Shown here: one piece after another, positions 1-64,000 of the stretch
Numbering within the stretch: position 1 is the first letter of the stretch
How the letters are laid out: the number at the start of each line of letters is the position of its first letter
Assembly: GCA_963705595.1 (NCBI GenBank)
Contig: CAVPKD010000002.1
Coordinates: 261,962 to 325,961, forward strand
Length of the DNA stretch: 64,000 bases
DNA from: Nitrospirota bacterium
Lineage (GTDB): Bacteria; Nitrospirota; UBA9217
Direction: 5' to 3'
Notes under the pieces: generated by a model
What the model was told of the DNA's origin: nothing
The model's input: the letters and a program-made list of their open reading frames with translations, nothing else
Database searches by the model: none
Program-made: the position numbers and the translations under genes

Positions 1-1194
1 CAGAGAATATTGGACATGATCTCCTGAAAACCGGACCCGACCATGTGACCGCGCACCGTGTCGGACAGCAATTCTAGACGGGATACCGCGCCCACCGTCG
101 ACTGTTGCGGCATGACCGGCTCGAACGAGTCGTATCCCCTGCTGATGGCATAGTCCTCCACCAGGTCCATGGGGTGCATGATATCGTCGCGATAGGGCGG
201 CGCAACGACCGAAACCCTGCCGCCTCCGGCGGAAACCTTGTGGCCGTAGGAACCGAGATATTTTTTCACGTCGCCCAGAGACACATCCTCGCCGAGGCCG
301 GCCGAGAAGTGTGAAAGCGGCACCGTGATCTTTCCCGAGGTATCATAGGGGAATGTAATACGCTTTCCGAGCCCGGTGTCGTAGGGATAGATCACGAGCA
401 CGGGTTCGATGTCCGCGCCGCGGTCGTAAAAACTCGCTGCAAGGATATTCAGCGTGAGCACCGTCATCCGCAGGTCCGTGCCGGTCACTTCGATGAGTAC
501 GCTCCTCGTCTGCGGCTTCACCTCGCCGATCTCCCTGCTGTTGATGATCGGCGGGAACGACAGCACGCGCCCCATGCTGTCCGTGAGTATCGGATACTTG
601 GGAAAAGGTTTCACGATCCCGCCGTAGGCAATGCCCTTGGGATGACGTTCGAGGATCTCGGCAAGGGTGAGCTTCTCCTCCATGCCGAGCGGTGTGAACG
701 ACAGCGAAGACGGTTCCGCCAGCCGGTAATCCACCGGAAAGACGATCCGGTTGAGTTCGTAAATGCCGATCGAGACGGTGGTCCGCTTCCTGCCGAAGAT
801 CTCCGAGAGCTTGTCCTGGCTCTGGATCATCTGCGCCAGCACGTCGTCGTTCATGCGCAGCCGTTTGCGGTACAGGCCGCGATATACGGCCGTACGGACT
901 TCATGCTCCTTCGCGACCCTGATCTCCCGCGTCGCCTTCCTGCCGTGCTTGAAGAACGGATAGCTCTTCAGGTTTGCCGGACAGCGCGATGCGTATCTGG
1001 CGCGCGATGCCTTCGGCGGACCAGAGGTCCGGCCGGTTGCTGTCGGACAGCTCCACCTTGAGATCGTCGGTCTCGGCGTTATACTCCTTGAGCTCGGCCT
1101 TGGCGAGCATCAGGTGCTTCTCAAGCACGCTGAGGGAAAGCTTTTTGCCGATGAGGCTGTCGAGGTCGCGTTTTTTAATATCAATTGTAGGCAT
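1..1194 (-). CDS. pheT: Phenylalanine--tRNA ligase beta subunit, archaeal/eukaryal type. The N-terminus is at 1194. The gene runs past the window start and its frame is broken by indels below about 960.
   Basis: ORF 901..1194 starts MPTIDIKKRDLDSLIG...NRPDLWSAEGIARQI, typical of an archaeal-type PheT N-terminus. My own reverse-complement translation of 841..960 continues protein-like (FFKHGRKATREIRVAKEHEVRTAVYRGLYRKRL) in another frame. It sits immediately downstream of pheS. Confidence 0.6.
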
Positions 1195-1271
1195 AGTTAA
1201 AATACGAAGGTCCGGGGTCCAGTATGTCGGGGTCTAGGTTGATCTTATCGGCCTAGTCCCTGTGGCCCTAT

Positions 1272-2836
1272 TTATTCAACTGTATCTTTTTCGTCCTGAT
1301 AAAATCCAGGTCCCGCGAGAACAGGTCGCGGATGTCCTGTGATCCCGAGCGCCACCATGGCCATGCGGTCGAGGCCGAGGCCCCAGGCGATCACCGGCAC
1401 ATCCACGCCGAGCGGCACCGTCACCTCGGGTCGGAAGATGCCCGCGCCGCCCAGTTCCATCCAGCCGAGTTCGGGGTGCTTCACGTGCAGTTCCACCGAC
1501 GGTTCGGTGAACGGGAAATATGCCGGCCGGAACTGGAATTCCCCGGCCTTGGCGATCTCCTGGCCGAAGAGCTTCAGCAGCCCGAGCAGCGTCTTGAAAT
1601 TGATGTCCTCGCCGAGCACGATGCCCTCGACCTGGTAGAAGTCGGGCGCGTGCGTAGCATCAACCGCGTCGTACCGGAAACAGCGCGCGATCGAAAAATA
1701 TTTTCCCGGGATCTTCGGGCCCGACGCGAGCGTCCGCGCCGATACGGCCGTGCCCTGGCTCCGGAGGATCAGCCGTTTTGCGCGCTCGAGTCGAAGGCAT
1801 ACCGCCAGCCCGTGGAACCGGTCTTGCCGCCGTCCTTGTGCGCCGCAGCGACCCGCTTTGCCGAAGGGCTCTTCGATCTCTTTGCACGATCGCCGGTTCT
1901 TTCACAAAGTACACATCATGGATGTTCCGCGCCGGATGGAACTGCGGCATGAACAGCGCGTCCATGTCCCAGAACTCGTTCTCCACGAGCGGGCCGCGCA
2001 TTTCCTCGAACCCCATGCCGATGAACTTGTATTTCACGAAATCGAGGAATTCCTTGTAGGGATGCTTCCTGCCGATGCTCTGCCGGGGCGGATTGAGCGC
2101 AATATTGTAGGCACGGAATTTTTTATTCTTCCAGGTGCCCTGCTTCAGCATCTCAGGCGTGAGCGGCGACGCCTCTTCGCTCACCGCACCGCGTTCCCTG
2201 ATGAGCTGAAGCACCGTCTTCCCGTCAGCAGTGAGACCGTAGGATCGGTTCTTCTTCTCCGTGATGCGGAAGATCCCCTTCCCCTTGCCTCGCTTGTGGA
2301 AATTGGCTTGTATCACGGCCTGTTTGTGCGCCGGGAGGGTCGATAGGGCAATGGATGCTCCTCCGGTTTCCTCAATAACTTCCTGCAGTAATTCAAAAGG
2401 AGTGGTGCCACCCGCCGGATCAAGTTCGAGGATGCCTCCCTGGGCGATACGAACGACATTGCTTGCCTTGAGCGACCCGACAGCTGAACTCACCTCAGTT
2501 GGGGTCCATACCCCAGGACTGGATGATGTCCTTGACCGTAAACTGCTTTTTATCACGGAGCGCGGCAATGATGCGGATCTCTGGAGTGCCCTTCTCCTGG
2601 TATTCAGCACCGGTCTCAGTAAGGGTCACATAGGTTGTGACCGTTTCTCCCGTGACCTCGAGCAGGCCCTTTGACTGAAGCCAGCCTGAGGCCATATCCA
2701 GACGGGATTCGTCGAGCCCTGACGAGTTCATGATGTCCGATGCAGATAAGGTATCACCCTGATTAAAGCAGAGGAGCACCTTGTTTTCGAGCGGATGGAG
2801 GCTTTCGAGCAGTTTTATGTGGTCCGGTGTTGCCAT
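1272..2836 (-). CDS. pheS: Phenylalanine--tRNA ligase alpha subunit, archaeal/eukaryal type. It is split over three frames by apparent indels near 2510, 1930 and 1640.
   Basis: ORF 2495..2836 is a winged-helix N-terminal region. ORF 1660..2610 contains HPYKEFLDFV...FMPQFHPARNIHDVYFVKEP. ORF 1272..1619 contains FRPAYFPFTEPSVELHV...GWMELGGAGIFRPEV...AWGLGLDRMAMV, the class II motifs of archaeal-type PheS. Confidence 0.8.
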
Positions 2837-2925
2837 AAGTTGCGGATAAGATTACGTTGATTGAAAAAATTTGTCAAGAAAAAACAGATTGACGGCGCAC
2901 TTTATTGTATGATAACGTATGTTCA

Positions 2926-3336
2926 ATGGCGAGTGTGAAGGTCAAACCGACGTTAGGCTACACGATCCTGTGCGATGATGTACGTCAGGAGATGGGCGGC
3001 AAGTTCAGTCTCATGGGGCTGTTCGAAAGTATCTATGCGAATGCCTTCCCCGCCGTACATCCGCGGTTCGCCATCGTGAACGAATGGACCGGAGGGAAGG
3101 GAGAGTTCAAAGTCAGGGTAAGGCTGCTGGCCCCGGACCGCGAGCAGGTCATCTCCGAATCAGAAGCTGCTATAGTCCTCTTCAGTGAAACCCAGCGGCA
3201 CCGTGATATCTCCATCCGTTTCAACACGACGTTTGCGGTGCCGGGGACGTACTGGATAGAAACTCTGCTGGACGATGAAAGGGTGGGTTTTGTCCCGCTT
3301 ACTCTTCAGTTAATAACCGACAAAACCGTGCATTGA
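2926..3336 (+). CDS. Hypothetical protein. I take the start as MASVKVKP, though the ORF is open from 2905.
   Basis: 137-aa ORF divergent from pheS. It has a protein-like composition and no family I recognise. Confidence 0.4.
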   Translation: MASVKVKPTLGYTILCDDVRQEMGGKFSLMGLFESIYANAFPAVHPRFAIVNEWTGGKGEFKVRVRLLAPDREQVISESEAAIVLFSETQRHRDISIRFNTTFAVPGTYWIETLLDDERVGFVPLTLQLITDKTVH

Positions 3337-3557
3337 ACTTCATCACTGATTCACACGGATAAGATTTTGAAATGAGCCGGCCTTCATCTTAGATATCAAA
3401 ACAATAACAAATGCTTTCTTATACATGCGTTCAAGGAATCCGTGACCAAGTTCATTGGATACGATGAAGCATGCCCCAATGATCTTTACCGTCAGTTCTT
3501 TATCTCATATTTTCATCCGTTTGTATCCATCCCCATCCGGGCTAATTACTCCTTGTA

Positions 3558-4295
3558 TCATTCGATCGTAATGAACGACGAAATCCCTTCTTTGGCTTGG
3601 AGCTGCTTCAGGAGCTTCTCCGCAGCAGCCTTGTTTGGAAAGCTGCCGAGCCGTACACGGTACCAGGTCCCCTTGTCCGGCATGGTGAAAGAGACGATGA
3701 ACGCCGCATATCCGCGCGTCTTCATCTTTTTCACCTCTTCTTCGGCCATCTCCTTTTCCTGATACGCTGCGATCTGGATGGTATAGCGCAACTTGGGGCT
3801 CTGGCCGTGAAGCGAAGTTGCTTCCTTCTTCGCCACCACCGGAGGCTGTGCTAGCTGCTTTATGGCGGGCTGTTTTGAAGGCAACACGGCTTTCTCCTTC
3901 TCCGCCTTGACCTCAATTTTTTTATCCTTCTTGGCGGCCTGTTCGCCTTTGTCCTTAGGCCCTTCAGTGACCGCCTGTTTTTTATCGGCCTGCTTTTCTT
4001 CGGCCACGGATTTGGGCTTGAGGTCGATCGATACCGTCTTGTTTTCCTGGTCCGTCAAAGTCTTGTAGAACGTGAATTCTTCCTGTTTCTGCGGCTTGTT
4101 CGAGACCACCTCGGGAAGCGGCGGCATGATCTCCCCCTGCACGCCAGACTTGCTCTGGTATTTCCCTACGTAGTATCCTAAGAAGAAGAAGCCCACCATC
4201 AGGGCCACCCCTGCGGGAATGATGAACAGCTTTGATATGATCCCGCCTTTCTGATTGTTCATTACGAACTCCGCTCTAATTAAAAAATTAGACAT
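3558..4295 (-). CDS. SPOR domain-containing protein. It has an N-terminal membrane anchor, a Lys/Glu-rich linker and a C-terminal SPOR domain. The start may be the internal Met at 4262.
   Basis: A TM helix (IIPAGVALMVGFFFLGYYVG), a low-complexity KE-rich linker, and a C-terminal LRYTIQIAAYQEKEMAEEEVKKMKTRGYAAFIV...YRVRLGSFPNKAAAEKLLKQL, which is typical of SPOR. Confidence 0.6.
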   Translation of the reverse strand: MSNFLIRAEFVMNNQKGGIISKLFIIPAGVALMVGFFFLGYYVGKYQSKSGVQGEIMPPLPEVVSNKPQKQEEFTFYKTLTDQENKTVSIDLKPKSVAEEKQADKKQAVTEGPKDKGEQAAKKDKKIEVKAEKEKAVLPSKQPAIKQLAQPPVVAKKEATSLHGQSPKLRYTIQIAAYQEKEMAEEEVKKMKTRGYAAFIVSFTMPDKGTWYRVRLGSFPNKAAAEKLLKQLQAKEGISSFITIE

Positions 4296-4400
4296 TGAAA
4301 ATTAAAGGTTGTAAATGTTAACACTCATCATAATCCATGAAATAACTCTCCTGACATCTTATCATTTCCAATTGCCAATCTGTAAACTCCGATTCATCTT

Positions 4401-5441
4401 CTACAGGATCAGCATAGCATCTCCATAGCTGTAAAACCGGTACTTTTCCGCCACTCCTGTACGGTATGCCGAAAGGATGTTCTCCCTGCCGGCAAACGCC
4501 GAGATGAGCATGAGAAGCGTTGACTTCGGCAGGTGAAAATTGGTGATGATGCCGTCCGTTACCTTGAACCGGTACCCCGGATGGATGAACAGATCTGAGT
4601 ACCCCTCGCTGGAACCAACGGTTCCGTCGTCCGTCGACGCGGTCTCGATCGTGCGCACGCTCGTGGTCCCCACGGCGATTATCCGCCTTCCGTTGGCTTT
4701 TGCGTGATTGATTTTCGTCGCTGAATCAGCAGGAATCGAGTAATGTTCCTGAAGCATCCTGTGGTCCGCGATCATCTCAGCACGGACAGGCTGGAACGTG
4801 CCCGGCCCCACGTGGAGGGTCACCGTGACGAAGTCAACACCCTTCGACTCCAGACGCTGGAGCAGTTCTCCCGTGAAATGAAGACCGGCCGTTGGCGCCG
4901 CAACCGCGCCTTCGTGCGCAGCGTACACGGTCTGGTATCGTTCCCGATCGCGCGGGAATGGACTGCGCTTTATGTAGGGCGGGAGGGGCGTCTTTCCGAT
5001 CTCGGGGAGGACCCCCCTGATATCGTTTACACCGTAAAACCGGACGGCCCTGGTGCCCTCATCGCTGTCATTGACGACCTCCGCTTCGATGCCCGGCGCT
5101 ATGTTCAGCCTTTTGCCTGCACCCACACCGCCCTTCACCAGTGCGTCCCAGAGGTTCCTTCCGATCTCGGACAGCAGGAAAATCTCAGCCTTGCCGCCAC
5201 CCGGCTTCTTCGCCAGGAGCCTGCACGGAAATACCTTTGTGTCGTTAAGAACGAGCACGTCACCCGGCACGAGATAGTGTTCGAGATCGGAGAAAATTCT
5301 GTGCTTGATGCCGCCCGCTTCTCGCTTGAGGACCATGAGGCGCGAACGGTCCCTTACGGGTGAAGGTTCCTGAGCGATAAGAGATTCAGGAAGGTCGTAA
5401 TCGAAATCAGAAAGTTTGAGCTGTTCAGTGACTTGAGTCAT
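4401..5441 (-). CDS. queA: S-adenosylmethionine:tRNA ribosyltransferase-isomerase.
   Basis: Intact 346 aa. N-terminal MTQVTEQLKLSDFDYDLPESLIAQEP matches the QueA consensus. Confidence 0.9.
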   Translation of the reverse strand: MTQVTEQLKLSDFDYDLPESLIAQEPSPVRDRSRLMVLKREAGGIKHRIFSDLEHYLVPGDVLVLNDTKVFPCRLLAKKPGGGKAEIFLLSEIGRNLWDALVKGGVGAGKRLNIAPGIEAEVVNDSDEGTRAVRFYGVNDIRGVLPEIGKTPLPPYIKRSPFPRDRERYQTVYAAHEGAVAAPTAGLHFTGELLQRLESKGVDFVTVTLHVGPGTFQPVRAEMIADHRMLQEHYSIPADSATKINHAKANGRRIIAVGTTSVRTIETASTDDGTVGSSEGYSDLFIHPGYRFKVTDGIITNFHLPKSTLLMLISAFAGRENILSAYRTGVAEKYRFYSYGDAMLIL

Positions 5442-5681
5442 GGCGGGATATTACCATATAATGTGAGAAATTCCAAAACCATATTTCATTTGCCATTCTT
5501 AACGATCACTATCCGTGTCGGTTTAAAGCACTGCGCAACCTCCGGAGCAGGAGAAGCGCATATCATTCCCTCCAGGGCAACAACTTGTCCCTGATAGTGC
5601 TTTCTCAGTTCTTCCGTAAGTGTTCCTATGCGTCAAATCTAAAGGATCCTTTCTTGCTTCGGCGTCTTCATTCACCATTGC

Positions 5682-6845
5682 TCATTCCAGCGACCGTTTC
5701 CAGTTGTTATCAAATTCTTCATAAGAGAGCATGATGCTGTTACTGATTGCCTTGCCTGTGTCCGCTCCCGCGGCAAGTTCTTCCAAGACGCCCTTGACGC
5801 GATACATGCCGAAGCTGTCAATCATATAACGGACCGATGAGAGGCTGAACAGATAAGCGAACACGGCCTGATCGTCACCGAGCCCTATGAACGACCCCTC
5901 CAGATTCGAGAGCGGTGGAAGCTTTCCTGCCTGTGCAATACGCCTTAGCATCTCTTTCTGTCGCCCGTCAATCTCCCTTCCCTCGAAGTACTGGGCCAAA
6001 CCTTCGTTCAGCCACGTGGGCACGCGGGGCGTTATAGCACGGACCACGGCATGTGTGTATTCGTGGTAAAGGGTTCTCCTGAGTCCCGGAGTCATCTGTT
6101 CAATGCCGCCGATGGGGATGCGTATCTTCCCGTCATAGATACCGCCGCTCCAGCCCGGCGCATCGGTTACCTCCTGGAACTGCTGGTCGGAATAAAGGAT
6201 CACCTGTATTTCACCGTCAGGATAGTAAGACAGAGCGCGGCCGACTTCGCTGTAGGCGTCTTCAAGTATCCTGAGAACGATCCGTCCGGCCTCGATCTTC
6301 TCCCGGCCCTCGTACTTGACCATAAAATGGCTCGTGACATCCCGGTTAAAATCTTTCTCGGTTTTATGCTCCCTGCGTAAGCGTTCGAGCCTGGCGCGCG
6401 GGCCACTGGCAGAGGGATCAAGCTCTACGGCTTTCTCCCAGTACGATGCCGCCGTGTCGAGGTTGTCCTTGCGATAGTATAGCTCGCCCAGGAACTGGTA
6501 GGCTATTACTTCGCGAGGATTTATTGCGAGCGCACGTTTCAGTTCGCGCTCTGCATGTTCTTCATCCCGGAGATGGAAATAGGCTATGCCAAGGCCGAGA
6601 TGAGCGGCAGCCGCGGAATCGTTATGCCGGCGCGCCTGTTCGAAGGAGTTGAGCGCCCCCTGGTAATCTGCTGCCTTCATCTGCTCCATGCCGTTGTTAA
6701 GGAACCGTGCATAGGCGTTCTGCTCGGTGGTCTGGGCCGGGTTGGTAAGAACAGGGAAGAACAACGTCGTAAGGATGAAAAAGGCAACCTTTGCCACAGA
6801 TGGGCACAGATGAATGCAGGTTTTTGTTAGTTGCTGAGTTTTCAT
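5682..6845 (-). CDS. TPR-repeat protein with a C-terminal zinc-metallopeptidase (peptidase MA-like) domain. Secreted.
   Basis: Signal-like N-terminus, TPR repeats (AYARFLNNGMEQMK...LGLGIAYFHL...YQFLGELYYRKDN) and an HEYTH zinc motif (LYHEYTHAVV) with downstream NEGLAQYFEG. Confidence 0.6.
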   Translation of the reverse strand: MKTQQLTKTCIHLCPSVAKVAFFILTTLFFPVLTNPAQTTEQNAYARFLNNGMEQMKAADYQGALNSFEQARRHNDSAAAAHLGLGIAYFHLRDEEHAERELKRALAINPREVIAYQFLGELYYRKDNLDTAASYWEKAVELDPSASGPRARLERLRREHKTEKDFNRDVTSHFMVKYEGREKIEAGRIVLRILEDAYSEVGRALSYYPDGEIQVILYSDQQFQEVTDAPGWSGGIYDGKIRIPIGGIEQMTPGLRRTLYHEYTHAVVRAITPRVPTWLNEGLAQYFEGREIDGRQKEMLRRIAQAGKLPPLSNLEGSFIGLGDDQAVFAYLFSLSSVRYMIDSFGMYRVKGVLEELAAGADTGKAISNSIMLSYEEFDNNWKRSLE

Positions 6846-6881
6846 CGAATAGAGGGTCTTGTCTCTCTTCTGTCCACTGCC

Positions 6882-7280
6882 TCAGTCCTTCATCACCTTC
6901 ACGAGCACCCTGCGGTCGCGGGGGCCATCGAACTCGCAATAGAACACAGCCTGCCATGTCCCGAGCGCAAGCCTGCCCTCCTCCACCATGACGACCCTGG
7001 ACACGCCGATGATGCTCGACTTGATGTGCGCCGCCGAGTTGCCCTCGGTATGGCCGTAATTGTCGTCAAAGGGAATGACCTTGTTCAGTTCCTTCAGGAT
7101 ATCGCGCCCCACGTTCGGGTCCGAGTTCTCATTGATCGTGACCGCAGAGGTCGTATGCGGCACATAGATATAACACACGCCCGATCGGATGCCGCTCTCG
7201 GCCACCAGCCTCTGCACGCCCTGAGTGATATCCACGAGTTCCGTCCTTGAATTGGTCTTTACCCTCAGCTGCCTGATCAT
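6882..7280 (-). CDS. yjbQ: YjbQ/UPF0047 family secondary thiamine-phosphate synthase-like protein.
   Basis: 132 aa, ...CYIYVPHTTSAVTINENSDPNVGRDI...HTEGNSAAHIKSSIIG, which is typical of YjbQ. Confidence 0.8.
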   Translation of the reverse strand: MIRQLRVKTNSRTELVDITQGVQRLVAESGIRSGVCYIYVPHTTSAVTINENSDPNVGRDILKELNKVIPFDDNYGHTEGNSAAHIKSSIIGVSRVVMVEEGRLALGTWQAVFYCEFDGPRDRRVLVKVMKD

Positions 7281-7341
7281 GCACGATCCTCCTTCTGATT
7301 ATCAACTCTGGACTCTGGCCACTTGGTCCCGGACCCTTAAA

Positions 7342-8979
7342 TCATCCCTCGATCCCCACGTCTTCGCGCCCTCTTCCGCGTTTTTCTTCGGCGATCGGGT
7401 AAATGATGTGAGTAATGAGCGAGTTGATGCGCGCTAGATTTCCAAGAAGATCAAGATGGATGTGGCTTGTGTCGATGGATTCCTGAAACCCCTTGCGGAG
7501 ACGGTCCAGATGAGCCTGGACAAGCTCCCGCTCCATAGTGCCGAGCTCTTCCTTGCTCCTGAGGACGCGGTCCGCAAGGTCCCGATCATTGCTCGCGAAC
7601 GCAGAGATGGCAGTGTCAAAGTTCTCGATGATCTTTTTGTGGAACGAAATAATCTCGAGCATCCCTTCTTCTGAAAAAGTAAGCCCTTTGTTGATTCGCT
7701 TCATGGCAAGCGGCATGATGTTCCGATCGATGATGTCTCCGATGCTTTCAAGGTCGCGGGAGATCTCCAGGACGACCATCGAGCGCCGGGTCTGGGATTC
7801 AGATAGATGAGAAGCAGACAGTCGGGTGATATAGAGCCGGATATGGCGATCGAGGAGATCGATCAGGTTGTCCTTGTTTTTTATAGCCGTTACGGTCGAT
7901 TGATCGTCGCTCTCAAATACCTTAACCGAGTCGATGAGCATCTCCCGCACGATGTCCGATGCCCGGAGCGCTTCGCGTGCGGCCTGTCCCAACGCAAGCG
8001 CGGGAGTTTTGAGCACATGGTCATCCAGGTACAGCGGGCCGAACTTCTTTTCCTCGGCCTTCTCGGGCACGAGCTTTATGATAAGTTTCGAGAACAGAAT
8101 AGTAAAGGGAAGGAACACTAATGCCATGATCACGTTGAACAGCGTATGGGCATTCGCTATCTGCCGCAGGAGGTCTGGGGCCGTGTGTATTACGAGGTTA
8201 TGGAACGGGCCCAGGAATGGCAGGAGCAGAGCGACGCCGAGTACCTTGAAGAGGATGTGCGCCCACGCGACCCGTCGCGCTTCGGCAGGAGCGCGCAGGC
8301 TTGCTATCAGCGCGGTGGAGCAGGTACCGATGTTGGCGCCGAGCACAACGTAGATTGCCGCGTCGAGAGTAATGAGGCCATGTCCGGCAAACGCGAGCGC
8401 GATACCGATGGTGGCCGCGCTGCTGTGAATTAGTGCCGTAATGGCGGCAGAAAGCAGGATCCCGGTGAGCGGACTCCCGATCAAGACAAGCAGGACCTGG
8501 CGGAATAGTTCGTTCTGTTCAAGCGGAGCCATGGCATCGGACATGATCTTGATTGAAAGGAACACGAAACCAAACCCCAGCAGACCCTGTCCGATGTTCT
8601 TGTAAAGTTGCCTTTTGGAGAACAGCTCAAAGAGGAGACCTATGCCGATAAGGAGAATGGCATAATCGTAGACGTGAAACGCTATGAGCTGGACCGTGAG
8701 CGTGGCGCCGATGTCGGCACCCAGGATCACGGCCAGGGTCTGGCGGAAGCTCATCAGCCCCGCGCTCACGAACCCCACGAGCATGACCGACGTGGCGCTG
8801 CTCGACTGGATGAGGCCGGTGATGAATGCTCCGGCGCCCACGGCAGTAAGCCGGTTGCTCGTGAGTGAACGTAGCAGCGAACGGATTCGGGGTCCTGCCG
8901 CGTTCTGCAGTCCGTCGTTCAGCAGCTTGATGCCGTAGAGCAGGAGGAGCACACCTCCGAAGAGGCCTATATAGATCAT
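7342..8979 (-). CDS. Na+/phosphate cotransporter family protein (NptA/YjbB-like) with C-terminal PhoU-like domains.
   Basis: Intact 545 aa. Multiple TM segments with duplicated GANIGT / ILGADIGAT motifs, and a C-terminal PhoU-like helical region. Confidence 0.85.
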   Translation of the reverse strand: MIYIGLFGGVLLLLYGIKLLNDGLQNAAGPRIRSLLRSLTSNRLTAVGAGAFITGLIQSSSATSVMLVGFVSAGLMSFRQTLAVILGADIGATLTVQLIAFHVYDYAILLIGIGLLFELFSKRQLYKNIGQGLLGFGFVFLSIKIMSDAMAPLEQNELFRQVLLVLIGSPLTGILLSAAITALIHSSAATIGIALAFAGHGLITLDAAIYVVLGANIGTCSTALIASLRAPAEARRVAWAHILFKVLGVALLLPFLGPFHNLVIHTAPDLLRQIANAHTLFNVIMALVFLPFTILFSKLIIKLVPEKAEEKKFGPLYLDDHVLKTPALALGQAAREALRASDIVREMLIDSVKVFESDDQSTVTAIKNKDNLIDLLDRHIRLYITRLSASHLSESQTRRSMVVLEISRDLESIGDIIDRNIMPLAMKRINKGLTFSEEGMLEIISFHKKIIENFDTAISAFASNDRDLADRVLRSKEELGTMERELVQAHLDRLRKGFQESIDTSHIHLDLLGNLARINSLITHIIYPIAEEKRGRGREDVGIEG

Positions 8980-9023
8980 GGTGTAACTATGCCTAATTTT
9001 TCCTTATTCGTCAACGGGAAACT

Positions 9024-11645
9024 TCATCGTACCGTGCTCCTTTTCTTCACGAACTCGATCTCCTCTTCCCTGTTTCTGACCTCTCCGTCCAGTTTCGCGT
9101 CCAGCAGTTCGGCAAGGAGCTTCCGGTATTTCGGTCCGGGCGGGATGCCCAGAGTCCTGAGATCATCGCCCGTGATCGTGACCTTGACGTTGCGAAGGTG
9201 CATGAGGTAGAGGGAAATGTACTTTTTGGCCGTATCCTGCCTGGCTTTTGCCATCACCAGAAGGATCGACTCGGTCTGCAGCGGCGCAAGAAGGTCGTAC
9301 ACTCGGCTCGGCGGGAGATTAGTCTCCTTGTAGAAGATGTAGAGCACCCCGCGGTATCGTTCCCGCGCTTCAAGCACCCTCTCTCGGACCCTCGCAGGGA
9401 CCGCAAGCCGTTCGAGCGCCTCCTTGACGGCGGCATCCTTCAAGCGGTCCAGGAGGCCGAGAAAGTAAACGAACCACTTCTCGATCCTGATGTCCAGATA
9501 GAGGAGACGGAACCAGGTGAGTGTCTCCGCTATGTGGCCAAAGAGCCGTTCCGTTTCCATAGAACTTTTAAGGTTCGGATGGATGAATTTGAGAAGGTCA
9601 AAGTCCTTCATGCGCTTCTGGACCTTGACTGGCTCCGCCTCCGAGAACATGAGCACCAGCTCGTTGTACATCCTTTCGCCCGTGAGCTTGTGGAACAGCT
9701 TCATGTTCACTGCGGTCTTGATCAGGTTCTGGGTGTGCTTGCTCAGGCGGAAATCGAAGCGCTGCTCGAATCGGATTGCACGAAGCACGCGCGTCGGATC
9801 CTCCACGAATGAAAGGCTGTGGAGGACGCGGATCGTTTTCTCCTTGATATCCCGCAGGCCTCCGAAAAAATCGATGAGTTCCCCGTAGCGCTTCCGGTTC
9901 AACCGCACGGCGAGGGTATTGATCGTGAAATCACGGCGGTAGAGGTCCTTTTTGATGGAAGAGAGCTCGACGGTGGGTAGAGCGGCCGGTGACTCGTAAT
10001 ACTCGAGCCGGGCAGTTGCGATGTCGAGCTTCAGTCCGTTCGGGAGCATGACGACAGCCGTGCCGAACTTCTGGTGAGTCTTCATGCGGCCACCGGCACG
10101 CTTCACAAGCATGCCCGCGAATGTTATCCCGTCGCCTTCCACCACGATATCGATGTCGAGGTTGGTAACACGCAGGAACAGGTCGCGCACGATGCCGCCG
10201 ACGAGATAGACCGGGAACCCCGCCTCGTCGGCAACCTCGCCGACTGTCCTGAGCGCATCACATATCTCCGGCGGTAGCCGTTCCTCGATCAGTCTCTTGA
10301 TGTTCCTGGTGGAACGCAAACCGAAATCGTTCCGTTCGGGGACCTCTGCCAGCCGTTCTTCGTGCAGGGAACGGAGGAGATCGGTACGGGTGATCGCTCC
10401 CACAAGCATGCTGCTGCGGTCGAGCACCGGGATGAACCGCTGGTGCTCTTCGATCATGATCCGCTCCACCTGAGCCATGGGTGTGTCAGGAGATACGACC
10501 GGGCCACCGGTGGTCATAAACTCTTCGACCTTCTGCTTGCCCAGCCCATGGAACAGCGCCTTCTGCACGACCTCGCGCGTAATGATCCCCTGGAACTTTT
10601 CGTTGCTCAGGACGGGCAGCACGTTCACGCTGAATCGGGTCATGGCCTCGTTCGCCTCCTGGATGGTGCTTCCGGACGGAATGGTCTTGACCGGAGAGGT
10701 CATGATCTCGCTCGCGACCGGACCAGGTTTGATGTGGTGTTTCAGGACATCGATCAGGCGTTCCTTGGTCTGCAGGTAGGTCATGTCCTTGACCACCGCT
10801 GATGCCGCTGTCGCATGGCCGCCACCGCCCAGCTCTTCGAGCACCTCGCCGGCGTTCACCTGTGGGATCCTGCAACGTCCAATGACGTGCGTCTTGTCGC
10901 CCATCTGCACCACGAGGAAAAGCACATCGAGGCTTTCCATGTCCCTGATCTTATGCGCCAGGTTCGCCAGGTCCGGGACATATTGGTGGGTGGCCATGGC
11001 CGCGATCACAACGCGGACTCCATTGATATCATAGCTCGTGGCGGCCGTAATAAGGTCGTTCAGGATCGCGATTTGTTCTGCGGTAAGCTCGCGGGAAATG
11101 AAATCGGAAACGATGTTTAGTTGTGCGCCCTGGGAGATGAGGTATGCCACAGCCTGCACGTCACGTTCCGTGGTCGACACAAAGGTAAGCGAACCAGTCT
11201 CCTCGTAAATACCGAGGGCAAAGATCGTGGCCTCGAGCTGCGTGATCGGCATCCCCTTCTGCCGCAGCAGTTCTACCATGATCGTGGTCGTGGCCCCGAT
11301 CATCTCCACGATTTCGAATTCTCCCCTGATGTCTCCTTCCTTAGTCGGATGGTGGTCATAGATATGCACGGAGACGCCCGGTCGTCCGAGAGCGCCAGCA
11401 AGCTTGCCCAAGCGGGCAGGATTCCGGTTATCAACAATGATAAGCCTGGTGACGCTGTCGACGTCAACATTCTTGAGCCGTTCCGCCTCCACGGCATAGA
11501 ACGTGGATTCGAGAAAAAAATCCCTCATGCTTTTTTCCTGGGAGCCGGGAAAGACGAGCGTGGCCTCGGGATAAAGCTTCTTCGCCGCGACCATGGAGGC
11601 CAGGGCATCGAAATCTGCATTCGTATGGCTGGTGATTACATCCAT
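9024..11645 (-). CDS. Multidomain DHH-DHHA1 phosphoesterase / tandem CBS / tRNA nucleotidyltransferase-poly(A) polymerase head-domain protein.
   Basis: Intact 873 aa. DHH N-terminus (ITSHTNADFDALAS), a GGGGH DHHA1 motif, two CBS repeats, then GGIVRDLFL...DIDIVVEGDG...DIATARLEYY...RRDFTINTLA (nucleotidyltransferase head). Confidence 0.8.
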   Translation of the reverse strand: MDVITSHTNADFDALASMVAAKKLYPEATLVFPGSQEKSMRDFFLESTFYAVEAERLKNVDVDSVTRLIIVDNRNPARLGKLAGALGRPGVSVHIYDHHPTKEGDIRGEFEIVEMIGATTTIMVELLRQKGMPITQLEATIFALGIYEETGSLTFVSTTERDVQAVAYLISQGAQLNIVSDFISRELTAEQIAILNDLITAATSYDINGVRVVIAAMATHQYVPDLANLAHKIRDMESLDVLFLVVQMGDKTHVIGRCRIPQVNAGEVLEELGGGGHATAASAVVKDMTYLQTKERLIDVLKHHIKPGPVASEIMTSPVKTIPSGSTIQEANEAMTRFSVNVLPVLSNEKFQGIITREVVQKALFHGLGKQKVEEFMTTGGPVVSPDTPMAQVERIMIEEHQRFIPVLDRSSMLVGAITRTDLLRSLHEERLAEVPERNDFGLRSTRNIKRLIEERLPPEICDALRTVGEVADEAGFPVYLVGGIVRDLFLRVTNLDIDIVVEGDGITFAGMLVKRAGGRMKTHQKFGTAVVMLPNGLKLDIATARLEYYESPAALPTVELSSIKKDLYRRDFTINTLAVRLNRKRYGELIDFFGGLRDIKEKTIRVLHSLSFVEDPTRVLRAIRFEQRFDFRLSKHTQNLIKTAVNMKLFHKLTGERMYNELVLMFSEAEPVKVQKRMKDFDLLKFIHPNLKSSMETERLFGHIAETLTWFRLLYLDIRIEKWFVYFLGLLDRLKDAAVKEALERLAVPARVRERVLEARERYRGVLYIFYKETNLPPSRVYDLLAPLQTESILLVMAKARQDTAKKYISLYLMHLRNVKVTITGDDLRTLGIPPGPKYRKLLAELLDAKLDGEVRNREEEIEFVKKRSTVR

Positions 11646-11711
11646 CGTTCAATTTCGGCTCGCGGCATGCAGATTGCAAATTCGAATCCTCATTTTGAAA
11701 TCCGCAATTAA

Positions 11712-12593
11712 TTATCCTCTCGGATGGTACTTCTCATGTATCTTCCTGAGCCTCTCCATCGAGACATGGGTATAGATCTGCGTCGTGGAAATATCCGAAT
11801 GGCCGAGCATGGCCTGAACCGCCCGTAGATCGGCGCCGTTATCGAGAAGGTGTGTGGCAAACGAGTGGCGCAGCGTATGCGGCGATATGGCCGTGCCGAT
11901 GCCGGCCTTCAGGGCATAAAATTTTATCCGCTCCCAGAACATCTGTCTGGTTATGCCCCTCCGCTTCGAGCTGATGAACAGAAGGTCTGAATCGTTGCCG
12001 TTCAGGAGGGCCGTCCGACCGCTCTCGAGATATCGCCTTACCGCAGCCGCCGCGACCTCTCCCATGGGCACAGCCCGTTCCTTCGATCCCTTTCCCATAA
12101 CAATGAGGAACCCTCGTTCGAGGTTTATGTCCTGGAGCCTAAGCCCGACCAGCTCGCTCACCCGAAGCCCCGTAGCGTAGAGAAGCTCGAGCATAGCCTT
12201 GTCCCGGAGTCCGATCAGTGTTACCGTGTTGGGTTGGGCGAGGAGGGCATCGACACCAGCCGTTGAAAGCGTCTTCGGCAGCCGCTTCCACCCCCGCAGC
12301 GTTTCGAGGTTCACGGTCGGGTCCGTCCGTGCCAGGCCGTCGATGATCAGGTATTTATGAAGCCCCCGGACCGCAGCAAGACTACGCGCTATGGACGGCA
12401 TTGATATCCCGGAAGACGATAGATGTGAGATAAAGGAGACCAAATCGTTCTGCGTTATTTCATCGTGACTTTTGTCCTTCATAAAAAGCAGATACTTGTG
12501 CAAATCTCTCTCGTAAGACTCCACCGTATTCCTGGCTAGCCCTTTTTCAACGGCCAGAAAATCGAGAAACTTTTTGAGAATATCGTCTTTCAT
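11712..12593 (-). CDS. xerD: Tyrosine site-specific recombinase XerD.
   Basis: Intact 293 aa. HTLRHSFATHLLDNGADLRAVQAMLGHSDISTTQIYTHV...RLRKIHEKYHPRG has the catalytic R..H..R..Y and a XerD-like C-terminus. Confidence 0.8.
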   Translation of the reverse strand: MKDDILKKFLDFLAVEKGLARNTVESYERDLHKYLLFMKDKSHDEITQNDLVSFISHLSSSGISMPSIARSLAAVRGLHKYLIIDGLARTDPTVNLETLRGWKRLPKTLSTAGVDALLAQPNTVTLIGLRDKAMLELLYATGLRVSELVGLRLQDINLERGFLIVMGKGSKERAVPMGEVAAAAVRRYLESGRTALLNGNDSDLLFISSKRRGITRQMFWERIKFYALKAGIGTAISPHTLRHSFATHLLDNGADLRAVQAMLGHSDISTTQIYTHVSMERLRKIHEKYHPRG

Positions 12594-12756
12594 AATAATG
12601 CCGACACTGCTGCCTCTAAATTTTATTCTATGTTATCACAGCGGAAAAAGCAAGTAAGGGATATATTGATCGCAGGAGAATGATGATATTCTGGCCGCAC
12701 GAATGGGGTGTTGACGGATCAGGTCATGACCCTGAAACCTTTGGAGCGCTCTCAAC

Positions 12757-13162
12757 TCAAATGATGTCGAACCGTTTCATCCTTCTCTGGAAAGCATCGC
12801 GCAGCATTTTAAGATGCTGCGCCGCCTTTGTCTGGTTTCCTATCGACATTTCAAGGGCCGTCCTTGCCAGGGCGTTCTCCACATCTTCAATGGAGAATAC
12901 TGTTTCCGGAATGACAAACCCATAAAGCGAGACCGAGGTGCCCGTTCTATGCGGTACTTTCAATCCGTGTTTCCAGGATCTCCTGGGCAAGATGCTCCGG
13001 GAGAATCTCTTTGTCAACATCCAGGGTCATCGCATGCTCCATAACATCCTTCAGTTCCCGCATGTCCCCGGGCAAAGAGTAAGCAATTAGGTTCTGCTCA
13101 GCTTCATTGAATATCTCCTGCACGTTCTTATGGCTCCCGATTGAAGAGGATGCGATCCTCAC
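12757..13162 (-). pseudogene. 5'-truncated remnant of a sigma-54-dependent (NtrC-family) transcriptional activator. Only the end of the AAA+ domain and the Fis-type HTH remain, and they are split by a frameshift.
   Basis: ORF 12947..13162 contains YSLPGDMRELKDVMEHAMTL (compare WPGNVRELENVIERAVIL). ORF 12757..13020 ends ALEMSIGNQTKAAQHLKMLRDAFQRRMKRFDII (Fis-type HTH). No Walker or GAFTGA region lies upstream, because the pyrD stop abuts it. Confidence 0.5.
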
Positions 13163-14096
13163 CCGGTGCTCACTCTCCCAATGAGATCTTTTATGTCATC
13201 GACGCCCTGTTCCTCCATCACGTTCTCGATGCCCGACAGGACCTCGAGTGTTGCCAATGGATTCATGAAATTTGCCGTCCCCACAGCTACGGCTGAAGCG
13301 CCGGCAAGAATGAACTCCAATGCATCCTCTCCGGTTACGATGCCGCCCATACCGATGATCGGCAGCTGAACCTTCTTGGCCACCTGCCACACCATGCGCA
13401 CGGCCACGGGCCTGATCGCGGGACCGGACAGACCGCCGGTACAGTTCGCAAGCCGCGGCCTCCGGCACCGCACATCGATCGCCATGCCAAGGAGCGTATT
13501 GATGAGCGAGAGCCCGTCGCATCCCGCGTCACGCGCGGCACTGGCAAAGTCGGTCACGTCGGTCACGTTCGGCGATAGCTTGGCGATGAGTGGCAGCCGT
13601 GTTTTTTTCCGGATTGCGGAAAGAAGTCCGAATGTCGCCCGAGGTCCGTACCGAAGGCCATGCCGCCAGCCTTCACGTTCGGGCAGGAAATGTTCACCTC
13701 AATGCCTGAAACACCTGGAGCTCCGTCGAGCCGTTCAGCCACACCCACGTACTCTTCAAGGCTGTAGCCGAACATGTTCACGATCACCGCGGTGTCGAAT
13801 TTCCTGAGGAAGGGAAGTTTTTCGCTTAGGAACACGTCGACGCCGGGGTTTTCGAGCCCGATGGCGTTCAACATGCCCGACGGTGTTTCCCAGATCCGCG
13901 GCGGAGGGTTGCCCGTGATCGGCTTGAGCGAGATGCCCTTAACGATCACACCGCCGAGCTTGTTCAGGTCAACGAACTCCGCGAACTCCTCGCCGTATCC
14001 GAACGTGCCTGAGGCGGTCAGCACGGGGTTCTTGAGCTTGATCCCGGCGATGTTCACGGAGAGATCGGGTCTTGCTGGTACTTGTATTTTTGTCAT
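13159..14096 (-). CDS. pyrD: Dihydroorotate dehydrogenase catalytic subunit (class 1B). One apparent indel near 13570-13600.
   Basis: ORFs 13563..14096 (MTKIQ...[16 protein letters not shown]...[10 protein letters not shown]) and 13159..13566 (...[31 protein letters not shown]). Confidence 0.85.
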
Positions 14097-14329
14097 GATA
14101 AGTAATAAATCTTAAATCCCATAACGTAAAGTTTTTACCACACAGGCGTGAAGTGCGCCGAGGAAATCATAAGAGTCATTACAATAATCAAATTTGGGAT
14201 TGCTTGGTCGCGACGGTCTTTGCAATGATGCAACTGTAATTGCATTTGAATACATTCTTCGCTCTCATCTGCACTTCGCATCTTTCGCGGTTTAAAGATT
14301 TTAGCTCTGGCTCGCCAGGGCTAGGCTCC

Positions 14330-15160
14330 TTACCTTCGGTGTGGAATTGGTAATCGGATCTGCTCTCCCCACTCGATCTCCCGCGAGTCGAACACCGGCC
14401 CCTCTTTGCAGGCCCGCTTGTACCCGCCCTACCTTCATCGGGATCGAGCAGCCCATGCAGGCGCCGAGACCGCAGGCCATGCGCTCTTCCATCGAGACAT
14501 AACAGGGGATCGAATGTTCCGCAGCTATCCTGCTCACCGCCGCAAGCATGGCATGGGGACCGCAGGCGTAGAGCACGAGATGGGTCTTCTGCTCCATCTT
14601 CGTCAGGAACGCATTCAGGATATCGGTGGACATCCCCCTGGTACCCGTACTTCCATCTTCAGTCGCTATATGCACCTTTAAGATAGTGTCTTTAAAATTC
14701 TTTATGATGCCGCTTGGCGGCAGACATTCTTTATTTTGTCGAACCGATGAAGAGGTGGGCGCGCGAGCCGGCGCGCTGAGACAGAAAATGCAAGCGGAGG
14801 AAAACCGCTTCCGCCGGCAACCAGAACCGGCGTCATGCCTTTGTCCGGCATCGGAAAACCTTTTCCGAGCGGACCGAGCAGGTTCAGCGTATGACCGGAC
14901 CTCCATGCCGGTGAGCAGTGCGGTGCCCCTCCCGACGACACGGTACACTATCTCGATGGATGATTTTGAAGGAACGGAAGAGATGCCGAAGGGACGGGCG
15001 AGGAGGGGGTCCAGGTTCTCTGATACCCTGAGCATTACGAACTGGCCCGGAAGCGCGGCAGCGGCCACTTCCGGGGCCTTGAGCACAAGGCGGTAGTATC
15101 CCCTGCCGGCAGGCTTGTGTGAAAGTATCGTTGCCTTGTGCAGCCTATTCGAAGGGCAAT
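14330..15160 (-). CDS. pyrK: Dihydroorotate dehydrogenase electron-transfer subunit. It has several apparent indels, and the N-terminus is approximate.
   Basis: ...GYYRLVLKAPEVAAAALPGQFVMLRV, NLLGPLGKGFPMPDKGMTPVLVAGGSGFPPLAF, ACGPHAMLAAVSRIAAEHSIPCYVSMEERMACGLGACMGCSIPMK. I translated the true C-terminus as GGYKRACKEGPVFDSREIEWGEQIRLPIPHRR with the stop at 14330. Confidence 0.8.
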
Positions 15161-15164
15161 CTCT

Positions 15165-15624
15165 ATCTCCTGTATTTCGTATTCCACGGTCTTGGCCGGC
15201 GTCTTGATCGTTACGACATCGCCAACCTTGTGTCCGATGAGCGCCTTGCCCACGGGAGACTGTATCGATATCTTCCCCTTTTTAAGGTCCGCCTCTTCCT
15301 GGCCGACCAGCGTGTACTTTTTAATGTCGCCGGATTCGGTGTCCGCGAGCGTCACCGTCGCGCCGAACACCACTTTCTCGTTCGAGAGCTTCGAGACGTC
15401 GATGATCTGGGCATGGGCAAGCTTATTTTCCAGTTCGCGTTTCTTGGCGTCGAGATGGCCCTGCCGTTCCTTGGCGGCGTGGTACTCCGCGTTCTCCGAC
15501 AGGTCGCCGTGTGCACGTGCTTCTTCGATGTCCTTGATGTTCTTGGGCCGCTCGACCTTGATGATGCGGTCAAGCTCCTGTTTGAGCTTCTCGTAGCCCT
15601 CTTTGGTCATGGGGATCTTCTGTG

Positions 15625-15628
<4 letters not shown>
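15165..15628 (-). CDS. greA: Transcription elongation factor GreA. The 3' end is uncertain.
   Basis: [60 protein letters not shown]...VEYEIQEIE. The start ATG overlaps the carB stop (ATGA). Confidence 0.85.
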
Positions 15629-18936
<3,308 letters not shown>

Positions 18937-19059
18937 GTAATCCTCTACCTCACAGTCCCGATAATCTGAATAACGTCCAAGAGGAAAGGGGGAAATGGAT
19001 GACGGAGAATAAAGATACTGTCATTCCTGATTTCCCTTCTTCCTCTTGCCCATTTTGCC

Positions 19060-19966
19060 TTAGTCAATGTCTTGTATCCATCCGTTTTCCAGTCCATACT
19101 TCTGCATGATATGGTAGGCCTCTTCGTACTCCTCAGACGTGATCCTTCGCGACATCTCCTTGATCTCCTGCGCCTTGTATGCCGGGAAGTACTGGGACAT
19201 GAGGCTGATGTACACGTCCTTTGAGATTTCGTCCGCGAGGAACTTCATGATCCCCTCGGTCCCGGAGAGTCCACCGGGCAGGACCAGATGGCGGATGATC
19301 AGCCCTCGCTTCGCGATACCGCTCTCATCGAGCACCAGGTTACCGACCTGCCGATACATCTCCTTGATCGCCGCTCGGTTGATCTCCGGGTAGTGAGGCG
19401 CGATCGAGTACGTGCAGGGCTGCAGCTTCATCCGAGTACCGCATGTCCGGCAGATAGATATCAACGATGCCGTCGAGCAGCCGGAGCGCTTCCAGCGACT
19501 CATACCCGCTCGTGTTGTACACGATCGGCAGGATGAAGCCGCGTTCCCGCGCAATGCCGAACGCCTTCAGGATCTGCGGCATGAAGTGCGTCGGCGTCAC
19601 CAGATTCAGGTTGTGGCACCCCTGTTCCTGCAGCCAGAGCATCTGACATGCCAGCTCGCCCGGCGTGCGTTCCACGCCGTTCCCCAGTTGGCTGATGGGA
19701 TAGTTCTGGCAGTATACGCAGCGCAGATTGCAGTTGGTCAGAAAGATCGTGCCCGAGCCTCTGGTCCCCGAAAGCGGCGGTTCTTCACCGTGATGTGGGC
19801 TGACGCTCGAGATAACGGGATTTAATCCTGACCTGCAGAAACCAATTTTGTCGTTCTTCAATCGGTTCACCCCGCATTCGCGGGGGCAGACACGGCAGGA
19901 TTCCAGCAGTTTGTAGGCCGCCTCGATCCGTTTTTGCAATTCTGTTTCTGAAATCGTTGCAGTCAT
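19060..19966 (-). CDS. Radical SAM enzyme of the AmmeMemoRadiSam / PFL-activase-like type. One apparent indel near 19450.
   Basis: N-terminal Cys cluster CRVCPRECGVNR...GFC followed by the radical SAM motif LTNCNLRCVYCQN. The C-terminal piece is 19060..19554. Confidence 0.7.
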
Positions 19967-19998
19967 GTAAACCGTTCAACCACTAAGTTACAAAAGCA

Positions 19999-21187
19999 CT
20001 AGGAAACATTTCGCTGGTATTTAACTTCGTGACTTGGTGCCTTCGTGGCAATTTTGTCCGTTATCTTTGTCTTATGCTTCTCCATCATCTCCACGAATCG
20101 CTGGAACAGATACCTGCTGTCGTGCGGCCCGGGAGACGCCTCGGGATGGTACTGGACGGAAAACGCAGGCAGGGTCTTGTGCTGCATTCCTTCGCAGGTC
20201 TTGTCATTCAGATTCACATGCGTCAACACGACTTTATCCTTCACGGTCTCCATGTCCACGGCAAAACCGTGATTTTCCGCTGCGATCTCTACCTTGCGCG
20301 TGGTCAAGATCCATGATCGGCTGGTTTCCGCCATGATGACCGAACTTGAGCTTGTAGGTCCTTCCGCCAAGAGCGAGCCCCAGAAGCTGCTGCCCCAGAC
20401 AGATGCCGAAGATAGGCTTCTTGCCCAGGAGCTTTCTGATGTTCTCGATCGCATAGATAACGGGCTCCGGGTCACCAGGCCCGTTCGACAGGAACACGCC
20501 GTCGGGGTTCATGGCGAGCACCTCTTCGGCAAGCATCGTTGCCGGAACAACGGTGACATCGCAGCCAGCACTCGTGAGCAGGCGGAGGATATTCCGCTTG
20601 ATGCCGTAATCGTACGCAACAACTTTATACTTTGTTGATGACTTCCGCGCGTACCCTTTTTCCAGGTTCCAGTCGCCCTCATCCCAGGTATACGGCATTT
20701 TGCATGTAACATCCTTAACCAGGTCAAGGCCGCTCATATTCGGAAGGACCCTGGCCTTGGTCACCAGGCTCTCGGGATTCTTGTCCTTCGTTGAGATGAT
20801 GCCCGGTTGTGCACCGAAATCGCGCAAATGACGGGTCAGCGCCCGCGTATCGATTCCCTGGATGCCGACAATACCGTTCTCCTGCAGATACTGATGGAGG
20901 GATTTCTTCGTCCTCCAGTTGCTCGGGAAATCGATGTATTCCTTCACGATGAAGCCTTCGACATATGGTCTGCCGGACTCCACGTCTTCGTCGTTCACAC
21001 CGTAGTTCCCGATCTGGGGGTAGGTCATCGTGACAATCTGGCCTTTGTACGACGGGTCGGTCAGGATCTCCTGGTACCCGGTCATGCTCGTATTGAACAC
21101 GACCTCACCCGAAGTCTCGCCTTCCGCCCCGAAGGAGTATCCTTCGAAGACCATTCCGTCAGCCAATGCAAGAATCGCTTTTTTCAT
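19999..21187 (-). CDS. carA: Carbamoyl-phosphate synthase small (glutamine amidotransferase) subunit. An indel near 20300.
   Basis: [63 protein letters not shown], GATase [13 protein letters not shown], and a C-terminal piece ending ...[15 protein letters not shown]. Confidence 0.85.
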
Positions 21188-21234
21188 TCTCCGCCCCTTC
21201 CTTCATTCCGCGTTCCGCCATCCAAAATCCGATA

Positions 21235-22110
21235 TTAGAATTTGTCTCGTATCTTCCCGTTTATATCCACGACTTCTCCGCTCACGTTGTCTCCGTCAAC
21301 GGTTACCAGGACGAAGTGATGAAATCCACCGTCCTTCTCGTCAGCATAAAGTGGCGCACCGCCTCCGCCGGTGATAATATGATTGATGCCATCCACAATC
21401 TGCCGTAGGTAAAGATGCTCATGCCCGGAAAACACAACGTCAACTTTATTTTTCACGAAAAGCGCTTCCAGCCTGTCCCTCTCTTTCGGATATCTGTCGA
21501 GGCTGTTGCCTGCGTGCTTCCCCTTCCGGGAGTCAGTATAGAGGGGATGGTGCAGGAATACAAATTTATGTTTCTGTTTTGAATTCGAGAGAACACCTTC
21601 CAGCCATGTATACTGCTCCCCCGTGATTTTCTTTTCTTGGTCGTCGATATAAGTATCGAGCACAATAAAGAGCGAGTTTCCTGCTATAAAGGAATAGTAT
21701 AGTTCGTTCCCGGGAAGGTTGACCTGTTCCTTATATGTTGTTTCACTGCCCAAGACCTTTGAATGCAAATCATGATTTCCCACGGTCAGGAAGTATGGTA
21801 CCGTGATGGGCTTGGACATTTCCCAGAACTTTGCCCATTCCTGCTTATCTCCGGGCGTCGCTATCATGTCGCCAGTGTTCACGATAAAATCCGGCTTGTG
21901 TTCCATCACTATTTTTACCAGCGTGCGGTACACATCATCACCTGAGCGGTTGTCACCAAGAACCACGAAGTTGAACTGTGTCGGGAGTTTCTCCAGGTCG
22001 GCAAACTTCCGGTTAATCTGCTGAGCCGACGCCGCACATGCGGATTCTAGGGTCAAAACGATGAGGAGAAGCGTACCGATGTACTTATGCTTACGATTCA
22101 TTTTACCCAT
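21235..22110 (-). CDS. Secreted metallophosphoesterase (calcineurin-like), embedded in the pyr operon.
   Basis: Intact 291 aa with a signal peptide. Motifs include VLGDNRSGDD, NTGDMI, GNHDL, GHEHLY and ITGGGGAP. Confidence 0.75.
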   Translation of the reverse strand: MGKMNRKHKYIGTLLLIVLTLESACAASAQQINRKFADLEKLPTQFNFVVLGDNRSGDDVYRTLVKIVMEHKPDFIVNTGDMIATPGDKQEWAKFWEMSKPITVPYFLTVGNHDLHSKVLGSETTYKEQVNLPGNELYYSFIAGNSLFIVLDTYIDDQEKKITGEQYTWLEGVLSNSKQKHKFVFLHHPLYTDSRKGKHAGNSLDRYPKERDRLEALFVKNKVDVVFSGHEHLYLRQIVDGINHIITGGGGAPLYADEKDGGFHHFVLVTVDGDNVSGEVVDINGKIRDKF

Positions 22111-22128
22111 GGCCCTTGCTACTTGACC

Positions 22129-23395
22129 CTAGATTTTTCCGCCCACAATCGTCTGGACCGCTTTACCTCTCAGTTTCCATCCATCGAAGGGTGTATTCTT
22201 CGATTTCGATTTGAACTGAGATGCATCCACCGTCCAGTCCTCATTCAAATCAATGATGCGTTATATCAGCATCCGCACCCACCGAAAGTGTCCCTTTGTT
22301 CAGATTGAGGATCAATGCAGGATTGACGCTGAGCTTGCGGATCACTTCGGCTAGTGAGAGCATTCCTTCATGCCACAAGCTTGAGCGTCAGCCCGAGGGC
22401 TGTCTCGAGTCCGACGATGCCGAAGGGCGCGTAATCGAACTCGCCTGACTTCTCGTCCATGGCATGAGGCGCATGGTCCGTCACGATCACATCAATGGTC
22501 CCGTCCTTGAGACCCTGCTTGATCGCGGCGACATCGTCCGCTGTACGGAGCGGCGGGTTCATCTTCGCCATGGTATTGTACCCCCGCACCGCCTCTTCGG
22601 TCAAAGAAAAGTAGTGCGGGCAGGTCTCAGCCGTGACCTTCACTCCTCGGGATTTCGCATCGCGGATCAGCCGCACGGAACCTGCAGTGCTCACATGAGC
22701 GATATGGAGCCTGCAGCCCGTCAGCTCGGCCAGCGAGATGTCCCGGGCGGTCATCACGTCCTCGGCCGCACGGGGTATGCCCCGGAGCCCGAGTTCGGTC
22801 GAGACTATACCTTCGTTCATCACCCCTTTGACGGACAGTGTGCTGTCCTCGCAGTGAGAGATAATGAGCATGTCGAATATCTTCGAGTATTCCATGGCGC
22901 GGCGCATCATGGCCGCGTTCATCAACGGGTTTGCCGTCGTCCGAGACCGCGACGCATCCGGCAGCATGGAGTTCGCCCATCTCGGCCAGTTCCTCGCCCT
23001 TCGAGCCCTTGGTGATCGCACCGATGGGAAAAACCCGTGCCGATGCGCTTCTCGCCTGGGACAAGGATGAACTCGGTGATCGAGCGGTTGTCGTTCACCG
23101 GGTTCGTATTCGGCATGCAGCAGACCGAGGTGAACCCGCCGGCCTTTGCCGCTGCGGTCCCGGTCGCGATCGTTTCCTTATACTCGAACCCCGGCTCACG
23201 CAGATGCACGTGCATGTCGATGAGGCCCGGGACAACGAGCTTGCCCGCAGCGTCGATGACCTGACTGCCGTTCGCCGGGAGCGAGCCCGGTTTGCCGAGC
23301 TTCGCGATCTTGCCGTCGGACACGAGGACGTCGAGTTTCTCGTCCACCTTGTTCGCTGGATCGATGATATGACCGTTTTTGATAAGAATATTCAT
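22129..23395 (-). CDS. pyrC: Dihydroorotase. It is fragmented by three or more apparent indels.
   Basis: [15 protein letters not shown]...[27 protein letters not shown], then HCEDSTL...[18 protein letters not shown]...DHAPH. I translated the C-terminus as [40 protein letters not shown], with the stop at 22129. Confidence 0.85.
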
Positions 23396-23429
23396 ATAAC
23401 CTTATTCGCCAGAGACGTCAGAGTAACAG

Positions 23430-24411
23430 CTATGATTTCATTCCGCGACCTCCGGATTCCCTGAATCCGCATTTGCATTTTAAGCCTCTGCCTTGCGTTC
23501 CGCCTGACAACAGGAACATCACCGCCATCCGGACCGCCACGCCGTTCGTCACCTGGTCGAGGATTACCGACGCACTGTCCGCCACCTCGGACGAGATCTC
23601 CACTCCGCGGTTCATGGGGCCGGGGTGCATGACCAGCACATGCTTTGCCGCGCGCTCGAGCCGCGCCTGGTTCAACCCATACAGTCTCGCGTACTCGCGC
23701 ACGCCCGGGAAGAGCCCCGCGGTCTGGCGCTCGAGCTGGAGCCGGAGCATCATGACCACGTCCGCTCCTTCGACCGCCTCGTCCATGTCGTAGTAGACCT
23801 GTGCTCCCATACGTTCGATCCCCGGCGGGATCATGGTCGGCGGGCCGCAGACCCTGACCTTCGCGCCCATGGTCGTGAGCCCGTAAATGTTCGACCGCGC
23901 CACCCGGCTGTGCGCGATGTCGCCCGACGATCGCGACCGTCAGCCCTTCGAGCCTGCCGAGCTTTTCGCGGATCGTGAACATATCGAGCAGCGCCTGCGT
24001 CGGATGCTCGTGGAAACCGTCACCGGCGTTGATCACCGAGCTCTTGAGCCGCGTGGACAGGTACTCCGGGGCGCCTGAGCAGGAGTGGCGGACGATGATC
24101 ATGTCGCACTTCATGGCCTCGATGTTCCGGGCCGTATCGAGGAGCGTCTCGCCTTTGACCACGCTGCTGGTCGAGGTCGAGATGTTGATCACGTCGGCGG
24201 AGAGCCGCTTGCCTGCCAGTTCAAAGGACGTCCGCGTCCGCGTGCTTGCCTCGTAGAACAGGTTGATCACGGTCTTGCCGCGGAGCGTCGGCACCTTCTT
24301 GATGTCCCGCTCGGACACGTCCTTGAACGTCGCAGCCGTATCCAGGATGAGCTTGATCTCGTCCGCGGCCATGCCTTTTATGCCGAGCAGGTCTTTTGAA
24401 CTGAGCGCCAT
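23430..24411 (-). CDS. pyrB: Aspartate carbamoyltransferase catalytic subunit. One indel near 23900.
   Basis: [13 protein letters not shown]...[23 protein letters not shown]...[12 protein letters not shown]...VAIVGD(IAHSRVA)RSN...[11 protein letters not shown]. Confidence 0.85.
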
Positions 24412-24482
24412 AGTCAAACCTTTAAGGGTCAAGGGACCATAGATCCTGGTGCCAAGGTAACGCATACCCCTAGACTCTGTTG

Positions 24483-25025
24483 TTATTCTCCCAGAATCAC
24501 TACCTTCTCTTCCACTCCATCCTCTGCCAGCATCACTTCCACCTTCTCCTTTGCCGAGGTCGGGAGGTTCTTGCCCACATAGTCGGCGCGGATCGGGAGT
24601 TCCCGGTGTCCCCGGTCCACGAGCACCGCGAGCTGGATGCGCTGCGGCCTGCCGTAGTCCATGATGCTGTTCAGCGCCGCCCGGATGGTCCTGCCGGTAA
24701 AGATCACATCGTCCACGAGCACCATGATCTTGTCCTGGATATCGAAGGTGATGTCCGTGGCCTGCGGCACCGGCTGGGACTTGCGCGTCGTCAGGTCGTC
24801 CCGGTACATGGTGATGTCCAGGCTGCCGACCGGCGGCTCCACTCCCTCGATTTCCTTTATCCTTGCGGCCAGCCGCTTGGCGAGGTGCACGCCGCCCCGC
24901 TGGATGCCGACGAGAACGAGGTCCTTCGCGCCTTTGTTCTTTTCCAGGATCTCATGGGCGATCCTCGTCAGCGCCCGGTCGATGCCGGCCTTGTCGAGGA
25001 TCAGTGCTTTTTCTTTGAGGCTCAT
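24483..25025 (-). CDS. pyrR: Bifunctional pyr operon attenuation regulator / uracil phosphoribosyltransferase PyrR.
   Basis: Intact 180 aa. ...[19 protein letters not shown]...ITMYRDD...[17 protein letters not shown] (PRTase motif). Confidence 0.9.
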
Positions 25026-25060
25026 CGTTCCTGTTCCCCAAATTCATTGAAAAAAGACAC

Positions 25061-25175
25061 AAAAAAACCTTCTCCCCAAACTGGGAAGAAGGTTCGCTTG
25101 TGTATACAGAGCGTTATTCCGCCGTTATGATTTTTCATTTCCTGCCCTTCCTGGCCTCTCAGGACCAGACTTAAA
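25061..25175 (-). promoter_or_regulatory. PyrR-type transcription attenuator in the pyrR leader. It has a PyrR-binding-loop-like stem (…GGUCCUGAGAGGCCAG…) followed by an intrinsic terminator (CCUUCUUCCCaguuuGGGGAGAAGG + U7).
   Basis: On the minus strand, 25168..25150 reads ctggtcctgagaggccagg, matching the UCCNGNGAGG core of PyrR binding loops. 25095..25061 forms a GC stem followed by ttttttt, 36 nt before the pyrR ATG. Confidence 0.55.
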
Positions 25176-25368
25176 GAGGATCGCTGTGACGGGCATACAA
25201 TACTCCTACAACCGTATTCCTGTCAAGAACTTTCTTCCCGTGGGAATTCACTATTTGTCCTGACAGTCGATCTTCCTGAAAGTATAGCACATTCTGTAGC
25301 AGGGCTCGATATGGACAAGCACCTGGCTGGGTGTAAAATTTTCTTTGATGGTATCGGCCATGTAGGTG

Positions 25369-25944
25369 TTAGCCGTTGATTTTCTTCAGCAGCCATGCCA
25401 TGTTCTTTCCCAGGTTCTTCATGGTCTGGACGCCTTCCACGTCATTGTTCACCTCGCCCGGTTGCCTGCCTATAGCCAGGTTCCAGTAGCTCGACCCCGG
25501 GATGATCATCTGATTGATGAGGAAGAATGAGTTGAGCGAATTAAAGACATGCATCGCTCCTGCGCGCCGCACTGCTACCACGCCCGCGCCCACTTTCCGT
25601 TTGAGCATATCACCGTTCGCGCGTGACACCATGCCACACCGCTCGATCAGGGCTTTCATGCCGGCGGATACGTCGGCGAAATACGTGGGCGATCCGAGTA
25701 GAATGCCGTCGGCTTTGAGCATCTTCTCGATGCATTCATTAATAATGTCCTTCTCCACTGCACAGCGTTTGTCCTTCTTCTCAAAACACTTAAAGCAAGC
25801 GATGCATCCCTGGATCGGCTTGCCCGCCAGCGCGTATATCTCGGTCTCGATACCCTCCGCCTTTAACTCCTCGAAAACCATATTCAGGAGAATGGACGTG
25901 TTCCCATCCTTCCGGGCGCTGCCGTTAAATGCTATGACCTTCAT
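25369..25944 (-). CDS. Iron-sulfur flavoprotein (Isf-like NADPH-dependent FMN reductase family).
   Basis: MKVIAFNGSARKDGNTS... with a compact Cys motif (CIACFKCFEKKDKRC) and a flavodoxin-like fold. Confidence 0.7.
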   Translation of the reverse strand: MKVIAFNGSARKDGNTSILLNMVFEELKAEGIETEIYALAGKPIQGCIACFKCFEKKDKRCAVEKDIINECIEKMLKADGILLGSPTYFADVSAGMKALIERCGMVSRANGDMLKRKVGAGVVAVRRAGAMHVFNSLNSFFLINQMIIPGSSYWNLAIGRQPGEVNNDVEGVQTMKNLGKNMAWLLKKING

Positions 25945-26150
25945 AATATCGCCTCCCCTATACCCTGATAAAATATTTTACTCATAGATCTTGACCGCAG
26001 GATTGTTATAACACAAAAAACGAATCATTAAAATGATATTTTATGTTATCGCTTTACGCACGGAACATGAGTGCGAGGACAGACCGTATTCTTTCAACAA
26101 ATGCCTTTACAACATTCCGCAGTGCGACTAAAATAATATTAAGGTGACGA

Positions 26151-26840
26151 ATGATCGAGCTGCATAATGTCAGCAGAATGTATGCACACGGGACAAAGGA
26201 AATCCAGGCTCTGCACGGCATTACGCTTAACATCAAGGCCGGAGAGTTCCTTGTGGTCATGGGGCCGAGCGGGTCAGGCAAGAGCACGCTCCTCAACATC
26301 ATCGGCGGCTTGGATCAGCCGACCTCAGGAGAGATCTTTATAGACAACCGGCCGCTCCATGGAATCTCTGATGACGAGCTCACGCTCATCAGGCGTAGGC
26401 GGGTGGGGTTCATTTTCCAGTTCTTCAATCTCCTGCCTATTCTGACGGCTGCTGAGAACGTGAGTCTTCCTCTCCTGCTTGAGGGCATCCCCTATCCAAA
26501 GGTCAAACCTAAGGCTGAGTCGCTCCTGCAAAAGGTTGGGCTGGGAGAGCGCACCGGGCACCGGCCTGAACAACTCTCCGGCGGCGAGATGCAACGCGTG
26601 GCGATCGCACGCGCGCTTATCGCCAGTCCGGCCGTGCTGCTGGCTGACGAGCCAACGGGCAATCTCGACACGCGCACGAGTGCGGAGATATTGCGCCTGC
26701 TCAAGGACCTGCACACCGAGGGCCAGACGATCGTCATGGTAACGCACGATTCGAAAGCTGCTGCTTACGGGACTAGGATCATCACGCTCCGGGACGGAAG
26801 CATATCCGAAGATACCCCTGCAGGGGGAGATGCATCATGA
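26151..26840 (+). CDS. ABC transporter ATP-binding protein (MacB/LolD-like).
   Basis: Walker [11 protein letters not shown]-loop, signature [15 protein letters not shown], and Walker [12 protein letters not shown]. Confidence 0.9.
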
Positions 26841-29428
26841 ATATCAGGAACCTCCTCCGCTTCATCAGCCTCAGGCGTTTAAAGCTGCAGAAAGTCCATA
26901 CAATCATGACGGTCACGGGGATATGCCTCGGCGTTGCGGCCATAATTTCCATCGGCATCGTGAACAAGAGCGTCTTGCGATCCTTCGAAGATTCGATTGA
27001 TCGCGTCACCGGCAGGGCCGCTCTTCAGGTCACGGGTCCAGCATCAGGGTTTCCCGAGGGCCTTATCGAACGTGTTCAGATCGTACCCGGCGTGGAATAT
27101 GCGGTCCCCGTGATCGATACGCAGGGCATTCTCTCCGACGCGAAAGAGCCTTCACTCATGATCCTCGGCGTTGATGTGCTCCAGGACTGCAACATCCGCG
27201 ACTACAAGCTCTCGGATGAGAGTGCCGATATCCCCGATCCACTTTTGTTCCTCGCTAGGCCTGACTCCATCCTCCTTACCCGCGCCCTCGCAGAACGCGA
27301 AGGGATAACACTCGACCAGAAGATCAAGGTTCAGACGGTACGCGGCATCCAGACCTTCCGCGTGCGCGGTCTGTTGAACCCCGAAGGCCCGGCCAGGACC
27401 ATGGGCGGCAACATCGCCATCATGGACCTGCCCGCGGCGCAGATGGCCTTCGGCAAGGAGGGACGCATCGACCGGATAGATGTCAGTCTCATGCACGGCG
27501 CTGATCTCGAGACCGTGCAAAGTCAAATTCAACAGGCGATCCCCGAAGGTTACAGCGTCGATACGCCTGCCGGTCGCACCAAGCAGGTCGAGATCCTCAT
27601 CTCCCACTTCCAGAAGAACATCAACCTAATCAGCTTTATCGCCGTGTTCGTCGGCATGTACCTCATTTACAACGCCGTATCAATTTCCGTAGTGCAGCGG
27701 AGAAAAGAGATAGGCATCCTGCGCGCCCTCGGCACTACCCGAAGCCAGATCATCAGGCTCTTCCTAAGTGAAACCTTCATTATCGCGATCGTGGGCTCTG
27801 CGCTCGGTGTCGGGGTAGGCATCTTTTTTGCCCGGTCGGCGATGGATACGGTGGGACAAGCCGTATCCGAACTGTACCTGAGGACATCGGTCACTGAAGT
27901 CTCCATCTCTGGTGTGAACCTCGTGTCCGGGTTTTTCACGGGCATTGTGGCGAGTCTTGCTGCTGCTTTCTTCCCGGCGCTCACAAGCACGCGAATAACG
28001 CCGATATCGGCCATCCGTTCCGTACCCTATTCCGAAGAGGGGTTTCTCTCGGGAAGAAGACTCATGGTGGTCTCTGCATTACTGGTCTTCCTCGCAGTGA
28101 CACTGCTGATCCTTTATAAAACTTCAGAATCCTCCCCATACCTGCATTCCACACCAACCATGTTTACGGCCACGATATTCCTCCTCCTCGGGATTTCCCT
28201 CGCAACGCCCTCTGTTCTTCAAGCTTTTCTTGCGTTATTCCGTCGCATGGTCGCGCCTCACGTTGGTGCAGCAGGAAGGCTGGCGGGTCTCAACCTCCAG
28301 AAGAACCTCGGACGGAACGCCGTGGCAGCCGCAGCCATATTCTTTGGCATCTCGGTCTTCGTGAGTTCAGCCGGGATCATATACAGCACGAAGAAGTCAG
28401 TGCTCGATTGGATAGACTCGTACGTGCGCGGGGACATCATCGTGACCTCCGGTCACCCCATCGCAACCACGGGCGCGCAGAACATCCCCATGCCCGTTGA
28501 CATGTGGAAAGAGATCGAAAAGGTTCCTGGAGTGCTCTCGGCAGATCCGTTCCGGAAAATATATATCGGTTACCATGGCAGGCGCATCCTGCTCATGATC
28601 CTGGACATCCCGCGCAGGATGAGGTACAGCCCGTTCATGGTTGCGAAAGGAACCCGCGAGGACATGTTGCGACTGCTTCCCGACCAGAACTATATCACCA
28701 TGAACGAGGCGCTCGCTGCGCAGGAGCATGTCAAGCCGGGAGATGCGATCATGCTCCCGACACCGGAGGGACCGGTTGAATTCAAGATAGCAGTGATCAA
28801 CGTGGATTACAGCTCGGACTCAGGCTCTATCCTCATGGATATCCATACTTATCAGCGTTACTGGAAGGAATTTCTCGCAGATTCCTTCTCGGTACGAGTG
28901 AAATCGAAGGCAAATGTTGAAGCAGTGCGCGATGAGATCGTCAAAGAGTTCGGGATTGACCGTAAGCTGTTCGTGCTACCGGCCCGTGATTTCAAAAACG
29001 AGATCCGCAAGGTCATCGACCAGGGCTTTGCCGTCAACCATGCGATCAACATCATCACTATTCTGATTGCCTGTCTTGGCATCATCGTCACCCTGCTCGC
29101 GTCCGTGCTCGAGCGCACGCGCGAGATCGGGATCCTCCGGTCCATAGGCATGCTCCGGAGCCAGGTCTCGCGGGTGGTCGTGATCGAGTCCATGCTCCTC
29201 GGCGTCATCGGCGGTGCTCTCGGCGCAGGCGCGGGGATCATCATCGGGTGGATGAGCCTTGAAGGGTTCCTCAAGGCCGACTATGGCGCGAGCATGCAAT
29301 ACCATATCAATTACGCTTCGATCGTTTGGGCCATGGCGCTCTCGACGCTGCTTGCCGCTTTGGCCGGTATTTACCCGGCCCGACGCGCGGCGAAGACTAA
29401 TATCGTGGAGGCGCTTGCGTATGAATAA
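26837..29428 (+). CDS. ABC transporter permease with two FtsX-like (MacB/LolCE-type) modules fused into one 863-aa protein.
   Basis: Intact. Two repeats, each with a large periplasmic domain followed by three or four TM helices (…IGILRALGTTRSQI… and …IGILRSIGMLRSQV…). The start overlaps the ATPase stop. Confidence 0.85.
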   Translation: MNIRNLLRFISLRRLKLQKVHTIMTVTGICLGVAAIISIGIVNKSVLRSFEDSIDRVTGRAALQVTGPASGFPEGLIERVQIVPGVEYAVPVIDTQGILSDAKEPSLMILGVDVLQDCNIRDYKLSDESADIPDPLLFLARPDSILLTRALAEREGITLDQKIKVQTVRGIQTFRVRGLLNPEGPARTMGGNIAIMDLPAAQMAFGKEGRIDRIDVSLMHGADLETVQSQIQQAIPEGYSVDTPAGRTKQVEILISHFQKNINLISFIAVFVGMYLIYNAVSISVVQRRKEIGILRALGTTRSQIIRLFLSETFIIAIVGSALGVGVGIFFARSAMDTVGQAVSELYLRTSVTEVSISGVNLVSGFFTGIVASLAAAFFPALTSTRITPISAIRSVPYSEEGFLSGRRLMVVSALLVFLAVTLLILYKTSESSPYLHSTPTMFTATIFLLLGISLATPSVLQAFLALFRRMVAPHVGAAGRLAGLNLQKNLGRNAVAAAAIFFGISVFVSSAGIIYSTKKSVLDWIDSYVRGDIIVTSGHPIATTGAQNIPMPVDMWKEIEKVPGVLSADPFRKIYIGYHGRRILLMILDIPRRMRYSPFMVAKGTREDMLRLLPDQNYITMNEALAAQEHVKPGDAIMLPTPEGPVEFKIAVINVDYSSDSGSILMDIHTYQRYWKEFLADSFSVRVKSKANVEAVRDEIVKEFGIDRKLFVLPARDFKNEIRKVIDQGFAVNHAINIITILIACLGIIVTLLASVLERTREIGILRSIGMLRSQVSRVVVIESMLLGVIGGALGAGAGIIIGWMSLEGFLKADYGASMQYHINYASIVWAMALSTLLAALAGIYPARRAAKTNIVEALAYE

Positions 29429-30338
29429 CCATGACTTAACAATGAGAAAAAGCACATCACGTTACCGCGAAGGCGCGAGGAGCACCAAGAGAATCTTAAA
29501 TTTATTTCTTAATGCTTTTCAAAATCCTCAACATCCTTTCCGCGCTAGCGGATCTGTTTTTGTGTCCGGGCTTGGATTCTTGATTTCTGTTATTTTCTCG
29601 TCATTAGTATTTCTTCCCACAGCCCATGCCATGAGCGGACGTGAAGTATATGAGAAAGTGCATGAGGTGCGTTCGAATGCGCTCGATCGGAAGACCGAAG
29701 CGATTATGACTCTTTTTGACAAGGGCGGCGGCAAGCGGACGAGAACCCTCACGGAATACAGCAAGAAAGCAGACCCCGAGGCGTATAAGGTTCTCGTTGT
29801 GTTCAAGAGCCCCCCGGACCTCAAAAACGTCGGGTTCCTGATCCATGCTCATACCTTCGCCGGACGCGATCTCTGGGCCTATTTCCCTGAATACAAACGC
29901 GTCAGGCGCATTCCTACAAGCTCGCAGGATGATTCCTTCTTCGGGTCGGATTTTTCGTATGACGACTTCGGCGGCCCGCCGAACCTCGACGACTATAAGT
30001 TCAGCATCTTGAAGGAAGATGTTGTCGGTGACAAGCCCTGCTACGTGGTCGAGGTCACGCCAAAGATCCATCGCAAATACACACGCTACGTTGCCTGGGT
30101 TGCAAAAGACCTCTGGATTCATCTCAAGATCGATTACTATCAGGAAAAAGAGCTGTACCGTACCGGAGCGTTCACGGATATCCGCATCATCGACGGCATC
30201 CCTACACCGTTCAGGCTCGAAATGGAAAACAAAAAGACCAGCCACCGGACAGAACTTACGGTCGAGAGCATCCTGTATCATACCCATTTTTCAGACGACC
30301 TCTTCTCTCAACGGTCGCTTGAGCGTGCGGGAAGATAG
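29421..30338 (+). CDS. Periplasmic LolA-like (outer-membrane lipoprotein-sorting-type) protein with a signal peptide.
   Basis: The start overlaps the permease stop (ATGAATAA). Signal sequence ...FLISVIFSSLVFLPTAHA. The body resembles the LolA/DUF1329-like fold (DLWAYFPEYKRVRRI...). Its position after an FtsX permease supports the call. Confidence 0.55.
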   Translation: MNNHDLTMRKSTSRYREGARSTKRILNLFLNAFQNPQHPFRASGSVFVSGLGFLISVIFSSLVFLPTAHAMSGREVYEKVHEVRSNALDRKTEAIMTLFDKGGGKRTRTLTEYSKKADPEAYKVLVVFKSPPDLKNVGFLIHAHTFAGRDLWAYFPEYKRVRRIPTSSQDDSFFGSDFSYDDFGGPPNLDDYKFSILKEDVVGDKPCYVVEVTPKIHRKYTRYVAWVAKDLWIHLKIDYYQEKELYRTGAFTDIRIIDGIPTPFRLEMENKKTSHRTELTVESILYHTHFSDDLFSQRSLERAGR

Positions 30339-30364
30339 AAAGCATCAACCACAGATTTGCCCGA

Positions 30365-31810
30365 ATGAACACGGACAATAAATTTAGAAAAGATCCCTTC
30401 AATGCAATCTCCCTTCACCCCCCTTTCCCGATGGAGGGTTGGGGGGATTTGATCCCCATACTCATCGTATGTATGACGCTTTCTATCGTCTCCCCTGCCT
30501 TCGCCGACGAAACCCTCTCTGTCTCCGGCAGGTTGGATCTGCGCGGGGTGTATGCCCTTGATGACGACAGCGTGAAGGAAGACCCCGGCCTTGTCGGCAG
30601 GATCAAGATCGACACGGCGACATCAGCGTGGCGGTTCCACACATGGCTCGAGGGCGGGTGGGACGGCACGGTCAAGAGGCCGCCGAGGGACCCATCGCTC
30701 TTCAAAAACTACGATGAGGTCTATCAGAGCAACACGCCCTACCTGGAGTTCAAAGAGATCTATGTAGCTTACTCATCGAATGGTCTCGATTGGCGAGCAG
30801 GTATCCAGCGCTTTGCCTGGGGAAGGCTTGACGAGTATCCGCCGAACGACCTCTTGAATCCCTGGGACTATACCCAGTTCCTCAGAAAACCGCTCGAAGA
30901 CCGGAAGATCGGCGTCCCCTCTGTCTCTGCGACGTTGAGTAAGGGAGACTGGACCCATGAAGTAGTCTGGGTCCCGGTCTTCGTTCCCTACCGGCTCCCC
31001 ATGCCCGACGAGCGCTGGGCGGGGATATCGACGGCTGCAACAATATCCCGAACGTTCCCGAACGCCGAAATCACTCCCCAAGAGCCTGACCTGCCTGACC
31101 GTACGTTCTTGCAGGGAAACTTTGGGCTGCGTGTGAAGCGCACCGGAGATATCGAATGGGCGTTAAACCTGTTTCACGGTTATGACCCCCGGCCTCAGTT
31201 CAAAACAACAACACTCTCGATCACGCCGCAGGGCGGAAATATCATCATTGATCCGGGTTATGTGCCTTCCTTCCACCGGATTACTTCAATCGGTTTCGAC
31301 GCTGCAGCAGTACGGGGAGACTTGAGCATCCGGGCCGAGACAGCCTATGCCATTGACCGCTACCTCGATATCCGCCGCGAACTCTGGGGATATCCAACCG
31401 TACCCTCGCCGGGTGTGTTCCCCCTTAATCCTATCGAGCAGCAGCACAATACTTTGGATTATGGCATGGGAGTGGATTACCGGCTGTTCGAGGACGGGCT
31501 TTTGACCGTGCAGGCGCAGCAGACGATCATCTTCGGAAATGTTGACTCGCTATATGAAAGAAAAGTGGAAACCATCATCTGGGCGAACGTCAGGGTCGGT
31601 TTTATGAACCAGAAGATCGAAACGAACCTCAACGTCGCCTATAATCCCGAGCACGGAGATCACATGACAAAGGCGAATGCGTTCTATGTCTTTTCGGATT
31701 TCTGGAAGTCGGGACTCACCGCGGTCACTTTCAACGGACCGCCGCAGTCGATCTTCGGCAGGTACTCAAGGAACGATCAATTGGAGGCGGAAGTCATGTA
31801 TTCATGGTAG
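30365..31810 (+). CDS. Outer-membrane beta-barrel protein (DUF1302-like). The start may be the internal Met at 30431.
   Basis: Signal peptide ...LIVCMTLSIVSPAFA, many alternating amphipathic beta-strand segments, and a C-terminal aromatic residue (…EVMYSW). Confidence 0.5.
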   Translation: MNTDNKFRKDPFNAISLHPPFPMEGWGDLIPILIVCMTLSIVSPAFADETLSVSGRLDLRGVYALDDDSVKEDPGLVGRIKIDTATSAWRFHTWLEGGWDGTVKRPPRDPSLFKNYDEVYQSNTPYLEFKEIYVAYSSNGLDWRAGIQRFAWGRLDEYPPNDLLNPWDYTQFLRKPLEDRKIGVPSVSATLSKGDWTHEVVWVPVFVPYRLPMPDERWAGISTAATISRTFPNAEITPQEPDLPDRTFLQGNFGLRVKRTGDIEWALNLFHGYDPRPQFKTTTLSITPQGGNIIIDPGYVPSFHRITSIGFDAAAVRGDLSIRAETAYAIDRYLDIRRELWGYPTVPSPGVFPLNPIEQQHNTLDYGMGVDYRLFEDGLLTVQAQQTIIFGNVDSLYERKVETIIWANVRVGFMNQKIETNLNVAYNPEHGDHMTKANAFYVFSDFWKSGLTAVTFNGPPQSIFGRYSRNDQLEAEVMYSW

Positions 31811-33211
31811 CACCACAACCCGGTTCCTGCCACGCTCTTTCGCTTTGTAGAGCGCGGTATCCGCACGGGAAAAAAGCCTGTCAAAGCTCGTATCGTCATC
31901 TCTTTGCATCGTCACCCCAGCGCTCAAGGTGACCGTTGCCTCCCTTACTCCGTCGCCGATGGTCTCACGATGAATGATCTTTCTGATCCTCTCCGCAACC
32001 ACGACCGTATCTTCCAGATACGATTCCGGACAGATGATGAGGAACTCCTCTCCGCCTACCCTCCCGATAAGGTCGTGCTTCCGGAGGGCCTCTTTCATCC
32101 GCGCGGATATGACCCGGAGAACGACATCGCCGAAGAGATGGCCATGAGCATCGTTGATCGTCTTGAAGTGGTCGATGTCGAGCATGATGAGACTGAGCGG
32201 CCGGCCGGTGCGCTTCGAGCGCTGGAATTCCTCTTCGAGTCGTTCCACGATGTACCGGCGGTTCCGGAGGCCCGTCAGCTCGTCGGTGATCGCCACATGC
32301 TTCAGGTGCGTCTGCGTCTCGTTCAGCCGCTTGATGAGCTTCACGAGCTCATCATCCGTTTTCTTTTCCATGATATCCCGGTGGGTCTCTACCATGGCGA
32401 GGATCTGCCCATGACCGTTCCTGACGGGAGAGGCGGTGATCTCGATCTGATGCTCGTCTCCCTGTACGTTGTAATGGGTGTGGATCACCTTGGCTACTTG
32501 CTCGCCACGCTCAAATATCAGAGAGTGGGGGCAGACTATGTGAGGACTGTCGCAGGGCGCATGCCTCCGGTGCGCAACCTCGAAGCATTTTCGGCCAATC
32601 ATATCAGACTTTTCCAGACCGAGTGAAGCGGTGGCCGCCGAGTTGGCATCAAGGATCGTGTAATCCCTGCCAATGACAATGACACCGTCCCCCATCCCCT
32701 CCATGATGTGCTCCAGGAACAGCCTTGCCTGTTCATTCTCCTGGACCGTGCTCTTGAGCTTGCTGACCAGCCGCTCGTTATAGACCTTCAAAAAGACCGG
32801 CTCATCCAGGGGGACAGGGGAGGTACCAGACGGACGGCTTTGTCCCCCTTCCGCAAGCACCTCTTTCACGGTACGTATGATTTCAGAATCCTCCGCAGGC
32901 TTGACCAGATATCTCGACACGCCGATCTTGCGTGCAAGCTCCTGGTCTTTCTTATCGAGATAACTACCGGTATAGAATACGACCGGGACATCCTTCAGGG
33001 CATCGTCTCCTCTCATCTTTCTCAGGAACTGGAATCCATCCAAGCCCGGCATGAGGACATCAGTGATCACGAGTGACGGATGCTCCGCTTTCGCTTTTTC
33101 GAGTCCATCCTCACCGTCTCCCGCCACCACAACATCGTACCCTTCGGAGACGAGGATGTTCCGAAGAATGGTGCGCATGATATCACTGTCATCAATGACG
33201 AGTATCTTCAT
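31802..33211 (-). CDS. Response-regulator receiver / PAS / GGDEF diguanylate cyclase.
   Basis: Intact 469 aa. REC (DDSDIMR...ITDVLMPGLDG), a PAS domain, and GGDEF with an intact GGEEF. Confidence 0.85.
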   Translation of the reverse strand: MKILVIDDSDIMRTILRNILVSEGYDVVVAGDGEDGLEKAKAEHPSLVITDVLMPGLDGFQFLRKMRGDDALKDVPVVFYTGSYLDKKDQELARKIGVSRYLVKPAEDSEIIRTVKEVLAEGGQSRPSGTSPVPLDEPVFLKVYNERLVSKLKSTVQENEQARLFLEHIMEGMGDGVIVIGRDYTILDANSAATASLGLEKSDMIGRKCFEVAHRRHAPCDSPHIVCPHSLIFERGEQVAKVIHTHYNVQGDEHQIEITASPVRNGHGQILAMVETHRDIMEKKTDDELVKLIKRLNETQTHLKHVAITDELTGLRNRRYIVERLEEEFQRSKRTGRPLSLIMLDIDHFKTINDAHGHLFGDVVLRVISARMKEALRKHDLIGRVGGEEFLIICPESYLEDTVVVAERIRKIIHRETIGDGVREATVTLSAGVTMQRDDDTSFDRLFSRADTALYKAKERGRNRVVVLP

Positions 33212-34377
33212 TTGACCTGGTACCGTATGAGCCTTAAGAAATGGTCGACAAGATCGGGATTAAAGGTGGTCCCCTTCCCGCTGGTCAGGACTTCAACGAT
33301 CTTCTCGATCGGGATGTCGCCCTGGTATGAACGCTTGCTGCGCATGGCATCGAACACGTCGGCGACGCTGATAAGCTGGCTTGCGATGTTCGGTCTCCAT
33401 CCGCCCTTGATCGAAGGGTATCCACTCCCGTCATATTTCAGATGATGTTCCAGAGCGGAAAGCACGGCGAGTTTGGGGATCCCCTCGATCCCCATGAGGT
33501 ACCGAGCGCCCTTCACCGTGTGGGTCTCGATGATCTTACGTTCATCCTGGGAAAGCTTGCCTGGCTTGCTCAGTATCTCTTCAGGTATAAAGATCTTTCC
33601 GACATCATGGAGCAGGGAAGCGACCCCGATCTGGTGCAGATGCTCACCAGTAAAGCCCAGTGTTTCCGCCTGGCTCATGGTCAGGATGCAAACATTCGTG
33701 ACGTGGGTAAACGTATATTCATGGGCGGACTTGAGCGATGCGAGGAGACTCAACGGGTTGATCTCCTCACGGAACGCCTGGATGAATGCCTTGACCATTT
33801 CGTCCACGCCGTGGACGTCGATCTTCTTGTGTTTCTTGATGCGGAGGTAGAGATCCTTCAGCTCATCAAGCTCTGTCTCCGTGAGCGAGAGCAGTTCCTG
33901 GATGACCTCCTGCGAAACTCCCTCGAGGGAGCCGCCCCCCTCCCCCTCTGCATGGTCATCATCTTTTTTAACCCTGAGTTCCACTTTGCCGAGTTTTATA
34001 AAAGAAGTGGAGCGGACCGATGCGGAATCGGGCGAAGCAAGGTCCTGTATAAGCACCTGAAGCTCGGTCCTCGGCAACCCAGCGACGAATGTCAATCGTT
34101 CAACCGCCTTTTTCTGCAGGATACGGGTGAAATTGCTTACATACGAAGTAGCCCCCGTTTCAGCAATCTGCCTGTTGTCCGCCACGAGGTCATTGCCAAT
34201 AAGAAAAATCGTCAGTTCCGGCTTGAGCTGAAGCATATCGGCAAGCACGGCATGCGCTTTTTCGACATATTGCGCCACCCGCGGATGGGTCGGTGAATAC
34301 AAGCTCGTGTTCGTGATCGCAGCGGTGAGCTGGGAGATCACCCGCGAGAGCCCTTCGTGGAAATCATATTCGGCCAT
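33208..34377 (-). CDS. HD-GYP c-di-GMP phosphodiesterase with an N-terminal DUF3391-like domain.
   Basis: HDVGKIFIPE...HHLKYDGSGYPS (HD and GYP motifs). The stop overlaps the GGDEF gene start. Confidence 0.85.
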   Translation of the reverse strand: MAEYDFHEGLSRVISQLTAAITNTSLYSPTHPRVAQYVEKAHAVLADMLQLKPELTIFLIGNDLVADNRQIAETGATSYVSNFTRILQKKAVERLTFVAGLPRTELQVLIQDLASPDSASVRSTSFIKLGKVELRVKKDDDHAEGEGGGSLEGVSQEVIQELLSLTETELDELKDLYLRIKKHKKIDVHGVDEMVKAFIQAFREEINPLSLLASLKSAHEYTFTHVTNVCILTMSQAETLGFTGEHLHQIGVASLLHDVGKIFIPEEILSKPGKLSQDERKIIETHTVKGARYLMGIEGIPKLAVLSALEHHLKYDGSGYPSIKGGWRPNIASQLISVADVFDAMRSKRSYQGDIPIEKIVEVLTSGKGTTFNPDLVDHFLRLIRYQVK

Positions 34378-34436
34378 ATATCGTCCTGACGGTATTCAAC
34401 CCACGCAATTTTGCACGTATGATCTTCAACCGACCG

Positions 34437-36746
34437 TCACGTCCTCTCCATCAGTTTCCTGCACGCCATCCTTATCTTTTCGCTGTTCAGACGTTCTCCG
34501 ATCTTTAGAAGATTGCCGATGCTCTCCCGCGGATATCTTCCAAGAGATTCGAAAAGAAGTTCCTTCATGCGCATTAGCCCCTGAGGATAGAGCGACCATG
34601 ACGCACGCGCTAGCTTCTCCAAGTCGGGAATTGCATGGACATCACCGATCTCGCCAAGCGCCGAGATGATCTCTTCATTTACGGTATAGTCCGATTCGAA
34701 GAGGATGACTCGTTTAAGACGGGAGAGAACATCTTCGGTAACCTCGTGTACGCGGTATTGTGCTGCCAAGGCGACGGCCTGTGAAGCGACATCTGGGTCC
34801 TTTGAATGAATCGTGTCACGCAGCAGTTTCACCGATTCGGGATCCTTGAAATGCAGGAGCGTGCCCAATGCCTCCATTCTGACCTTCAAATCCTGATGCT
34901 TGACCAACTGCTTGACATGGGGAATTGATGTCTGATTGCCCGCCCGCCGGATGAGGATGAGGAGATTTCTAACGTAGTACGGCCTCGAGTCACGCAGTCT
35001 CTTGTATGCCTCGCGCACGGCTCTGTCACCAAAGGCACAGAGCAGATTGAATACTAGCCGCCTCCCCCCCACCGATGCGTCCCTACTGAATATATCTAGG
35101 AGGCCGGGCACGGTATCTGCACCCATGGCCTGAATCAAACCTGCCGCCTCCTGCCCCTTGTCCTTCATCCATTTGTCGAACGCCTTCAAGACCTTAAGTC
35201 TGAATTCGTTGTCAGCGAATATTTTCCGCGATTCCTCGGCAAGGGTACGGATGCCCTTGACAGGTTTTTCCGTTGTATGGCGCCGGAGCGTTTCCGAGAT
35301 ATCCCAGAGGAGCTCGAAATTGCCGGTTTCGAGAAACCCGGGCATAATCGTAATAAGCTTCTGGGCAAATTCTTTATAGTCCTCCTCTTCAATATTTTCC
35401 TCCATGAAGGCAAGGAGTGCTCGGCCTATCTGGAAATCGAGGCGGGCATCCTCCAGTGACTTCTTATGATCCTCCAGGGGGAAATGGCTCCTCGCAACGG
35501 CAGTGCCGGCTGACATCTGTCTGAGCATTGCATCATAGTCTTTAGATACATAATCTTCGTACTTTTCACGGTCAAAGAGCCTCTGCATGTGTTCGGGAAG
35601 AATGATCGGCGCATGCAGGCTGTCCTCCGCCTTCTTCGATCCGTCGCTCTGCGCCCGGGCGGTCGCCGCGCTCTGTGCCTGCGACTGCGCTTTGCTCAGC
35701 TTGCCCACAAGCCCCGCTAAGGTCGGCGAGATTTCTCTCCCCTCGCTGCTCGCTTGTGCGATCATCTCGATGACCATATCGTCGGTAAAGCCACCGATGA
35801 TCTCCTCTGCGGCAGACGGCGAGCTCGACGCTATGCGCTGAACCGCGATGGACAGGAACTGTTTCCTGAGCTCGGGGTGGAGGTCCTTTAAGAGAACATT
35901 GAGGCTCGCAAGGGTCTGGGATTGTTCATGCGTAAGTTGTTTTTTCTCAGCGGCCCCGCGGATGTGCGTTGTGATGATGTGGTCATAGCTCTCCATCGCC
36001 ACATTCGCATCCAGCTTGCGTTCGTTGAGAAGGCGCGCGAGCTCCGCAGGGTCTATCTGTCCTACGTCCTTCAGGGAGACACCCTGCCCTTGAGGTCCGG
36101 CAAGCTTGCCTTCCGTGAGGTGAGACACAAAGTCCTGCCACACGCCCGCGCTCGTCTTGTCTCCGGCTCCTCCCTTACCGCCCTTCTTCTCTCCTCTTTC
36201 TGCCTTTGTCTGCTGATGAAAGATCTCCTGCTCCTCGGTAAGATGGAAACTTCCGTAGTCGATGGGTTGGATCCTGATATGCGGGATGGAAAGATTGGAC
36301 ATGACTTTTTCAATGCCACCCAAAGCCCTGATATCGTCCGGTTTGGTCGTGAGAACGCGATGGAACCGCACCATCTCGTCCTTGTCCAGACCATGGATAA
36401 AGGTGACCGCTGCTATGCCTTGCTGGTGCATGGAAAGCGCGAAGTCACGGAACACCGGGTTCTTTTGATCAAGATAGTCCTGGCCGACAAGCAGGGTGTC
36501 CTTTGCCACACCGAGCGTCATCTCCGGCCGGATCTCGAACAATCGCCGCAGGATCTCATACGCACGGTCTATGCTTCGGGTTATCTGGATATGACCGGGA
36601 GGGTAAATGCCGACATTCTTGCGTGAGATGTTGAGTTCGATGACGGCTTCCGACAGGAGCTTGGTATCGATAGGAAGCTCCCGCTCGGCAGGCGCTTGGG
36701 GCGCGATATGAGGACCTTGTTTGTCTTTGTCCTTGCCTTCTGCCAT
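34437..36746 (-). CDS. Large HEAT/ARM-repeat protein. Its N-terminal roughly 150 aa are paralogous to the N-domain of the adjacent HD-GYP protein.
   Basis: Intact about 770 aa from MAEGKDKDKQ. C-terminal HEAT-like repeats (…LLILIRRAGNQTSIPHVKQLVKHQDLKVRMEALGTLLHFKDPESVKLL…). The N-domain aligns with the HD-GYP N-domain: ISRKNVGIYPPGHIQI / ITNTSLYSPTHPRVAQ, and RPEMTLGVAKDTLLV / KPELTIFLIGNDLVA. Confidence 0.6.
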   Translation of the reverse strand: MAEGKDKDKQGPHIAPQAPAERELPIDTKLLSEAVIELNISRKNVGIYPPGHIQITRSIDRAYEILRRLFEIRPEMTLGVAKDTLLVGQDYLDQKNPVFRDFALSMHQQGIAAVTFIHGLDKDEMVRFHRVLTTKPDDIRALGGIEKVMSNLSIPHIRIQPIDYGSFHLTEEQEIFHQQTKAERGEKKGGKGGAGDKTSAGVWQDFVSHLTEGKLAGPQGQGVSLKDVGQIDPAELARLLNERKLDANVAMESYDHIITTHIRGAAEKKQLTHEQSQTLASLNVLLKDLHPELRKQFLSIAVQRIASSSPSAAEEIIGGFTDDMVIEMIAQASSEGREISPTLAGLVGKLSKAQSQAQSAATARAQSDGSKKAEDSLHAPIILPEHMQRLFDREKYEDYVSKDYDAMLRQMSAGTAVARSHFPLEDHKKSLEDARLDFQIGRALLAFMEENIEEEDYKEFAQKLITIMPGFLETGNFELLWDISETLRRHTTEKPVKGIRTLAEESRKIFADNEFRLKVLKAFDKWMKDKGQEAAGLIQAMGADTVPGLLDIFSRDASVGGRRLVFNLLCAFGDRAVREAYKRLRDSRPYYVRNLLILIRRAGNQTSIPHVKQLVKHQDLKVRMEALGTLLHFKDPESVKLLRDTIHSKDPDVASQAVALAAQYRVHEVTEDVLSRLKRVILFESDYTVNEEIISALGEIGDVHAIPDLEKLARASWSLYPQGLMRMKELLFESLGRYPRESIGNLLKIGERLNSEKIRMACRKLMERT

Positions 36747-36900
36747 AATCGTATTATATACAATTTTCTTGAATTTTCCACGATAATAGTGCAGATAAAA
36801 TCTATTAATAAACCGGATTTCGTTAAAGATAATACGGTTCTTCCGGTAGCAAATTAAGGCACCGTTCACCGGGTACGTTCCATGGTTGATGTCCGGAATA

Positions 36901-36953
36901 TGCTATAATTAAGCAGAAATAAGACATCAACAGGCACCGCGCAATTATATTGC
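36901..36953 (+). promoter_or_regulatory. Candidate hyd promoter (extended -10 TGcTATAAT at 36901..36909) with a 15-bp inverted repeat CGCAAT-tat-ATTGCG (36939..36953) in the leader.
   Basis: Read directly. TGnTATAAT sits 60 nt upstream of the hydB ATG. The perfect 6-3-6 palindrome lies between it and the RBS. Confidence 0.35.
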
Positions 36954-36969
36954 GAGATGATACATCACT

Positions 36970-38015
36970 ATGATCTTCAGGGTGTTCGACAAAGAGGAAC
37001 TAAAGAAATTTTTCGACACGCTGGCGGCCAATAATACGGTCGTCGGGCCCGTTGAAACAGGAATCGACAGGAACGGTAGACCTCTGTATGCCTTTGAACA
37101 GGTCTCTGATTTTCAGAAGATCAGGTTACACTATACCACGACCAAGCTGCCTGCAAAGCGGTATTTCCTCCCTTTCAGGGAAACCCTGGCCTCATTCCGA
37201 ATAGACGATGGCGACTGGCACAAGACCGTGGACTTCAACATTGACCGTCCTTATGTCTTCTTCGGACTCCACGCGTGCGACATCAACGCCCTGAATAAGC
37301 TCGACAAGGTCCTCATGGGCAACATTTATCCCATGCCTTACTATGCCGCCAAGCGTAAAAACATGTTCATCATCGGTATCGATTGTCTGCCCCAGCCGTT
37401 CTGCTTCTGCCGCTCCATGGGTTCTGATACGGCGCTTCACGGATTCGATCTGTTCATTACCGACATCGGCGACAGGTATTTCATCGAAATCCTTTCAGCG
37501 ACAGCATACAATCTTCTCCAGACCGTCACAACCCGCGCTCCAGAAGAAGACGACCACCTGCGTTACATGAAGGTCGTGGCAGAAAAGAACAAGAAGTTCA
37601 CCGCGCACGTGGATACGACGGACCTCACCAAGATCCTGGACATGGAATTCCAGTCGCCCCGGTCTGGAAACAGTGGGGCGATAAGTGCCTGGGCTGCGGA
37701 ACGTGCGCCAATGTCTGCCCCACCTGCTACTGCTACGGCGTTGAGGAGACGGTGGACCTCGATCTTCGGGGAGCGCGAAAAATCAAAACCCTCTACTCCT
37801 GCAACGTCGTGGATTTTGCCGAGGTGGCTGGCGGCCACAATTTCAGGCCCGAACGGCATATCCGCCTCAAATACCGCTACTACCACAAGCATCGTGGATT
37901 TGTCGAAGCGTACGAGGAATCGCTCTGCGTCGGGTGCGGCCGCTGCGGTGAGGCCTGTCTTGCCGGGATCACTGTCCCCGAGGTGATCGCAAACGTCCGA
38001 GGAGAGGAGGCCTGA
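36970..38015 (+). CDS. hydB: Sulfhydrogenase (group 3b NiFe-hydrogenase) beta subunit, 4Fe-4S. One indel near 37660.
   Basis: ORF 36970.. carries the HydB N-terminal region. After the frameshift, [25 protein letters not shown]...[11 protein letters not shown] (ORF 37752..38015). Confidence 0.8.
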
Positions 38016-38016
38016 T

Positions 38017-38927
38017 CTGGATACACAGCTGAAATTCATAGACGTCCTGCGGCAACGCCACGGGAGGCACTTCAGGCAACAGGACCTCGGCAAATTTGAA
38101 TACTCGTACAAGGCCGAGATCACCAGCATAGTACGGCTCACAAAAATGGAAAGCCTCTACCGGATCCGGATCATCGATCATGAGGAACGAAAACATTTCT
38201 CCTTCCAGCCAGGCCAGTTCGTCATGCTTGAGGTTCCCGGGCATCGGTGAGGCCCCCTTCTCTATCGCTTCCTCCCCAAGCAGCCGCGATGACATCGAAC
38301 TCTGCATCAGGAAGGTCGGGAACCTCACCTCGTTCCTGGCAAGAGCGACCCGCGGAATGCGCGTCGGTATCCGCGGACCCTTCGGGACCAGCTTCCCCAT
38401 GGAGACCATGCACGGCCAGAACATCCTTCTGATCGCGGGAGGACTAGGACTGGCGCCCTTGCGGTCTCCGATCGCCTATGTGCAGGAGAACCGGAGCACG
38501 TTCCATAATGTGGACATCATCTACGGAGCAAAGTCGGCCTCTCAGCTTCTCTTTACGTTCCAGTACGACATGTGGCGAAGGGACGATATCGGCTTGAGCA
38601 TCATCGTAGAAAGGTCCGATCCTTCATGGAAAGGACCGGTGGGAATGATAACCGACGTCCTCGACCCCCTGCTCTCCGAGCGAGGAGAGTCTTTTGCCAG
38701 GAATACCTTTGCAATCGTGTGCGGCCCGCCGGTCATGTTCAAGTTCATCTGCAACCATGCTGACCGAGATCGGCATTCCCATGCAGAAGATGTTCGTCTC
38801 CCTAGAGCGCCGCATGCACTGCGGCATGGGCAAGTGCTGCCGCTGCAACGTAGGCTCGACTTATACCTGCCTCTCGGGGCCCGTATTCGACTACTGGACC
38901 GTGATGAACCTGAAAGAGGCAATCTGA
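38017..38927 (+). CDS. hydG: Sulfhydrogenase gamma subunit (FAD/NAD(P)-binding, 2Fe-2S). Indels near 38240 and 38760. The start codon is unclear.
   Basis: …[27 protein letters not shown]…[27 protein letters not shown]…[14 protein letters not shown]…GIRGPFG…[15 protein letters not shown]… and C-terminal …[17 protein letters not shown]. Confidence 0.75.
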
Positions 38928-39742
38928 TGGATGACAAGCATACAGAGACCCGGACCTATCTCGGCGTGCCACTTGCCCGTCCGAGCGTCGCGTTCTTTGA
39001 GCTCTCGTCGTGCGAAGGCTGCCAGCTTCAGATCGTGAACAACGAGTCCACGCTCATGGACTTCCTCTCCCTTGTCAACGTGGTGAACTTCCGGGAGGCC
39101 ATGACCGAAAAGACCGATCACTATGACATCGCCTTCGTGGAAGGGAGCGTTACCCGCGCCGACGAGATCGAGCGGCTCAGATCGATCCGGCAGAACGCCA
39201 ATGTCCTCGTGGCCTTCGGCTCCTGCGCGTGTTTTGGCGGCGTGAACCAGCTGAAGAACCGCTTCAAGGATCCCGACTGGGTACGAAGGCAGGTCTACGG
39301 GAACCACCCGATCGATACCAATGAGACCGCCAGGCCGCTCGAGGATTTTGTCAAAGTCGATCTCAGGATCTACGGTTGTCCGGTGAAAAAGGAGGAGGTC
39401 GAGAAGATCGTCACTCATATCGCTGTCGGGAGAACCATCGTACAGCCGAAGTACCCTGTCTGCATGGAATGCAAGGCGAACGAAAATATCTGCCTCTTCG
39501 ATGTCGGAGAGCCCTGCCTGGGGCCGGTCACCCGCGGAGGTTGTGATTCCTGGTGCCCGAACAACCGGTTCGGCTGTTGGGGCTGCCGGGGGCCGGCCGA
39601 TGACGCCAATGTAGGTCAGATGCAGACCATCATGAAAGAGCATGGTTTTTCCGAAGAGACCATACTTGACCGGTTTGAATGTTTCGGCGGGTTCGCGACA
39701 TACGCGGAAGAACTGCGGAAGAACCTCGAAGCAAAAGAATAA
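38927..39742 (+). CDS. hydD: Sulfhydrogenase delta (small) subunit.
   Basis: Intact 271 aa. FELSSCEGCQLQIVN…GSCACFGG…GCP… (NuoB/HycG-like small-subunit Cys ligands). Confidence 0.85.
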   Translation: MDDKHTETRTYLGVPLARPSVAFFELSSCEGCQLQIVNNESTLMDFLSLVNVVNFREAMTEKTDHYDIAFVEGSVTRADEIERLRSIRQNANVLVAFGSCACFGGVNQLKNRFKDPDWVRRQVYGNHPIDTNETARPLEDFVKVDLRIYGCPVKKEEVEKIVTHIAVGRTIVQPKYPVCMECKANENICLFDVGEPCLGPVTRGGCDSWCPNNRFGCWGCRGPADDANVGQMQTIMKEHGFSEETILDRFECFGGFATYAEELRKNLEAKE

Positions 39743-39855
39743 AACATATCTCTCGCAGAGACGCAGAGGACGCTAAGAAAAAAGATCTTAGATTAAAAAA
39801 TCTAGGTTCAGAGCATCACGAGCTTTGCGTCTTTGCGCGAAACCAAAGAGAAAAC

Positions 39856-41130
39856 ATGAAATCAACACGTACCATCGATATACATCATATAACAAGAGTT
39901 GAAGGCCACGGAAACATCAAGATAACTATACAGGACGGACAACTCACGGAGGCCCGGTGGGAAGTGGTTGAAACCCCGCGCTTCTTCGAGGCGATGCTCG
40001 TTGGGAAAAAATGGGAGAACGCACCCTGGATCAGCGGCAGGATATGCGGTATTTGCTCCATCGGGCATACTCTCGCGAGCATTCGCGCGGTAGAGAACGC
40101 CTTCGGTATCGTTCCGAGCGAACAGACCCGGAAACTGCGACTGCTCCTCAAGCACATGGAAACCCTCCAGAGCCATATCCTCCATCTGTATTTTCTCTCG
40201 GCTCCCGACTTTCTGAACACCGGGAGCATCTTTCCCCTCATCGAGTCGCATCCGGACGTGGTCCTGCGGGCCGCGAGGATCAAACAGCTCGCAAACGACC
40301 TCTGCGACTGTGTTGGCGGACGCCGTATACATCCAACGCGGACGGTCGTCGGCGGTTTCACCATGTTGCCCGATAAAAAGGAACTGGTGAAGTTCAAGAT
40401 CCGATTGCAGGAAGTCATGAACGATCTCTGGAAGACGGCGGAACTGTTCCGGACATTCGCCATCCCCGATTTTGCGAGGGAGACCGAGTTCGTTTCACTC
40501 AAGGGAGACGGAAGCTATCCGTTCATCGGCGGCGACCTCGTCTCGACCGACGGCGTGACGAGAAAAGAGCATGATTACAAACTCATGACAAACGAGTATC
40601 TGGTGGAACAATCGACCTCAAAGTGGAGCCGCCTCTCCCGGGAATCGTTCGCCGTGGGCGCCCTTGCCCGCATCAACAATAATTTTTATTTTCTGCATCC
40701 CGCGGCAAAAGAGATTTTACTGAGTTATGGGCTCAGACCCGTATGCCACAACCCTTATATGAACAATATCGCCCAGCTGGTGGAATGCGTGCATGTTGTC
40801 GCCGAGTCCATGGGTTTCATCGACGAGCTTCTTGGGATGGTCTGGAAAGAACCCCGCCAGGCGGCGATTCCCCGAAGCGGCATCGGAGTAGGCGCCGTGG
40901 AAGTGCCACGGGGCATTCTGTACCACAGTTACGGGTTCGACGGGAACGGCAAGATCATCCAATGCGACTGCGTGATCCCCACGAGCCAGAACCACGCCAA
41001 TATCCAGCACGACCTCTGGACGCTTGCGGCGAAGTGCGCATCACAGGGGAAACCGGACCGTGAAATCGAACTCCTTGCCCAGATGCTGGTCCGGTCATAC
41101 GACCCGTGCATCTCCTGCTCGGTCCACTGA
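39856..41130 (+). CDS. hydA: NiFe-hydrogenase large (alpha) subunit, group 3b.
   Basis: Intact 424 aa. N-terminal Ni-binding RICGICSIGH and C-terminal DPCISCSVH, followed immediately by the stop. Confidence 0.9.
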   Translation: MKSTRTIDIHHITRVEGHGNIKITIQDGQLTEARWEVVETPRFFEAMLVGKKWENAPWISGRICGICSIGHTLASIRAVENAFGIVPSEQTRKLRLLLKHMETLQSHILHLYFLSAPDFLNTGSIFPLIESHPDVVLRAARIKQLANDLCDCVGGRRIHPTRTVVGGFTMLPDKKELVKFKIRLQEVMNDLWKTAELFRTFAIPDFARETEFVSLKGDGSYPFIGGDLVSTDGVTRKEHDYKLMTNEYLVEQSTSKWSRLSRESFAVGALARINNNFYFLHPAAKEILLSYGLRPVCHNPYMNNIAQLVECVHVVAESMGFIDELLGMVWKEPRQAAIPRSGIGVGAVEVPRGILYHSYGFDGNGKIIQCDCVIPTSQNHANIQHDLWTLAAKCASQGKPDREIELLAQMLVRSYDPCISCSVH

Positions 41131-41517
41131 TCGGAGCTCGGTGAATTACGGCTATGGTTCTTCGGACCATTTGCGGTTCAATCGGAGGATCAACAGGAGC
41201 AGGAGGAAGATAAGCGGTATCCACACGAAGGGATTGTATGGCTGACTCTCTCCGGTCATGGCAGTTACGCACCGGGACACAGTAACCGTTTGCTCGGTCT
41301 CAGGAGCTTCACTCGTGCTAGGTATCGCCGTTCATGCCGGCACACTAGCAAGCGCTTGTGGTTTATGCTGCTTCGTTTTCCTGGCGATCCAGATCGGCTC
41401 CCCGTCCTTGTCGTGGAGATGATACTCATTATACTAAAGATCCCATTCTTCACACCGTTTCAAATATTTGTGTCCTCCACATCCGTCTGTCTTTCCCGTG
41501 TCAGAAAAGACGGTCGC

Positions 41518-41943
41518 GGGGCAAATCAGAATAACAAGAATGACAGGCAGTTTTTTGATGCGGCGCGTGCATCGCACTGCAGATATACTATCAATCCGAT
41601 GGATGCTCATCAACAGCCCGTCTTTTTTCTTGACAACACCGGTTCGTGATGTTACATTATTTTTCGACTCACAATATATTATATAGGTTGTGCATTGCGG
41701 GGCTGTAGCTCAGCTGGGAGAGCACAAGGCGGGGCAAATCAGAATAACAAGAATGACAGGCAGTTTTTTGATGCGGCGCGTGCATCGCACTGCAGATATA
41801 CTATCAATCCGATGGATGCTCATCAACAGCCCGTCTTTTTTCTTGACAACACCGGTTCGTGATGTTACATTATTTTTCGACTCACAATATATTATATAGG
41901 TTGTGCATTGCGGGGCTGTAGCTCAGCTGGGAGAGCACAAGGC
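41518..41943 (+). repeat. Perfect tandem direct repeat, 2 x 213 bp. Each unit is the tRNA-Ala upstream/promoter region (about 181 bp) plus tRNA positions 1-32. The second unit is part of the functional tRNA.
   Basis: Unit A 41518..41730 and unit B 41731..41943 are identical by eye. The called ORFs 41468..41686 and 41690..41899 give identical peptides from the two units. Confidence 0.85.
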
Positions 41944-41987
41944 TGGCAGTCTTGGGGTCAGGGGTTCGATCCCCCTCAGCTCCACCA
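41912..41987 (+). tRNA. tRNA-Ala (anticodon GGC).
   Basis: GGGGCTGTAGCTCAGCTGGGAGAGCACAAGGCTGGCAGTCTTGGGGTCAGGGGTTCGATCCCCCTCAGCTCCACCA. It has a 7-bp acceptor stem with G3:U70, D-loop AGCTGGGA, anticodon loop CTGGCAG, T-loop TTCGATC and an encoded CCA. Confidence 0.9.
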
Positions 41988-41996
41988 AAATATTGA

Positions 41997-42031
41997 GGGG
42001 TTAGCTTAAAACAGCTAACCCTTCTTCATTT
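41997..42031 (+). terminator. Intrinsic terminator of tRNA-Ala (GGGGTTAGC-ttaaaaca-GCTAACCC + U-rich tract).
   Basis: A perfect 8-9-bp GC stem followed by ttcttcattt. Homologous hairpins follow repeat copies 2 and 3. Confidence 0.6.
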
Positions 42032-42310
42032 GAATGTGCTAAATTTGTGCTAATTCTGTCCAAGACCTCCACACCACTCCGCAAACTGTCAGGGCAATGA
42101 TGCGAATACCACGGCGTCATTTCGAGCGCAGAGATAAACCCTAGCTGAGATTCCTCGCTAATTACTACACAGGCGTTTCCAGTTGATCGCTGATCGACGA
42201 CAGCCGTCTGCCACTATGCCCGTTCTCTGTTGACAGTCATGAACCTTTCGGATACACTTTTGCCAGACAGTTCAGACACTGTGCCTCGCACATGCCATGG
42301 AGGATGCACC

Positions 42311-42508
42311 ATGAACGGGAAAATCATCGGTATCGTTATACTCGCTGCGGGAATCGTATTGCTAATCTTGGGATTCAATGAAATTGGGACATTCGGCTCC
42401 CGTGCGGGCAGGATGCTCGGTGCGGGCGTATCGAATAAGGTTCTGTTCTACTTCAGTGCAGGGGCCATATGCACAATCTTCGGCTTCATACAGATGCGGA
42501 AAAAATAA
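42311..42508 (+). CDS. Small two-TM membrane protein (DUF3185-like).
   Basis: MNGKIIGIVILAAGIVLLILGFNEIGTFGSRAGRMLGAGVSNKVLFYFSAGAICTIFGFIQMRKK. Confidence 0.4.
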   Translation: MNGKIIGIVILAAGIVLLILGFNEIGTFGSRAGRMLGAGVSNKVLFYFSAGAICTIFGFIQMRKK

Positions 42509-42876
42509 CCCTTGCCTCAGATGCGAACATTTATCGATGATGACTGTCAAGAATTGTAAAGTAGACAGTCATTAACAAACAGCTAGAGGGATTACATCCC
42601 CTCCTCTAGGCAATTCATACCGAACAAAGTCAACCGGTTATGATTGAAATAACTCTTTAATAAAACGGAGCTGCCGAGCGATAAGTACGACTTTAGGAAA
42701 TAGCTAAGATAGAAATGGATGGACTATTAGGTTTTGTATTGTGCAGTTCGTGTGTCAGTAGAGATCGGGAAAGGACGATAAAGGACGGAATCCCCTTCCC
42801 TGCAATAATCCGATAACCTCAAGATAAAGCAAGAAAAGGAAGAGGCGGGGAATGTATGCGGGGTAATCGGTTGCAT

Positions 42877-42921
42877 CTGGCAGTCTTGGGGTCAGGGGTT
42901 CGATCCCCCTCAGCTCCACCA
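42877..42921 (+). repeat. tRNA-Ala 3'-half copy 2 (positions 32-76, 45/45 identical). An att-type direct repeat.
   Basis: ctggcagtcttggggtcaggggttcgatccccctcagctccacca. Confidence 0.85.
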
Positions 42922-42931
42922 AGAATTCAAA

Positions 42932-42962
42932 GGGTTAGTCTAAATGACTAGCCCTTTTTTGT
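42932..42962 (+). terminator. Terminator hairpin homologous to the tRNA-Ala terminator (GGGTTAGTC-taaat-GACTAGCCC + T6).
   Basis: Read directly. It carries stem substitutions relative to 41997..42031. Confidence 0.5.
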
Positions 42963-43052
42963 TGGAATGTGATAAGGGTGTGATAATTCTATCCAGGATC
43001 TCGACATCCATCCGCAAATTGTCAGGACCATGATGCGAATACCGTATATATT

Positions 43053-43292
43053 TTATTTCGCGAAATTGATTTTCTTTGACAGAATGTTCAACCTTGAAGA
43101 TAAACTCGATTGTTTCCTTCTTTCCGGTCCTAAATATGAACCGACTGATCCCCTTATCGGATCTCTCTCAATATCTGCCCACTCTCCAGAACGATAAAAC
43201 TTTTTAATTTTCTTTGACGAAATGAGTTCATTGAGGAGCGATGGTCTAACCATATCATACTTATCGTTCTGATACATGACCTTGAGCAGCAT
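43053..43292 (-). CDS. Hypothetical small protein (79 aa) in island 2.
   Basis: ORF MLLKVMYQNDKYDMVRPSLLNELISSKKIKKFYRSGEWADIERDPIRG…. The composition is protein-like, but I recognise no family. Low support. Confidence 0.25.
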   Translation of the reverse strand: MLLKVMYQNDKYDMVRPSLLNELISSKKIKKFYRSGEWADIERDPIRGSVGSYLGPERRKQSSLSSRLNILSKKINFAK

Positions 43293-44010
43293 GGTCTGCC
43301 CTCCCTGACTTAGGATGGGAAAGAACCCATGTAACCGTTTTCGACTGTGAACCTCGAGATCAATATAATCTTACCCACACTTATTGCTGGCCTTTCATCT
43401 GAAGGGACGCTATGCCTGCCTTTTGAGAGAGAACCTTCGTATCTTCCGCATAATATGCGATAGTTTTATTAGGAATCTTCTTGAGGCATTTCTGTCCCCG
43501 AAGTAAGGTGAGTACTCGCATAATGTTCAGGTTTTTTTCTCTGGAAAAGCACTTAGGATACATATCACCTTCCATAATTTTTTTTCTCCGGCAGCCCAGC
43601 CGTCCCGTGTCTGGAACCCGTGAGCTTTGTGCCCCACATTGCGATGGTTTACTCTTTTCGGCGGATCAAGCGTGTCTATAACGACGATATATTTATATGT
43701 ATAACTAAATAGACACAAAAAAACTGATGCCGATTTTTAGATCAGAAAAAACCGGGTCAGATTTTGTTGGAAATAAGCGGTGGCAGTAAGCAGGCTGTTA
43801 ATACTTACATGTAAAATAGCAAATAATAGGTGCAAAGTAAAGTTCAATTTCGGGGTATTTTTAGGGTATTGTTGCAAAAAATCGAAATTATTTAAAAGGG
43901 CAAAACTCATAATAGACAAATTCAATATAGTACGGTCAATATTATGATGCAACGCGCAAAACGGGAAGCCAGACAGAATATCAAGGATTGTGTTTTTCTG
44001 CACTATCGAG

Positions 44011-44054
44011 CTGGCAGCCTTAGGGTCAGGGTTCGATTCCCATTAGCTCCACCA
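44011..44054 (+). repeat. tRNA-Ala 3'-half copy 3, degenerate (about 37/45 identical).
   Basis: ctggcagccttagggtcagggttcgattcccattagctccacca. Confidence 0.75.
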
Positions 44055-44424
44055 AGAATTCAAGAGGTCAGTTTACAAAGCTAACCCTTTTTCATTTGAC
44101 TGTGCTATATCTGTGATGTTTCTTTCCGAAACCTCTTTCCATTTCGCAAATATTCAGCGGTATTTTCATCCCCCCTGTACATTACCAGGGGGCCATTTTG
44201 CCCCACTAATACCGGCTTTTTTAAATTATCGGATATGTTTCAGTTAGCAATTATTAACAAGAATCGCATATTTCCACCTTGTTTAGTGCCGATAAAAATA
44301 GTATCATAATCATCCAATAATCTTGTATGAGACAGAGTAAAGAAAGAAACATTAAGCCGGGGGAAAGATAAGAACTCTGAAGGTAAACGGGGAAATAATC
44401 AAAAGCGGAAGGGATCCTGCGATC

Positions 44425-44886
44425 ATGAAAGGTACAACATATCTATTTCTTGGACTTCTAGCGGCTACTTTAGGAGCTGCCCAGCCAGTTCATGCTACGC
44501 TCGGTGAATCTGCCGATTCAGTCATGACGGATCGTAAGGCGCTCTCAGCGGTGCAAGCCGTTACAACGACACGTAATGCCTACACGGTTCAGGAGATCTC
44601 GTCTGATTCGGTTGCTGTTCGGGAGTACATGTCGCCATCCGGGATGGTATTCGGCATCGCATGGAATGGCCTGACCCACCCAGATCTTACACTGCTTCTA
44701 GGATCTTATGCCGGCGAATACCAGAAATCCGTGAAACAGACTCCTCGCAAGCCGGGCCGCAGGTTCTCTCAAATAAAGACGAACCGAATCGTGGTGGAGA
44801 AATGGGGGCATATGCGAAACCTGCGCGGTCGCGCCTACGTACCATCCTTAATCCCACCCGGAGTGACTGTCGATGAAATCAAGTAA
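44425..44886 (+). CDS. Secreted DUF2844-like protein.
   Basis: Signal peptide MKGTTYLFLGLLAATLGAAQPVHA. The body …YTVQEISSDSVAVREYMSPSGMVFGIAWNGLTHPDL… resembles the small proteins that pair with DUF3443 lipoproteins in Burkholderiales. This is from memory and unverified. Confidence 0.45.
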   Translation: MKGTTYLFLGLLAATLGAAQPVHATLGESADSVMTDRKALSAVQAVTTTRNAYTVQEISSDSVAVREYMSPSGMVFGIAWNGLTHPDLTLLLGSYAGEYQKSVKQTPRKPGRRFSQIKTNRIVVEKWGHMRNLRGRAYVPSLIPPGVTVDEIK

Positions 44887-46087
44887 AATACCAATTCTTT
44901 TCCTGATCCTTGTTCTGGTAGCCGGTTGTGGCGGCGGTGGATCAGGCACACCCCCGCCGAAAGGCAGTGCCGCTCTTGCCAACAACGTGCTTCCCATCAC
45001 CGTGAATGGATCGCTCTGTTCGGCCAGCACCTCAGCTTCCTACCTCAATAAGCCCTGCGTCAGCGTTACGGTCTGCACTCCCGGCACGTCAACCTGCCAG
45101 ACGATCAACGACATCCTCTTGGATACGGGAAGCTTCGGGCTGCGGATATTCAAGCAGGCGCTGACGACTGTTTCCCTGACACAGATAATCAGCGGTTCCG
45201 GATCAGTTGCCGAGTGCGCGCAGTTCAATGGTGGCTTATCGGAATGGGGTCCTGTTGTGTTAGCGGACGTTACCCTAGGCAAAGAAACCGTCAATAATGT
45301 TCCTATCCAGATCATAGATTCCACCTTCGGCACTGTCCCCAGCGCCTGCGGAACCCCGGATGCAACGCCGTCAGCCGCGGGCTTTACCGGGATACTGGGG
45401 GTCGGCGTCTTTGTCCAGGATTGCGGTTCAGTCTGCGCAAACCAAGCAAACAATGGAATCTATTACTCCTGCAGCGGATCGACATGCACGGGCATAACAG
45501 TTCCCCTATCCAGTCAGGTCCAGAATCCGGTGGTGTTCCTTCCTCCGGATAATAACGGCGTGAGTGATAATAACGGTGTGATCGTGGAGCTTCCGACCGT
45601 TCCTTCGAATGGTTCGCAATCAGTTAATGGAATTCTTGTGCTCGGGATCAGTACAAAGACCAACAATGTACCTTCCGGAGTCACCGCATATAACACAGAC
45701 CCAATCGGTGAGATCACCACAAGTCTCAGTGGTACCTACAGTGGGATTATTGATAGCGGATCGAACGGGCTGTTTTTCACACCTCCCTCACCAGGCCTTC
45801 TCCCGAATTGCCCGTCTCCTGATTCTGCATGGTTCTGCCCCTTGTCGATAACGACCCTTTCCGCGAAAAACCAAGGGGCATCGGGATCGCCGAGCGGCGA
45901 CGTTTTCTTCCAGATAGGCAACTTCATGAGCCTAACAAAGTCACCTAACAACGTCTTCTCCAACATTGGCGGGTCATCACCGGGCCTATTCGATTGGGGA
46001 CTTCCGTTTTACTTTGGACGAAACATCTGTGTGGGAATTGAAGGAAAGGCGTCCAGCATCGGCACCGGACCTTACTTTGCCTATTAA
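44873..46087 (+). CDS. Lipoprotein with a pepsin-like (bilobal aspartic protease, DUF3443-like) fold.
   Basis: Lipobox LVLVAGCGGG. Two aspartic-protease-like motifs at a pepsin-like spacing: INDILLDTGSFGLRIF (compare FDTGSSNLWV) and GIIDSGSNGLFF (compare VDTGTSLL). The start overlaps the preceding gene. Confidence 0.5.
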   Translation: MKSSKIPILFLILVLVAGCGGGGSGTPPPKGSAALANNVLPITVNGSLCSASTSASYLNKPCVSVTVCTPGTSTCQTINDILLDTGSFGLRIFKQALTTVSLTQIISGSGSVAECAQFNGGLSEWGPVVLADVTLGKETVNNVPIQIIDSTFGTVPSACGTPDATPSAAGFTGILGVGVFVQDCGSVCANQANNGIYYSCSGSTCTGITVPLSSQVQNPVVFLPPDNNGVSDNNGVIVELPTVPSNGSQSVNGILVLGISTKTNNVPSGVTAYNTDPIGEITTSLSGTYSGIIDSGSNGLFFTPPSPGLLPNCPSPDSAWFCPLSITTLSAKNQGASGSPSGDVFFQIGNFMSLTKSPNNVFSNIGGSSPGLFDWGLPFYFGRNICVGIEGKASSIGTGPYFAY

Positions 46088-46329
46088 AGGTGAGATGAAG
46101 TTCTGTGTTTAAACATTGTTGCTTCCTGAACTTGTCATGGCTGACACTCCTTGAAACTGCTAAAGATTCACTCAGAATTCGTTGGCGCCTATTCGGCCGA
46201 AATACTGTTAATGGTGCGGCATGTTCATTGCTGATCCTAGACCTCGCCTCATAGATATAACTCTGGCCGGCATGTTGTGCTTCACCAGGAGAGTTCAGCC
46301 CGGCCGCTGAAACGTTCGCTAGAGATAGA

Positions 46330-46842
46330 ATGAAATTTTCATACAGCATAATTCGCTTGGTCATTTTAGCGCTCATCCTGGTCCTGCCAGGCTGCACATT
46401 CACGAAACTGCTGACAACCCGGTTAGTGAAGCCAACCTTCACCTATAAGGGCTTCGAGCTGGTCGATGCCTCGCAAAGCAGCTTAATCGTGAACTTTCTG
46501 TTCTCCGCGCATAACCCGAATAAAGCAGGATTGAAGAACATAACCTGCTCGTATGAGCTTTTTGTGGAAGGAAATAAAATTCTGACAGGAAATGACGTTC
46601 CTTTGGCGCTTAACCCGAACGGCGACACGGAGATCAAGGTTCCTGCAACGATCGCTTATTCGGACCTCTTCCCCGTTCTGGGGTCTGTCGTACAACGGAT
46701 TTTATCAGGTCAGAAAACAATACCTATCACTATAAATGCCGTCTTTTCCGGTAAACCTGCGACCTATAGCGAAGCAGGAAAAGAAGAAGCGATTTCCTTC
46801 GAGATGAAATTGATCAAGACCGCCGACATTCCCTTACCGTAA
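46330..46842 (+). CDS. LEA14-like / WHy-domain lipoprotein.
   Basis: Lipobox LVLPGCTF. Then KPTFTYKGFELVD…SLIVNFLFSAHNPNKAGLKNITCSYELFVEGNKILTG…, typical of LEA_2/WHy. Confidence 0.5.
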   Translation: MKFSYSIIRLVILALILVLPGCTFTKLLTTRLVKPTFTYKGFELVDASQSSLIVNFLFSAHNPNKAGLKNITCSYELFVEGNKILTGNDVPLALNPNGDTEIKVPATIAYSDLFPVLGSVVQRILSGQKTIPITINAVFSGKPATYSEAGKEEAISFEMKLIKTADIPLP

Positions 46843-47162
46843 GGGAAAATAATCAAAGGACAGTGAAGGAATTCGATTGTATTTTGTAGCGGCATATACC
46901 TGAACTCTGCACTGACAACAATACGGTCCCATGTGCATTTTTGAACTAGTATTATTTAATGAAACATCCTTGCAACAAAAATACTATTGATTGTAGTAGT
47001 CCGGTTGGATCAATTCCGAAGGAGCGATGCCTAGTGAAAGCAGCGAGATAGCTGCTAAGACGGAGAGTAAATTATGCCGTCTTCCTTTGAACTCACAGCT
47101 TATGCTTGGCTAAAGTACATATTGCAATTGGATAACTTTGCGTATATGAAATTCAATCTAAA

Positions 47163-47996
47163 ATGATGACCAAAACGGGATGGTTCATTATTGCTTTTGT
47201 GTCCATAATATTATTTCACCTGAGTCTATCGCAAGCAGAAGAACCCGATCTGTCCACGGTTCAGACGCAAAAGGAAGACAACGATATAAACAAAAAACCT
47301 CCGGACCGCGTGGTTAAGCTAGACAAGGAGTATTTTACCGGATAGTGGACGGACACAAAGAACATTCTTACTTCCCCAGCTCGACGGGAGACAAAGGATT
47401 GGATAAAAGCATCTGCCATCTTTGGTATATCAATAGGGTTGTATACACAGGATGGTAAAATTCAGACGTGGGTACAGAAAAATAAGAATAACACCAATTC
47501 TCATCTTGCTGATGATGCCTCAACTACATTACGTTATGCGATACCGGTCCTGGGAGGACTTGGCCTATACGGCTACATCGCCGAAGACGAAAGAGCCAAA
47601 AGAACCTTCTTGCTGAGTGCCGAGAGCGTCATCATTACCGGCGTTTTTGTTCAAACTCTTAAACACTCAACAGGCCGTCATCGGCCTAATACTGGTGATC
47701 ATTATGATACATGGTCCGGCCCCACCATGAAAGGCTCATATCTGTCGTTCCCTTCTGGTGATGCCTCGACAGCCTTTGCCATAGCATCCGTTGTAGCTTC
47801 TGAATATGATAATATTGTGGTACCTACCCTGGCATACACAGCCGCATCGCTCATAGCTCTTGAACGAGTATACAACAACGCGCATTGGTCTTCCGATGTT
47901 TTTGTGGGTTCCGCGATAGGATATTTTACCGGAAAAGCGATCGTAGCTTCGCATAGGAACGTTTGCGAGAGCAACACCTATCGGTTGTTCCTCTGA
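47163..47996 (+). pseudogene. PAP2-family phosphatase paralogue with an in-frame TAG at 47343..47345 and substituted catalytic motifs (PSGD instead of PSGH).
   Basis: ORFs 47163..47345 (signal peptide) and 47439..47996 are in the same frame. The latter has KHSTGRHRP, SFPSGDAS and ERVYNNAHWSSDV (the KxxxxxxRP / PSGH / SRxxxxxHxxxD pattern with H to D and S to E). Confidence 0.5.
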
Positions 47997-48440
47997 TAGA
48001 CGCAAAGGGCGTTGGGTTACTAGTGACTTATAGGTATTAATCATCCGGTCCTTCGCATAATTCCCGCCCGCCTTCCCGCACTGGTGCTCGTGGTCACCTG
48101 GCTGAGGTTCATGTGCAGAATTCAACTAATATCCGTTAGAGTTTCAATTCGTCGTAACCCATATACTTGTGGGTGTTCACGAGAGGGATCAGGATTTGAG
48201 TGAAGAGATGAAGATCGATTGAATCATTCAGTATCTGATCCTTCCCGTGCCTCACGAAGTTTCCATTCTTAGCAACTCATCAATTTTCAACCCGGATTTA
48301 TTAGCATATACCCTTAAAATACCCATTGGAAAATATTGACAAGTCATAATATCTGTGCTTGTATCTAAGTAGTTCTCGATAAAGCCAAACCCTTCGCAAG
48401 AGGGGGACGGAAAGCGACGGGTCTTAAGAGACAAAGATGG

Positions 48441-48490
48441 CCGAGCTGCCGAGGGATGATTCCTTTGGTTAGCTCGGCCTTTTGTTTTGT
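48441..48490 (+). terminator. Strong hairpin (GGCCGAGCT…AGCTCGGCC, 9-bp perfect stem) followed by TTTTGTTTTG. An orphan intrinsic terminator in an island 3 intergenic region.
   Basis: Read directly. No annotated plus-strand gene ends within 440 nt upstream. Confidence 0.45.
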
Positions 48491-48770
48491 ATCATAATTT
48501 CCGTGATTAATCTTGTTCATCATCCGACAAAACCAAACGTCTTGTGAGAACGGGCGGGAAACGGTTAGTCCTTGAAGATCAAGGTCGTCGCGGGGTGTTT
48601 CGAATAACCTAGCCACAATCGGAATATAACATATGATGGCACAAAAGCGCACATAGGTTTCGCTATTCAGCAGAAGTTGTAATTGAATGTCATTAAGCAG
48701 ATGTCGAATTTAATTAACGTGGACATGTCCACATCAAGAACTTGGAAATATCAAGGCGCAGAGAGGACGA

Positions 48771-49346
48771 ATGTTTTTGAATCGATTGAGGCTACGTATG
48801 GAATCATCTACAGAAAACATAACAATTAAAATCCCGGTCGAAGTGGGACAGATCAGTTCCGCGGGAATAGAGAGGACGAAGAATCTCGTACGGGCAGCTC
48901 TAATCGCGGCCGTGGCGCTCGCTTCCGTTTACGCCTCCAAAGTGCCCGATGCGGCGGCAGGTTCATTCTCCACGGTCATCCGGGTGAACGCCGTTGTCCT
49001 GGCACGAACGCAACTGAAGCCCCTTCGACAGCCGGCGATGCTTGTCATAACGGAGACCGACATTCAGCGGGGTTACGTTGAAGTCAGCGGCGCCTCGATC
49101 TTCGAGATCTGGAGCAACGATCCGGCCGGATGTGTTCTCACCTTCGAGTCAAGCGATTTTCCCTACCGCGAAGCGGCTGTCAGAGTGATGGGCAGAGAAA
49201 TTATTATATATCCGACGGGCGGCATGATCCTTATGCCGGTCAGAGGAAGACAGCAGATCGCTCTGGACTACCGGTTTATCCTTACTACCGAAGCACAGCC
49301 CGGCACCTACGCATGGCCCCTCTCCGTTTCTGTTAATCCGCGGTGA
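48771..49346 (+). CDS. Hypothetical membrane-anchored periplasmic protein (191 aa).
   Basis: RBS gagagga 4 nt upstream. TM/signal anchor LVRAALIAAVALASVYA. No recognisable family. Confidence 0.35.
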   Translation: MFLNRLRLRMESSTENITIKIPVEVGQISSAGIERTKNLVRAALIAAVALASVYASKVPDAAAGSFSTVIRVNAVVLARTQLKPLRQPAMLVITETDIQRGYVEVSGASIFEIWSNDPAGCVLTFESSDFPYREAAVRVMGREIIIYPTGGMILMPVRGRQQIALDYRFILTTEAQPGTYAWPLSVSVNPR

Positions 49347-49788
49347 AGGGAGCGGGGATGGTGGAGCAGATGGTCGCGATGCCGACTGTGACTGACACTG
49401 TTCATACAGAACGAATCCCCAGGCAAGGACAAGGAAGCCAAGTGGCTCCCTACGCTGAAGGAACAATTCTTCATGGCTATGCTTCTCTACATGCCGAAAG
49501 CCAAAGTACTGGAAGGCAAGAAGCGCACCGCCGCTGAACCGCGACGTTCATGTGTACGTTTCAACTGGCATTTTGTATCTCCTCTCTATCGGTCCCCGTT
49601 TCGACCTTGTTGATGTACTTAACAGATTGGCTTAGAAACACCGTGCCATATTTATACTAAAAAATATCCGTAAGTGCAAAATCATAGTAATAAACAAACT
49701 CATCGCCATGCGGCCACCCTTTGATCCGGCCATTAAAAAAGGGAGACTAGGCAACAAACCAAGGATTGTTGTTTTCTGCCCTGCCCTA

Positions 49789-49822
49789 CTGGTTGTCTTG
49801 GGGTCAGGGGTTCGATTCCCAC
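49789..49822 (+). repeat. tRNA-Ala 3'-half copy 4, partial (positions about 32-63, lacking the acceptor 3' strand).
   Basis: ctggttgtcttggggtcaggggttcgattccc, then diverges. Confidence 0.65.
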
Positions 49823-50092
49823 GAGTGAACATGTGCTGCGCGGGACGCGTCCTGGTGACGCCGGGACCCGGATTTCGCGCGCTGCTGTTGACACATGCAT
49901 CCTTGACCTATATCATGGCTGAGCAACTCTTTGTTCATCGTAAGATCAATCTTGGCCATGACAAACTGTAATAAAAAGGTGTGGCGGAGGTCAATAACTG
50001 CTCGTCATTGTATTGAATAATGGAGCCGTGCTGGATTCAAATCGATCATGCCAAAAGGGTTGGCATATCGGATGCACCGCACATTACCACGC

Positions 50093-50293
50093 TTATACAT
50101 TTCTTTTTATGCGTTTACCTCCCCTCGGACTGGATTTTAAAACAAACTCCCTCTCCTCAACCGCTCTAATTAAAACAACTGGCTTGCCATTCTTTGTCAC
50201 GGTGACATCCTCTCTCTTTTTATTAATTTCGGCGACAATTGCTGTCGCATGCGCACGAAGCTCTGAAACTGTTATAAATCTCAAAGCACTCAC
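50093..50293 (-). CDS. Phd/YefM-family antitoxin-like protein (orphan).
   Basis: MSALRFITVSELRAHATAIVAEINKKREDVTVTKNGKPVVLIRAVEE…, the YefM N-terminal pattern. I translated the downstream minus-strand region and found no toxin-sized ORF. Confidence 0.45.
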   Translation of the reverse strand: MSALRFITVSELRAHATAIVAEINKKREDVTVTKNGKPVVLIRAVEEREFVLKSSPRGGKRIKRNV

Positions 50294-50480
50294 CTCGTTC
50301 TAATCAGAATTTGGGATTCTCGACGGTAACTGATCAAGATTTTCATTGAAAAAACCGCCCGAAATCATCTGCAAATATAACCCTTAGGTCCGTCCTTTCA
50401 GATAGCTTCAATTACTACTGATACCGGTAAGAAATTCGCATACCGATGAGTTGTTCTCCTAATTGTCGGGCCGCACGAGT

Positions 50481-52685
50481 TTAGCCTTTCTTGTCTAACA
50501 TTTCTCTTATCTTGGTGAGGAGCTCATGGGGTGTAACTGGCTTTGTAACGAAATCCGCCTCTTCGTCTAAAATATCTTTTCGCTGAATAATATCTGCCGT
50601 ATAGCCGCTGGTAAACAATATTTTAACATCGGGCTGTATCTTCTTTATTGCAATACTGGCTTCTTTGCCGCTTTTCTTAGGCATTACTACATCGAGCATA
50701 ACGAGTTGTATCGTGTCTTTATTCGCTATAAACTTATTTATGCCGTCCTCTCCATCTACTGCTTCTATGACTTTATAACCAAATTCCTCAAGCACGGCCT
50801 TCGAAAGAGCCCTAACCTCTTTATTATCCTCTGTAACCAGTATGGTCTCATTACCACCCTTGGGAGTAATAGCCACTGCGGCTTTTGGCTCTTCACTTTT
50901 TGCTTTAACCAAAGGGAGGTATATTTTGAATGTCGTGCCCATCCCCGGCTCGCTGTATTCCGTGATGTGACCGTTGTGCTGCTTGATTATTCCATATACT
51001 ATCGAAAGCCCAAGACCTGTCCCCTTCCCAAACTCCTTGGTCGTAAAAAAAGGCTCAAATATCTTTTGTCTGGTTTGTTCATCCATGCCCACACCGCTAT
51101 CGGTCACCGTTAACAGGACATACAGACCAGGTTTCTCCAGATCGTACGTTTTTGCATAGTTCGCATCCAAGTATTTGGTTTCTGTACTGATGGACAGTAG
51201 CCCGCCATTAGGCATGGCATCACGCGCATTGGTGCACAAGTTCATCAAGACCTGTTCTATTTGGCCGGGGTCTACCATTACCGTCACGTTCTTATCGACA
51301 AGTTGTGTCTTTAGTTCGACATCCTCACCAATAACCCTGTGCAGAAGTTTCTCCGTTCCCTTGATAAGCTCATTAAGATCTATCTGTTTCGGGCTGATTA
51401 CCTGTTTTCTGCTGAATGTAAGGAGCTGACGGGTCAGATCGGCTGACTTCTCTGCTATGCTCAGTATCTGTGTCGCGAACGACTTTAATGAGCTGTCATT
51501 CTCTACCTTAAAGCTCAAAAGGGTTGCGTAGCCGATTATTGCCGTTAGCATATTATTAAAATCATGCGCAATACCGCCTGCAAGCTGACCCACTGCCTCC
51601 AATTTTTGTGCTTGGTGGAGTTGTGCCTCGAGTTTGCTTTTTTCTTCTTGAACCTTTCTCTCATGTGTGAGGTCGTGCATAGTCATCAATATACTTATAG
51701 GCTGTTCTTGTTTGTCGCGGACTATTTTAACGGTGATCTCAATTGGTCGTCCGGCTGGATTATCAGGATTATCTACCTCCATGATAATGAACGCGTCACG
51801 TTTTTCCTCCTGTGCCTGGCATGCGGGGCAGAGGACCATTTCGCCATAGGGATGAATGATCTCTGCAATATGGCGTCCAACAGCGGTTTCTGGAGTTCTC
51901 CCTGTCATTGTATAGAATGATTTGTTGGCTCGCATTAAACGTCGATTGAGATCGAGCAGGTAGATAACATCCTGAGATGCATCCATTGCAGCCCTCCACT
52001 CCGTCGCAGCTTGCTCTACGGCTCTCTCAATTCGTTTGCGTTCGGTTATGTCAGTGGCGACCCCAGTCGTCCCTATCAGTTCATTTCGCTCGTTTCTAAC
52101 AGGATAGTACCATATTTCAAATACGATTCCGTCTATATTGGTCACTGTGGTGAACGCCTCACCCGCTAATGCACGACGGACTCCCTCGAGCACCGAAGGT
52201 GCGTCGCGGTAAACTTCGAAGACCGACCGGCCTACGACCTCGCCGGGTTTGAGGCCCAGCGCTAACAGTCCTCTCCCCTCAGAAAGCGTAAACACTCCCC
52301 CCCGATCCAGTGCGAAAAGCACCACCGGCGTATTTTCCATGACGGTACGCAGACGCGACTCGCTTTTCCGCAGTTCCAGCTCCGCACGTTTGCGCTCCGC
52401 GATTTCCTGCTGAAACCGCTCATTGATTTTTTTTAGTTCGGCGGTATGTTTTATAAAATAAATAACTATGGGCGCAACGATCAAGGGGATAAACAAAGCA
52501 TCAAGCGCGCCTATTATCAGTAATTTTGGTGAAAATTTTCCATACCAGATGTAACTCTGGATGGTATTCAAGAATGCCGTGAACAGTTCAGAGACCACGA
52601 CAGAAAGCCAGATAAAATGCCAGGGATTGATTCTTTTCTGCTTAGCAAGATTTTTTTCGGTCATGTTGGGCATTTCCTTCCGCAT
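50481..52685 (-). CDS. Hybrid sensor histidine kinase / response regulator (TM - PAS/PAC x2 - HisKA - HATPase - REC).
   Basis: Intact 734 aa. H-box IAHDFNNMLTAI. N/G-boxes NLCTNARDAMP, DSGVGMD, GTGLGLSIV. REC VMLDVVMPKKSG. The real start is probably MPNMTEK or MTEK. Confidence 0.85.
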   Translation of the reverse strand: MRKEMPNMTEKNLAKQKRINPWHFIWLSVVVSELFTAFLNTIQSYIWYGKFSPKLLIIGALDALFIPLIVAPIVIYFIKHTAELKKINERFQQEIAERKRAELELRKSESRLRTVMENTPVVLFALDRGGVFTLSEGRGLLALGLKPGEVVGRSVFEVYRDAPSVLEGVRRALAGEAFTTVTNIDGIVFEIWYYPVRNERNELIGTTGVATDITERKRIERAVEQAATEWRAAMDASQDVIYLLDLNRRLMRANKSFYTMTGRTPETAVGRHIAEIIHPYGEMVLCPACQAQEEKRDAFIIMEVDNPDNPAGRPIEITVKIVRDKQEQPISILMTMHDLTHERKVQEEKSKLEAQLHQAQKLEAVGQLAGGIAHDFNNMLTAIIGYATLLSFKVENDSSLKSFATQILSIAEKSADLTRQLLTFSRKQVISPKQIDLNELIKGTEKLLHRVIGEDVELKTQLVDKNVTVMVDPGQIEQVLMNLCTNARDAMPNGGLLSISTETKYLDANYAKTYDLEKPGLYVLLTVTDSGVGMDEQTRQKIFEPFFTTKEFGKGTGLGLSIVYGIIKQHNGHITEYSEPGMGTTFKIYLPLVKAKSEEPKAAVAITPKGGNETILVTEDNKEVRALSKAVLEEFGYKVIEAVDGEDGINKFIANKDTIQLVMLDVVMPKKSGKEASIAIKKIQPDVKILFTSGYTADIIQRKDILDEEADFVTKPVTPHELLTKIREMLDKKG

Positions 52686-53051
52686 GGCATAAATTTGCTT
52701 GGTACCATATACTCGATTTTAAGCAGATCAATTATTAACGATCTCCTTAGATAATATTCGCGGTAATTTAGCGCTATAATATTAGCTATTATATTAGCTA
52801 TTTAATTGCTGCATGTCAAGCATACAATGTAGTATATGGCATTACCAAATCTCACGCCAACTTGATTAAAATAAGACATCTTTCGATGTTGCAGAAAGGG
52901 ACTTCATGGCAAGGGCATGCGCAACTGTCGAATTTCGCTGTTTTCCGTGTCGAGATCCCTCCTGAAATCTCTATTTCGGTTCAGTACCGGCCGTCGTCAC
53001 CGGTTACATGAATCTTCTTTACCATCGTTCTTTCCATCTCCTCCATTGACA

Positions 53052-53852
53052 ATGGTTTTAGAAAAGCATAGACTGACGTCTATTATTTTCGACGTATTTT
53101 CGAAGCTCACGCATTCGGTAACAGTGTACCTATTAATTTATTTTTTTATCCCAGGGATCATTTTTGGAATGCATATCTGTATGAATGTGAAAAAGATCGG
53201 CATCAGCTTCCTGCTAGTTGTCCTGCTTGTCCTATGCAGCTACTATTTTATAGACGCAAGAACCGCCTTGTTAGTCAATAGAGTATGGATGTCCCATGCT
53301 CGTCTGGCTGTCTTTTCCGCTAACATTCCCGACTTCTTATTTTCCATAGTTTGTCTCATTACTGTCATTGCATGGACAGCATATTTCTACCTCACTCATA
53401 AAGGCATTTACGACACACATACGCGGTTCTTTCAGCTCGTTGCCATTACGATCCCGCTAACATTCTTTCTGAAATCCTCCCTGAAGCATGTGGTTGGCAG
53501 AATCGACACAAGATTCTGGTTACATCATCCCGGTTTTAAAGAGTTCCACTGGTTTCACGGAGGGGGAAATTACACCAGTTTTCCTTCGGGGCATATGGCT
53601 GTTTTTATGGCTCTCGCTATCGCCCTGTGGATGTTCTATCCTCGCTATCAGTCCGCATATATTAGCTTCTTATCGGTTCTGGCGCTGGCTCTCATTATTA
53701 CCAATTATCATTTCATCAGTGATGTTGTTGCCGGTGCTTACCTCGGTTTCTTTGTTAATTATTTTACCCATCTTGGCTTAACATTCTTCTCAAATAGAAG
53801 GATGAGAACTGGTGAATATGATCAGAAGAATGAGAGTCGACAATTATTATAA
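53052..53852 (+). CDS. PAP2-family membrane phosphatase. The ORF is open from 52917, so the start is uncertain.
   Basis: Multi-TM. SFPSGHMAVF and HFISDVVAGAYLGF (PSGH and SRxxxxxHxxxD-like motifs, both intact). Confidence 0.55.
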   Translation: MVLEKHRLTSIIFDVFSKLTHSVTVYLLIYFFIPGIIFGMHICMNVKKIGISFLLVVLLVLCSYYFIDARTALLVNRVWMSHARLAVFSANIPDFLFSIVCLITVIAWTAYFYLTHKGIYDTHTRFFQLVAITIPLTFFLKSSLKHVVGRIDTRFWLHHPGFKEFHWFHGGGNYTSFPSGHMAVFMALAIALWMFYPRYQSAYISFLSVLALALIITNYHFISDVVAGAYLGFFVNYFTHLGLTFFSNRRMRTGEYDQKNESRQLL

Positions 53853-54182
53853 GCGATCTACTTCATGTCGCTGAGATATATCTTCGTTCCCATTAAATAC
53901 TAGCCCGGTTCAGGACAGGCTGCACCTGTTCCGAATAATCGTACATCTGGTTGTCTGAAACGGGCAAAAAAGTGGCTGATTTTACCACAGCTCATTTCAT
54001 TGTTTCCTTTTCCCCAGGAATCCCAGACCTAGCACATTTGGGACCGCATAGTTTTTCTACAAGAGACAGTCAGAAACTTGCAATAATGGACATGGAATAT
54101 ATTTTGATACCCGTCTCCCCTCATAAATTAAAACAACCACTTGACAATACCCCTAAAAGGGATAGAATATTTATTAGACTGA

Positions 54183-54224
54183 CTGGCAGTCTTGGGGTCA
54201 GGAGTTCTATTCGCCTCGACTCCA
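54183..54224 (+). repeat. tRNA-Ala 3'-half copy 5, degenerate (outermost att-type repeat).
   Basis: ctggcagtcttggggtcaggagttctattcgcctcgactcca. It is preceded by a sigma70-like TTGACA-16-TAGAAT at 54151..54178. Confidence 0.65.
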
Positions 54225-54295
54225 GTAAGCAATGAAAAGGGTTGGCCAACAGGTCAGCCCTTTATTTTTGCTACGACATCACGAAGGAGCCCCAC

Positions 54296-55687
54296 ATGGA
54301 CAACGACAATCTTATTGCTGCACTTGATCACTTCCAAAATCATACACCCGATTACCTCGACCACCTCAAAGACCTTGTCCGAGTCCCAAGCATAAGCTTT
54401 CCCGGGTTCGACCTTGCCACGGTTAGACGAAGTGCAGAGACTGTTGCAAAAGTCCTCGCCAAAAGCGGTCTCAAGGATGTTCGCATCTTGGATACCGGGG
54501 TAGGTCATCCTTCTGTGTTCGGTCAATGGACGGGCGATCCCGGAAAACCAACGATCCTCCTGTACGCACACCACGATGTCCAGCCTGTTGGGAGAGAAGA
54601 TCTTTGGACGACGCCGCCTTTCGAGCCGTCGGAACGGAACGGCAGGCTCTACGGCCGTGGAGTCTCCGACGACAAGGGAGGCGTGATGATGCATGCCGCG
54701 GCCATCAGGTCATACCTCGCGTCCATCGGTAGTCTGCCTGTGAACGTCAAAGTATTGATTGAAGGTGAAGAAGAGGTGGGCTCGACGAACCTTGACAAAC
54801 TGCTTCAGGGTCACCGCGAGCTCTTTTCGGCAGACGTGGTCCTTATTGCGGACAGCGAGAACTTCGACAGCGGTATCCCATCGCTAACGGCCTCGCTCCG
54901 CGGTATTGTGACCGTGAATATCGAGGTACGATCGCTCTCATCGAGCGTACATTCAGGCACCTGGGGCGGCCCGCTGCCTGACCCCGTGCTCGCCCTCGCA
55001 AAGATGCTTGCAGGCCTTGTTGATGACCAGGGGAAGCCCTCCATCCCGGGCCTTTTGGACAAGGTGCGGCGACTCTCGCCGACAGAGAGAGCATGCCTCA
55101 ATGCCCTGCCGTTCAAGGAGACGCTCTACCGGAAACAGTCAAAAATCTTAACCGGGGTACAAATTATCGGGGGCGAAGGCTCGGTCTACGAAAAAATGTG
55201 GCACCGACCGTCCATCGCCGTGAACGCAATCGAAGCGAGCAGCCGCCGTCAGGCTGCCAATATCATCAACGACTCAGCCTGGGCTCGGGTCGGGATACGG
55301 ATAGTCCCGGATATGGATCCTGCGGAGACTCTGGATCTGCTTAAGGAACACTTGATACGCCATGCGCCATGGGGCGTCGAGGTGATGATAGAACAAGAGT
55401 CGCCCTCACGCTGGTGGAGGACCGATACGAATGGCCCCATATTTGAGATAGCACGCGCAGCGCTTGAGAAAGGATACGGCAAAAAACCGGCAGTCGTGGG
55501 CGCAGGCGGCTCCATTCCCTTTGTGCAGACCATAACGGAGGCGCTTGGCGGCATCCCTGCCTTACTTTTTGGCATAGGAGACCCCTACACGGCGGCGCAC
55601 TCGGAGAATGAGAGCCTTTTAATTTCTGACTGGGAAAAAGGATGCAGGAGCCTCATTCATCTGTTTGCTGCACTGTCTGATTTGTAA
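54296..55687 (+). CDS. M20/M25/M40-family metallopeptidase (dipeptidase / DapE-ArgE-like).
   Basis: MDNDNLIAALDHFQNHTPDYLDHLKDLVRVPSIS…LLYAHHDVQP…GRGVSDDKGGV…, with the M20 metal-binding motifs. Confidence 0.8.
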   Translation: MDNDNLIAALDHFQNHTPDYLDHLKDLVRVPSISFPGFDLATVRRSAETVAKVLAKSGLKDVRILDTGVGHPSVFGQWTGDPGKPTILLYAHHDVQPVGREDLWTTPPFEPSERNGRLYGRGVSDDKGGVMMHAAAIRSYLASIGSLPVNVKVLIEGEEEVGSTNLDKLLQGHRELFSADVVLIADSENFDSGIPSLTASLRGIVTVNIEVRSLSSSVHSGTWGGPLPDPVLALAKMLAGLVDDQGKPSIPGLLDKVRRLSPTERACLNALPFKETLYRKQSKILTGVQIIGGEGSVYEKMWHRPSIAVNAIEASSRRQAANIINDSAWARVGIRIVPDMDPAETLDLLKEHLIRHAPWGVEVMIEQESPSRWWRTDTNGPIFEIARAALEKGYGKKPAVVGAGGSIPFVQTITEALGGIPALLFGIGDPYTAAHSENESLLISDWEKGCRSLIHLFAALSDL

Positions 55688-55995
55688 AATTGCCTTTCTC
55701 TCCGAGACATGATTTTAAATGTAGTCTGTATCTTCGGACCTTGTCACTACTTCAGGTGGCACCATCCTCCATATCAAATTTACGTTCCCACACGATACGG
55801 TAACAATCGAGCTCACTGCGGAAGTCGCTCGCATCTTACAACTCGGCACTCAGCGGAAGTAGAGCCGGGCATGGGTCTCCGTTTTGCGGATATCCCTGAA
55901 GCTGTTCTGATGAGGATAAGAAACTTAGTCCATGGGGAGATGATGGGGGGCCTTGACTGGAAAACGGATATTTAACCACTTCATGACAACCGAAA

Positions 55996-56036
55996 AGAGG
56001 GTTCGTCCGATCGGGACGAACCCTCTTCTTTTTTTC
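55996..56036 (+). terminator. Intrinsic terminator (GAGGGTTCGTCC-gatc-GGGACGAACCCTC + T7), between the convergent peptidase and SurA-like genes.
   Basis: Read directly. A-tract on one side and T-tract on the other, so it may act in both directions. Confidence 0.6.
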
Positions 56037-56047
56037 GGAATCTCCTT

Positions 56048-56740
56048 TTAAAGAGAGAGAACCTTTTCATCTATCTGTACAGAAGCCTTGTTCTGAAGGC
56101 CCTTGACAAACGCATTGAGCGCCTCTCTCCGCTTCTCGGCGAGATATGTTTGTCTGAAGACCGCCTTGTTCTTCTCAAAATCCCTAGGCTTGGCCTTGGG
56201 GTTCTTCGATGCGTATGCAGCGGATAGTTCGGCATCAGTAACCGAAACTCCATCCTCGACAAGCTGCTCCAATTTCTGCCTGAGCAGGTACTCACGCTGA
56301 CTGGATTCAAATATTGCAGGGGTCACGTTGATACGGTCGAGATAAAAGTCATAGCTCCTTTTATCGAACTTACCGTCTATGTTAAAGGCAGGTATCCGCA
56401 CGATATGCGCCTGCAGTTCTTCATCCGTAACCCGCAGTCCCACGCGTTGCGCTTCCTGAATAAGCAGTCTGTGCGCGATTAGTTCACGGAGAGCTTGCTG
56501 CTTGATTGATTTCGCAAAATTCTCGTCGAACTGTTCCTTCAAGACCTGTCGGTAGTTTTCGTACATGTTCCTATACACCCGGTTCAGCTCGTCCGATGAG
56601 ATCACGTATCCGTCAACTTTTGCTACCATCCTGCCACTCGTCGCGGATGGATATATCCCGAAGAAAAGAAATGTTACCGTAATAAGACCGACTATGACCC
56701 ACATCATCCATGACATATGTTTCCGCATTGATTCAAGCAT
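56048..56740 (-). CDS. SurA N-terminal-domain (PpiD-like) periplasmic chaperone.
   Basis: N-terminal TM (MSWMMWVIVGLITVTFLFFGIY). Then VAKVDGYVISSDELNRVY…LRELIAHRLLIQEAQRVGLRVTDEEL… (SurA_N-like). Confidence 0.6.
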   Translation of the reverse strand: MLESMRKHMSWMMWVIVGLITVTFLFFGIYPSATSGRMVAKVDGYVISSDELNRVYRNMYENYRQVLKEQFDENFAKSIKQQALRELIAHRLLIQEAQRVGLRVTDEELQAHIVRIPAFNIDGKFDKRSYDFYLDRINVTPAIFESSQREYLLRQKLEQLVEDGVSVTDAELSAAYASKNPKAKPRDFEKNKAVFRQTYLAEKRREALNAFVKGLQNKASVQIDEKVLSL

Positions 56741-56792
56741 CTTAAATCCCCCTGCCAATATTTTATATTTAAAACGTTACATCCTGAAATTG

Positions 56793-58223
56793 CTATTCAC
56801 TCAGTTTTTTCTTCAGCAGCTGGTTGACGAGGTCCGGATTCGCCTTGCCTTTGCTCGCCTTCATTACTTGGCCAACGAAAAAGCCGAAGAGCTTTTCTTT
56901 CCCTGCCTTGTAATCCGCAGTCTGGGCCGGATTGGCCGTGATCACCTCGTCGATGATTTTTTCGATTGCGCCGGTGTCCGAGACCTGCACGAGTCCCTCT
57001 TCCCTGACGACCGTTTCGGCATCCTTGCCTGTCTTGTACATTTCCTCGAACACGGTCTTGGCGATCTTGGTGCTGATCACGCCGTCGCTGATCATCTTGA
57101 TCATCCCGGCGAGCCGGTCCGGCTTGATGGGGCAGTCCTCGATCTCCCTGCCTTCGACGTTCAGGAGGCGCATTAGCTCGCCCATCATCCAGTTCGATAC
57201 CACCTTGGGCTGGCCCGAAAGCTTTGCCGCGTCCTCGTAATATGCTGCCATTGCCCGGCTCTGAGTGAGCATGTCGGCGTCGTATTCCGGGAGACCGTAG
57301 TCCTTCACGAACCGCTCGCGCTTGACATCGGGAAGCTCGGGAATTGTTTTTCCGATATTTTCTATGGATTCTTTTGACACGATGACAGGCACGAGGTCGG
57401 GCTCCGGGAAATACCGGTAGTCGTGCGCCTCTTCCTTGCTCCGCATGGAGAAGGTGACACCCTTTGTCGAGTCGAAGAGCCTTGTCTCCTGAACGACCTT
57501 GCCTCCTTCGTCGAGGATCTGCGCCTGACGCTTGATCTCGTACTCGAGCGCCTTCTGCACGAACTTGAAGGAGTTCACGTTCTTGACCTCGGCCCTCGTG
57601 CCGAATTCCGCGGTACCCACCGGCCGGATCGAGACGTTGGCATCGCACCGGAAGTTGCCTTTTTCCATGTCCGCATCGGACACCTCGATGTAGCGCAGAA
57701 TGGAGCGAAGCTTCTTGAGATACTCCGACGCCTCCTCTGGCGTTCGAATGTCCGGCTCGGACACGATCTCCATGAGCGGCGTTCCGGCGCGGTTCAGGTC
57801 CACAAGGCTCGCTCCACCCTCGGCTTCGTGCAGGTTCTTGCCCGCATCCTCTTCAAGATGGATACGAGTAAGGCCGATGCGCTTAACTTTTCCGTCGACC
57901 ACGATCTCAACGTAACCATGTTCACAAATCGGCAGTTCGTACTGCGATATCTGGTAGCCCTTGGGAAGGTCGGGATAGAAATAGTTCTTCCGCGCGAACC
58001 GGCTGTACGAGCTGATCGTGCAGTGCGTGGCGAGTCCCGTCTTGACAGTGTACTCAACGGCCTTCTTGTTCAGCACCGGCAGCACGCCGGGCATGCCGAT
58101 GCAGACCGGGCAGGTCCGCGTGTTCGCCTCTTCGCCGAATTTCGTTTCACATCCGCAGAATATCTTGGTATTGGTCTGGAGCTGGGCATGCACTTCCAGA
58201 CCGATGACTGCTTCGTATTTCAT
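56793..58223 (-). CDS. gatB: Asp-tRNA(Asn)/Glu-tRNA(Gln) amidotransferase subunit B.
   Basis: Intact 476 aa. [25 protein letters not shown]…[15 protein letters not shown]…. Confidence 0.9.
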
Positions 58224-58280
58224 TCGCTACCTCACTGTGTTCTTTCCTTTACCCGGTCATCTCGTCCCCTGTCACCAAAC

Positions 58281-59743
58281 TCACAACTTCGCCTTTTTCT
58301 TATGCCACTCCGTCGCCTGTTCGTAGGCAAAGGCCGCATGCAGAATCGATTCTTCGTCAAAATGCCTGCCAAGCAGCTGTAGTCCGATCGGAAGATTCTG
58401 CTTCGTAAACCCGCAGGGTATCGAGATCCCCGGGATGCCGGCCAGGTTCACGCTGATCGTGAATATGTCCGACAGATACATCTGGAGCGGGTCGGCCGAC
58501 TTTTCCCCGATCTTGAACGCCGCTGTCGGCGCTGTTGGCGTGGCGATGATGTCCACGGACTTGAACGCCTCATCGAAATCGCGTTTGATCAGCGTTCTTA
58601 CCTGCTGCCCCTTCTTGTAATAGGCCTCATAGTATCCCGCCGAGAGCGCATACGTACCGAGCATGATCCTGCGCTTCACCTCGGGCCCGAATCCCTGACT
58701 GCGCGTCTTCATGATACATGTCCAGAAGGTCCTTTGCACCCTGAGCGCGGAAACCGTACTTCACGCCGTCATAGCGCGCGAGGTTGGAGCTGGCCTCGGA
58801 TGTTGCGAGGATGTAATACGTTGCCACGGCATAGCCCGTATGCGGAAGCGAAACATCCACCACTTTTGCTCCGAGTCCCTCCAGCGTCTTCACCGCATCC
58901 CTGACTGCCTTGTCCACCTCGGGGTCCATGCCTTCGATAAAATACTCCTTCGGCATCCCGATCTTCATGCCCTTCACGTCTTTTTTGAGCGCACGGGTAA
59001 AATCTGGAGCAGGGATGTTCGCCGACGTGGAATCCTTGGGATCATGGCCTGCGATGACATTCATGAGAAGCGCCGTGTCCGTCACGTCCTTGGTGATCGG
59101 TCCGATCTGGTCGAGCGATGACGCGAAGGCCACAAGGCCGTAACGCGATACCCTTCCGTAGGTCGGTTTGAGCCCCACGACCCCGCAGCAGGCCGCCGGC
59201 TGGCGGATGGAGCCGCCCGTATCCGAGCCGAGCGATCCGATGCACTCATCAGCTGCGACCGCGGCCGCGGAACCGCCGCTCGATCCGCCGGGAATACGGT
59301 CAAGGTCCCAGGGATTTTTTGTAACGAAAAATCCCGAGTTCTCTGTTGACGACCCCATGGCGAACTCATCCATGTTCGGCTTGCCGCAGAGGACGAAGCC
59401 CGACCTGTTTCAGCTTCCCGACCACGGTTGCGTCATAGGGAGGTACAAAATTTCCGAGTATCTTCGATGCGCAGGTGGTCTTGATGCCCTCGGTGCACAT
59501 ATTGTCCTTGACCGCGATCGGTATGCCGAGAAGCGGCGATGAGGTGTCACCTGCCTTTATCCGTTTGTCCGCGTCCTGTGCCTGTGCACGAGCAATGTCC
59601 TCGGTCACCGTGATGTAGGCCATGACCTTGTCGTCAACAGCCTTGATCCTGCCGAGAACCGATTCGGTAATGGCCAGCGCTGTTGTCTCGCCCTTCTTCA
59701 GCATGTCATGCAGTTCGTGAATTGTATGTTGATACAACTCCAT
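58281..59743 (-). CDS. gatA: Asp-tRNA(Asn)/Glu-tRNA(Gln) amidotransferase subunit A. Split into three ORFs by indels near 59370 and 58740.
   Basis: [19 protein letters not shown]…[24 protein letters not shown], then …[19 protein letters not shown]…[13 protein letters not shown] (amidase signature), and a C-terminal piece. Confidence 0.85.
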
Positions 59744-60097
59744 TATTTCTCCTTTACCCTGTTGTTTTCGTCCACGAGAACTATCTTTGGTTTGAACGTC
59801 TTGAGCTCATTTTCATTGAAGTACTCGTAGCAGAAAACAATGATCTTGTCGCCCTTGACACCCTGCCGAGCCGTCGGCCCGTTCAAGCACCATCTCGCCT
59901 GAGCCGCGCTTGCCCGGGATGACGTAGGTTTCGAATCGTTCTCCGTTGTTCAGGTTCGAAACATGAACCTGCTCATAGGAGAGCATGCCCGCTTCCTCAA
60001 GAAGCACGGGGTCAACGGTCAGGCTTCCCTCGTACTCGAGGTTCGCATCCGTTACGGTCGCGCGGTGTATTTTTGAACGAAGCATCAATCTAAACAT
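59744..60097 (-). CDS. panD: Aspartate 1-decarboxylase. Indels near the 3' end.
   Basis: [67 protein letters not shown]…. I translated the tail as …[36 protein letters not shown]. Confidence 0.8.
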
Positions 60098-60180
60098 TCT
60101 GATTACCTTCTTAATTCAGACAGGATAAAAGGTTCACATTTTTGACATGCTGTTCATCCTCTAAATCCCATCAAAGATAT

Positions 60181-60469
60181 TTACTCAATTATCTTCGGCA
60201 CCTTGTAATGCCCTGCATGCCTTGTCCGGCGCGTTGGCCAGCGCCCGGTCCTGGGTAAGACTCGCCTCCGGCACGTCGTCACGCATGACATTGTTGATGT
60301 CCAGCACGTGTGATGTTGGCTCTACACCCTTGGTGTCGAGCTCGTTCAGTTTCTCGACGTAGGTGAGAATGTTCGAGAGCTGATCGGTGAGCGTTTCCTT
60401 TTCCTGCTCCGAGAGCTCCAGCCTGGCAAGCCTGGCAACGTGTTCAACTTCCTGTTTCGTGATTTTCAT
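60181..60469 (-). CDS. gatC: Asp-tRNA(Asn)/Glu-tRNA(Gln) amidotransferase subunit C. One indel near the 3' end.
   Basis: MKITKQEVEHVARLARLELSEQEKETLTDQLSNILTYVEKLNELDTKGVEPTSHVLDINNVMRDD…. The tail translates as HYKVPKIIE in the alternative frame. Confidence 0.8.
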
Positions 60470-60591
60470 TATTACTCCTGAAAAGAATTTCACCGCAAAG
60501 TTCGCAGGGAACGCCGAGCTTAAATCTTGAATCCTGAATTTTGAACTTTGTCATTCTCTGCGTCATCCGCGTGCTCTGCGGTCAACAGCAT

Positions 60592-62846
60592 TTAAATAAC
60601 TTCCAGGTTCGCGTACTTCACCGCGAGCGTCTTCACTCCGTATCCCGGAAAACTCACGCTGATCTTCAGATCGTCACCTGCCCCTTCCGAGCGCTGCACC
60701 GTGCCGAGCCCGAACTTGGCATGCCGCACCACCGCACCCTTGTAGTAGCAGTCGCCGGCATAGGATTTCGACTTCCGTTCAGGCACACTGTCCGATTCAG
60801 CTCTTTCTTCCGCCAGAGCTGAACAGACTCGTGTTCCATGGCGCATGATCCCGAGCAGGGGAGAACTCGGCTGCGTACCCACCCGTCTATTTCCAGGCCT
60901 CACCCGGGATCTCCTCGCACAAAGCGCGAAACGAGGTTGGCCTGCGGGTATCCGTAGAGCCTGCGCTCCGGCCGCGTGAGTCAGGATGAGCCGCTCCTTG
61001 GCCCGCGTGATCCCCACGTAGCAAAGCCGGCGTTCTTCTTCAAGTTCTTCCTCGCTCTCGGCTGAACGGGAATGCGGAAACAGCCCTTCTTCCATGCCGG
61101 CCATGAACACCACGGAGAACTCAAGCCCCTTGGCGTTGTGGAGCGTCATGAGCGTCACCGTATCGGTGCTGCCGCGCCTTGCCTTCAGCCGCAATCTGCT
61201 GCTCCGAGTCCGTGATGAGCGCCACCTGGTCCAGAAACGCCGCAAGCGATGCATCGCGGTTCTGCTCCTGAAAGTCCTCGGTTGCGGTCATGAGCTCGTT
61301 CAGGTTCTCGATCCTGATCCGGGACTCCACGTTCTTTTCCTGTTCGAGCGCCGCGCCGTACCCGGACTCGTGGATGACCCGCCGGACCAGGTCCGTGATG
61401 CGTCGAACGTCCCGAGATCGACCCGCATCCGCTCCATCATGCCGGTGAACTCCCGGAGCTTTTTCTTCGCCGACGGTCGTGATGTCGGCACGTGTCCGGA
61501 TCCATCGCCGCCTGATAGAGACTGACACCGGCCCGGGCTGCCGCCGTCTCCAGTTTCTCGATCGTCGTATCGCCGATGCCGCGCGCCGGCACATTGATGA
61601 TCCTGCGCAGGCTCACGATATCCGCAGGATTCTGCAGCACCCGGAGATACGCGATGATGTCCTTGATCTCCTTGCGGTCGTAGAACCGCAGGCCGCCGAA
61701 GATCCGGTACGGGTATGCCCCGGTTTCGGAGCGCGTCCTCGAGCGCGCGGGACTGGGCGTTCGTGCGGTAGAGCACCGCGATCTCGCGCAGGCTCCTGCC
61801 CTCGTCCACTTCCTGCTGGATGGTCCGGCAGATGAAGCGCGCCTCGTCCTTCTCGTCCGTCGCCTTGTAGCACAGGATCTTGTCGCCGCCGCGCTTCTGG
61901 GTCCAGAGCTCCTTGGGCTTTCTGCCGAGGTTACGCGCCACCACTGCGCCGGCTGCGCCCAGGATGTTCTCGGTCGAGCGGTAGTTCTGCTCCAGCTTGA
62001 TGACCTTGCGCCTCGGGATAGTCCTTTTCGAAGTTCAGGATGTTCGAGATATCGGCGCCGCGGAACTTGTAGATGCTCTGGTCGTCGTCCCCCACGACGC
62101 ACAGGTTCTTCCGCTGCGATGTCAGCAGCCGCACGAGCCGGTACTGGGCATGGTTCGTGTCCTGATACTCGTCGATCAGGATGTGGTGGAACAGACGCCT
62201 GGTAATAGCCGAGCACGTCCTGATGCCGTTCGAAGAGCCGCACCGTGAGCATGAGCAGGTCGTCGAAATCGAGTCCGCCCGATTCCCTGAGCTTTTCCTC
62301 GTACAACGGAATAGACGCGCGAAACGGCCTCGTCGAACCCGAACCGGGCGCTCGTTTTCACGAACTGCTCCGCATCGGTCAGATTGTTCTTGAGCGCGCT
62401 GATCCGTGCGCTGATCGCCCGCGGCTGATACTGTTCCGCGTCGATCCGCAGATCCGCCATGCAGGCCTTGATGAGGGACGAGCGGTCGGTCTCGTCGTAG
62501 ATCACGAACTGCCGTTTGTACCCGAGCCGGTCGATATGCTGCCGCAGGATCCTGACGCAGGCGGAATGGAACGTGCTGATCCAGAGCCCCCATATCCGAC
62601 GCCCGTCCGAGCGGCATATCGAGCATCCGCTCGAGCCGCTCCCGCATCTCGTTCGCAGCCTTGTTCGTGAAGGTGACCGCCAGGATATTGCCCGGATCAA
62701 CGTCCCGGCTCGCGGATCAGGTGCGCGATCCTGCAGGTGATCACCCGGGTCTTGCCGCTGCCTGCACCGGCAAGGATCAGGAGCGGCCCGTCGCCGTGCA
62801 GCACCGCCTCACGCTGGGGCGGATTCAAATTGTCCAGATAATCCAT
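60592..62846 (-). CDS. pcrA: ATP-dependent DNA helicase PcrA/UvrD. Heavily fragmented by apparent indels.
   Basis: I translated the N-terminus as [44 protein letters not shown]. Further pieces: …[14 protein letters not shown]…, …[20 protein letters not shown]…, …[29 protein letters not shown]…[12 protein letters not shown]…, and a C-terminal …[16 protein letters not shown]…. Confidence 0.85.
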
Positions 62847-63020
62847 AGATCCTTTTAAACCGCAAATTTGCACAAATTAACACAAATGAAAAGAATCGTG
62901 AAGAACAAGACCTCAAAAGCTATGAAAGCGTAATCAGGATCTTCTTTAGTTTCGTTGTTCTTATGATGCATGAGAATTCGTGTCAATTCGTAACTACATT
63001 GTTCCTCACGGGTGGCAGAA

Positions 63021-64000
<980 letters not shown>

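Follow-up and report, generated by a model that had tools for sequence, protein, structure and literature searches.

Introduction

The passage of hydrophobic molecules, such as phospholipids, hopanoids, pigments and lipophilic toxins, across the periplasm of diderm bacteria is a partly solved problem that has been little explored outside Proteobacteria. The closest tested analogue of the locus described here is AmeABCD of Castellaniella defragrans, which comprises a DUF1302 outer-membrane protein, a DUF1329 protein of the LolA superfamily, a BNR protein and an HAE3 RND transporter, and loss of which by deletion lowers tolerance to monoterpenes as well as efflux of Nile Red (PMC6394551). The DUF1302, DUF1329, BNR and HAE3-RND families are cofit in RB-TnSeq experiments (10.1101/072470), and such cofit clusters occur in Shewanella, Pseudomonas and Kangiella. 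AlphaFold-Multimer predicts that DUF1302 binds DUF1329 (ipTM 0.84; PMC13499233), and the phenotypes of RND-linked relatives are pleiotropic and have also been read as esterase or uptake functions (10.1101/2020.07.04.188060). In addition, published transcriptomes of Porphyromonas gingivalis and Prevotella include operons in which an MMPL gene lies beside a LolA_like gene (PMC10434189, PMC10470040). With regard to ABC systems, YbbP has a 10-TM topology with two periplasmic domains and forms a 2:1 ATPase:permease complex resolved by cryo-EM, and a role in removing hydrophobic compounds from the inner membrane has been proposed for YbbAP (PMC12646458). Our literature search found no paper mentioning DUF1302 together with "LolA-like" and no description of an FtsX-type ABC transporter with such a carrier and barrel, and it returned TP0789 in proteome lists only.

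Here, we describe a four-gene operon within a 64,000-nt stretch of Nitrospirota DNA (the window). The operon is a real, conserved and previously uncharacterised system, for which we infer the substrate and the direction of handover. With a probability of roughly 60%, it would encode an export pathway spanning the envelope, whose cargo would be a small hydrophobic or amphiphilic molecule (lipid-like, or a toxicant of lipophilic nature) and which would combine an inner-membrane type VII ABC "extractor" with a separable periplasm/outer-membrane module.

Organization and integrity of the operon

The operon occupies positions 26151-31810 on the + strand of the window and consists of four intact ORFs, located where the preliminary description had placed them, which encode proteins of 229 aa (26151-26840), 863 aa (26837-29428), 305 aa (29421-30338) and 481 aa (30365-31810). 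The reported coupling of the ATPase and permease genes is present as a 4-nt overlap in which stop and start codons share ATGA. An ATGA overlap had also been reported between the permease and LolA-like genes, but the frames there overlap by 8 nt instead (ATGAATAA; ATG at 29421, TAA at 29426-29428), an offset also seen in many orthologous loci. The LolA-like stop is separated from the barrel gene by a 26-nt gap.

Comparison with orthologous MAG contigs bore out the contrast previously drawn between these intact genes and their indel-ridden neighbours. Seven 1-nt insertions in the pyrC/pyrB region (22374-24441) are private to the window when it is compared with two independent orthologous MAG contigs, whereas positions 25984 to 36834 contain zero indels relative to the closest orthologous contig. 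The absence of a membrane-fusion protein, also noted earlier, extends to the surroundings: the ~10 kb flanking the operon on each side contain neither an HlyD/MFP gene nor a TolC-type gene, and neither kind of gene is conserved among 80 related loci.

ABC ATPase and fused permease

The first gene (26151..26840, + strand) encodes a 229-aa ABC ATPase of the MacB/LolD/FtsE/YbbA clade (Pfam ABC_tran, E 8e-36). Its catalytic motifs are all in place, comprising Walker A (GPSGSGKS, residue 38), the signature LSGGE (142), Walker B (VLLADE, 162) and the H-loop (His 199). The best NCBIfam matches are DarD, MacB, LolD, FtsE and YbbA, none of which reaches its equivalog cut-off, with E-values of 1e-67 to 1e-70 for the DarD, MacB, LolD and FtsE models, and the protein shares 46% identity with E. 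coli YbbA.

The second gene (26837..29428, + strand) encodes an 863-aa fused, pseudo-dimeric type VII ABC permease. In agreement with the two FtsX modules originally proposed, Pfam FtsX matches two stretches (E 1.4e-40), as does MacB_PCD (E 2e-28). Hydropathy analysis identified 10 TM segments, with TM2-4 and TM8-10 contained in the FtsX modules and periplasmic domains of ~220 residues each between TM1-2 (~48-267) and TM7-8 (~516-738). Each module thus has the features of the type VII class, namely an FtsX four-helix module and a MacB_PCD (Porter + Sabre) between helices 1 and 2; together with the cognate ATPase, these domains uphold the assignment to the mechanotransmission (MacB/Lol) class. 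The best PDB sequence matches of the permease are LolF, MacB, YtrF and LolC/E. It scores far below the equivalog cut-offs of the NCBIfam Lol models (147.7 vs 362 bits for TIGR02212, lolCE; 79.6 vs 473 for LolC; 47 vs 439 for LolE). Orthology with YbbP was rejected (NF041854, 25.4 bits vs a cut-off of 999): BLASTP against E. coli YbbP gave a marginal match (E 0.003) confined to patches of 49-89 residues, and no YbbP chain was among the PDB matches at E <= 1e-3.

LolA-like periplasmic protein

The third gene (29421..30338, + strand) encodes the 305-aa precursor of a soluble periplasmic LolA_like/TP_0789-like protein. PF17131 matches with 178.6 bits (cut-off 30; E 1.2e-52) over profile positions 4-184 of 184, and DUF1329 matches with 39.6 bits, while the LolA family model is absent from the Pfam matches at E <= 0.01. 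The LolA-like character suggested at first reading is thereby substantiated, and it extends to the fold, as the full mature length (~240 aa) aligns with the solved LolA-superfamily proteins 9TP6 (E 5.6e-32), 4Z48 (E 7.6e-27) and 3BK5 (E 2e-25); 3BUU was also matched. The closest solved homologue is P. gingivalis LolA3 (9TP6, 30% identity). The signal peptide is of the SPase-I type (...LPTAHA|MSGREVYEKV) and contains no lipobox cysteine. The AxA|MSGRE junction is kept and a cleavage-site lipobox is absent in ~50 orthologues; judged by these signal sequences, the protein is a secreted non-lipoprotein throughout that set.

Solved homologues of the LolA superfamily have a hydrophobic groove, and P. 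gingivalis LolA3 fails to bind LolB and has neither the Arg feature of LolA nor the Leu feature of LolB (PMC13103446). Moreover, deletion of a Flavobacterium johnsoniae protein named LolA3 causes no lipoprotein-pathway, gliding or T9SS phenotype (PMC11885536). In view of the missing LolB binding and the silent deletion, "Lol-like" should not be taken to mean lipoprotein sorting. Instead of shuttling, the LolA-like protein could stay attached to the barrel as a permanent subunit, by analogy with LptE and LptD. Such an arrangement would leave the bridging of the periplasm to be accounted for.

Outer-membrane barrel

The fourth gene (30365..31810, + strand) encodes a 481-aa precursor, for which start codons at 30365, 30431 or 30449 are possible. 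An SPase-I-type signal peptide (...SIVSPAFA|DETL) leaves a mature protein of ~434 aa, and the sequence ends in ...VMYSW, with the aromatic terminal residue noted at the outset. The expected beta-barrel was recovered in an AF2 model built from a diverse alignment (pLDDT 89.6, pTM 0.83); a first model was discarded as poor (pLDDT 62), its alignment being shallow, with all relatives >= 64% identical. The model contains ~20 strand segments with turns of 2-4 residues on one side, giving a strand number of 18 or 20, and strands 5 and 6 are connected by a long loop (~149-183) that holds the most conserved motifs, FAWGRLDE and NPWDYTQF. The best Foldseek TM-scores in the PDB were obtained with the 18-strand barrels AlgE (0.50-0.56), ChiP (0.52-0.56) and OccAB1 (0.46-0.52), and the fold neighbours and scores published for DUF1302 are the same (PMC13499233). 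On the basis of this model, the fourth protein is confidently predicted to be an outer-membrane barrel of the AlgE/OprD size class and a divergent DUF1302 relative.

The earlier guess of a DUF1302, alginate-export-like protein is thus supported by the folds of AlgE, ChiP and OccAB1, but Pfam DUF1302 itself matches only below threshold (17.8 vs 23.2 bits). Among 63 aligned barrel relatives, 52 match PF06980 at E <= 1e-3 (best 2.6e-14), and a 30% identical homologue in a Bacteriovoracaceae MAG (L082) scores 31.9 bits.

Conservation and gene context

Of 75 closely related loci, which represent different species, 51 carry all four genes in the order seen in the window, so that the arrangement cannot be attributed to chance and the synteny originally anticipated is confirmed. 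These four-gene loci are found in Nitrospirota, in Desulfobacterota (Geobacterales, Syntrophales and others) and in single MAGs labelled Desantisbacteria and Spirochaetota, and the four proteins co-vary in identity across loci. A PadR regulator lies directly upstream of the operon in 14 loci, and TetR regulators accompany Bacteroidota relatives. In three Smithella loci, the gene immediately following the barrel gene encodes a secretory-lipase-like hydrolase, and a related locus (L065) has one close by; an alpha/beta hydrolase gene lies within the operon in two others (L048, L053). The genus Smithella is known for syntrophic growth on alkanes and fatty acids. Hydrolase genes are restricted to some Syntrophales loci and absent from most, and the window contains neither a PadR nor a hydrolase gene.

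The barrel gene occurs without the other three in two loci (L013, L014), and insertions often split it from them in Nitrospirota MAGs. Where they split the LolA-like gene from the barrel gene, the inserted genes (histidine kinases, lactonase, Ig-like, TonB-receptor-like, DUF2950, metallo-beta-lactamase and unknowns) are too heterogeneous to represent a conserved extra partner, and this option was rejected.

In distant relatives, the carrier and barrel are paired with RND transporters. In L082 (a MAG labelled Bacteroidovoracaceae), the LolA_like and DUF1302-like pair adjoins an MMPL/HAE3 RND gene and not an ABC transporter, and in a Vicinamibacterales-like locus (L087) LolA_like, MMPL and barrel genes form one operon in that order. 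The L082 locus also carries genes for HMG-CoA reductase and a B12-radical SAM protein. Every examined locus with context associates the pair with some inner-membrane transporter except L086, in which no transporter was called near it. The replacement of the ABC transporter by RND in distant relatives suggests that the LolA-like protein and barrel form a swappable periplasm/outer-membrane module. We tentatively suggest, at slightly below even odds, that LolA_like (PF17131/DUF1329) and DUF1302-class barrels constitute a general, self-contained outer module that takes lipids or other hydrophobic molecules from the periplasm into the outer membrane or through it and can be driven by ABC or HAE3 RND engines, the operon representing a third ABC trans-envelope export architecture. 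If so, the module would plug into at least two unrelated engines, the fused type VII ABC and HAE3 RND transporters, and the third architecture would stand beside MFP/TolC tunnels and the LolA/LolB shuttle and be widespread in anaerobic Nitrospirota and Desulfobacterota.

Proposed mechanism and comparison with known systems

The cargo of the operon is most likely a hydrophobic molecule that is removed from the inner membrane. A pair of ATPases would associate with one 10-TM pseudo-dimeric permease, and ATP binding and hydrolysis would be transmitted across the membrane to both periplasmic domains (mechanotransmission). These domains may take cargo from either the periplasm or the inner membrane's outer leaflet and pass it to the soluble LolA-like protein, whose hydrophobic groove would receive it and which would deliver it to, or dock on, the ~18-strand DUF1302-like barrel; the barrel might then insert the cargo into the outer membrane or pass it across.

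Like AmeABCD, the operon combines a DUF1302-type barrel and a LolA-superfamily protein with an inner-membrane exporter and has no MFP or TolC; hydrophobic substrates, presumed for the operon, are a further likeness, and the distant carrier and barrel relatives of the window's proteins are RND-linked. However, the probable energiser is a type VII ABC transporter using ATP instead of an HAE3 RND pump using the proton-motive force, and the BNR/Ycf48-like fourth protein is missing: neither it nor an HAE3 (COG1033, MMPL-like) RND gene is present in the window or the 51 four-gene loci. In addition, the carrier is a PF17131 protein of ~240 aa when mature, compared with a DUF1329 protein of ~450 aa, and the mature barrel, at ~430 aa compared with ~600 aa, is borderline for the DUF1302 model. 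With YbbAP-TesA, the operon shares a separate ATPase, a single fused 10-TM permease with two MacB-like periplasmic domains and a proposed role in extracting hydrophobic molecules, but the permeases are not orthologous and the partners are a LolA-like carrier and an outer-membrane barrel, not the hydrolase TesA. No TesA-type hydrolase gene is located in or next to the operon of the window, and the alpha/beta hydrolases of some Syntrophales loci are unrelated to it.

The LolCDE-LolA-LolB pathway also relies on an extractor of the type VII ABC class and on a soluble carrier of the LolA superfamily with a hydrophobic groove, leading from the inner membrane via the carrier to the outer membrane. 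It differs in having a LolC/LolE heterodimer where the operon encodes a fused permease, and a LolB lipoprotein in place of the 481-aa beta-barrel; the carrier of the operon is a LolA3-like PF17131 protein, the solved member of which does not pair with LolB. MacAB-TolC belongs to the same inner-membrane ABC class and has the mechanotransmission fold, but the operon lacks both a MacA-type membrane-fusion protein and a TolC-type trimeric duct, its ATPase is not fused to the permease, and its partner is a monomer-type barrel of the 18-strand class. The P. gingivalis and other Bacteroidota operons resemble it in placing a LolA-like protein with an inner-membrane transporter under a small-molecule-type repressor, although they encode MMPL and separate ABC ATPases and respond to iron/haem limitation. 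A Borrelia cluster shares the combination of a MacB-like ABC transporter, a LolA-like protein and an outer-membrane barrel, but there the barrel is of the Omp85 type and the permease is homodimeric.

Cargo and alternative explanations

The preliminary description favoured a Lol-like or hydrophobic-cargo pathway and considered the system not to be a drug pump. The hydrophobic-cargo part of this proposal is supported, as the PadR or lipase-like hydrolase companions point to a lipid-like or hydrophobic cargo and away from canonical lipoprotein sorting, whereas its lipoprotein-sorting sense is not sustained by the LolA3 results given above. The exclusion of a drug pump went too far: PadR regulators (14 loci), TetR regulators in Bacteroidota relatives and the monoterpene tolerance conferred by AmeABCD are fully compatible with hydrophobic-toxicant efflux. 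A second, specialised Lol pathway, in which the ABC transporter would extract a subset of triacylated lipoproteins, the LolA-like protein would chaperone them and the barrel would replace LolB as insertase or surface exporter, is unlikely. LolC/E and LolF are the permease's best NCBIfam/PDB matches, but the equivalog scores are far under the cut-offs (lolCE, 147.7 vs 362 bits); the carrier is a member of the LolA superfamily, but of PF17131 and not of the LolA family, with a P. gingivalis LolA3 that does not bind LolB (PMC13103446) and a Flavobacterium LolA3 whose deletion affects neither gliding nor T9SS (PMC11885536). LolB is missing from many phyla, and a similar proposal exists for Borrelia BBJ23-29 with its MacB-like ABC, LolA-like and Omp85 proteins (PMC13078400); nevertheless, the same carrier and barrel pair accompanies HAE3 RND pumps, which are not known as lipoprotein movers, and PadR/TetR control and adjacent lipases better suit small molecules.

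A reversed direction, in which the barrel would admit hydrophobic nutrients (fatty esters, hydrocarbons or sterol-like lipids), the LolA-like protein would carry them inward and the ABC transporter would insert them or drive the process, appears quite improbable. All characterised type VII ABC systems (MacB, LolCDE, FtsEX and YbbAP) act outward or on the periplasm and none imports (PMC12646458, PMC5985334), the HAE3 RND partners are also exporters, and deletion of AmeABCD led to less tolerance and less dye efflux, not to lost uptake (PMC6394551). Such uptake would nevertheless suit the adjoining lipase-like genes in Smithella, the requirement of Pseudomonas putida for DUF1302/DUF1329 genes on Tween 20 and butyl stearate, and the location of these genes in islands for hydrocarbon and terpene catabolism (10.1101/2020.07.04.188060, PMC6394551, PMC13101534). 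It is very improbable that the ABC transporter and the LolA-like/barrel pair are independent neighbours, or that the former is a mechanotransmitter regulating a periplasmic enzyme, as in FtsEX-EnvC and YbbAP-TesA, with no outer-membrane transport. Gene order and start/stop overlaps are conserved across phyla, the four protein identities co-vary, and the carrier and barrel pair occurs with a transporter in all context-bearing loci examined bar L086, although the barrel stands alone in L013 and L014 and is often split off in Nitrospirota MAGs. Type VII ABC systems do activate periplasmic hydrolases (PMC12646458), and hydrolase genes lie in or beside the operon in some Syntrophales loci, but the window and most loci contain none.

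As a hydrophobic-cargo export route, the operon would be a compact, highly conserved four-gene candidate pathway in the environmentally dominant anaerobes Nitrospirota, Geobacterales and Syntrophales, each part of which can be related to a structurally understood relative. It is a widespread variant of known envelope export systems and introduces no new principle, and its importance stays potential until a substrate is assigned. A carrier and barrel pair that also serves RND pumps links scattered "DUF1302/DUF1329" phenotypes, including monoterpene tolerance, growth on fatty esters, nanopods and Porphyromonas haem-limitation operons, to one mechanistic idea.

Flanking genes and upstream region

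The neighbours of the operon in the window (FMN reductase, pyr genes and GGDEF, HD and HEAT genes) offer no clue to the substrate. A functional link to them is not supported, because they are not conserved next to the operon outside Nitrospirota. The antisense ORF clusters c6, c15 and c23 overlap real genes and were dismissed as artefacts of ORF picking. A 206-bp AT-rich divergent intergenic region separates the FMN reductase and ATPase genes and contains a promoter-like site (TTTACA-17-TAAAAT, 26106..26134, + strand) that matches the consensus at 10/12 positions in a consensus scan; it lies very close to the ATPase start codon, so that a transcript starting there would have a very short leader.

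Gene organization and conservation of the operon

The operon at window 26151-31810 is real, either ancient or mobile, and made from recognisable parts. Four consecutive forward-strand ORFs, located exactly where the preliminary description had placed them, encode an ABC ATPase (26151-26840, 229 aa), a fused permease (26837-29428, 863 aa), a LolA-like carrier of family PF17131 (29421-30338) and an outer-membrane barrel (30365-31810, with a start codon at 30365, 30431 or 30449). The ATPase stop and the permease start overlap, as had been described; the shared sequence is ATGA. However, the permease/carrier junction is not the ATGA overlap previously claimed but an 8-nt overlap (permease TAA at 29426-29428, carrier ATG at 29421). 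The same offset is present in orthologous operons from other phyla, which supports translational coupling as well as the assigned carrier start. The barrel gene follows the carrier gene after a spacer of 26 nt, and its product retains a signal peptide with any of the three candidate starts. At its 3' end, the barrel gene shares 9 nt with a convergently oriented gene for a GGDEF response regulator.

The source of the window is a lineage of Nitrospirota MAGs, and its nearest homologous locus, L051, encodes proteins that are 89-97% identical. Four-gene synteny extends to several phyla: among 75 closely related loci from GTDB species representatives, the genes are contiguous and in order in 38, and a further 13 carry an insertion, nearly always in the carrier/barrel spacer. 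Another 13 loci are cut by a contig end but otherwise consistent, and the remaining 11 are incomplete, several of them solely because a large insertion moves genes outside the 8-kb flank. According to the taxon labels given by MAG submitters, the operon occurs in Nitrospirota, Geobacterales, Syntrophales/Smithella, Desulfobulbales, Desulfarculales, Desulfosudis and Syntrophobacterales, as well as in one MAG each labelled Desantisbacteria and Spirochaetota. Between phyla, identity reaches 47-65% for the barrel, 59-79% for the carrier and 68-80% for the ATPase, values that are high for envelope proteins and point to strong constraint, to transfer of the operon, or to both. When sequences are clustered at 50% identity, the operon clade amounts to about one full-length cluster; the superfamily around it numbers 388 clusters with a cut-off of E <= 1e-10 and 1855 with one of E <= 1e-3. 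No gene for a membrane-fusion protein (MFP; HlyD/MacA type) or TolC-type protein is conserved alongside the operon in the related loci, in agreement with the earlier view of a cluster lacking a membrane-fusion protein.

In many Nitrospirota MAGs (L004, L009, L010, L016, L022, L023, L044, L074), the carrier/barrel spacer is a hot spot for insertions, measuring 0.9-3.6 kb or more and harboring unrelated genes for histidine kinases and for lactonase/InlB-repeat, Ig-like, TonB-receptor-like and metallo-beta-lactamase proteins; L023 and L074 have in common a protein of 520-556 aa that matches no Pfam family. In another Nitrospirota MAG (L027, 3-6941), two full-length and one partial tandem permease copies lie 5' of single carrier and barrel genes. 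L013 and L014 (8001-9350) contain a close barrel homologue (67-68% identity), but the 8 kb upstream of it include neither an ABC nor a LolA-like gene; either the barrel can exist apart from its three usual partners, or these loci have a rearranged cluster.

Components of the operon

The ATPase has the full set of catalytic motifs and belongs to the MacB/LolD/FtsE/YbbA clade, with 46% identity to E. coli YbbA and all equivalog scores below threshold. The permease comprises two MacB_PCD and two FtsX modules, and hydropathy predicts ten helices, with one periplasmic domain of ~220 residues between TM1 and TM2 and another between TM7 and TM8; TM5-6 form a two-helix linker connecting the halves. 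This predicted topology is that solved for YbbP, a pseudo-symmetric fusion with two bound ATPase copies (PMC12646458). Sequence comparison ruled out a YbbP orthologue as the identity of the permease, and its closest solved relatives by sequence are LolF, MacB, YtrF and LolC/E (E 1e-15 to 1e-8).

The LolA-like nature of the third protein is corroborated by a full-length match to PF17131 (178.6 bits; named LolA_like, and TP_0789-like in newer Pfam) and by alignment from the mature N-terminus to the end with the solved LolA-superfamily structures 9TP6 (E 5.6e-32), 4Z48 and 3BK5. Its nearest solved homologue, LolA3, is from P. gingivalis. The signal peptide ends at AHA|MSGREVYEKV, and because the AxA|MSGRE junction is common to ~50 orthologues, in none of which the cleavage site bears a lipobox cysteine, the carrier is predicted to be soluble in the periplasm rather than a membrane-anchored lipoprotein.

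The barrel protein gives only a sub-threshold match to the DUF1302 Pfam model (PF06980) and no sequence match in the PDB, but 52 of 63 aligned relatives match PF06980. A first model, based on a shallow alignment, was of low quality and was superseded by an AlphaFold2 model from a diverse alignment of these 63 relatives (pLDDT 89.6, pTM 0.83). The latter has ~20 strand segments, with 2-4-residue turns along one rim and long loops along the opposite one, an asymmetry that, as modelled, is the classical pattern of outer-membrane proteins. Its best PDB TM-scores are all to 18-strand barrels, namely AlgE (0.50-0.56), ChiP (0.52-0.56) and OccAB1, which are also the published structural neighbours of DUF1302, with equal scores (PMC13499233). 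The model, these folds and the C-terminus ...YSW bear out the assignment of the fourth protein as a beta-barrel ending in an aromatic residue. The best-conserved motifs, FAWGRLDE and NPWDYTQF, lie in the long loop joining strands 5 and 6, which we infer, only by analogy with porin L3, may fold into the barrel lumen.

Relationship to known transport systems

In barrel homologues of ~30% identity, the gene still directly follows a PF17131 gene, and the ABC genes are absent. A Bacteriovoracaceae MAG (L082, 622-9479) has a LolA_like and DUF1302 pair divergent from an MMPL/sterol-sensing RND gene, which adjoins genes for a fusion of HMG-CoA reductase with an EcKL/APH-type kinase and for a B12-binding radical SAM protein, hinting at an isoprenoid lipid as the cargo of this subclade. 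In a Vicinamibacterales-like locus (L087), the gene order is LolA_like, MMPL, barrel and metallo-beta-lactamase. These ABC-less and MMPL-linked pairs show that carrier and barrel form a unit re-used with varied inner-membrane engines. LolA_like/MMPL operons of P. gingivalis and Prevotella are induced 13- to >100-fold under iron or haem limitation (PMC10434189, PMC10470040).

The only analogue with experimental probing is AmeABCD, in which an HAE3 RND pump is combined with a DUF1302 outer-membrane protein and with one protein each of the DUF1329 and BNR families, and whose loss lowers monoterpene hydrocarbon tolerance and Nile Red efflux (PMC6394551). The DUF1302, DUF1329, BNR and HAE3 RND families are cofit in several Proteobacteria (10.1101/072470). 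The operon resembles a hybrid, combining the engine architecture of YbbAP, the relay logic of Lol and the periplasmic and outer-membrane hardware of AmeABCD. It belongs to the type VII ABC class and to PF17131, with a divergent DUF1302 relative as its barrel, and displays the complete membership features of none of YbbAP, LolCDE-LolAB, MacAB-TolC and AmeABCD proper. No description of an operon combining ABC, PF17131 and DUF1302-like genes was found in the searchable literature.

Proposed function and alternatives

Type VII ABC transporters, as shown for MacB, LolCDE, FtsEX and YbbAP, use ATP to move periplasmic domains and do not transport substrates across the inner membrane (PMC12646458, PMC5985334). 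Because such transporters act through their periplasmic domains, we infer a sequence of extraction and relay, in which the ATPase and permease would pull a hydrophobic or amphiphilic molecule out of the outer leaflet of the inner membrane or the periplasm, the cargo would enter the groove of the soluble carrier, and the carrier would deliver it to the DUF1302-class barrel, which would insert it into the outer membrane or let it cross. Two roles are conceivable for the carrier, that of a diffusible shuttle in the manner of LolA and that of a resident subunit at the periplasmic face of the barrel; the multimer predicted in the literature for DUF1302 and DUF1329 (ipTM 0.84, PMC13499233) favours, at a minimum, a putative direct carrier-barrel complex. 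Our main reading (probability about 0.6) is that the operon traffics a lipid or a hydrophobic small molecule outward; within this reading, an envelope lipid of endogenous origin and lipophilic toxicants of exogenous or metabolic origin are roughly evenly matched as cargo.

A specialised lipoprotein (Lol) route is unlikely, as Lol equivalog scores are not reached, a solved member of the carrier family lacks LolB binding (PMC13103446), the Flavobacterium namesake of LolA3 has no lipoprotein-pathway phenotype (PMC11885536), and the RND coupling of the carrier and barrel pair fits this route badly. Uptake is slightly less probable still; it agrees with some catabolic contexts but is at odds with knowledge of both transporter classes. 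Least probable is that the genes are independent neighbours or the ABC module is purely regulatory, a reading against which the conserved gene order and overlaps speak.

Accessory genes and genomic neighbourhood

In 14 loci outside Nitrospirota (e.g., L018, 3364-3906), the ATPase gene is directly preceded by a co-directional PadR-family gene, which encodes a protein of ~180 aa with PadR and Vir_act_alpha_C domains. PadR and TetR repressors typically bind small hydrophobic or phenolic ligands and target efflux or detoxification genes. In addition, a secretory-lipase-like alpha/beta hydrolase gene lies 3' of the barrel gene in Smithella L046 (9406-10671), L050 and L054, and nearby in L065, and an alpha/beta hydrolase gene separates the carrier and barrel genes in L048 (7125-7907) and L053 (7136-7882). 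These Smithella/Syntrophales hydrolases are reminiscent of TesA, the lipid hydrolase partner of YbbAP. Both the regulator and the hydrolase are absent from the window operon, and a divergent FMN reductase gene occupies the position of the PadR gene.

The neighbours of the window operon, comprising FMN reductase, pyrR/B/C, GGDEF, HD and HEAT genes, are conserved within Nitrospirota only. On the reverse strand, 31802-36869 contains genes for a response-regulator-PAS-GGDEF protein, an HD/HD_5 (HD-GYP-like) protein and an 810-aa HEAT-repeat protein; the HD and HEAT pair adjoins the operon in >20 Nitrospirota loci and is not conserved in other phyla.

The contrast drawn earlier between an intact operon and indel-ridden neighbours holds, since 25984-36834 is indel-free against L051 and seven insertions fall in 22374-24441. 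These window-only 1-base insertions in reverse-strand pyrC/pyrB (22374, 22925, 23061, 23497, 23926, 24425 and 24441) lie outside long homopolymers and are absent from both independent orthologous contigs (L051 and L066). As a result, pyrC is broken into two ORFs and the reading frame of pyrB is cut short. Local errors of assembly or sequencing could account for the insertions, as could true pseudogenisation.

Further downstream, at 41516-41987, a perfect tandem duplication of 213 bp (2.0 copies at 100% identity) reaches into the 5' end of tRNA-Ala(GGC) (41912-41987), the sole tRNA gene in the window. The following ~12 kb (42000-54000) has few long ORFs and a G+C content of 0.43-0.49, against 0.53-0.60 elsewhere; together with the duplication, this tract looks like an integration site or mobile-element remnant. 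At 38180-41130 on the forward strand, a 520-aa ORF with NAD-binding oxidoreductase and NiFe-hydrogenase small-subunit-like (Oxidored_q6) domains overlaps by ~60 nt the start of a same-strand 483-aa NiFeSe_Hases large-subunit-like ORF, and the pair could constitute a soluble hydrogenase module.

Follow-up and report, generated by a model that had tools for sequence, protein, structure and literature searches.

The window analysed here, a 64,000-nucleotide stretch of Nitrospirota DNA, encodes a HEAT-type protein and an HD-GYP phosphodiesterase whose genes form a conserved two-gene unit and whose N-terminal domains are, judged by their sequences, true paralogues. No pairing of HEAT and HD-GYP proteins with a shared N-domain was found described in the literature, and the locus suggests an undescribed two-protein c-di-GMP phosphodiesterase unit. 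Our tentative reading, to which we give a probability of roughly 45%, is that this is a conserved signalling unit in which the shared N-domain couples the phosphodiesterase to the HEAT scaffold, with a diguanylate cyclase added as an accessory in this lineage.

The features of the locus are collected in Table 1. A preliminary description of this DNA had noted three co-directional, tightly packed genes with the HD-GYP stop codon overlapping the next start, and the ORF coordinates agree, the overlap with the cyclase start codon reading ATGA. The HEAT stop and the HD-GYP start are separated by a 59 nt gap in the window and do not overlap. The HEAT frame is open upstream to a GTG at 36869, and the start was placed at the ATG at 36746 because the N-termini of homologues begin there. 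The intergenic region upstream is likely the promoter region of the operon, and carries a sigma-70-like match (TGGAAA-16-TATAAT at 36780-36753 on the minus strand; a consensus match only). A c-di-GMP-I-GGC riboswitch is found elsewhere in the window at 48375-48454.

Table 1. Genes, protein regions and intergenic region of the HEAT/HD-GYP locus, in window coordinates
Feature	Position	Strand	Basis
HEAT-type partner protein gene	34437..36746	(-)	ORF, 769 aa, ATG start 'MAEGKDK'
HEAT protein N-domain, residues 27-165	36252..36668	(-)	Model pLDDT 94; family conservation
HEAT protein helical middle region, residues 225-365	35652..36074	(-)	Model pLDDT 60-87
HEAT protein C-terminal HEAT/ARM solenoid, residues 430-769	34440..35459	(-)	pLDDT >95 over most; Pfam HEAT_2, HEAT_PBS
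HD-GYP phosphodiesterase gene	33208..34377	(-)	ORF, 389 aa
HD-GYP protein N-domain, residues 6-140	33958..34362	(-)	BLASTP and profile-profile paralogy to HEAT N-domain
HD-GYP catalytic domain, residues 216-389	33211..33732	(-)	Alignment to 4MCW; invariance in partners
REC-PAS-GGDEF diguanylate cyclase gene	31802..33211	(-)	ORF, 469 aa
AT-rich intergenic region between the divergent HEAT gene and hydrogenase-associated gene	36747..36969	.	Sequence

The homology of the two N-termini, proposed earlier from the letters of the sequence, is borne out by significant alignments. BLASTP aligned HEAT residues 31-125 with HD-GYP residues 10-106 (43.5 bits, E 1e-8, 20% identity over 103 aa), and a single HEAT N-domain sequence matched HD-GYP partners on other contigs at 22-48 bits. 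Comparison of the family alignments of the two proteins with hhalign gave 97.9% (E 6e-13), rising to 99.4% probability (E 5e-22, 108 columns) with more diverse families trimmed to the N-domains. As controls, the middle region was compared with the N-domain and the C-terminal part of the HD-GYP protein, and the solenoid and N-domain of the HEAT protein with that C-terminal part; all of these pairs scored at most 2%, and the homology is confined to the N-domains. The alignment of about 150 aa originally described proved too long, as the shared core spans about 110 aa (HEAT residues 29-136) inside a globular domain of about 140 aa. Three of its signature motifs, Y-[PS]-P-x-H, [RK]-P-E-[ML]-T-[LI] and TF[IV]xGL, do align; the leading 'I-[ST]-x5' is out of register and has no correspondence in the alignment.

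The N-domain is the best conserved region of the HEAT family: its sequences share on average 38% pairwise identity, those of the middle and HEAT regions 25-27%. Y48 and H52 occupy two of only three invariant columns among 52 diverse HEAT-type members, and their equivalents in the HD-GYP protein are Y27 and H31. The aligned columns common to both paralogues comprise the Y and H of this Y-x-x-x-H loop together with T, F, TF and E, a pattern compatible with a common ligand pocket no less than with a common interface. One HD-GYP partner, in locus L092, has lost the loop His.

The preliminary description had also called the shared domain DUF3391-like, and this assignment fails. PF11871 gave no match at E up to 1 in the two window proteins, up to 0.1 in the 52 HEAT-type members and up to 10 in ten HD-GYP partners. 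Published descriptions of DUF3391 (3TM8) give a strand-first domain of four to five beta-strands followed by helices, while the shared domain is predicted to begin with a two-helix hairpin followed by beta-alpha units (a1-a2-b1-b2-a3-b3-a4-a5-a6-b4 in the HEAT N-domain model). A Foldseek search of the PDB with the HEAT N-domain returned nothing with E <0.001, and 3TM8 was absent among the 50 best matches listed. The enzyme does resemble the Bd1817 family of DUF3391-HD-GYP proteins (3TM8; PA4108, VC2497) in being cytoplasmic, in its length (about 380-410 aa) and in having an N-terminal domain of unknown function (about 120 aa) that a helical linker joins to the catalytic domain, but no paralogous partner protein is described for the DUF3391 enzymes. 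The shared domain has no Pfam model in the 52 HEAT-type proteins or in ten HD-GYP partners (E up to 10), and belongs to a family without a Pfam or NCBIfam model. A domain profile search found 4181 clusters (50% identity). Architectures were inspected for the best 150 of these, in which the HEAT-type copy is far commoner than the HD-GYP-type (124 against 7). Other architectures of the domain may exist, which could point to a generic sensor role.

Conservation of the pair was examined in 94 sequences, made up of 93 related loci and the window. In 77, a HEAT-type ORF with the N-domain is accompanied by a second ORF that also has it, and the second ORF carries an HD-GYP domain in 71 of these 77, the other six being cut by the contig end before that domain; the remaining 17 of the 94 end at or just after the HEAT gene. 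HEAT is followed by HD-GYP in every related locus with enough flanking sequence, and the sole deviation from co-directional order is L070, where the pair is divergent. The pair is kept at 31-37% HEAT identity (L077-L079, L088, L089, L091) and in a clade that shares about 30% identity with the query (L092, L093), and it stays while its genomic surroundings change. It occurs in MAGs of Nitrospirota and of Thermodesulfobacteriota/'Deltaproteobacteria', and in the latter stop and start codons often overlap. In locus L096 there are two tandem HEAT-HD pairs (HEAT1/HEAT2 42% identical, HD1/HD2 56% identical). Searching from the HD-GYP side instead showed that the gene immediately upstream of P0122 encodes a HEAT_2 protein of 717 aa. 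A second such seed, P0176, is preceded by a 205-aa ORF at the contig edge; a domain call was made for the P0122 neighbour only. The expectation that the HEAT-type gene is tied to HD-GYP across genomes is supported by co-occurrence in all informative related loci, by its extent over two phylum-level groups and by tandem duplication of the whole pair. Such strict pairing fits a partner, scaffold or decoy role of the HEAT protein.

Within 22 paired loci the HEAT and HD-GYP N-domains are 18-29% identical, and their neighbour-joining tree separates into two clean clades with largely matching subclades, which implies one old duplication followed by co-inheritance. The earlier picture of a domain normally found only ahead of HD-GYP and secondarily copied onto a scaffold does not agree with so ancient a duplication, nor with the predominance of the HEAT-type copy among the best 150 matches.

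The HEAT-type protein is predicted to be non-enzymatic, consisting of the N-domain, a HEAT solenoid of 340 aa and, between the two, a helical middle region in flexible linkers (full-length AlphaFold2 model, mean pLDDT 82). The middle region is bordered by low-confidence or disordered segments (168-221 and 364-421) and carries a conserved L-x-P-E-L-K-x-Q-F-L-S motif with conserved columns L289, P291, F297 and L298; it has no Pfam match and no profile-profile similarity to the HD-GYP protein. The solenoid is modelled as paired helices. Pfam HEAT_2 scored 58.1 bits (cut-off 27.7) and was found in 52 of 52 family members, and Foldseek matched the solenoid to SF3B1, the PP2A A subunit, karyopherins and alphaRep (E 1e-6 to 1e-4), with alphaRep matching by sequence too. 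An identity as an NblB or CpcE/F phycobilisome lyase was rejected, the NblB NCBIfam model giving 22 bits against a cut-off of 300. A known anti-phage defence system was likewise rejected, as PADLOC gave only marginal generic matches for the three proteins (HEAT-ARM 16.7 bits, Cas10 HD 19.5 bits, and REC-like regions).

The HD-GYP protein scored 75.9 bits to Pfam HD_5 (cut-off 27.2, 4e-21) and 46.3 bits to HD (cut-off 22, 6e-12). Its catalytic residues are H225, H257-D258, K261, KPG at 271, H286, H311-H312, GYP at 319-321 and D340, and a set of 31 non-redundant partner enzymes shows no variation at any of these residues, metal ligands, KPG and GYP included. Among solved structures, the nearest catalytic domain is that of PmGH, a GAF-HD-GYP protein of Persephonella marina (PDB 4MCW; E 1e-26). 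Every aligned metal-binding His and Asp of PmGH is kept, as are KPG and GYP, and an invariant Glu (E220) lies one position off E185, a third-metal ligand in PmGH. Unlike in PmGH, the N-domain here is not a recognisable GAF, the GAF-like hints from Foldseek being non-significant, and the 'HHE' Glu is replaced throughout the subfamily: the HHExh(D/N)GxGYP consensus reads EHHLKYDGSGYP in the window, with Leu after HH, and L, Q, M or R stands there elsewhere (HH[LQMR]). The RxxK motif reads RSYQ (RxxQ in the subfamily). The enzyme is probably an active c-di-GMP phosphodiesterase, because its metal ligands are invariant, but full activity is not certain because of the two consensus departures, HH[LQMR] and RxxQ.

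The third gene encodes a cyclase with Pfam matches to GGDEF (159.9 bits, 6e-47), Response_reg (86.2 bits, 2e-24) and PAS_4 (9e-13). Its receiver has an acidic pocket, with DD at 7-8 and D51 within 'ITDVLMPG', and the GGEEF active site at 386-390 is intact, as first described. The statement that it lacks an obvious RxxD I-site is wrong: R377-K-H-D380 stands five residues before GGEEF (RKHDLIGRVGGEEF at 377-390). This arrangement of receiver, GGEEF and I-site is that of PleD/WspR-type REC-GGDEF proteins, from which the cyclase differs in a PAS domain with a Cys/His-rich insert between REC and GGDEF and in the presence of its gene in a subset of loci. Of the 49 related loci that could be scored, 13 have it behind the pair, while a convergent gene directly abuts HD-GYP in 16 others. 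The cyclase is a lineage-specific accessory of the HEAT/HD-GYP module, and the idea of a REC-controlled cyclase/phosphodiesterase pair holds for this lineage but not in general.

In the coupling mechanism that we infer, as regards physical interaction, direction of regulation and ligand alike, the HD-GYP N-terminal domain (about 110-140 aa) would be the regulatory domain of the phosphodiesterase and the shared domain would act as a coupling device. The most likely route would be that the paralogous N-domains pair with each other via the interface otherwise dimerising the enzyme, tethering or gating the phosphodiesterase on the HEAT scaffold. The solenoid would bind a further target, and c-di-GMP hydrolysis would thereby become local or conditional. 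The 59 nt that separate the two genes in the window, where other loci have overlapping codons, speak against such coupling. In the lineage of the window, a phosphorylation-controlled, product-inhibited cyclase encoded directly after the phosphodiesterase would give a make-and-break operon. Co-encoded proteins that assemble via a shared, duplicated domain are known in CheW and the P5 domain of CheA, and in the STAS domains of RsbR and RsbS; the logic here would be the same, although the folds are unrelated and assembly is here only proposed. RpfG and HnoD are HD-GYP proteins in c-di-GMP networks whose output depends on protein-protein contacts (Galperin and Chou preprint), but their inputs are REC domains, to which the proteins they contact are not paralogous, whereas the present enzyme retains all catalytic ligands and has its input domain in common with its HEAT partner.

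A wider formulation is that the N-domain is a new, widespread heterodimerisation and regulatory module (4181 clusters, none in Pfam) which assembles HEAT-solenoid and HD-GYP subunits into a bacterial phosphodiesterase holoenzyme with a PP2A-like layout, giving spatially restricted c-di-GMP hydrolysis at solenoid targets; this we consider conceivable but doubtful. The PP2A holoenzyme, an analogy and not a homology, joins a HEAT-repeat A scaffold to a metal-dependent phosphoesterase, and the A subunit is among the significant solenoid matches. PP2A is, however, eukaryotic, has a different catalytic fold and a scaffold and enzyme without a common domain, and the likeness is only that of the generic solenoid fold.

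An alternative that we regard as unlikely is that the N-domain binds a small molecule or metal and the two proteins do not touch, each reading the same signal, HD-GYP to hydrolyse c-di-GMP and HEAT to give a protein-binding output, with co-transcription serving one response. The invariant Tyr and His in the a1-a2 loop of both paralogues are as expected of a ligand or metal site, the general view of HD-GYP N-terminal domains is that they are sensors (Galperin and Chou preprint), and GAF-like sensor folds (PelD, NifA, Nlh2, phytochromes, IclR-type domains) are over-represented among the non-significant Foldseek matches. Those fold matches are, however, far from significant (E at least 0.2, TM about 0.2), the L092 partner does without the His, and genes that are strictly adjacent 1:1, often overlap at stop and start codons and are duplicated together are more typical of physically interacting subunits. 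The low pairwise identity of about 20% might even suggest chance similarity, or incidental neighbours without a functional link; this is refuted, and its probability negligible, given a profile-profile E of 5e-22 with clean negative controls and adjacency that holds in about 100 loci, at identities as low as about 30%, across phylum-level groups and in changing contexts.

HD-GYP enzymes are believed to work in dimeric form. A HEAT N-domain competing with phosphodiesterase homodimerisation would on that view give an inactive heterodimer, making the HEAT protein an anti-phosphodiesterase that target binding by its solenoid would release. This decoy is a sub-case of the coupling explanation, differing only in the sign of regulation, and draws on the same pairing evidence; HnoD, an inactive HD-GYP protein, inhibits another phosphodiesterase through protein contacts (Galperin and Chou preprint). 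It would need the N-domain alone, yet about 600 further residues, with the conserved middle region and the solenoid, are kept in 52 of 52 aligned members, which favours a scaffold or adaptor over pure titration. We consider the decoy improbable. Least of all, apart from chance, do we expect the HEAT protein to be a receptor for c-di-GMP or pGpG, with the N-domains of both proteins binding the nucleotide allosterically, so that HEAT is the pathway output and the phosphodiesterase sets the input. Enzymes and effectors of c-di-GMP are sometimes encoded together, and the riboswitch in the window shows active use of this messenger family. Against this, the HEAT protein and 51 other family members gave no Pfam match to PilZ, to GGDEF or to any other domain known to bind c-di-GMP, reading by eye found no I-site-like motif in the HEAT protein, and Foldseek gave no fold match to known receptors.

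HD-GYP proteins are the less understood class of c-di-GMP phosphodiesterases, and in the census of Galperin and Chou (2021) their commonest architectures have 'undefined N-terminal domains'. One such domain is now defined. It also stands at the N-terminus of a large family of HEAT proteins whose annotation goes no further than 'hypothetical' or 'HEAT repeat', and in MAGs of Nitrospirota and of Thermodesulfobacteriota/'Deltaproteobacteria' the two form an obligate, jointly inherited pair. As these organisms are uncultured, study of the pair would be heterologous. If the pairing reflects a physical complex, it would offer a concrete and testable case of local c-di-GMP signalling from a scaffold and a catalytic subunit, and would give a function to thousands of unannotated proteins.

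The HEAT-repeat gene, the HD-GYP phosphodiesterase gene and the REC-PAS-GGDEF (cyclase) gene lie head to tail, all on the minus strand, with the HD-GYP gene 59 nt downstream of the HEAT gene and the cyclase ATG overlapping the HD-GYP stop codon (ATGA). The open frame of the HEAT gene reaches a GTG at 36869, and its start was set at the ATG of 'MAEGKDK', where the homologues begin. On the downstream side the module is bounded by a convergent gene pair, one member encoding a LolA-like protein and the other a 481-aa product that Pfam does not recognise. Divergent from the HEAT gene is a [NiFe]-hydrogenase-associated cluster (36970-39742, plus strand) which shows frame problems. Homologues of its ORF at 36970-37986 (338 aa, no Pfam hit) align over only about 230 aa, a separate-frame ORF with a Fer4_22 match (37752-38015) overlaps it, and the ORF at 38180-39742 has NAD_binding_1 and Oxidored_q6 joined by an odd-looking segment. 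These may be frameshifts, through assembly error or pseudogenisation, or real fusions.

Coordinates of the module genes in the window and of the regions of the HEAT protein
Feature	Position	Strand	Evidence
HEAT protein gene, 769 aa	34437-36746	-	ORF; Pfam HEAT_2 and HEAT_PBS in C-terminal third
HD-GYP gene, 389 aa	33208-34377	-	Pfam HD and HD_5 at residues 222-375
REC-PAS-GGDEF gene, 469 aa	31802-33211	-	Pfam Response_reg, PAS, GGDEF
AT-rich divergent intergenic region, upstream edge of module	36747-36969		sigma-70-like match
HEAT protein, N-domain	residues 27-165		predicted model, pLDDT above 93
HEAT protein, low-confidence segments	residues 168-221 and 364-421		predicted model
HEAT protein, helical middle region	residues 225-365		predicted model; conserved L-x-P-E-L-K-x-Q-F-L-S motif
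HEAT protein, solenoid	residues 430-769		predicted model, pLDDT above 95 for most

The preliminary description of this DNA proposed that the HEAT and HD-GYP proteins share an N-terminal domain (N-domain, with a core of about 110 aa), and their N-termini do align. BLASTP of the full-length proteins gave a single significant segment (HEAT 31-125, HD-GYP 10-106; 43.5 bits, E 1e-8, 20% identity), and hhalign of N-terminus family alignments built separately for each protein gave 97.9% (E 6e-13). In a profile-profile comparison of diverse families cut by region (52 HEAT-type proteins and 31 HD-GYP partners), N-domain matched N-domain at 99.4% (E 5e-22, 108 columns). All control pairs, namely the HEAT middle region or solenoid with the HD-GYP C-terminal part, the middle region with the HD-GYP N-domain, and the HEAT N-domain with the HD-GYP C-terminal part, scored 2.2% or less. 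By these measures the similarity is real, and the alignments identify the two N-domains as paralogous. A greedy hhalign alignment spanning 299 columns had raised the idea that homology runs on past the N-domain and that the HEAT middle region is a decayed HD-GYP. This was rejected; the extension into the catalytic domain is an artefact because the region-cut controls do not exceed 2.2%.

Among the columns invariant in both copies are Tyr and His in a Y-x-x-x-H loop, Thr in P-E-x-T, one Phe, T-F, and a Glu following G-L. The signatures proposed at the outset, Y-[PS]-P-x-H, [RK]-P-E-[ML]-T-[LI] and TF[IV]xGL, are correct, except that the leading 'I-[ST]-x5' does not line up between the two proteins. 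In the HD-GYP partner of locus L092 (8163-9248), which belongs to a distant clade sharing about 30% identity with the query, the loop reads 'LYSKELP' and the His is replaced, so this residue is not absolutely required in the enzyme-side copy.

The N-domain had been called DUF3391-like, an identity ruled out by Pfam scans, topology and Foldseek. No Pfam model matched the N-domain, whether the limit was set at E 1 (the two window proteins), 0.1 (the 52 HEAT-type relatives) or 10 (10 HD-GYP partners), and NCBIfam likewise has no model for it. An AlphaFold2 model from the combined alignment (pLDDT 94, pTM 0.87) predicts the order a1, Y-P-x-x-H-P loop, a2, b1, b2, a3, b3, a4, a5, a6, b4, whereas DUF3391, as seen in the Bd1817 structure 3TM8, starts with four beta-strands and continues with two long helices (Galperin and Chou preprint). 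Among PDB structures, no Foldseek match to the N-domain had an E below 0.2, and GAF-like sensor domains headed the non-significant entries; the N-domain profile found nothing below E 0.5 among PDB sequences. The N-domain is best described as an unannotated family. It is one of the 'undefined N-terminal domains' reported to dominate HD-GYP architectures in a census of these proteins.

Co-occurrence of the HEAT gene with HD-GYP across genomes, which the preliminary description had raised, was borne out in 11 genome loci, 80 metagenome loci (scanned with the pattern IELNI[SA]R[RK][NS] and an alignment of a 14-sequence subset) and two loci from the clade about 30% identical to the query. In every examined locus with more than about 300 nt past the HEAT gene, an N-domain HD-GYP gene lies immediately downstream on the same strand, the sole exception in gene order being L070, where the pair is divergent. 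Two N-domain ORFs occur in 77 of 94 sequences (the 93 loci and the window); the other 17 are contigs ending at or just after the HEAT gene. Looked up from the HD-GYP side, entry P0122 has a 717-aa HEAT_2 gene directly upstream, and P0176 has an upstream 205-aa ORF at the contig edge, without Pfam data. Contigs from Thermodesulfobacteriota (L094) and 'Deltaproteobacteria' (L096) also carry the pair, with overlapping stop and start codons. As judged from these loci, the one-to-one pairing is obligate and ancient, often with such overlaps.

The L096 contig, from a 'Deltaproteobacteria bacterium' MAG, has two tandem HEAT-HD pairs (1609-8332), with the two HEAT copies 42% and the two HD copies 56% identical; the pair has evidently been duplicated as a unit. 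Such paralogous pairs in one genome would imply pair-specific recognition. Just upstream of them lie a gene for a 7TMR-HDED HD protein and another that is PhoH-like.

The genes around the pair differ between clades. A cyclase/phosphodiesterase set with a REC domain is indeed present in the window, as first described, but REC-PAS-GGDEF follows the pair in just 13 of 49 scorable loci, all among the window's closer relatives. Another 16 loci have the convergent 481-aa gene right next to HD-GYP. This distribution makes the cyclase an accessory, gained or lost within the lineage. Its GGEEF (residues 386-390) is intact, as reported initially, and so is the REC acidic pocket. The RxxD I-site, said to be lacking, is present: RKHD (377-380) stands at the canonical distance of five residues ahead of GGEEF. 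The PAS domain contains a Cys/His-rich stretch at about residues 209-229 (window 32500-32600, minus strand), C-F-E-V-A-H-R-R-H-A-P-C-D-S-P-H-I-V-C-P-H, a composition that hints at a metal or redox cofactor site feeding sensory input into the cyclase. A 734-aa hybrid sensor kinase (PAS-PAS-HisKA-HATPase_c-REC; 50481-52685, minus strand), located in a low-GC region, is a candidate phosphodonor for REC-PAS-GGDEF because it is the sole kinase among the window ORFs scanned with Pfam.

A search of 1.84 billion cluster representatives with a profile of both N-domain paralogues gave 4181 proteins with an E of 1e-3 or lower, 1405 of them at 1e-10 or lower. The best 150 of the 4181 hits included 141 previously uncollected proteins, which were sorted by their other regions: 124 have a HEAT-type body (full-length members about 690-790 aa), seven an HD-GYP body (about 390-400 aa), and the other 10 are for the most part short pieces in which no C-terminal region could be detected. 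Homologue queries with the N-domain alone gave just short fragments (100-313 aa) and were unsuited to an architecture census. Family members come from Nitrospirota, Thermodesulfobacteriota and 'Deltaproteobacteria' MAGs and are labelled 'hypothetical' or 'HEAT repeat domain-containing'. In a neighbour-joining tree, the N-domains of 22 paired loci form two clean clades, one HEAT-type and one HD-GYP-type, whose subclades largely match; the two copies within a locus are 18-29% identical, and HEAT-type copies average 53% among themselves. The two-clade tree and low within-locus identity thus indicate one ancient duplication followed by co-inheritance, not a recent copying onto a scaffold.

The enzyme belongs to the HD-GYP family. 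It does not belong to the DUF3391/Bd1817 family and, on present evidence, appears not to be a member of the GAF/PmGH family. Residues aligning with the PmGH (4MCW) active site are H225, H257-D258, K261, KPG 271, H286, H311-H312, G-Y-P 319-321 and D340. All 31 non-redundant HD-GYP partners keep the metal ligands and GYP unchanged, and likewise E220, which sits in the loop holding the third-metal ligand of PmGH. The subfamily departs from consensus twice, with HHE as HH[L/Q/M/R] and RxxK as RSYQ in the window protein. The catalytic site is apparently competent, and the enzyme is probably active.

The full-length HEAT protein model has a pLDDT of 82, and no other region of this family is as conserved as the N-domain. 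The long predicted solenoid, putatively protein-binding, resembles generic HEAT scaffolds (SF3B1, PP2A A subunit, karyopherins, alphaRep), and the protein is not an NblB- or CpcE-type lyase. In the best-supported reading, to which we give a probability of about 0.45, the shared domain couples the HEAT and HD-GYP proteins. The most plausible route would be heterodimerisation through an ancestral dimer interface, by which the phosphodiesterase would be tethered to, or gated by, the HEAT scaffold, which may in turn bind a third component.

Both proteins might instead sense one ligand independently, a reading that would fit the invariant Tyr and His as well as the weak GAF-like resemblance and that we regard as rather unlikely. 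A pure decoy or inhibitor, the former a role already raised for the HEAT protein together with that of scaffold, is a more doubtful reading of a protein with such a solenoid, and a HEAT protein acting as nucleotide effector appears improbable. Chance as the origin of the similarity and neighbourhood is excluded. A defence-system reading was dropped, PADLOC having given nothing relevant.

The window has one more feature related to c-di-GMP, some 11.6 kb away from the HEAT gene. It is a full-length match to the c-di-GMP-I-GGC riboswitch (RF03167; 48375-48454, plus strand; 74.6 bits against an Rfam gathering score of 59, E 7.6e-16), 317 nt upstream of a 191-aa ORF (48771-49346) with no Pfam hit and, by reading, a hydrophobic N-terminal segment. 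GC content drops from about 0.55 to 0.43-0.45 in several blocks at 42-54 kb. A tRNA lies at 41912-41984, and the ORFs just before it (41468-41686 and 41690-41899) have an identical peptide of about 55 aa in common, hence a direct DNA repeat of about 170 bp. The ORF at 42755-42922 (minus strand) translates to 'GIEPLT' and looks like a tRNA remnant. The low-GC stretch (about 42000-54000) could be a genomic island integrated at the tRNA. It also contains adjoining DUF2844 (153 aa) and DUF3443 (404 aa) genes (44425-46087, plus strand), both strong Pfam matches to families of unknown function.

A literature search of the available library found no paper linking HD-GYP with a HEAT partner or discussing HD-GYP-HEAT in Nitrospirae. 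The components are individually familiar and the coupling mechanism is a proposal; what is new here is that enzymes of an established class have a novel input domain together with their own paralogous partner. This robust pattern occurs widely in anaerobes that are uncultured, and it lends itself to a clear experiment.

What the first reader, a model, noticed from the sequence alone, without database searches (positions are those of the whole stretch)
41518..54224. A tRNA-Ala(GGC) gene carrying four nested, integrase-less islands marked by decaying copies of its 3' half
The intact tRNA-Ala (41912..41987) is followed by four direct copies of its own anticodon-loop-to-CCA segment. They lie at 42877, 44011, 49789 and 54183, and their divergence increases with distance (45/45 identical, then about 37/45, then truncated, then degenerate). 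This is the classic signature of successive site-specific integrations at a tRNA 3' end, with the newest element nearest the gene. No segment encodes an integrase or excisionase. Islands 1 and 2 are under 1.2 kb and essentially non-coding. The left arms after the tRNA, copy 2 and copy 3 are homologous for about 120 nt. The shared segment includes a compensatorily mutated terminator hairpin and the motif …caaaYtgtcaggRcMatgatgcgaatacc…. This points to one element family, perhaps miniature elements mobilised in trans. Copies 3 and 4 share an extra 20-mer (aaggattgtNgttttctgc) just upstream. The larger islands carry an envelope-oriented cargo: secreted DUF2844-like protein, pepsin-like lipoprotein, LEA14 lipoprotein, two PAP2 paralogues, hybrid histidine kinase and an orphan antitoxin.
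Basis: seen in the sequence. Interest (0 to 1): 0.7.

Follow-up and report, generated by a model that had tools for sequence, protein, structure and literature searches.

The report
Decayed island array at tRNA-Ala
A tRNA-Ala gene in an uncultured Nitrospirota genome has been hit four times by related integrating elements; each has since lost all but the tail of its integrase gene, so this is a clear but ordinary case of genomic-island build-up and decay.

Summary
tRNA-Ala(GGC) (41912-41987) is followed by four direct copies of its 3' part. Each starts at the first base of the anticodon loop: 42877 (45/45), 44011 (39/45 plus one gap), 49789 (29/32, then truncated) and 54183 (37/45). Chance predicts 0.02 such matches.

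The interpretation needs correcting. The conserved 120-nt "left arm" is not a mobilisation signal of integrase-less mini-elements. It is the 3' end of a tyrosine integrase gene on the minus strand. All four islands begin with such a stub, covering residues 327-367, 332-365, 346-365 and 278-324 of a 367-codon relative. That relative (L053) sits convergent with a 76/76-identical tRNA-Ala(GGC), and its stop codon lies 13 nt from the tRNA's 3' end.

Copy 4 and its hairpin are the ancestral tRNA 3' end, next to the M20 peptidase gene. The island genes are missing from 43 related Nitrospirota loci. The exception is island 4, which the closest relative shares.

Most likely reading: four successive anticodon-loop-type integrations by one element family, each then locked in by deletion. 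This is a known kind. One unexplained extra is an exact 213-bp tandem duplication (promoter plus tRNA 5' half) that ends at the att boundary.

The parts
41516..41943 (+). Exact tandem duplication, 2.0 copies of 213 bp. Each unit holds the tRNA promoter and tRNA positions 1-31. The junction has a 2-nt GC microhomology. The right end falls at the first base of the anticodon loop, which is also the att boundary.
   Evidence: D1, 100% identity; TRF score 856
41699..41729 (+). Orphan copy of the tRNA 5' half (positions 1-31), created by the duplication
41843..41871 (+). tRNA promoter TTGACA-17-TACATT with an extended -10 TG. A duplicate lies at 41630-41658.
   Evidence: the region aligns to L005 and L053
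41912..41987 (+). Intact tRNA-Ala(GGC). Its bases 41943-41987 (anticodon loop to CCA) form the att identity block.
   Evidence: 76/76 identical to the tRNA in L031, L044, L051 and L053
41995..42024 (+). Terminator hairpin supplied by island 1. It overlaps the end of the integrase stub.
   Evidence: (-19.6 kcal/mol)
42004..42126 (-). Integrase stub of island 1, residues 327-367 of the L053 integrase, 83% identical. The catalytic-region motif RY has become WY. The stop codon lies 14 nt from the tRNA end.
   Evidence: E 7e-17; E 8e-16
41988..42876 (+). Island 1 (889 bp, 45.8% GC). Its cargo is a DUF3185 membrane protein at 42311-42508. An independent metagenome contig (L052) recovers it at 99.9% identity.
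42877..42921 (+). att copy 1, 45/45 identical to the tRNA 3' part (attR of island 1)
42943..43044 (-). Integrase stub of island 2, residues 332-365, 65% identical to L053. Its tail IITPLSHSNKKGLVI is closest to database fragment P0005.
   Evidence: E 4e-9
42922..44010 (+). Island 2 (1089 bp, 39.6% GC). It holds a GSU3473-family gene at 43053-43292 (-) and a 64-aa ORF at 43381-43575 (-). A weak c-di-GMP-I-like match lies at 43586-43662 (-). The conserved P arm is 43958-44010.
   Evidence: (D5)
44011..44054 (+). att copy 2, 39/45 with a 1-nt deletion (attR of island 2)
44076..44135 (-). Integrase stub of island 3, residues 346-365 (EVSERNITDIAQSNEKGLAL). It is weak on its own but sits in register with the other arms.
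   Evidence: E 0.017
44055..49788 (+). Island 3 (about 5.7 kb, 48% GC). Genes: DUF2844 (44425-44886), DUF3443 (44873-46087), LEA_2 (46330-46842), PAP2 (47439-47996) and a 191-aa ORF (48771-49346). A c-di-GMP-I-GGC riboswitch lies at 48375-48454. The P arm is 49736-49788.
49789..49821 (+). att copy 3, 29/32 identical and then truncated (attR of island 3). The deletion also removed the terminator and the last integrase codons of island 4.
49915..50037 (-). Integrase stub of island 4, residues 278-324 (the ..LRHTF...LLSH region), carrying a stop codon and a 6-residue gap
   Evidence: E 3.6e-4; E 0.003
49822..54182 (+). Island 4 (4.4 kb, 44.3% GC). Genes: Phd/YefM antitoxin without a toxin (50093-50293, -), hybrid histidine kinase (50481-52685, -) and PAP2 (52917-53852). 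From 51626 rightward, the closest relative L001 shares it at 90% nt identity.
54183..54227 (+). att copy 4, 37/45. This is the displaced ancestral 3' part of the tRNA gene (attR of island 4).
54235..54268 (+). Ancestral tRNA terminator hairpin (-24.4 kcal/mol). It is homologous to the hairpin between tRNA-Ala and the M20 gene in L005, and to the one in L001.
54296..55687 (+). M20 peptidase gene, the conserved right flank. It is followed by a SurA-like gene and GatB in about 30-40 related species.

Best explanation
The region is a tRNA-Ala(GGC) integration hotspot holding four tandem genomic islands. All four are now immobilised remnants of one family of tyrosine-integrase elements.

How an intact element of this family is built:
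- It carries an attP made of a P arm and a core. The core is the 7-nt anticodon loop CTGGCAG flanked by an imperfect inverted repeat, CCCTGCCCTA and TCTTGGGGTCAGGG.
- It carries the rest of the tRNA 3' part and a new terminator hairpin.
- Its integrase gene converges on the tRNA, and the stop codon lies inside that hairpin.

How the array formed:
- Each integration crossed over in the anticodon loop.
- The element's own 3' part and terminator rebuilt the tRNA gene.
- The previous 3' part was pushed to the far end of the new island. The original 3' end and terminator therefore now sit beside the M20 peptidase gene, as copy 4.
- After each integration a deletion removed the 5' 75-95% of the integrase gene and any excisionase. 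Stubs of 20-47 codons next to the tRNA-proximal att remain, and the cargo is fixed in place.

Shown here: the repeats, the stubs and their register, a near-intact cognate integrase at the identical tRNA in another genome, absence of the islands from relatives, and the shared oldest island.

Inferred: the order of events, the crossover position, and why stubs survive. The proposed reason is that a deletion reaching the terminator or the tRNA would be harmful while that arm adjoined the working gene.
For: Repeats: five plus-strand copies against 0.02 expected. The identity block always starts at tRNA position 32, the first base of the anticodon loop.

Arms are integrase ends:
- A profile of the three arm peptides retrieved only PF00589 proteins. 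A wider profile found 560 integrase C-termini.
- tblastn of P0008 and of the L053 integrase places stubs at 42004-42126, 42943-43044, 44076-44135 and 49915-50037. All are on the minus strand and each follows an att copy.

Cognate integrase:
- L053/L054 carry a 367-codon integrase with the domains Int_N, SAM_5 and Phage_integrase, interrupted by one TGA.
- It converges on a tRNA-Ala(GGC) that is 76/76 identical to the window's.
- Its stop codon is 13 nt from the CCA end and its tail ...RYSHHCPDSLRSGVEVLDRISTELAQSNEKGLAVLS matches arm 1.
- Full-length relatives of 343-374 aa exist, some with an HTH_17 excisionase-like gene just upstream.

Family spread at this site: the same P arm lies upstream of att copies in L042 (twice), L011 and L007, next to the M20 gene.

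Ancestral site:
- In L005 the tRNA lies 350 nt upstream of the M20 gene and has the same terminator as copy 4.
- The 14 proteins of the anticodon-loop islands have no counterpart near M20 in 43 related species. The exception is island 4 in L001.

Foreign composition: island GC is 39.6-48.0% against 54.5% in the flanks.

Independent decay: the stubs end at different residues, and arm 2 is closer to P0005 than to arm 1.

Precedent: Islander (PMC4383910) and tycheposon islands with fragmented integrases and partial tRNAs (bioRxiv 10.1101/2020.12.28.424599).
Against: - No recombination was observed, so everything rests on comparative anatomy.
- The divergence gradient is not monotonic (copy 4 is 37/45, copy 2 is 39/45). 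Order may therefore not equal age. Integration into an internal att copy, or arrival of several islands together, is possible.
- The stub of island 3 (E 0.017) and that of island 4 (E 0.003) are weak on their own. Their position and strand carry the argument.
- Island 1's P arm is unlike the P arms of islands 2 and 3.
- Only 64 kb of the genome was seen, so a working cognate integrase elsewhere cannot be excluded.
- The closest relative's contig (L001) stops inside island 4, so it is unknown whether islands 1-3 are younger than that split.
Confidence: 0.85

Rival explanations
1. Islands 1 and 2, or at least island 1, are non-autonomous miniature elements of the CIME type. They would still be excised and integrated by a cognate integrase encoded elsewhere in the genome or on an incoming relative.
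For: - Island 1 has a perfect 45-nt att pair.
- It keeps about 140 nt of P' arm.
- Mini-islands of 1-2 kb bounded by att copies, some with stubs, also occur in L050 and L042.
- CIMEs are defined as having lost integration genes while keeping attL and attR (PMC6323972).
Against: - The stubs of islands 1 and 2 are cut at different residues and belong to different sub-lineages. They are not copies of one propagating mini-element.
- Island 1 was found only in this same context in another sample.
- No cognate integrase or HTH_17 excisionase lies in the 64-kb window. The only tyrosine recombinase is a Xer-like gene at 11712-12593.
- A 45-nt segment with no changes is weak evidence of youth or of selection.
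Confidence: 0.1
2. The array was not built step by step at this locus. Two or more islands arrived together as an already composite element, or later elements entered internal att copies. Distance from the tRNA would then not reflect age.
For: - Divergence is non-monotonic: 45/45, 39/45, 29/32 and 37/45.
- Any junction between two islands reconstitutes a P arm, core and P' arm, which is attP-like. One example is at 43958-44135.
- Composite transfer after accretion is documented for ICE/CIME systems (PMC6323972).
Against: - Island 4 alone is shared with L001, which fits it being the first arrival.
- The three P' arms are only 76-79% identical to each other, and they resemble different database relatives.
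- The copy nearest the gene is the only perfect one.
Confidence: 0.15
3. The tRNA fragments are ordinary segmental duplications or independent tRNA pseudogenes, unrelated to site-specific recombination.
For: The locus does contain one plain tandem duplication of 213 bp.
Against: - All copies start at the same base, the first of the anticodon loop, and share one orientation.
- Each is followed by a terminator and an integrase stub in fixed register.
- Conserved P arms precede them here and in other genomes.
- A near-intact element has the same geometry.
Confidence: 0.02

Closest known systems
tDNA-integrated genomic islands with an anticodon-centred ('A') attP, including tandem arrays (Williams 2002; Islander database, PMC4383910)
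   Same: - An intact tRNA gene is regenerated by the element.
- Displaced 3' fragments lie in direct orientation and mark the island ends.
- The identity block runs from the anticodon loop to the CCA end.
- A tyrosine integrase gene sits next to the tRNA-proximal att.
- Several islands are stacked at one tDNA.
   Different: - No island retains an intact integrase gene, so Islander's filter would reject all four.
- An array of four is rare there: tandems of 3 or more made up 4 of 3919 islands.
- The host is an uncultured Nitrospirota lineage.
Tycheposon-driven island build-up in Prochlorococcus (bioRxiv 10.1101/2020.12.28.424599)
   Same: Successive integrations at one island tRNA push older elements outward. 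They leave fragmented integrases and scattered partial tRNAs among niche-related cargo.
   Different: - Membership in the tycheposon integrase and replication-module families was not tested.
- The phylum differs.
- No intact element is present in this window.
CIMEs (cis-mobilisable elements) and accretion arrays of ICE/IME systems (PMC6323972; PMC5704250)
   Same: Elements that have lost their integration genes but remain flanked by att sites, lying in tandem at a shared attachment site.
   Different: - Only island 1 keeps an undamaged core pair.
- No conjugation or mobilisation genes are present.
- Nothing suggests a resident helper element.
- The CIME concept comes from Firmicutes ICEs that integrate at the 3' ends of protein-coding genes.
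Temperate-phage tyrosine integrases with an adjacent excisionase (for example the Pseudomonas phage YMC11/02/R656 group)
   Same: The cognate integrase L053 aligns over 93% of its length to these integrases. Close full-length relatives have an HTH_17 excisionase-like gene upstream.
   Different: - Identity is only about 31%.
- No phage structural genes occur in the islands or in L053/L054.
- The 34-nt att sequence is absent from IMG/VR viral contigs.

Membership tests
tDNA genomic island, anticodon-loop attP class (Islander criteria) | Intact tDNA plus cognate 3' fragment(s) in the same orientation on the same replicon | tested here: met
   One tRNA and four plus-strand fragments, against 0.02 expected by chance
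tDNA genomic island, anticodon-loop attP class (Islander criteria) | Identity block begins in the anticodon loop and extends to the tRNA 3' end | tested here: met
   All copies begin at tRNA position 32 (CTGGCAG). The full block is 45 nt. The P arm provides an inverted repeat around the loop.
tDNA genomic island, anticodon-loop attP class (Islander criteria) | An intact tyrosine integrase gene inside each island | tested here: not met
   Only stubs of 20-47 codons remain. No PF00589 ORF was found among the island ORFs scanned.
tDNA genomic island, anticodon-loop attP class (Islander criteria) | Recognisable remnant of the family's integrase gene at the tRNA-proximal end, in the family's orientation | tested here: met
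   Four minus-strand stubs, each just downstream of an att copy. The geometry matches L053.
tDNA genomic island, anticodon-loop attP class (Islander criteria) | Island absent from the same site in related genomes | tested here: met
   L005 has the tRNA 350 nt from the M20 gene. Island proteins are absent from 43 loci, except island 4 in L001.
tDNA genomic island, anticodon-loop attP class (Islander criteria) | Integrase-dependent excision and integration | not testable with these tools
   This needs reads from the source sample or an experiment.
CIME (cis-mobilisable element) | Integration and transfer genes have been lost | tested here: met
   No intact integrase, excisionase, relaxase-like or T4SS-like ORF was found in 41988-54182
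CIME (cis-mobilisable element) | Intact attL and attR are retained | tested here: inconclusive
   Island 1 has a 45/45 core pair, but whether its arms suffice is unknown. Islands 2-4 have mutated or truncated cores.
CIME (cis-mobilisable element) | Mobilised by a related integrase-bearing element | not testable with these tools
   No helper element lies in the window, and the rest of the genome was not available.
SSV-type elements with an integrase gene split by integration | attP lies inside the integrase ORF, so integration separates the N- and C-terminal parts | tested here: not met
   The integrase stop codon lies 13-14 nt outside the tRNA sequence, both in L053 and in arm 1. No N-terminal fragments lie at the far island ends.
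Tycheposons | Membership in the tycheposon integrase clades and replication modules | not tested
   Only the pattern of build-up and decay was compared.

The most novel reading that the evidence does not exclude
The exact 213-bp tandem duplication ends at the very base where the integrase's crossover block begins. It could be a fresh footprint of integrase action at this tRNA: a nick or an illegitimate exchange at the core, resolved against an upstream site. That would mean a cognate integrase has been active in this genome very recently. It would also mean island 1, with its perfect att pair, is a live element mobilisable in trans rather than a fossil.
Probability: 0.1. Interest if true: 0.45.

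Novelty: new member of a known kind. Interest (0 to 1): 0.25.

Why it matters
- It documents in uncultured Nitrospirota the same island-building process known from Enterobacteria, Streptococcus and Prochlorococcus. The process is repeated integration at one tRNA gene followed by loss of the integrase, which fixes the cargo in place.
- The cargo here consists of envelope proteins, PAP2 phosphatases, a hybrid kinase and genes behind c-di-GMP riboswitches.
- It defines an integrase family with a known target, tRNA-Ala(GGC) at the anticodon loop, and recognisable P and P' arms. These can be used to map islands in MAGs of this group.
- It carries a practical warning. Conserved non-coding-looking arms next to tRNA fragments should be translated on both strands before an element is called integrase-less.

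Tried and rejected
- A scan of IMG/VR viral contigs for the 34-nt att sequence found nothing.
- A regex for tyrosine-recombinase box II in the 43 related loci found nothing. tblastn of the arm peptides against those loci gave only one relevant weak hit, in L023.
- P0126 looked like a full-length relative, but it is a response-regulator/integrase fusion ORF.
- P0165 is full length but lies beside tRNA-Leu in the other orientation, so it does not share the site.
- Both word-index protein searches listed only fragments of up to 223 aa. I first wondered whether the family exists only as stubs. The exhaustive search showed full-length members of 343-374 aa, and many fragments come from contigs shorter than 2 kb.
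- The idea that attP lies inside the integrase gene (SSV type) was rejected, because the stop codon precedes the tRNA sequence.
- Exact look-ups of the M20 peptidase and DUF3185 proteins gave only same-context contigs, so they say nothing about mobility.
- I compared the upstream junction of the 213-bp duplication with the att core by eye. Only 3 of 7 overlap bases match and the flanks are unlike, so a secondary att site is not supported.
- Rfam found no family for the small insert seen after the tRNA in relatives.
Full report
**Observation.** ARAGORN finds a single tRNA in the window, tRNA-Ala(GGC) at 41912-41987 on the plus strand. The 20 nt that start at its anticodon loop recur at 42877, 44011, 49789 and 54183 with at most two mismatches. 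All copies are on the plus strand, against 0.02 matches expected from shuffles. Over the full 45-nt segment the copies score as follows:
- 42877: 45/45.
- 44011: 39/45 with one deletion.
- 49789: 29/32, followed by truncation.
- 54183: 37/45.

In every copy the identity starts at tRNA position 32, the first base of the anticodon loop CTGGCAG. The four intervals have 45.8, 39.6, 48.0 and 44.3% GC, against 54.6 and 54.5% in the flanks. The flanks hold a NiFe hydrogenase operon on the left, and an M20 peptidase, a SurA-like gene and GatB on the right. Islands 1 and 2, however, do encode proteins: DUF3185 in island 1 and a GSU3473-family protein in island 2.

**What the conserved arm is.** The roughly 120 nt after the tRNA, after 42877 and after 44011 are 76-79% identical. 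Translated on the minus strand they give:
- Arm 1: ...LEMTPWYSHHCPDSLRSGVEVLDRISTNLAHSNEEGLAVLS*
- Arm 2: ...RYSHHGPDNLRMDVEILDRIITPLSHSNKKGLVI*
- Arm 3: ...EVSERNITDIAQSNEKGLAL*

A profile of these peptides retrieved only proteins carrying the Pfam integrase domain PF00589. A broader profile retrieved 560 integrase C-termini of the form HDLRHTFATRL..AG.DLY...LLGHKDIKMTQRYSHHCPDSLRSGVEVLDRIST.LAQSNEKGL. The hairpin is the tRNA terminator, which overlaps the last integrase codons.

tblastn with a family member also found a fourth stub after the truncated copy 3, at 49915-50037 on the minus strand. It covers the ..LRHTF...LLSH region.

**Cognate integrase.** The exhaustive profile search shows that full-length family members have 343-374 residues. 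Some have an HTH_17 excisionase-like gene immediately upstream. The closest long relative of the arms is P0264. It belongs to a 367-codon integrase gene in L053/L054 (NCBI assemblies GCA_040960975.1 and GCA_040961345.1) that has one in-frame TGA in place of a Trp codon. This gene converges on a tRNA-Ala(GGC) that is 76/76 identical to the window's. Its stop codon lies 13 nt from the CCA end, inside a near-identical terminator.

Mapped onto that protein, the window stubs are residues 327-367 (83% identity), 332-365, 346-365 and 278-324. No further integrase pieces and no excisionase homologue occur in the window. The only intact tyrosine recombinase is a Xer-like gene at 11712-12593.

**Comparison with relatives.** The M20 peptidase located 43 loci in related Nitrospirota MAGs.
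- The right flank (M20, an 88-aa ORF, a SurA-like gene, GatB) is conserved in most of them.
- The proteins of the anticodon-loop islands have no counterpart there. The exception is the kinase and second PAP2 of island 4 in L001, the closest relative. L001 aligns to window 51626-58000 at 90% identity, including copy 4.
- In L005 an intact tRNA-Ala(GGC) lies 350 nt upstream of the M20 gene. Its terminator is homologous to the hairpin after copy 4. Copy 4 and its hairpin are therefore the ancestral end of the tRNA gene.
- tRNA 3' fragments starting at position 31/32 lie upstream of the M20 gene in L042 (two copies), L023, L011, L007, L028 and L001.
- The sequence upstream of several of these fragments matches the P arm before window copies 2 and 3...AAAACGGGAAACCAGG...CAAGGATTGTGATTTTCAGCCCTGCCCTA|CTGGCAG. 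The bases CCCTGCCCTA and TCTTGGGGTCAGGG form an imperfect inverted repeat around the 7-nt loop. That arrangement is what core-type binding sites around a crossover region would look like. This last point is inference.
- L044/L045 hold the same hydrogenase-tRNA junction in another relative. There the tRNA is followed by a different integrase stub and unrelated cargo, a PIN protein and an S24-HTH protein.

**Mechanism.** The simplest account is four integrations by members of one element family, each crossing over in the anticodon loop. Each element rebuilt the tRNA with its own 3' part and terminator and displaced the earlier 3' part outward. Deletions then removed most of each integrase gene.

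The stubs end at different residues, and arm 2 resembles database fragment P0005 more than it resembles arm 1. This argues for separate arrivals and separate deletions. It argues against spread of one ready-made mini-element.

In island 4 the Phd/YefM antitoxin gene ends about 55 nt from the stub. One deletion may therefore have removed both the toxin gene and the 5' part of the integrase gene. This is inference.

Stubs probably survive because, while an arm adjoined the working tRNA, deletions reaching the terminator would have been harmful. This is also inference.

The pattern is well known. Islander uses exactly this logic (PMC4383910). Prochlorococcus islands show successive integrations with fragmented integrases and partial tRNAs (bioRxiv 10.1101/2020.12.28.424599). 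Elements lacking integration genes but keeping att sites are called CIMEs (PMC6323972).

**Unexplained item.** Positions 41516-41943 are an exact tandem duplication of 2.0 x 213 bp. Each unit contains the tRNA promoter, TTGACA-17-TACATT, and tRNA positions 1-31. The right end coincides, within the 2-nt GC microhomology, with the start of the att block. The upstream junction does not resemble the att core.

Three readings are possible:
- An ordinary microhomology-mediated duplication.
- An assembly artefact.
- Repair of an integrase-induced nick at the core.

None of the related loci shows the duplication. It cannot be resolved here.

**Verdict.** The feature is a decayed tandem island array, a new member of a known kind, and of modest interest.

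Noticed in passing
window 41516-41943: Exact 213-bp tandem duplication holding the tRNA promoter and the tRNA 5' half. Its right end lies at the first base of the anticodon loop, which is the att boundary. It leaves an orphan 5' half-tRNA at 41699-41729 and a second promoter at 41630-41658. The cause is unknown.
   Followed up: partly
window 48375-48454 (+): Strong match to the c-di-GMP-I-GGC riboswitch variant (74.6 bits against a gathering score of 59), followed by a terminator-like hairpin at about 48440-48490. It lies about 320 nt upstream of a 191-aa ORF (48771-49346) that has no Pfam or NCBIfam match.
   Followed up: partly
window 43586-43662 (-), with 43381-43575 (-) and 43053-43292 (-): Sub-threshold c-di-GMP-I-GGC-like match (30.6 bits). 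It lies upstream of a 64-aa ORF and a GSU3473-family gene (NCBIfam 84 bits) in island 2.
   Followed up: partly
L005 7029-7192; L044 2562-2793 (-); L050 1992-2084 (-): In relatives, but not in the window, a conserved 140-215-nt non-coding insert directly follows tRNA-Ala(GGC). It is bounded by an 18-21-nt direct copy of the tRNA's T-loop-to-CCA end. This is a second, T-loop-type attachment signature. The insert contains a hairpin with compensatory changes between genomes. It has no Rfam family.
   Followed up: partly
L053 5735-6838; also L054, L055 and L056: The near-intact cognate integrase carries the same single in-frame TGA (Trp166) in five contigs from two NCBI assemblies and two further sequencing runs. 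Either it is a pseudogene fixed in that population, or the stop is read through. This was not examined.
   Followed up: no
window 50093-50293 (-): A Phd/YefM antitoxin gene with no toxin partner. Its 3' end lies about 55 nt from the integrase stub of island 4, which suggests one deletion removed both the toxin gene and the integrase 5' part.
   Followed up: partly
window 11712-12593 (-): A 293-aa Xer-like tyrosine recombinase, about 30% identical to the island integrase family over the catalytic domain. It is the only intact tyrosine recombinase detected in the window and is presumably the housekeeping XerC/XerD.
   Followed up: partly
L042 7635-7733 and 9299-9474; L050 269-313 and 1992-2009: Other genomes also carry 1.7-kb mini-islands bounded by tRNA-Ala fragments with the same P arm. 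Short decayed islands are therefore common at this tRNA in the lineage.
   Followed up: partly
window 44425-46087 (+): The DUF2844 and DUF3443 genes overlap by 14 nt (44873-44886), which suggests a translationally coupled pair of unknown function within island 3.
   Followed up: no

Follow-up and report, generated by a model that had tools for sequence, protein, structure and literature searches.

A perfect tandem duplication of the promoter and 5′ half of tRNA-Ala(GGC) at an island integration hotspot in a Nitrospirota contig

The tRNA-Ala(GGC) gene in the 64-kb stretch of Nitrospirota DNA analysed here (the window) is preceded by a perfect tandem duplication of 213 bp, which contains the promoter and the first 32 nucleotides of the gene. 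We give a probability of about 0.45 to the reading that this duplication is real and very recent, and that it originated from an illegitimate join at the att/homology boundary as a by-product of island traffic. The surrounding locus is of a well-understood kind, an ordinary tRNA island hotspot, and the 5′ duplication is its unusual part. The normal integrase reaction cannot make this structure.

Organization of the Duplication

Tandem Repeats Finder detected 2.0 copies of a 213-bp unit at 41516–41943 with 100% matches, no indels and a score of 856. A repeat search of the window aligned 41516–41728 with 41729–41941 at 100% identity, and the duplication was the sole long tandem repeat within the 64 kb. 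The preliminary description had reported a perfect 2 × 213-bp duplication in the phase 41518–41730/41731–41943, which was the same repeat shifted by the shared 2-nt GC. Because the only intact tRNA was located at 41912–41987, each unit comprised 181 bp of upstream DNA plus tRNA-Ala(GGC) nucleotides 1–32. This content, including the TTGACA…TACATT promoter, had also been described earlier, and it matched the tRNA position from ARAGORN and Rfam and the promoter scan. The features of this region were as follows:

41483..41513, + strand: imperfect hairpin CCGTCT...AGACGG, read from the sequence, ending 3 nt before the left breakpoint
41516..41728, + strand: unit A, starting GCGGGGCAAATC, with promoter P1 and tRNA nucleotides 1–30 (nucleotides 31–32 are the shared GC at 41729–41730)
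41630..41658, + strand: predicted promoter P1, TTGACA-N17-TACATT, TG-extended, with a T-run upstream (10/12 hexamer matches)
41699..41730, + strand: orphan 5′ half of tRNA-Ala(GGC), nucleotides 1–32, then GGGGCAAATC in place of T33
41728..41733, no strand: duplication junction, ...CACAAG-GC-GGGGCAAATC
spanning the unit A/unit B join: example junction k-mer (31-mer), AGCTGGGAGAGCACAAGGCGGGGCAAATCAG
41729..41941, + strand: unit B, which together with 41942–41987 makes the intact gene and its proximal promoter
41843..41871, + strand: predicted promoter P2, the same sequence as P1, proximal to the intact tRNA
41912..41987, + strand: intact tRNA-Ala(GGC), ARAGORN and Rfam (61 bits), the only intact copy they find
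41995..42024, + strand: tRNA terminator hairpin, overlapping the end of an integrase remnant

At the junction, the end of unit A (...CACAAGGC) was joined to the start of unit B (GGGGCAAATC), and the left breakpoint read GGTCGC/GGGGCAAATC. The dinucleotide GC was found at 41516–41517, 41729–41730 and 41942–41943, forming a 2-nt junction microhomology. Owing to this microhomology, any position from G30 to T33 is possible for the right breakpoint, which therefore matched the identity boundary of the island attachment sites (att) to within 1 nt. The chance of the right end falling at the att boundary was ~3/857, if it is taken as random within 41131–41987.

The loop of the hairpin was SNP-dense among strains, with variation at 41500–41504 in the alignment. 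The left boundary was located ~10–40 nt from the right end of a hydrogenase-cluster deletion in two more distant relatives (L082 and L083). This setting, with a hairpin and a deletion end, is compatible with a fragile DNA spot or with an assembly graph node. Contig ends of the short-read contigs L089, L090 and L084 at 41492–41589 were considered as support for a graph branch and were set aside; they were explained by the SNPs at 41500–41504 and by L084 and L090 representing two strains from one sample.

The promoter hexamers were invariant upstream of the same tRNA in 9–10 related sequences. No terminator-like site was found between the orphan half and P2, so transcription from the upstream promoter could plausibly continue into the intact gene. 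The earlier suggestion that a second promoter and half-tRNA would be transcribed into the intact gene is thus plausible on sequence grounds. The orphan 5′ half gave no tRNA call from ARAGORN or Rfam. RNA folding of the long and short precursors did not predict a cloverleaf even for the normal precursor, and therefore it says nothing on interference by the orphan half.

The ORFs 41468–41686, 41690–41899 and 41365–41649 had no exact-protein entry in the protein collection, and the overlapping ORF 41290–41649 had no Pfam match. The first two, which run across the repeat, are judged not to be genes, in agreement with the preliminary description, which had called them artefacts of the repeat.

Island Array Downstream of the tRNA Gene

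Five copies of the tRNA 3′ half beginning at C32 (CTGGCAG...) were present in the window, at 41943, 42877, 44011, 49789, and 54183. The partial tRNA in unit A had been said to stop, within 1 nt, where these copies begin; all five copies do begin at C32. The four displaced 3′ halves (42877, 44011, 49789, and 54183) were all on the + strand, in direct orientation with the intact tDNA. Copies with the same C32 start were also found in L002, L078, L085, L093, and L083/L084. The array comprised the following features:

41943..42876, + strand: E1, a 934-bp integrase-less island relic with the 3′ half (41943–41988), the tRNA terminator, an integrase remnant, a DUF3185 gene and a right arm
42010..42126, − strand: tyrosine integrase remnant, last 39 codons, 79% identical to residues 327–365 of the L006 integrase, including the catalytic-Tyr region (tblastn)
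42311..42508, + strand: the sole E1 gene, encoding a 65-aa DUF3185 membrane protein (Pfam)
42877..42922, + strand: displaced 3′ half, attR of E1, 46 nt, 100% identical to 41943–41988
42943..43044, − strand: remnant of the integrase C terminus belonging to E2, the next relic (34 codons, 62% identity)
44011..44135, no strand: third 3′-half copy (~75% identity) plus a 20-codon integrase remnant (44076–44135, − strand)
49789..50094, no strand: fourth 3′-half copy (first 32 nt 91% identical) plus a degenerate integrase remnant with an internal stop (49915–50094, − strand, ~68 codons)
54183..54270, + strand: fifth and most decayed 3′-half copy, which has a terminator of its own; a peptidase M20 gene comes next

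E1 was flanked by perfect 46-bp repeats and is a genuine non-autonomous island relic. Its right arm (42738–42861) shared 74% identity with the L085 arm on the left side of a degenerate 3′ half, and the exact DUF3185 protein was also found in the Logan data of ERR12036778 and SRR28042119. The copy at 42877 serves as the working 3′ half of the tRNA gene in strains without E1.

Immediately downstream of the tRNA, two relatives (L006 and L010) had an intact 365-aa tyrosine integrase, encoded on the minus strand, with Phage_integrase, SAM_5, and Int_N matches. The remnants in the window, one per successive 3′ half, retained no more than the last 39, 34, 20, and ~68 (degenerate) codons of this type of integrase. 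Pfam detected no integrase between 42 and 54 kb, and the only other tyrosine recombinase in the 64-kb window was a Xer-like gene at 11712–12593, ~30 kb away. With integrase remnants only, the islands are therefore relics of this family and not working members.

The site proved to be an integration hotspot for islands that carry a tyrosine integrase of 365 aa and have an attP identity block beginning at C32 of the anticodon loop. The locus is a tandem array of decayed islands of the anticodon-centred class, and its outer edge probably lies at the 54183 copy, which would then represent the 3′ end that the gene had originally. The tRNA is correctly described as bracketed by duplications of both halves, with the correction that the 3′-half copies are ordinary island attR relics.

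Comparison with Related Genomes

The flanking NiFe-hydrogenase gene retrieved Nitrospirota/Thermodesulfovibrionia metagenome-assembled genomes, and in nine related Nitrospirota genomes an identical tRNA-Ala(GGC) sequence was found downstream of the hydrogenase. A single 5′ half was present in all of the related loci carrying this tRNA (18/18). Seven same-species contigs (95–99% identity) spanned the site, all with one unit; L084, L085–L088, and L091 were from JGI, and L092 was an ENA MEGAHIT assembly. At least L085 (sample 3300038454) came from Everglades sediment.

The alignment of these seven contigs to the window reached 41730 and picked up again at 42877, and E1 (41943–42876) was precisely absent from them, which is the presence/absence pattern of an island. 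As the seven contigs lacked both the second unit and E1, the window carries relative to them one contiguous 1146-bp extra block (41731–42876) after C32, in the order of second unit, 3′ half, and E1. The two haplotypes read as follows:

E1-less haplotype: ...CACAAGG-CTGGCAG...CCACCAAGAATTC
E1-bearing haplotype: ...CCACCAAAATATTGAGG

E1 was found at 99.9% identity in L081 (read set SRR28042119). Two other relatives (L093 and L094; 98.6% identity) carried a different island at the same point, with a type I restriction-modification specificity subunit. Strains at least 98.6% identical thus have nothing, E1 or another island after the tRNA, which indicated that the site is in current use.

The upstream 181 bp of the repeat unit was 98–99% identical to the single copy of the relatives. 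At 41562/41775 both units had C, a private allele, in place of the G of six relatives. This suggested that the duplication is younger than the split of the strains, or that the units were equalised by polishing.

Support for the Junction and Quality of the Assembly

The junction 23-mer had 0 exact matches in JGI metagenome contigs and IMG/VR and was absent from 100/100 fetched loci. A Logan contig (k = 31) from read set ERR12036778 encoded the identical 424-aa hydrogenase and equalled window positions 38868–41728 by gene coordinates. It passed the left boundary at 41516 unbroken and stopped exactly 30 nt into the tRNA, and the E1 contig started at 41963. This stop and this start are explained by unitig behaviour when the tRNA is common to other species in the sample. 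If the junction were part of the k = 31 graph, the first unit k-mer would have two predecessors, and a contig stop would thus be expected at ~41545. There was no such stop, so the ERR12036778 strain, which has the identical hydrogenase and E1, appears from its contig coordinates to carry one unit together with E1. ERR12036778 is not the proven source sample, and ERR15459715 matched one small ORF of the window better. A 5147-nt contig from ERR12036778 matched the gene coordinates of the window over 43102–48248 (four gene starts checked).

The window is typical of an error-prone long-read assembly. The carB gene was fragmented into at least six frames that matched consecutive pieces of its Pfam domains, and carA was split as well. 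Insertions of +2, +1, and +1 at 37663, 38242, and 38758 relative to two relatives shifted the frames of Fe-S and FAD/NAD-binding genes upstream of two hydrogenase subunit genes. The ORF 36970–37986, used to look for recurrence of the frameshifts in other read sets, had no exact-protein entry. Many frameshifts in essential genes mean that the assembly is not trustworthy at fine scale. Compared with L092, zero indels were found over the 5.1 kb flanking the site, and Logan contigs were, by coordinates, exactly colinear with the window over ~9 kb around it. The local sequence is therefore good.

Origin of the Duplication

Position C32 is the crossover boundary of the integrase and also the point where the homology between E1-bearing and E1-less sequences ends, read from the right. 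Three routes to the junction are allowed by this coincidence: the repair of a nick, the one-sided insertion of a fragment and an in silico join of haplotypes. A 2-nt junction microhomology is typical of illegitimate joins, and the head-to-tail copies, the few shared junction bases and the single copy in the relatives are the marks of a tandem duplication by illegitimate recombination.

In the origin that we propose, a single illegitimate join with a 2-nt microhomology would have put a second 213 bp of promoter plus nucleotides 1–32 right behind the first, and the right end of the join would have been set by the att/homology boundary via one of two routes. In route (a), attL would have been nicked or broken where the integrase crosses over, and repair on the sister chromosome at a position 213 bp upstream would have produced the tandem duplication. 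In route (b), the right side (3′ half plus E2) of an E1-bearing fragment starting at 41518 would have recombined homologously with an E1-less genome, and the free left end of the fragment would have been ligated at C32, where the homology stops. Route (b) would yield the order unit-unit-3′half-E1-3′half in a single step, and the contiguous 1146-bp block is as it predicts. No simple assembler failure could be named for a junction at C32, because the haplotypes with and without E1, read from the left, diverge 46 nt further right.

After such a duplication, the intact tRNA would have two identical promoters in front of it, spaced by 213 bp. Transcription starting at the upstream one would place the dead 5′ half in a leader of ~246 nt, which would be cut off by RNase P. 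The orphan half would have no function, and the duplication could easily be lost via recombination between the units. It is probably neutral and without function.

Several other origins were considered and rejected. A single integrase-mediated insertion of a [unit-3′half-E1] circle would need two aberrant events and an att-like junction, which is absent. Campbell-type homologous insertion of such a circle would give the wrong order, unit-3′half-E1-unit-3′half. An origin at the RNA level, by reverse transcription of a precursor, was dismissed since transcription is predicted to start ~150 bp downstream of the first base of the unit. A longer stretch of homology linking the E1 right end to the surroundings of the left breakpoint was also discarded, the local alignment being no better than those of shuffled sequences (166/300 reached the score). 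The motif GCGGGG.AAT occurred only at 41516/41729, 42845, and 42858; it was not conserved in the homologous arm of L085 and was taken as chance.

Quite possibly, the duplication is instead an assembly artefact. E1-less sequence up to C32 would have been joined to an E1-bearing read starting at 41518 with an untrimmed overhang of 1146 nt, and polishing would have equalised the two units, so that their identity is expected in this case too. Both haplotypes exist in nature, and C32 is their exact homology boundary when approached from the right. On the left, the boundary would simply be wherever a read happened to end, and the 2 shared nt would arise by chance with a probability of 1/16. The artefact is further favoured, and a real join disfavoured, by the many indel errors (carB in at least six ORFs, the split carA, and the three insertions), by the single unit apparent in the near-identical ERR12036778 strain and by the junction occurring in no other, independent sequence searched; the lack of an integrase in cis also counts against a real join. 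Long reads, however, normally cover 426 bp, and polishing ought to remove an unsupported insertion of 213 bp. To our knowledge, there is no documented assembler behaviour that retains an untrimmed overhang. The lack of indels against L092 and the colinearity of the Logan contigs likewise speak against an artefact, and the presence of the E1-less haplotype in the source sample is an assumption.

A further-reaching form of the real join is doubtful. In this form, the footprint of a break at the integrase crossover, or a one-sided insertion, would have made a free-standing, promoter-driven 5′ tRNA half beside the intact gene as a possible first step to a split tRNA, and att sites would alter the 5′ side of tRNA genes too.

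It is improbable that an island integrase acting in trans made the duplication by an unequal site-specific exchange between attL on one sister chromosome and a pseudo-att at 41516–41518 on the other. The right breakpoint coincides with the crossover boundary, and integrases of the L006/L010 family are active in the lineage. For other elements, e.g., SGI1, island integrases have been documented to act at secondary sites (PMC2297512). The left breakpoint, in contrast, had 3/10 matches after GC to the core CACAAGG-CTGGCAG-TCTTGGGG, and no TCTTGGGG-like right arm was found in the compared stretch (41506–41530). The best core-like 8-mer, CAGGCAGT (41545–41552; 7/8), was 28 nt from the breakpoint, with ~0.16 expected by chance. 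The GCGGGG.AAT likeness to the right end of E1 failed in the L085 arm, as noted above, and the 64-kb window held no island integrase. The preliminary description had proposed that the same site-specific crossover generated the 5′ duplication; the unlike left breakpoint, the microhomology of just 2 nt and the lack of an island integrase in the window argue against this. A crossover-related event and an artefact, the two options offered there, both stay live, and a normal site-specific crossover is not supported.

Selection for the arrangement, whether through a doubled promoter that raises tRNA-Ala(GGC) output, a regulatory 5′-tRNA-half RNA or a step to a split tRNA, is very improbable: both promoters are intact and conserved with no terminator before the gene, but the arrangement was found in one assembly only and not in the 18/18 related loci, the 100% identity means that selection has had no time to become visible, the orphan half is followed by nothing that could pair with a 3′ half while an intact gene is present, and thermodynamic folding is uninformative, the normal precursor not being predicted as a cloverleaf.

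Comparison with Known Systems

Williams is said to have described, in 2002, islands in tRNA genes with an anticodon-centred attP. This class made up 2083 of the 3919 islands in Islander, among which only 4 arrays of at least three were reported (Hudson, Lau and Williams, 2015; PMC4383910). As in such arrays, the intact tRNA in the window has direct copies of its 3′ part behind it, which start in the anticodon loop and each mark the end of an island; the integrase adjoins the tRNA in intact relatives, and islands are present or absent among strains. However, all four islands of the window retain only the last 20–68 codons of their integrase, and an array of at least four is rare. The window also duplicates the 5′ half together with the host promoter, which island integration does not yield.

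A 5′ tDNA fragment was displaced in 159 of the 3919 Islander islands (PMC4383910). These islands likewise leave an orphan 5′ tRNA fragment upstream of the intact gene, but foreign DNA lies between the two, whereas here it is the host's own 181 bp of upstream sequence.

Homology-facilitated illegitimate recombination in natural transformation was reportedly described by de Vries and Wackernagel in 2002. The term is used in PMC8116780. In this process, homology anchors one end of the incoming DNA while a few bases of microhomology serve to join the other, so that the non-homologous stretch comes to lie where homology ends; the order seen in the window would thereby arise in one step. The reported microhomologies are usually 3–8 nt, compared with 2 here, and for the present case the process is a candidate.

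In tRNA-dependent lysogeny, the phage brings its own tRNA gene, and attP and attB share only ~10 bp (Guerrero-Bustamante and Hatfull, 2024; PMC10865867). Relative to E1-less genomes, the block in the window similarly carries a complete promoter and tRNA gene, with a broken host copy left upstream. However, the second promoter and 5′ half of the window are host sequence, including the private allele, and the gene regains its 3′ end in the usual manner, from the 46-nt 3′ half.

The rrn operons of E. coli have tandem P1–P2 promoters for stable RNA. The window shares with them two sigma-70-type promoters in series upstream of a stable RNA gene. Its two promoters are identical duplicates, spaced by 213 bp and separated by a dead piece of the gene, and do not form a conserved pair under differential regulation. 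Split tRNA genes of the Nanoarchaeum type are different again, since the window has an intact gene, and what comes after its orphan half is the next repeat unit, with no pairing sequence.

Implications

If the duplication is real, the attachment sites of islands in tRNA genes can also yield rearrangements on the promoter side, and this would be an unusually clean natural case in which an att/homology boundary anchored an illegitimate join and a strong stable-RNA promoter was doubled. If it is an artefact, it is a warning that the presence or absence of a small island among strains can leave perfect and plausible duplications in long-read metagenome assemblies. Either way, this tRNA gene has been reused by integrating islands, the older of which have decayed.

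Boundaries of the Tandem Duplication

Each unit of the 213-bp tandem duplication of the tRNA-Ala promoter and 5′ half was opened by the 7-mer GCGGGGC, which recurred at tRNA positions -2 to +5, giving copies at 41516, 41697, 41729, and 41910. The 7-mer could be assigned no role: slippage between these copies was rejected as the origin of the duplication, because it predicts a 181-bp unit instead of the 213 bp present.

The entire 4.7-kb hydrogenase cluster on the left (36796 to ~41525) was missing from two related JGI contigs, L083 (3140–3170) and L082, which shared 87–90% identity with the window. In both contigs, the tRNA-Ala promoter region directly abutted the HEAT-repeat gene, and the join carried a CAGA(A/T)AA microhomology. 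On its right side, this deletion ended within ~10–40 nt of where the duplication begins on the left.

Frame Disruptions

Several genes in the window were broken or fused, among them the following:

within 15035–21187, minus strand: split carB, at least six overlapping ORFs in differing frames that carry successive pieces of the CPSase domains

In this region (15035–21187, minus strand), greA was fused in frame with the carB MGS domain, and carA was broken at ~20475. The splitting of carB and carA suggests that the assembly contains numerous indel errors; that these are pseudogenes is the less favoured reading. In the hydrogenase cluster, the window carried 2, 1, and 1 additional nt at 37663, 38242, and 38758, respectively, compared with both the same-species locus L085 (97% identity) and the related locus L089 (98.3%). 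As a result of these insertions, the Fe-S and FAD/NAD-binding genes that lie upstream of those for the hydrogenase subunits were frameshifted, and a fused 520-aa ORF (38180–39742) arose.

Content of the Island Relics

The first two island relics, E1 and E2, each retained an integrase remnant on the minus strand (at 42010–42126 and 42943–43044, respectively). Despite a DNA identity of just ~79%, the two remnants were truncated at nearly the same codon, corresponding to residues 327 and 332 of the 365-residue protein. This suggested either that deletions have ended repeatedly at this point or that both remnants descend from one ancestor that was already truncated.

The third island relic contained a riboswitch:

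48375–48454, plus strand: c-di-GMP-I-GGC riboswitch aptamer (RF03167, 74.6 bits, E = 7.6e-16)

The aptamer was located ~320 bp upstream of an ORF (48771–49346, 191 aa) without a Pfam match. A 507-bp segment (47591–48097) was missing from the 98.7% relative L084 (4953–4955) and was also found in a contig of the Logan read set ERR12036778. The window (44873–46087) and L092–L094 encoded a DUF3443 protein of 404 aa; in the Everglades strains (L085–L088 and L091), this protein had 574 aa and an extra Big_2 domain (13874–15598 in L085).

Alternative Islands at the Same tRNA

Other islands occupied the same tRNA gene in relatives. One of them encoded a serine recombinase with Recombinase and Zn_ribbon_recom domains (L010, 16578–17621, minus strand), and another an IS110-family transposase (L002, 13767–15074, plus strand). 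L093 (1–1462) and L094 (1–998), which were 98.6% identical to the window, carried an island unlike that of the window directly to the left of the tRNA 3′ half equivalent to that at 42877, with genes for a type I restriction-modification specificity subunit and a 225-aa protein. Its right arm contained TGTGCTAAAA direct repeats, which were similar to the TGTGCTAA / TGTGATAA repeats following the 3′ halves in the window; these repeats are likely to be arm-type integrase binding sites.

In the L078 island (12614–20531), no ORF matched an integrase and only a 95-codon remnant was found, and reverse-complement pieces of a tRNA T-arm (TGGAGGGGGATCGAACC) followed both terminators. The island encoded a BamHI-like endonuclease, an N6/N4 methylase, an AIPR protein, and a HEPN protein, and it is a defence island at the same tRNA.
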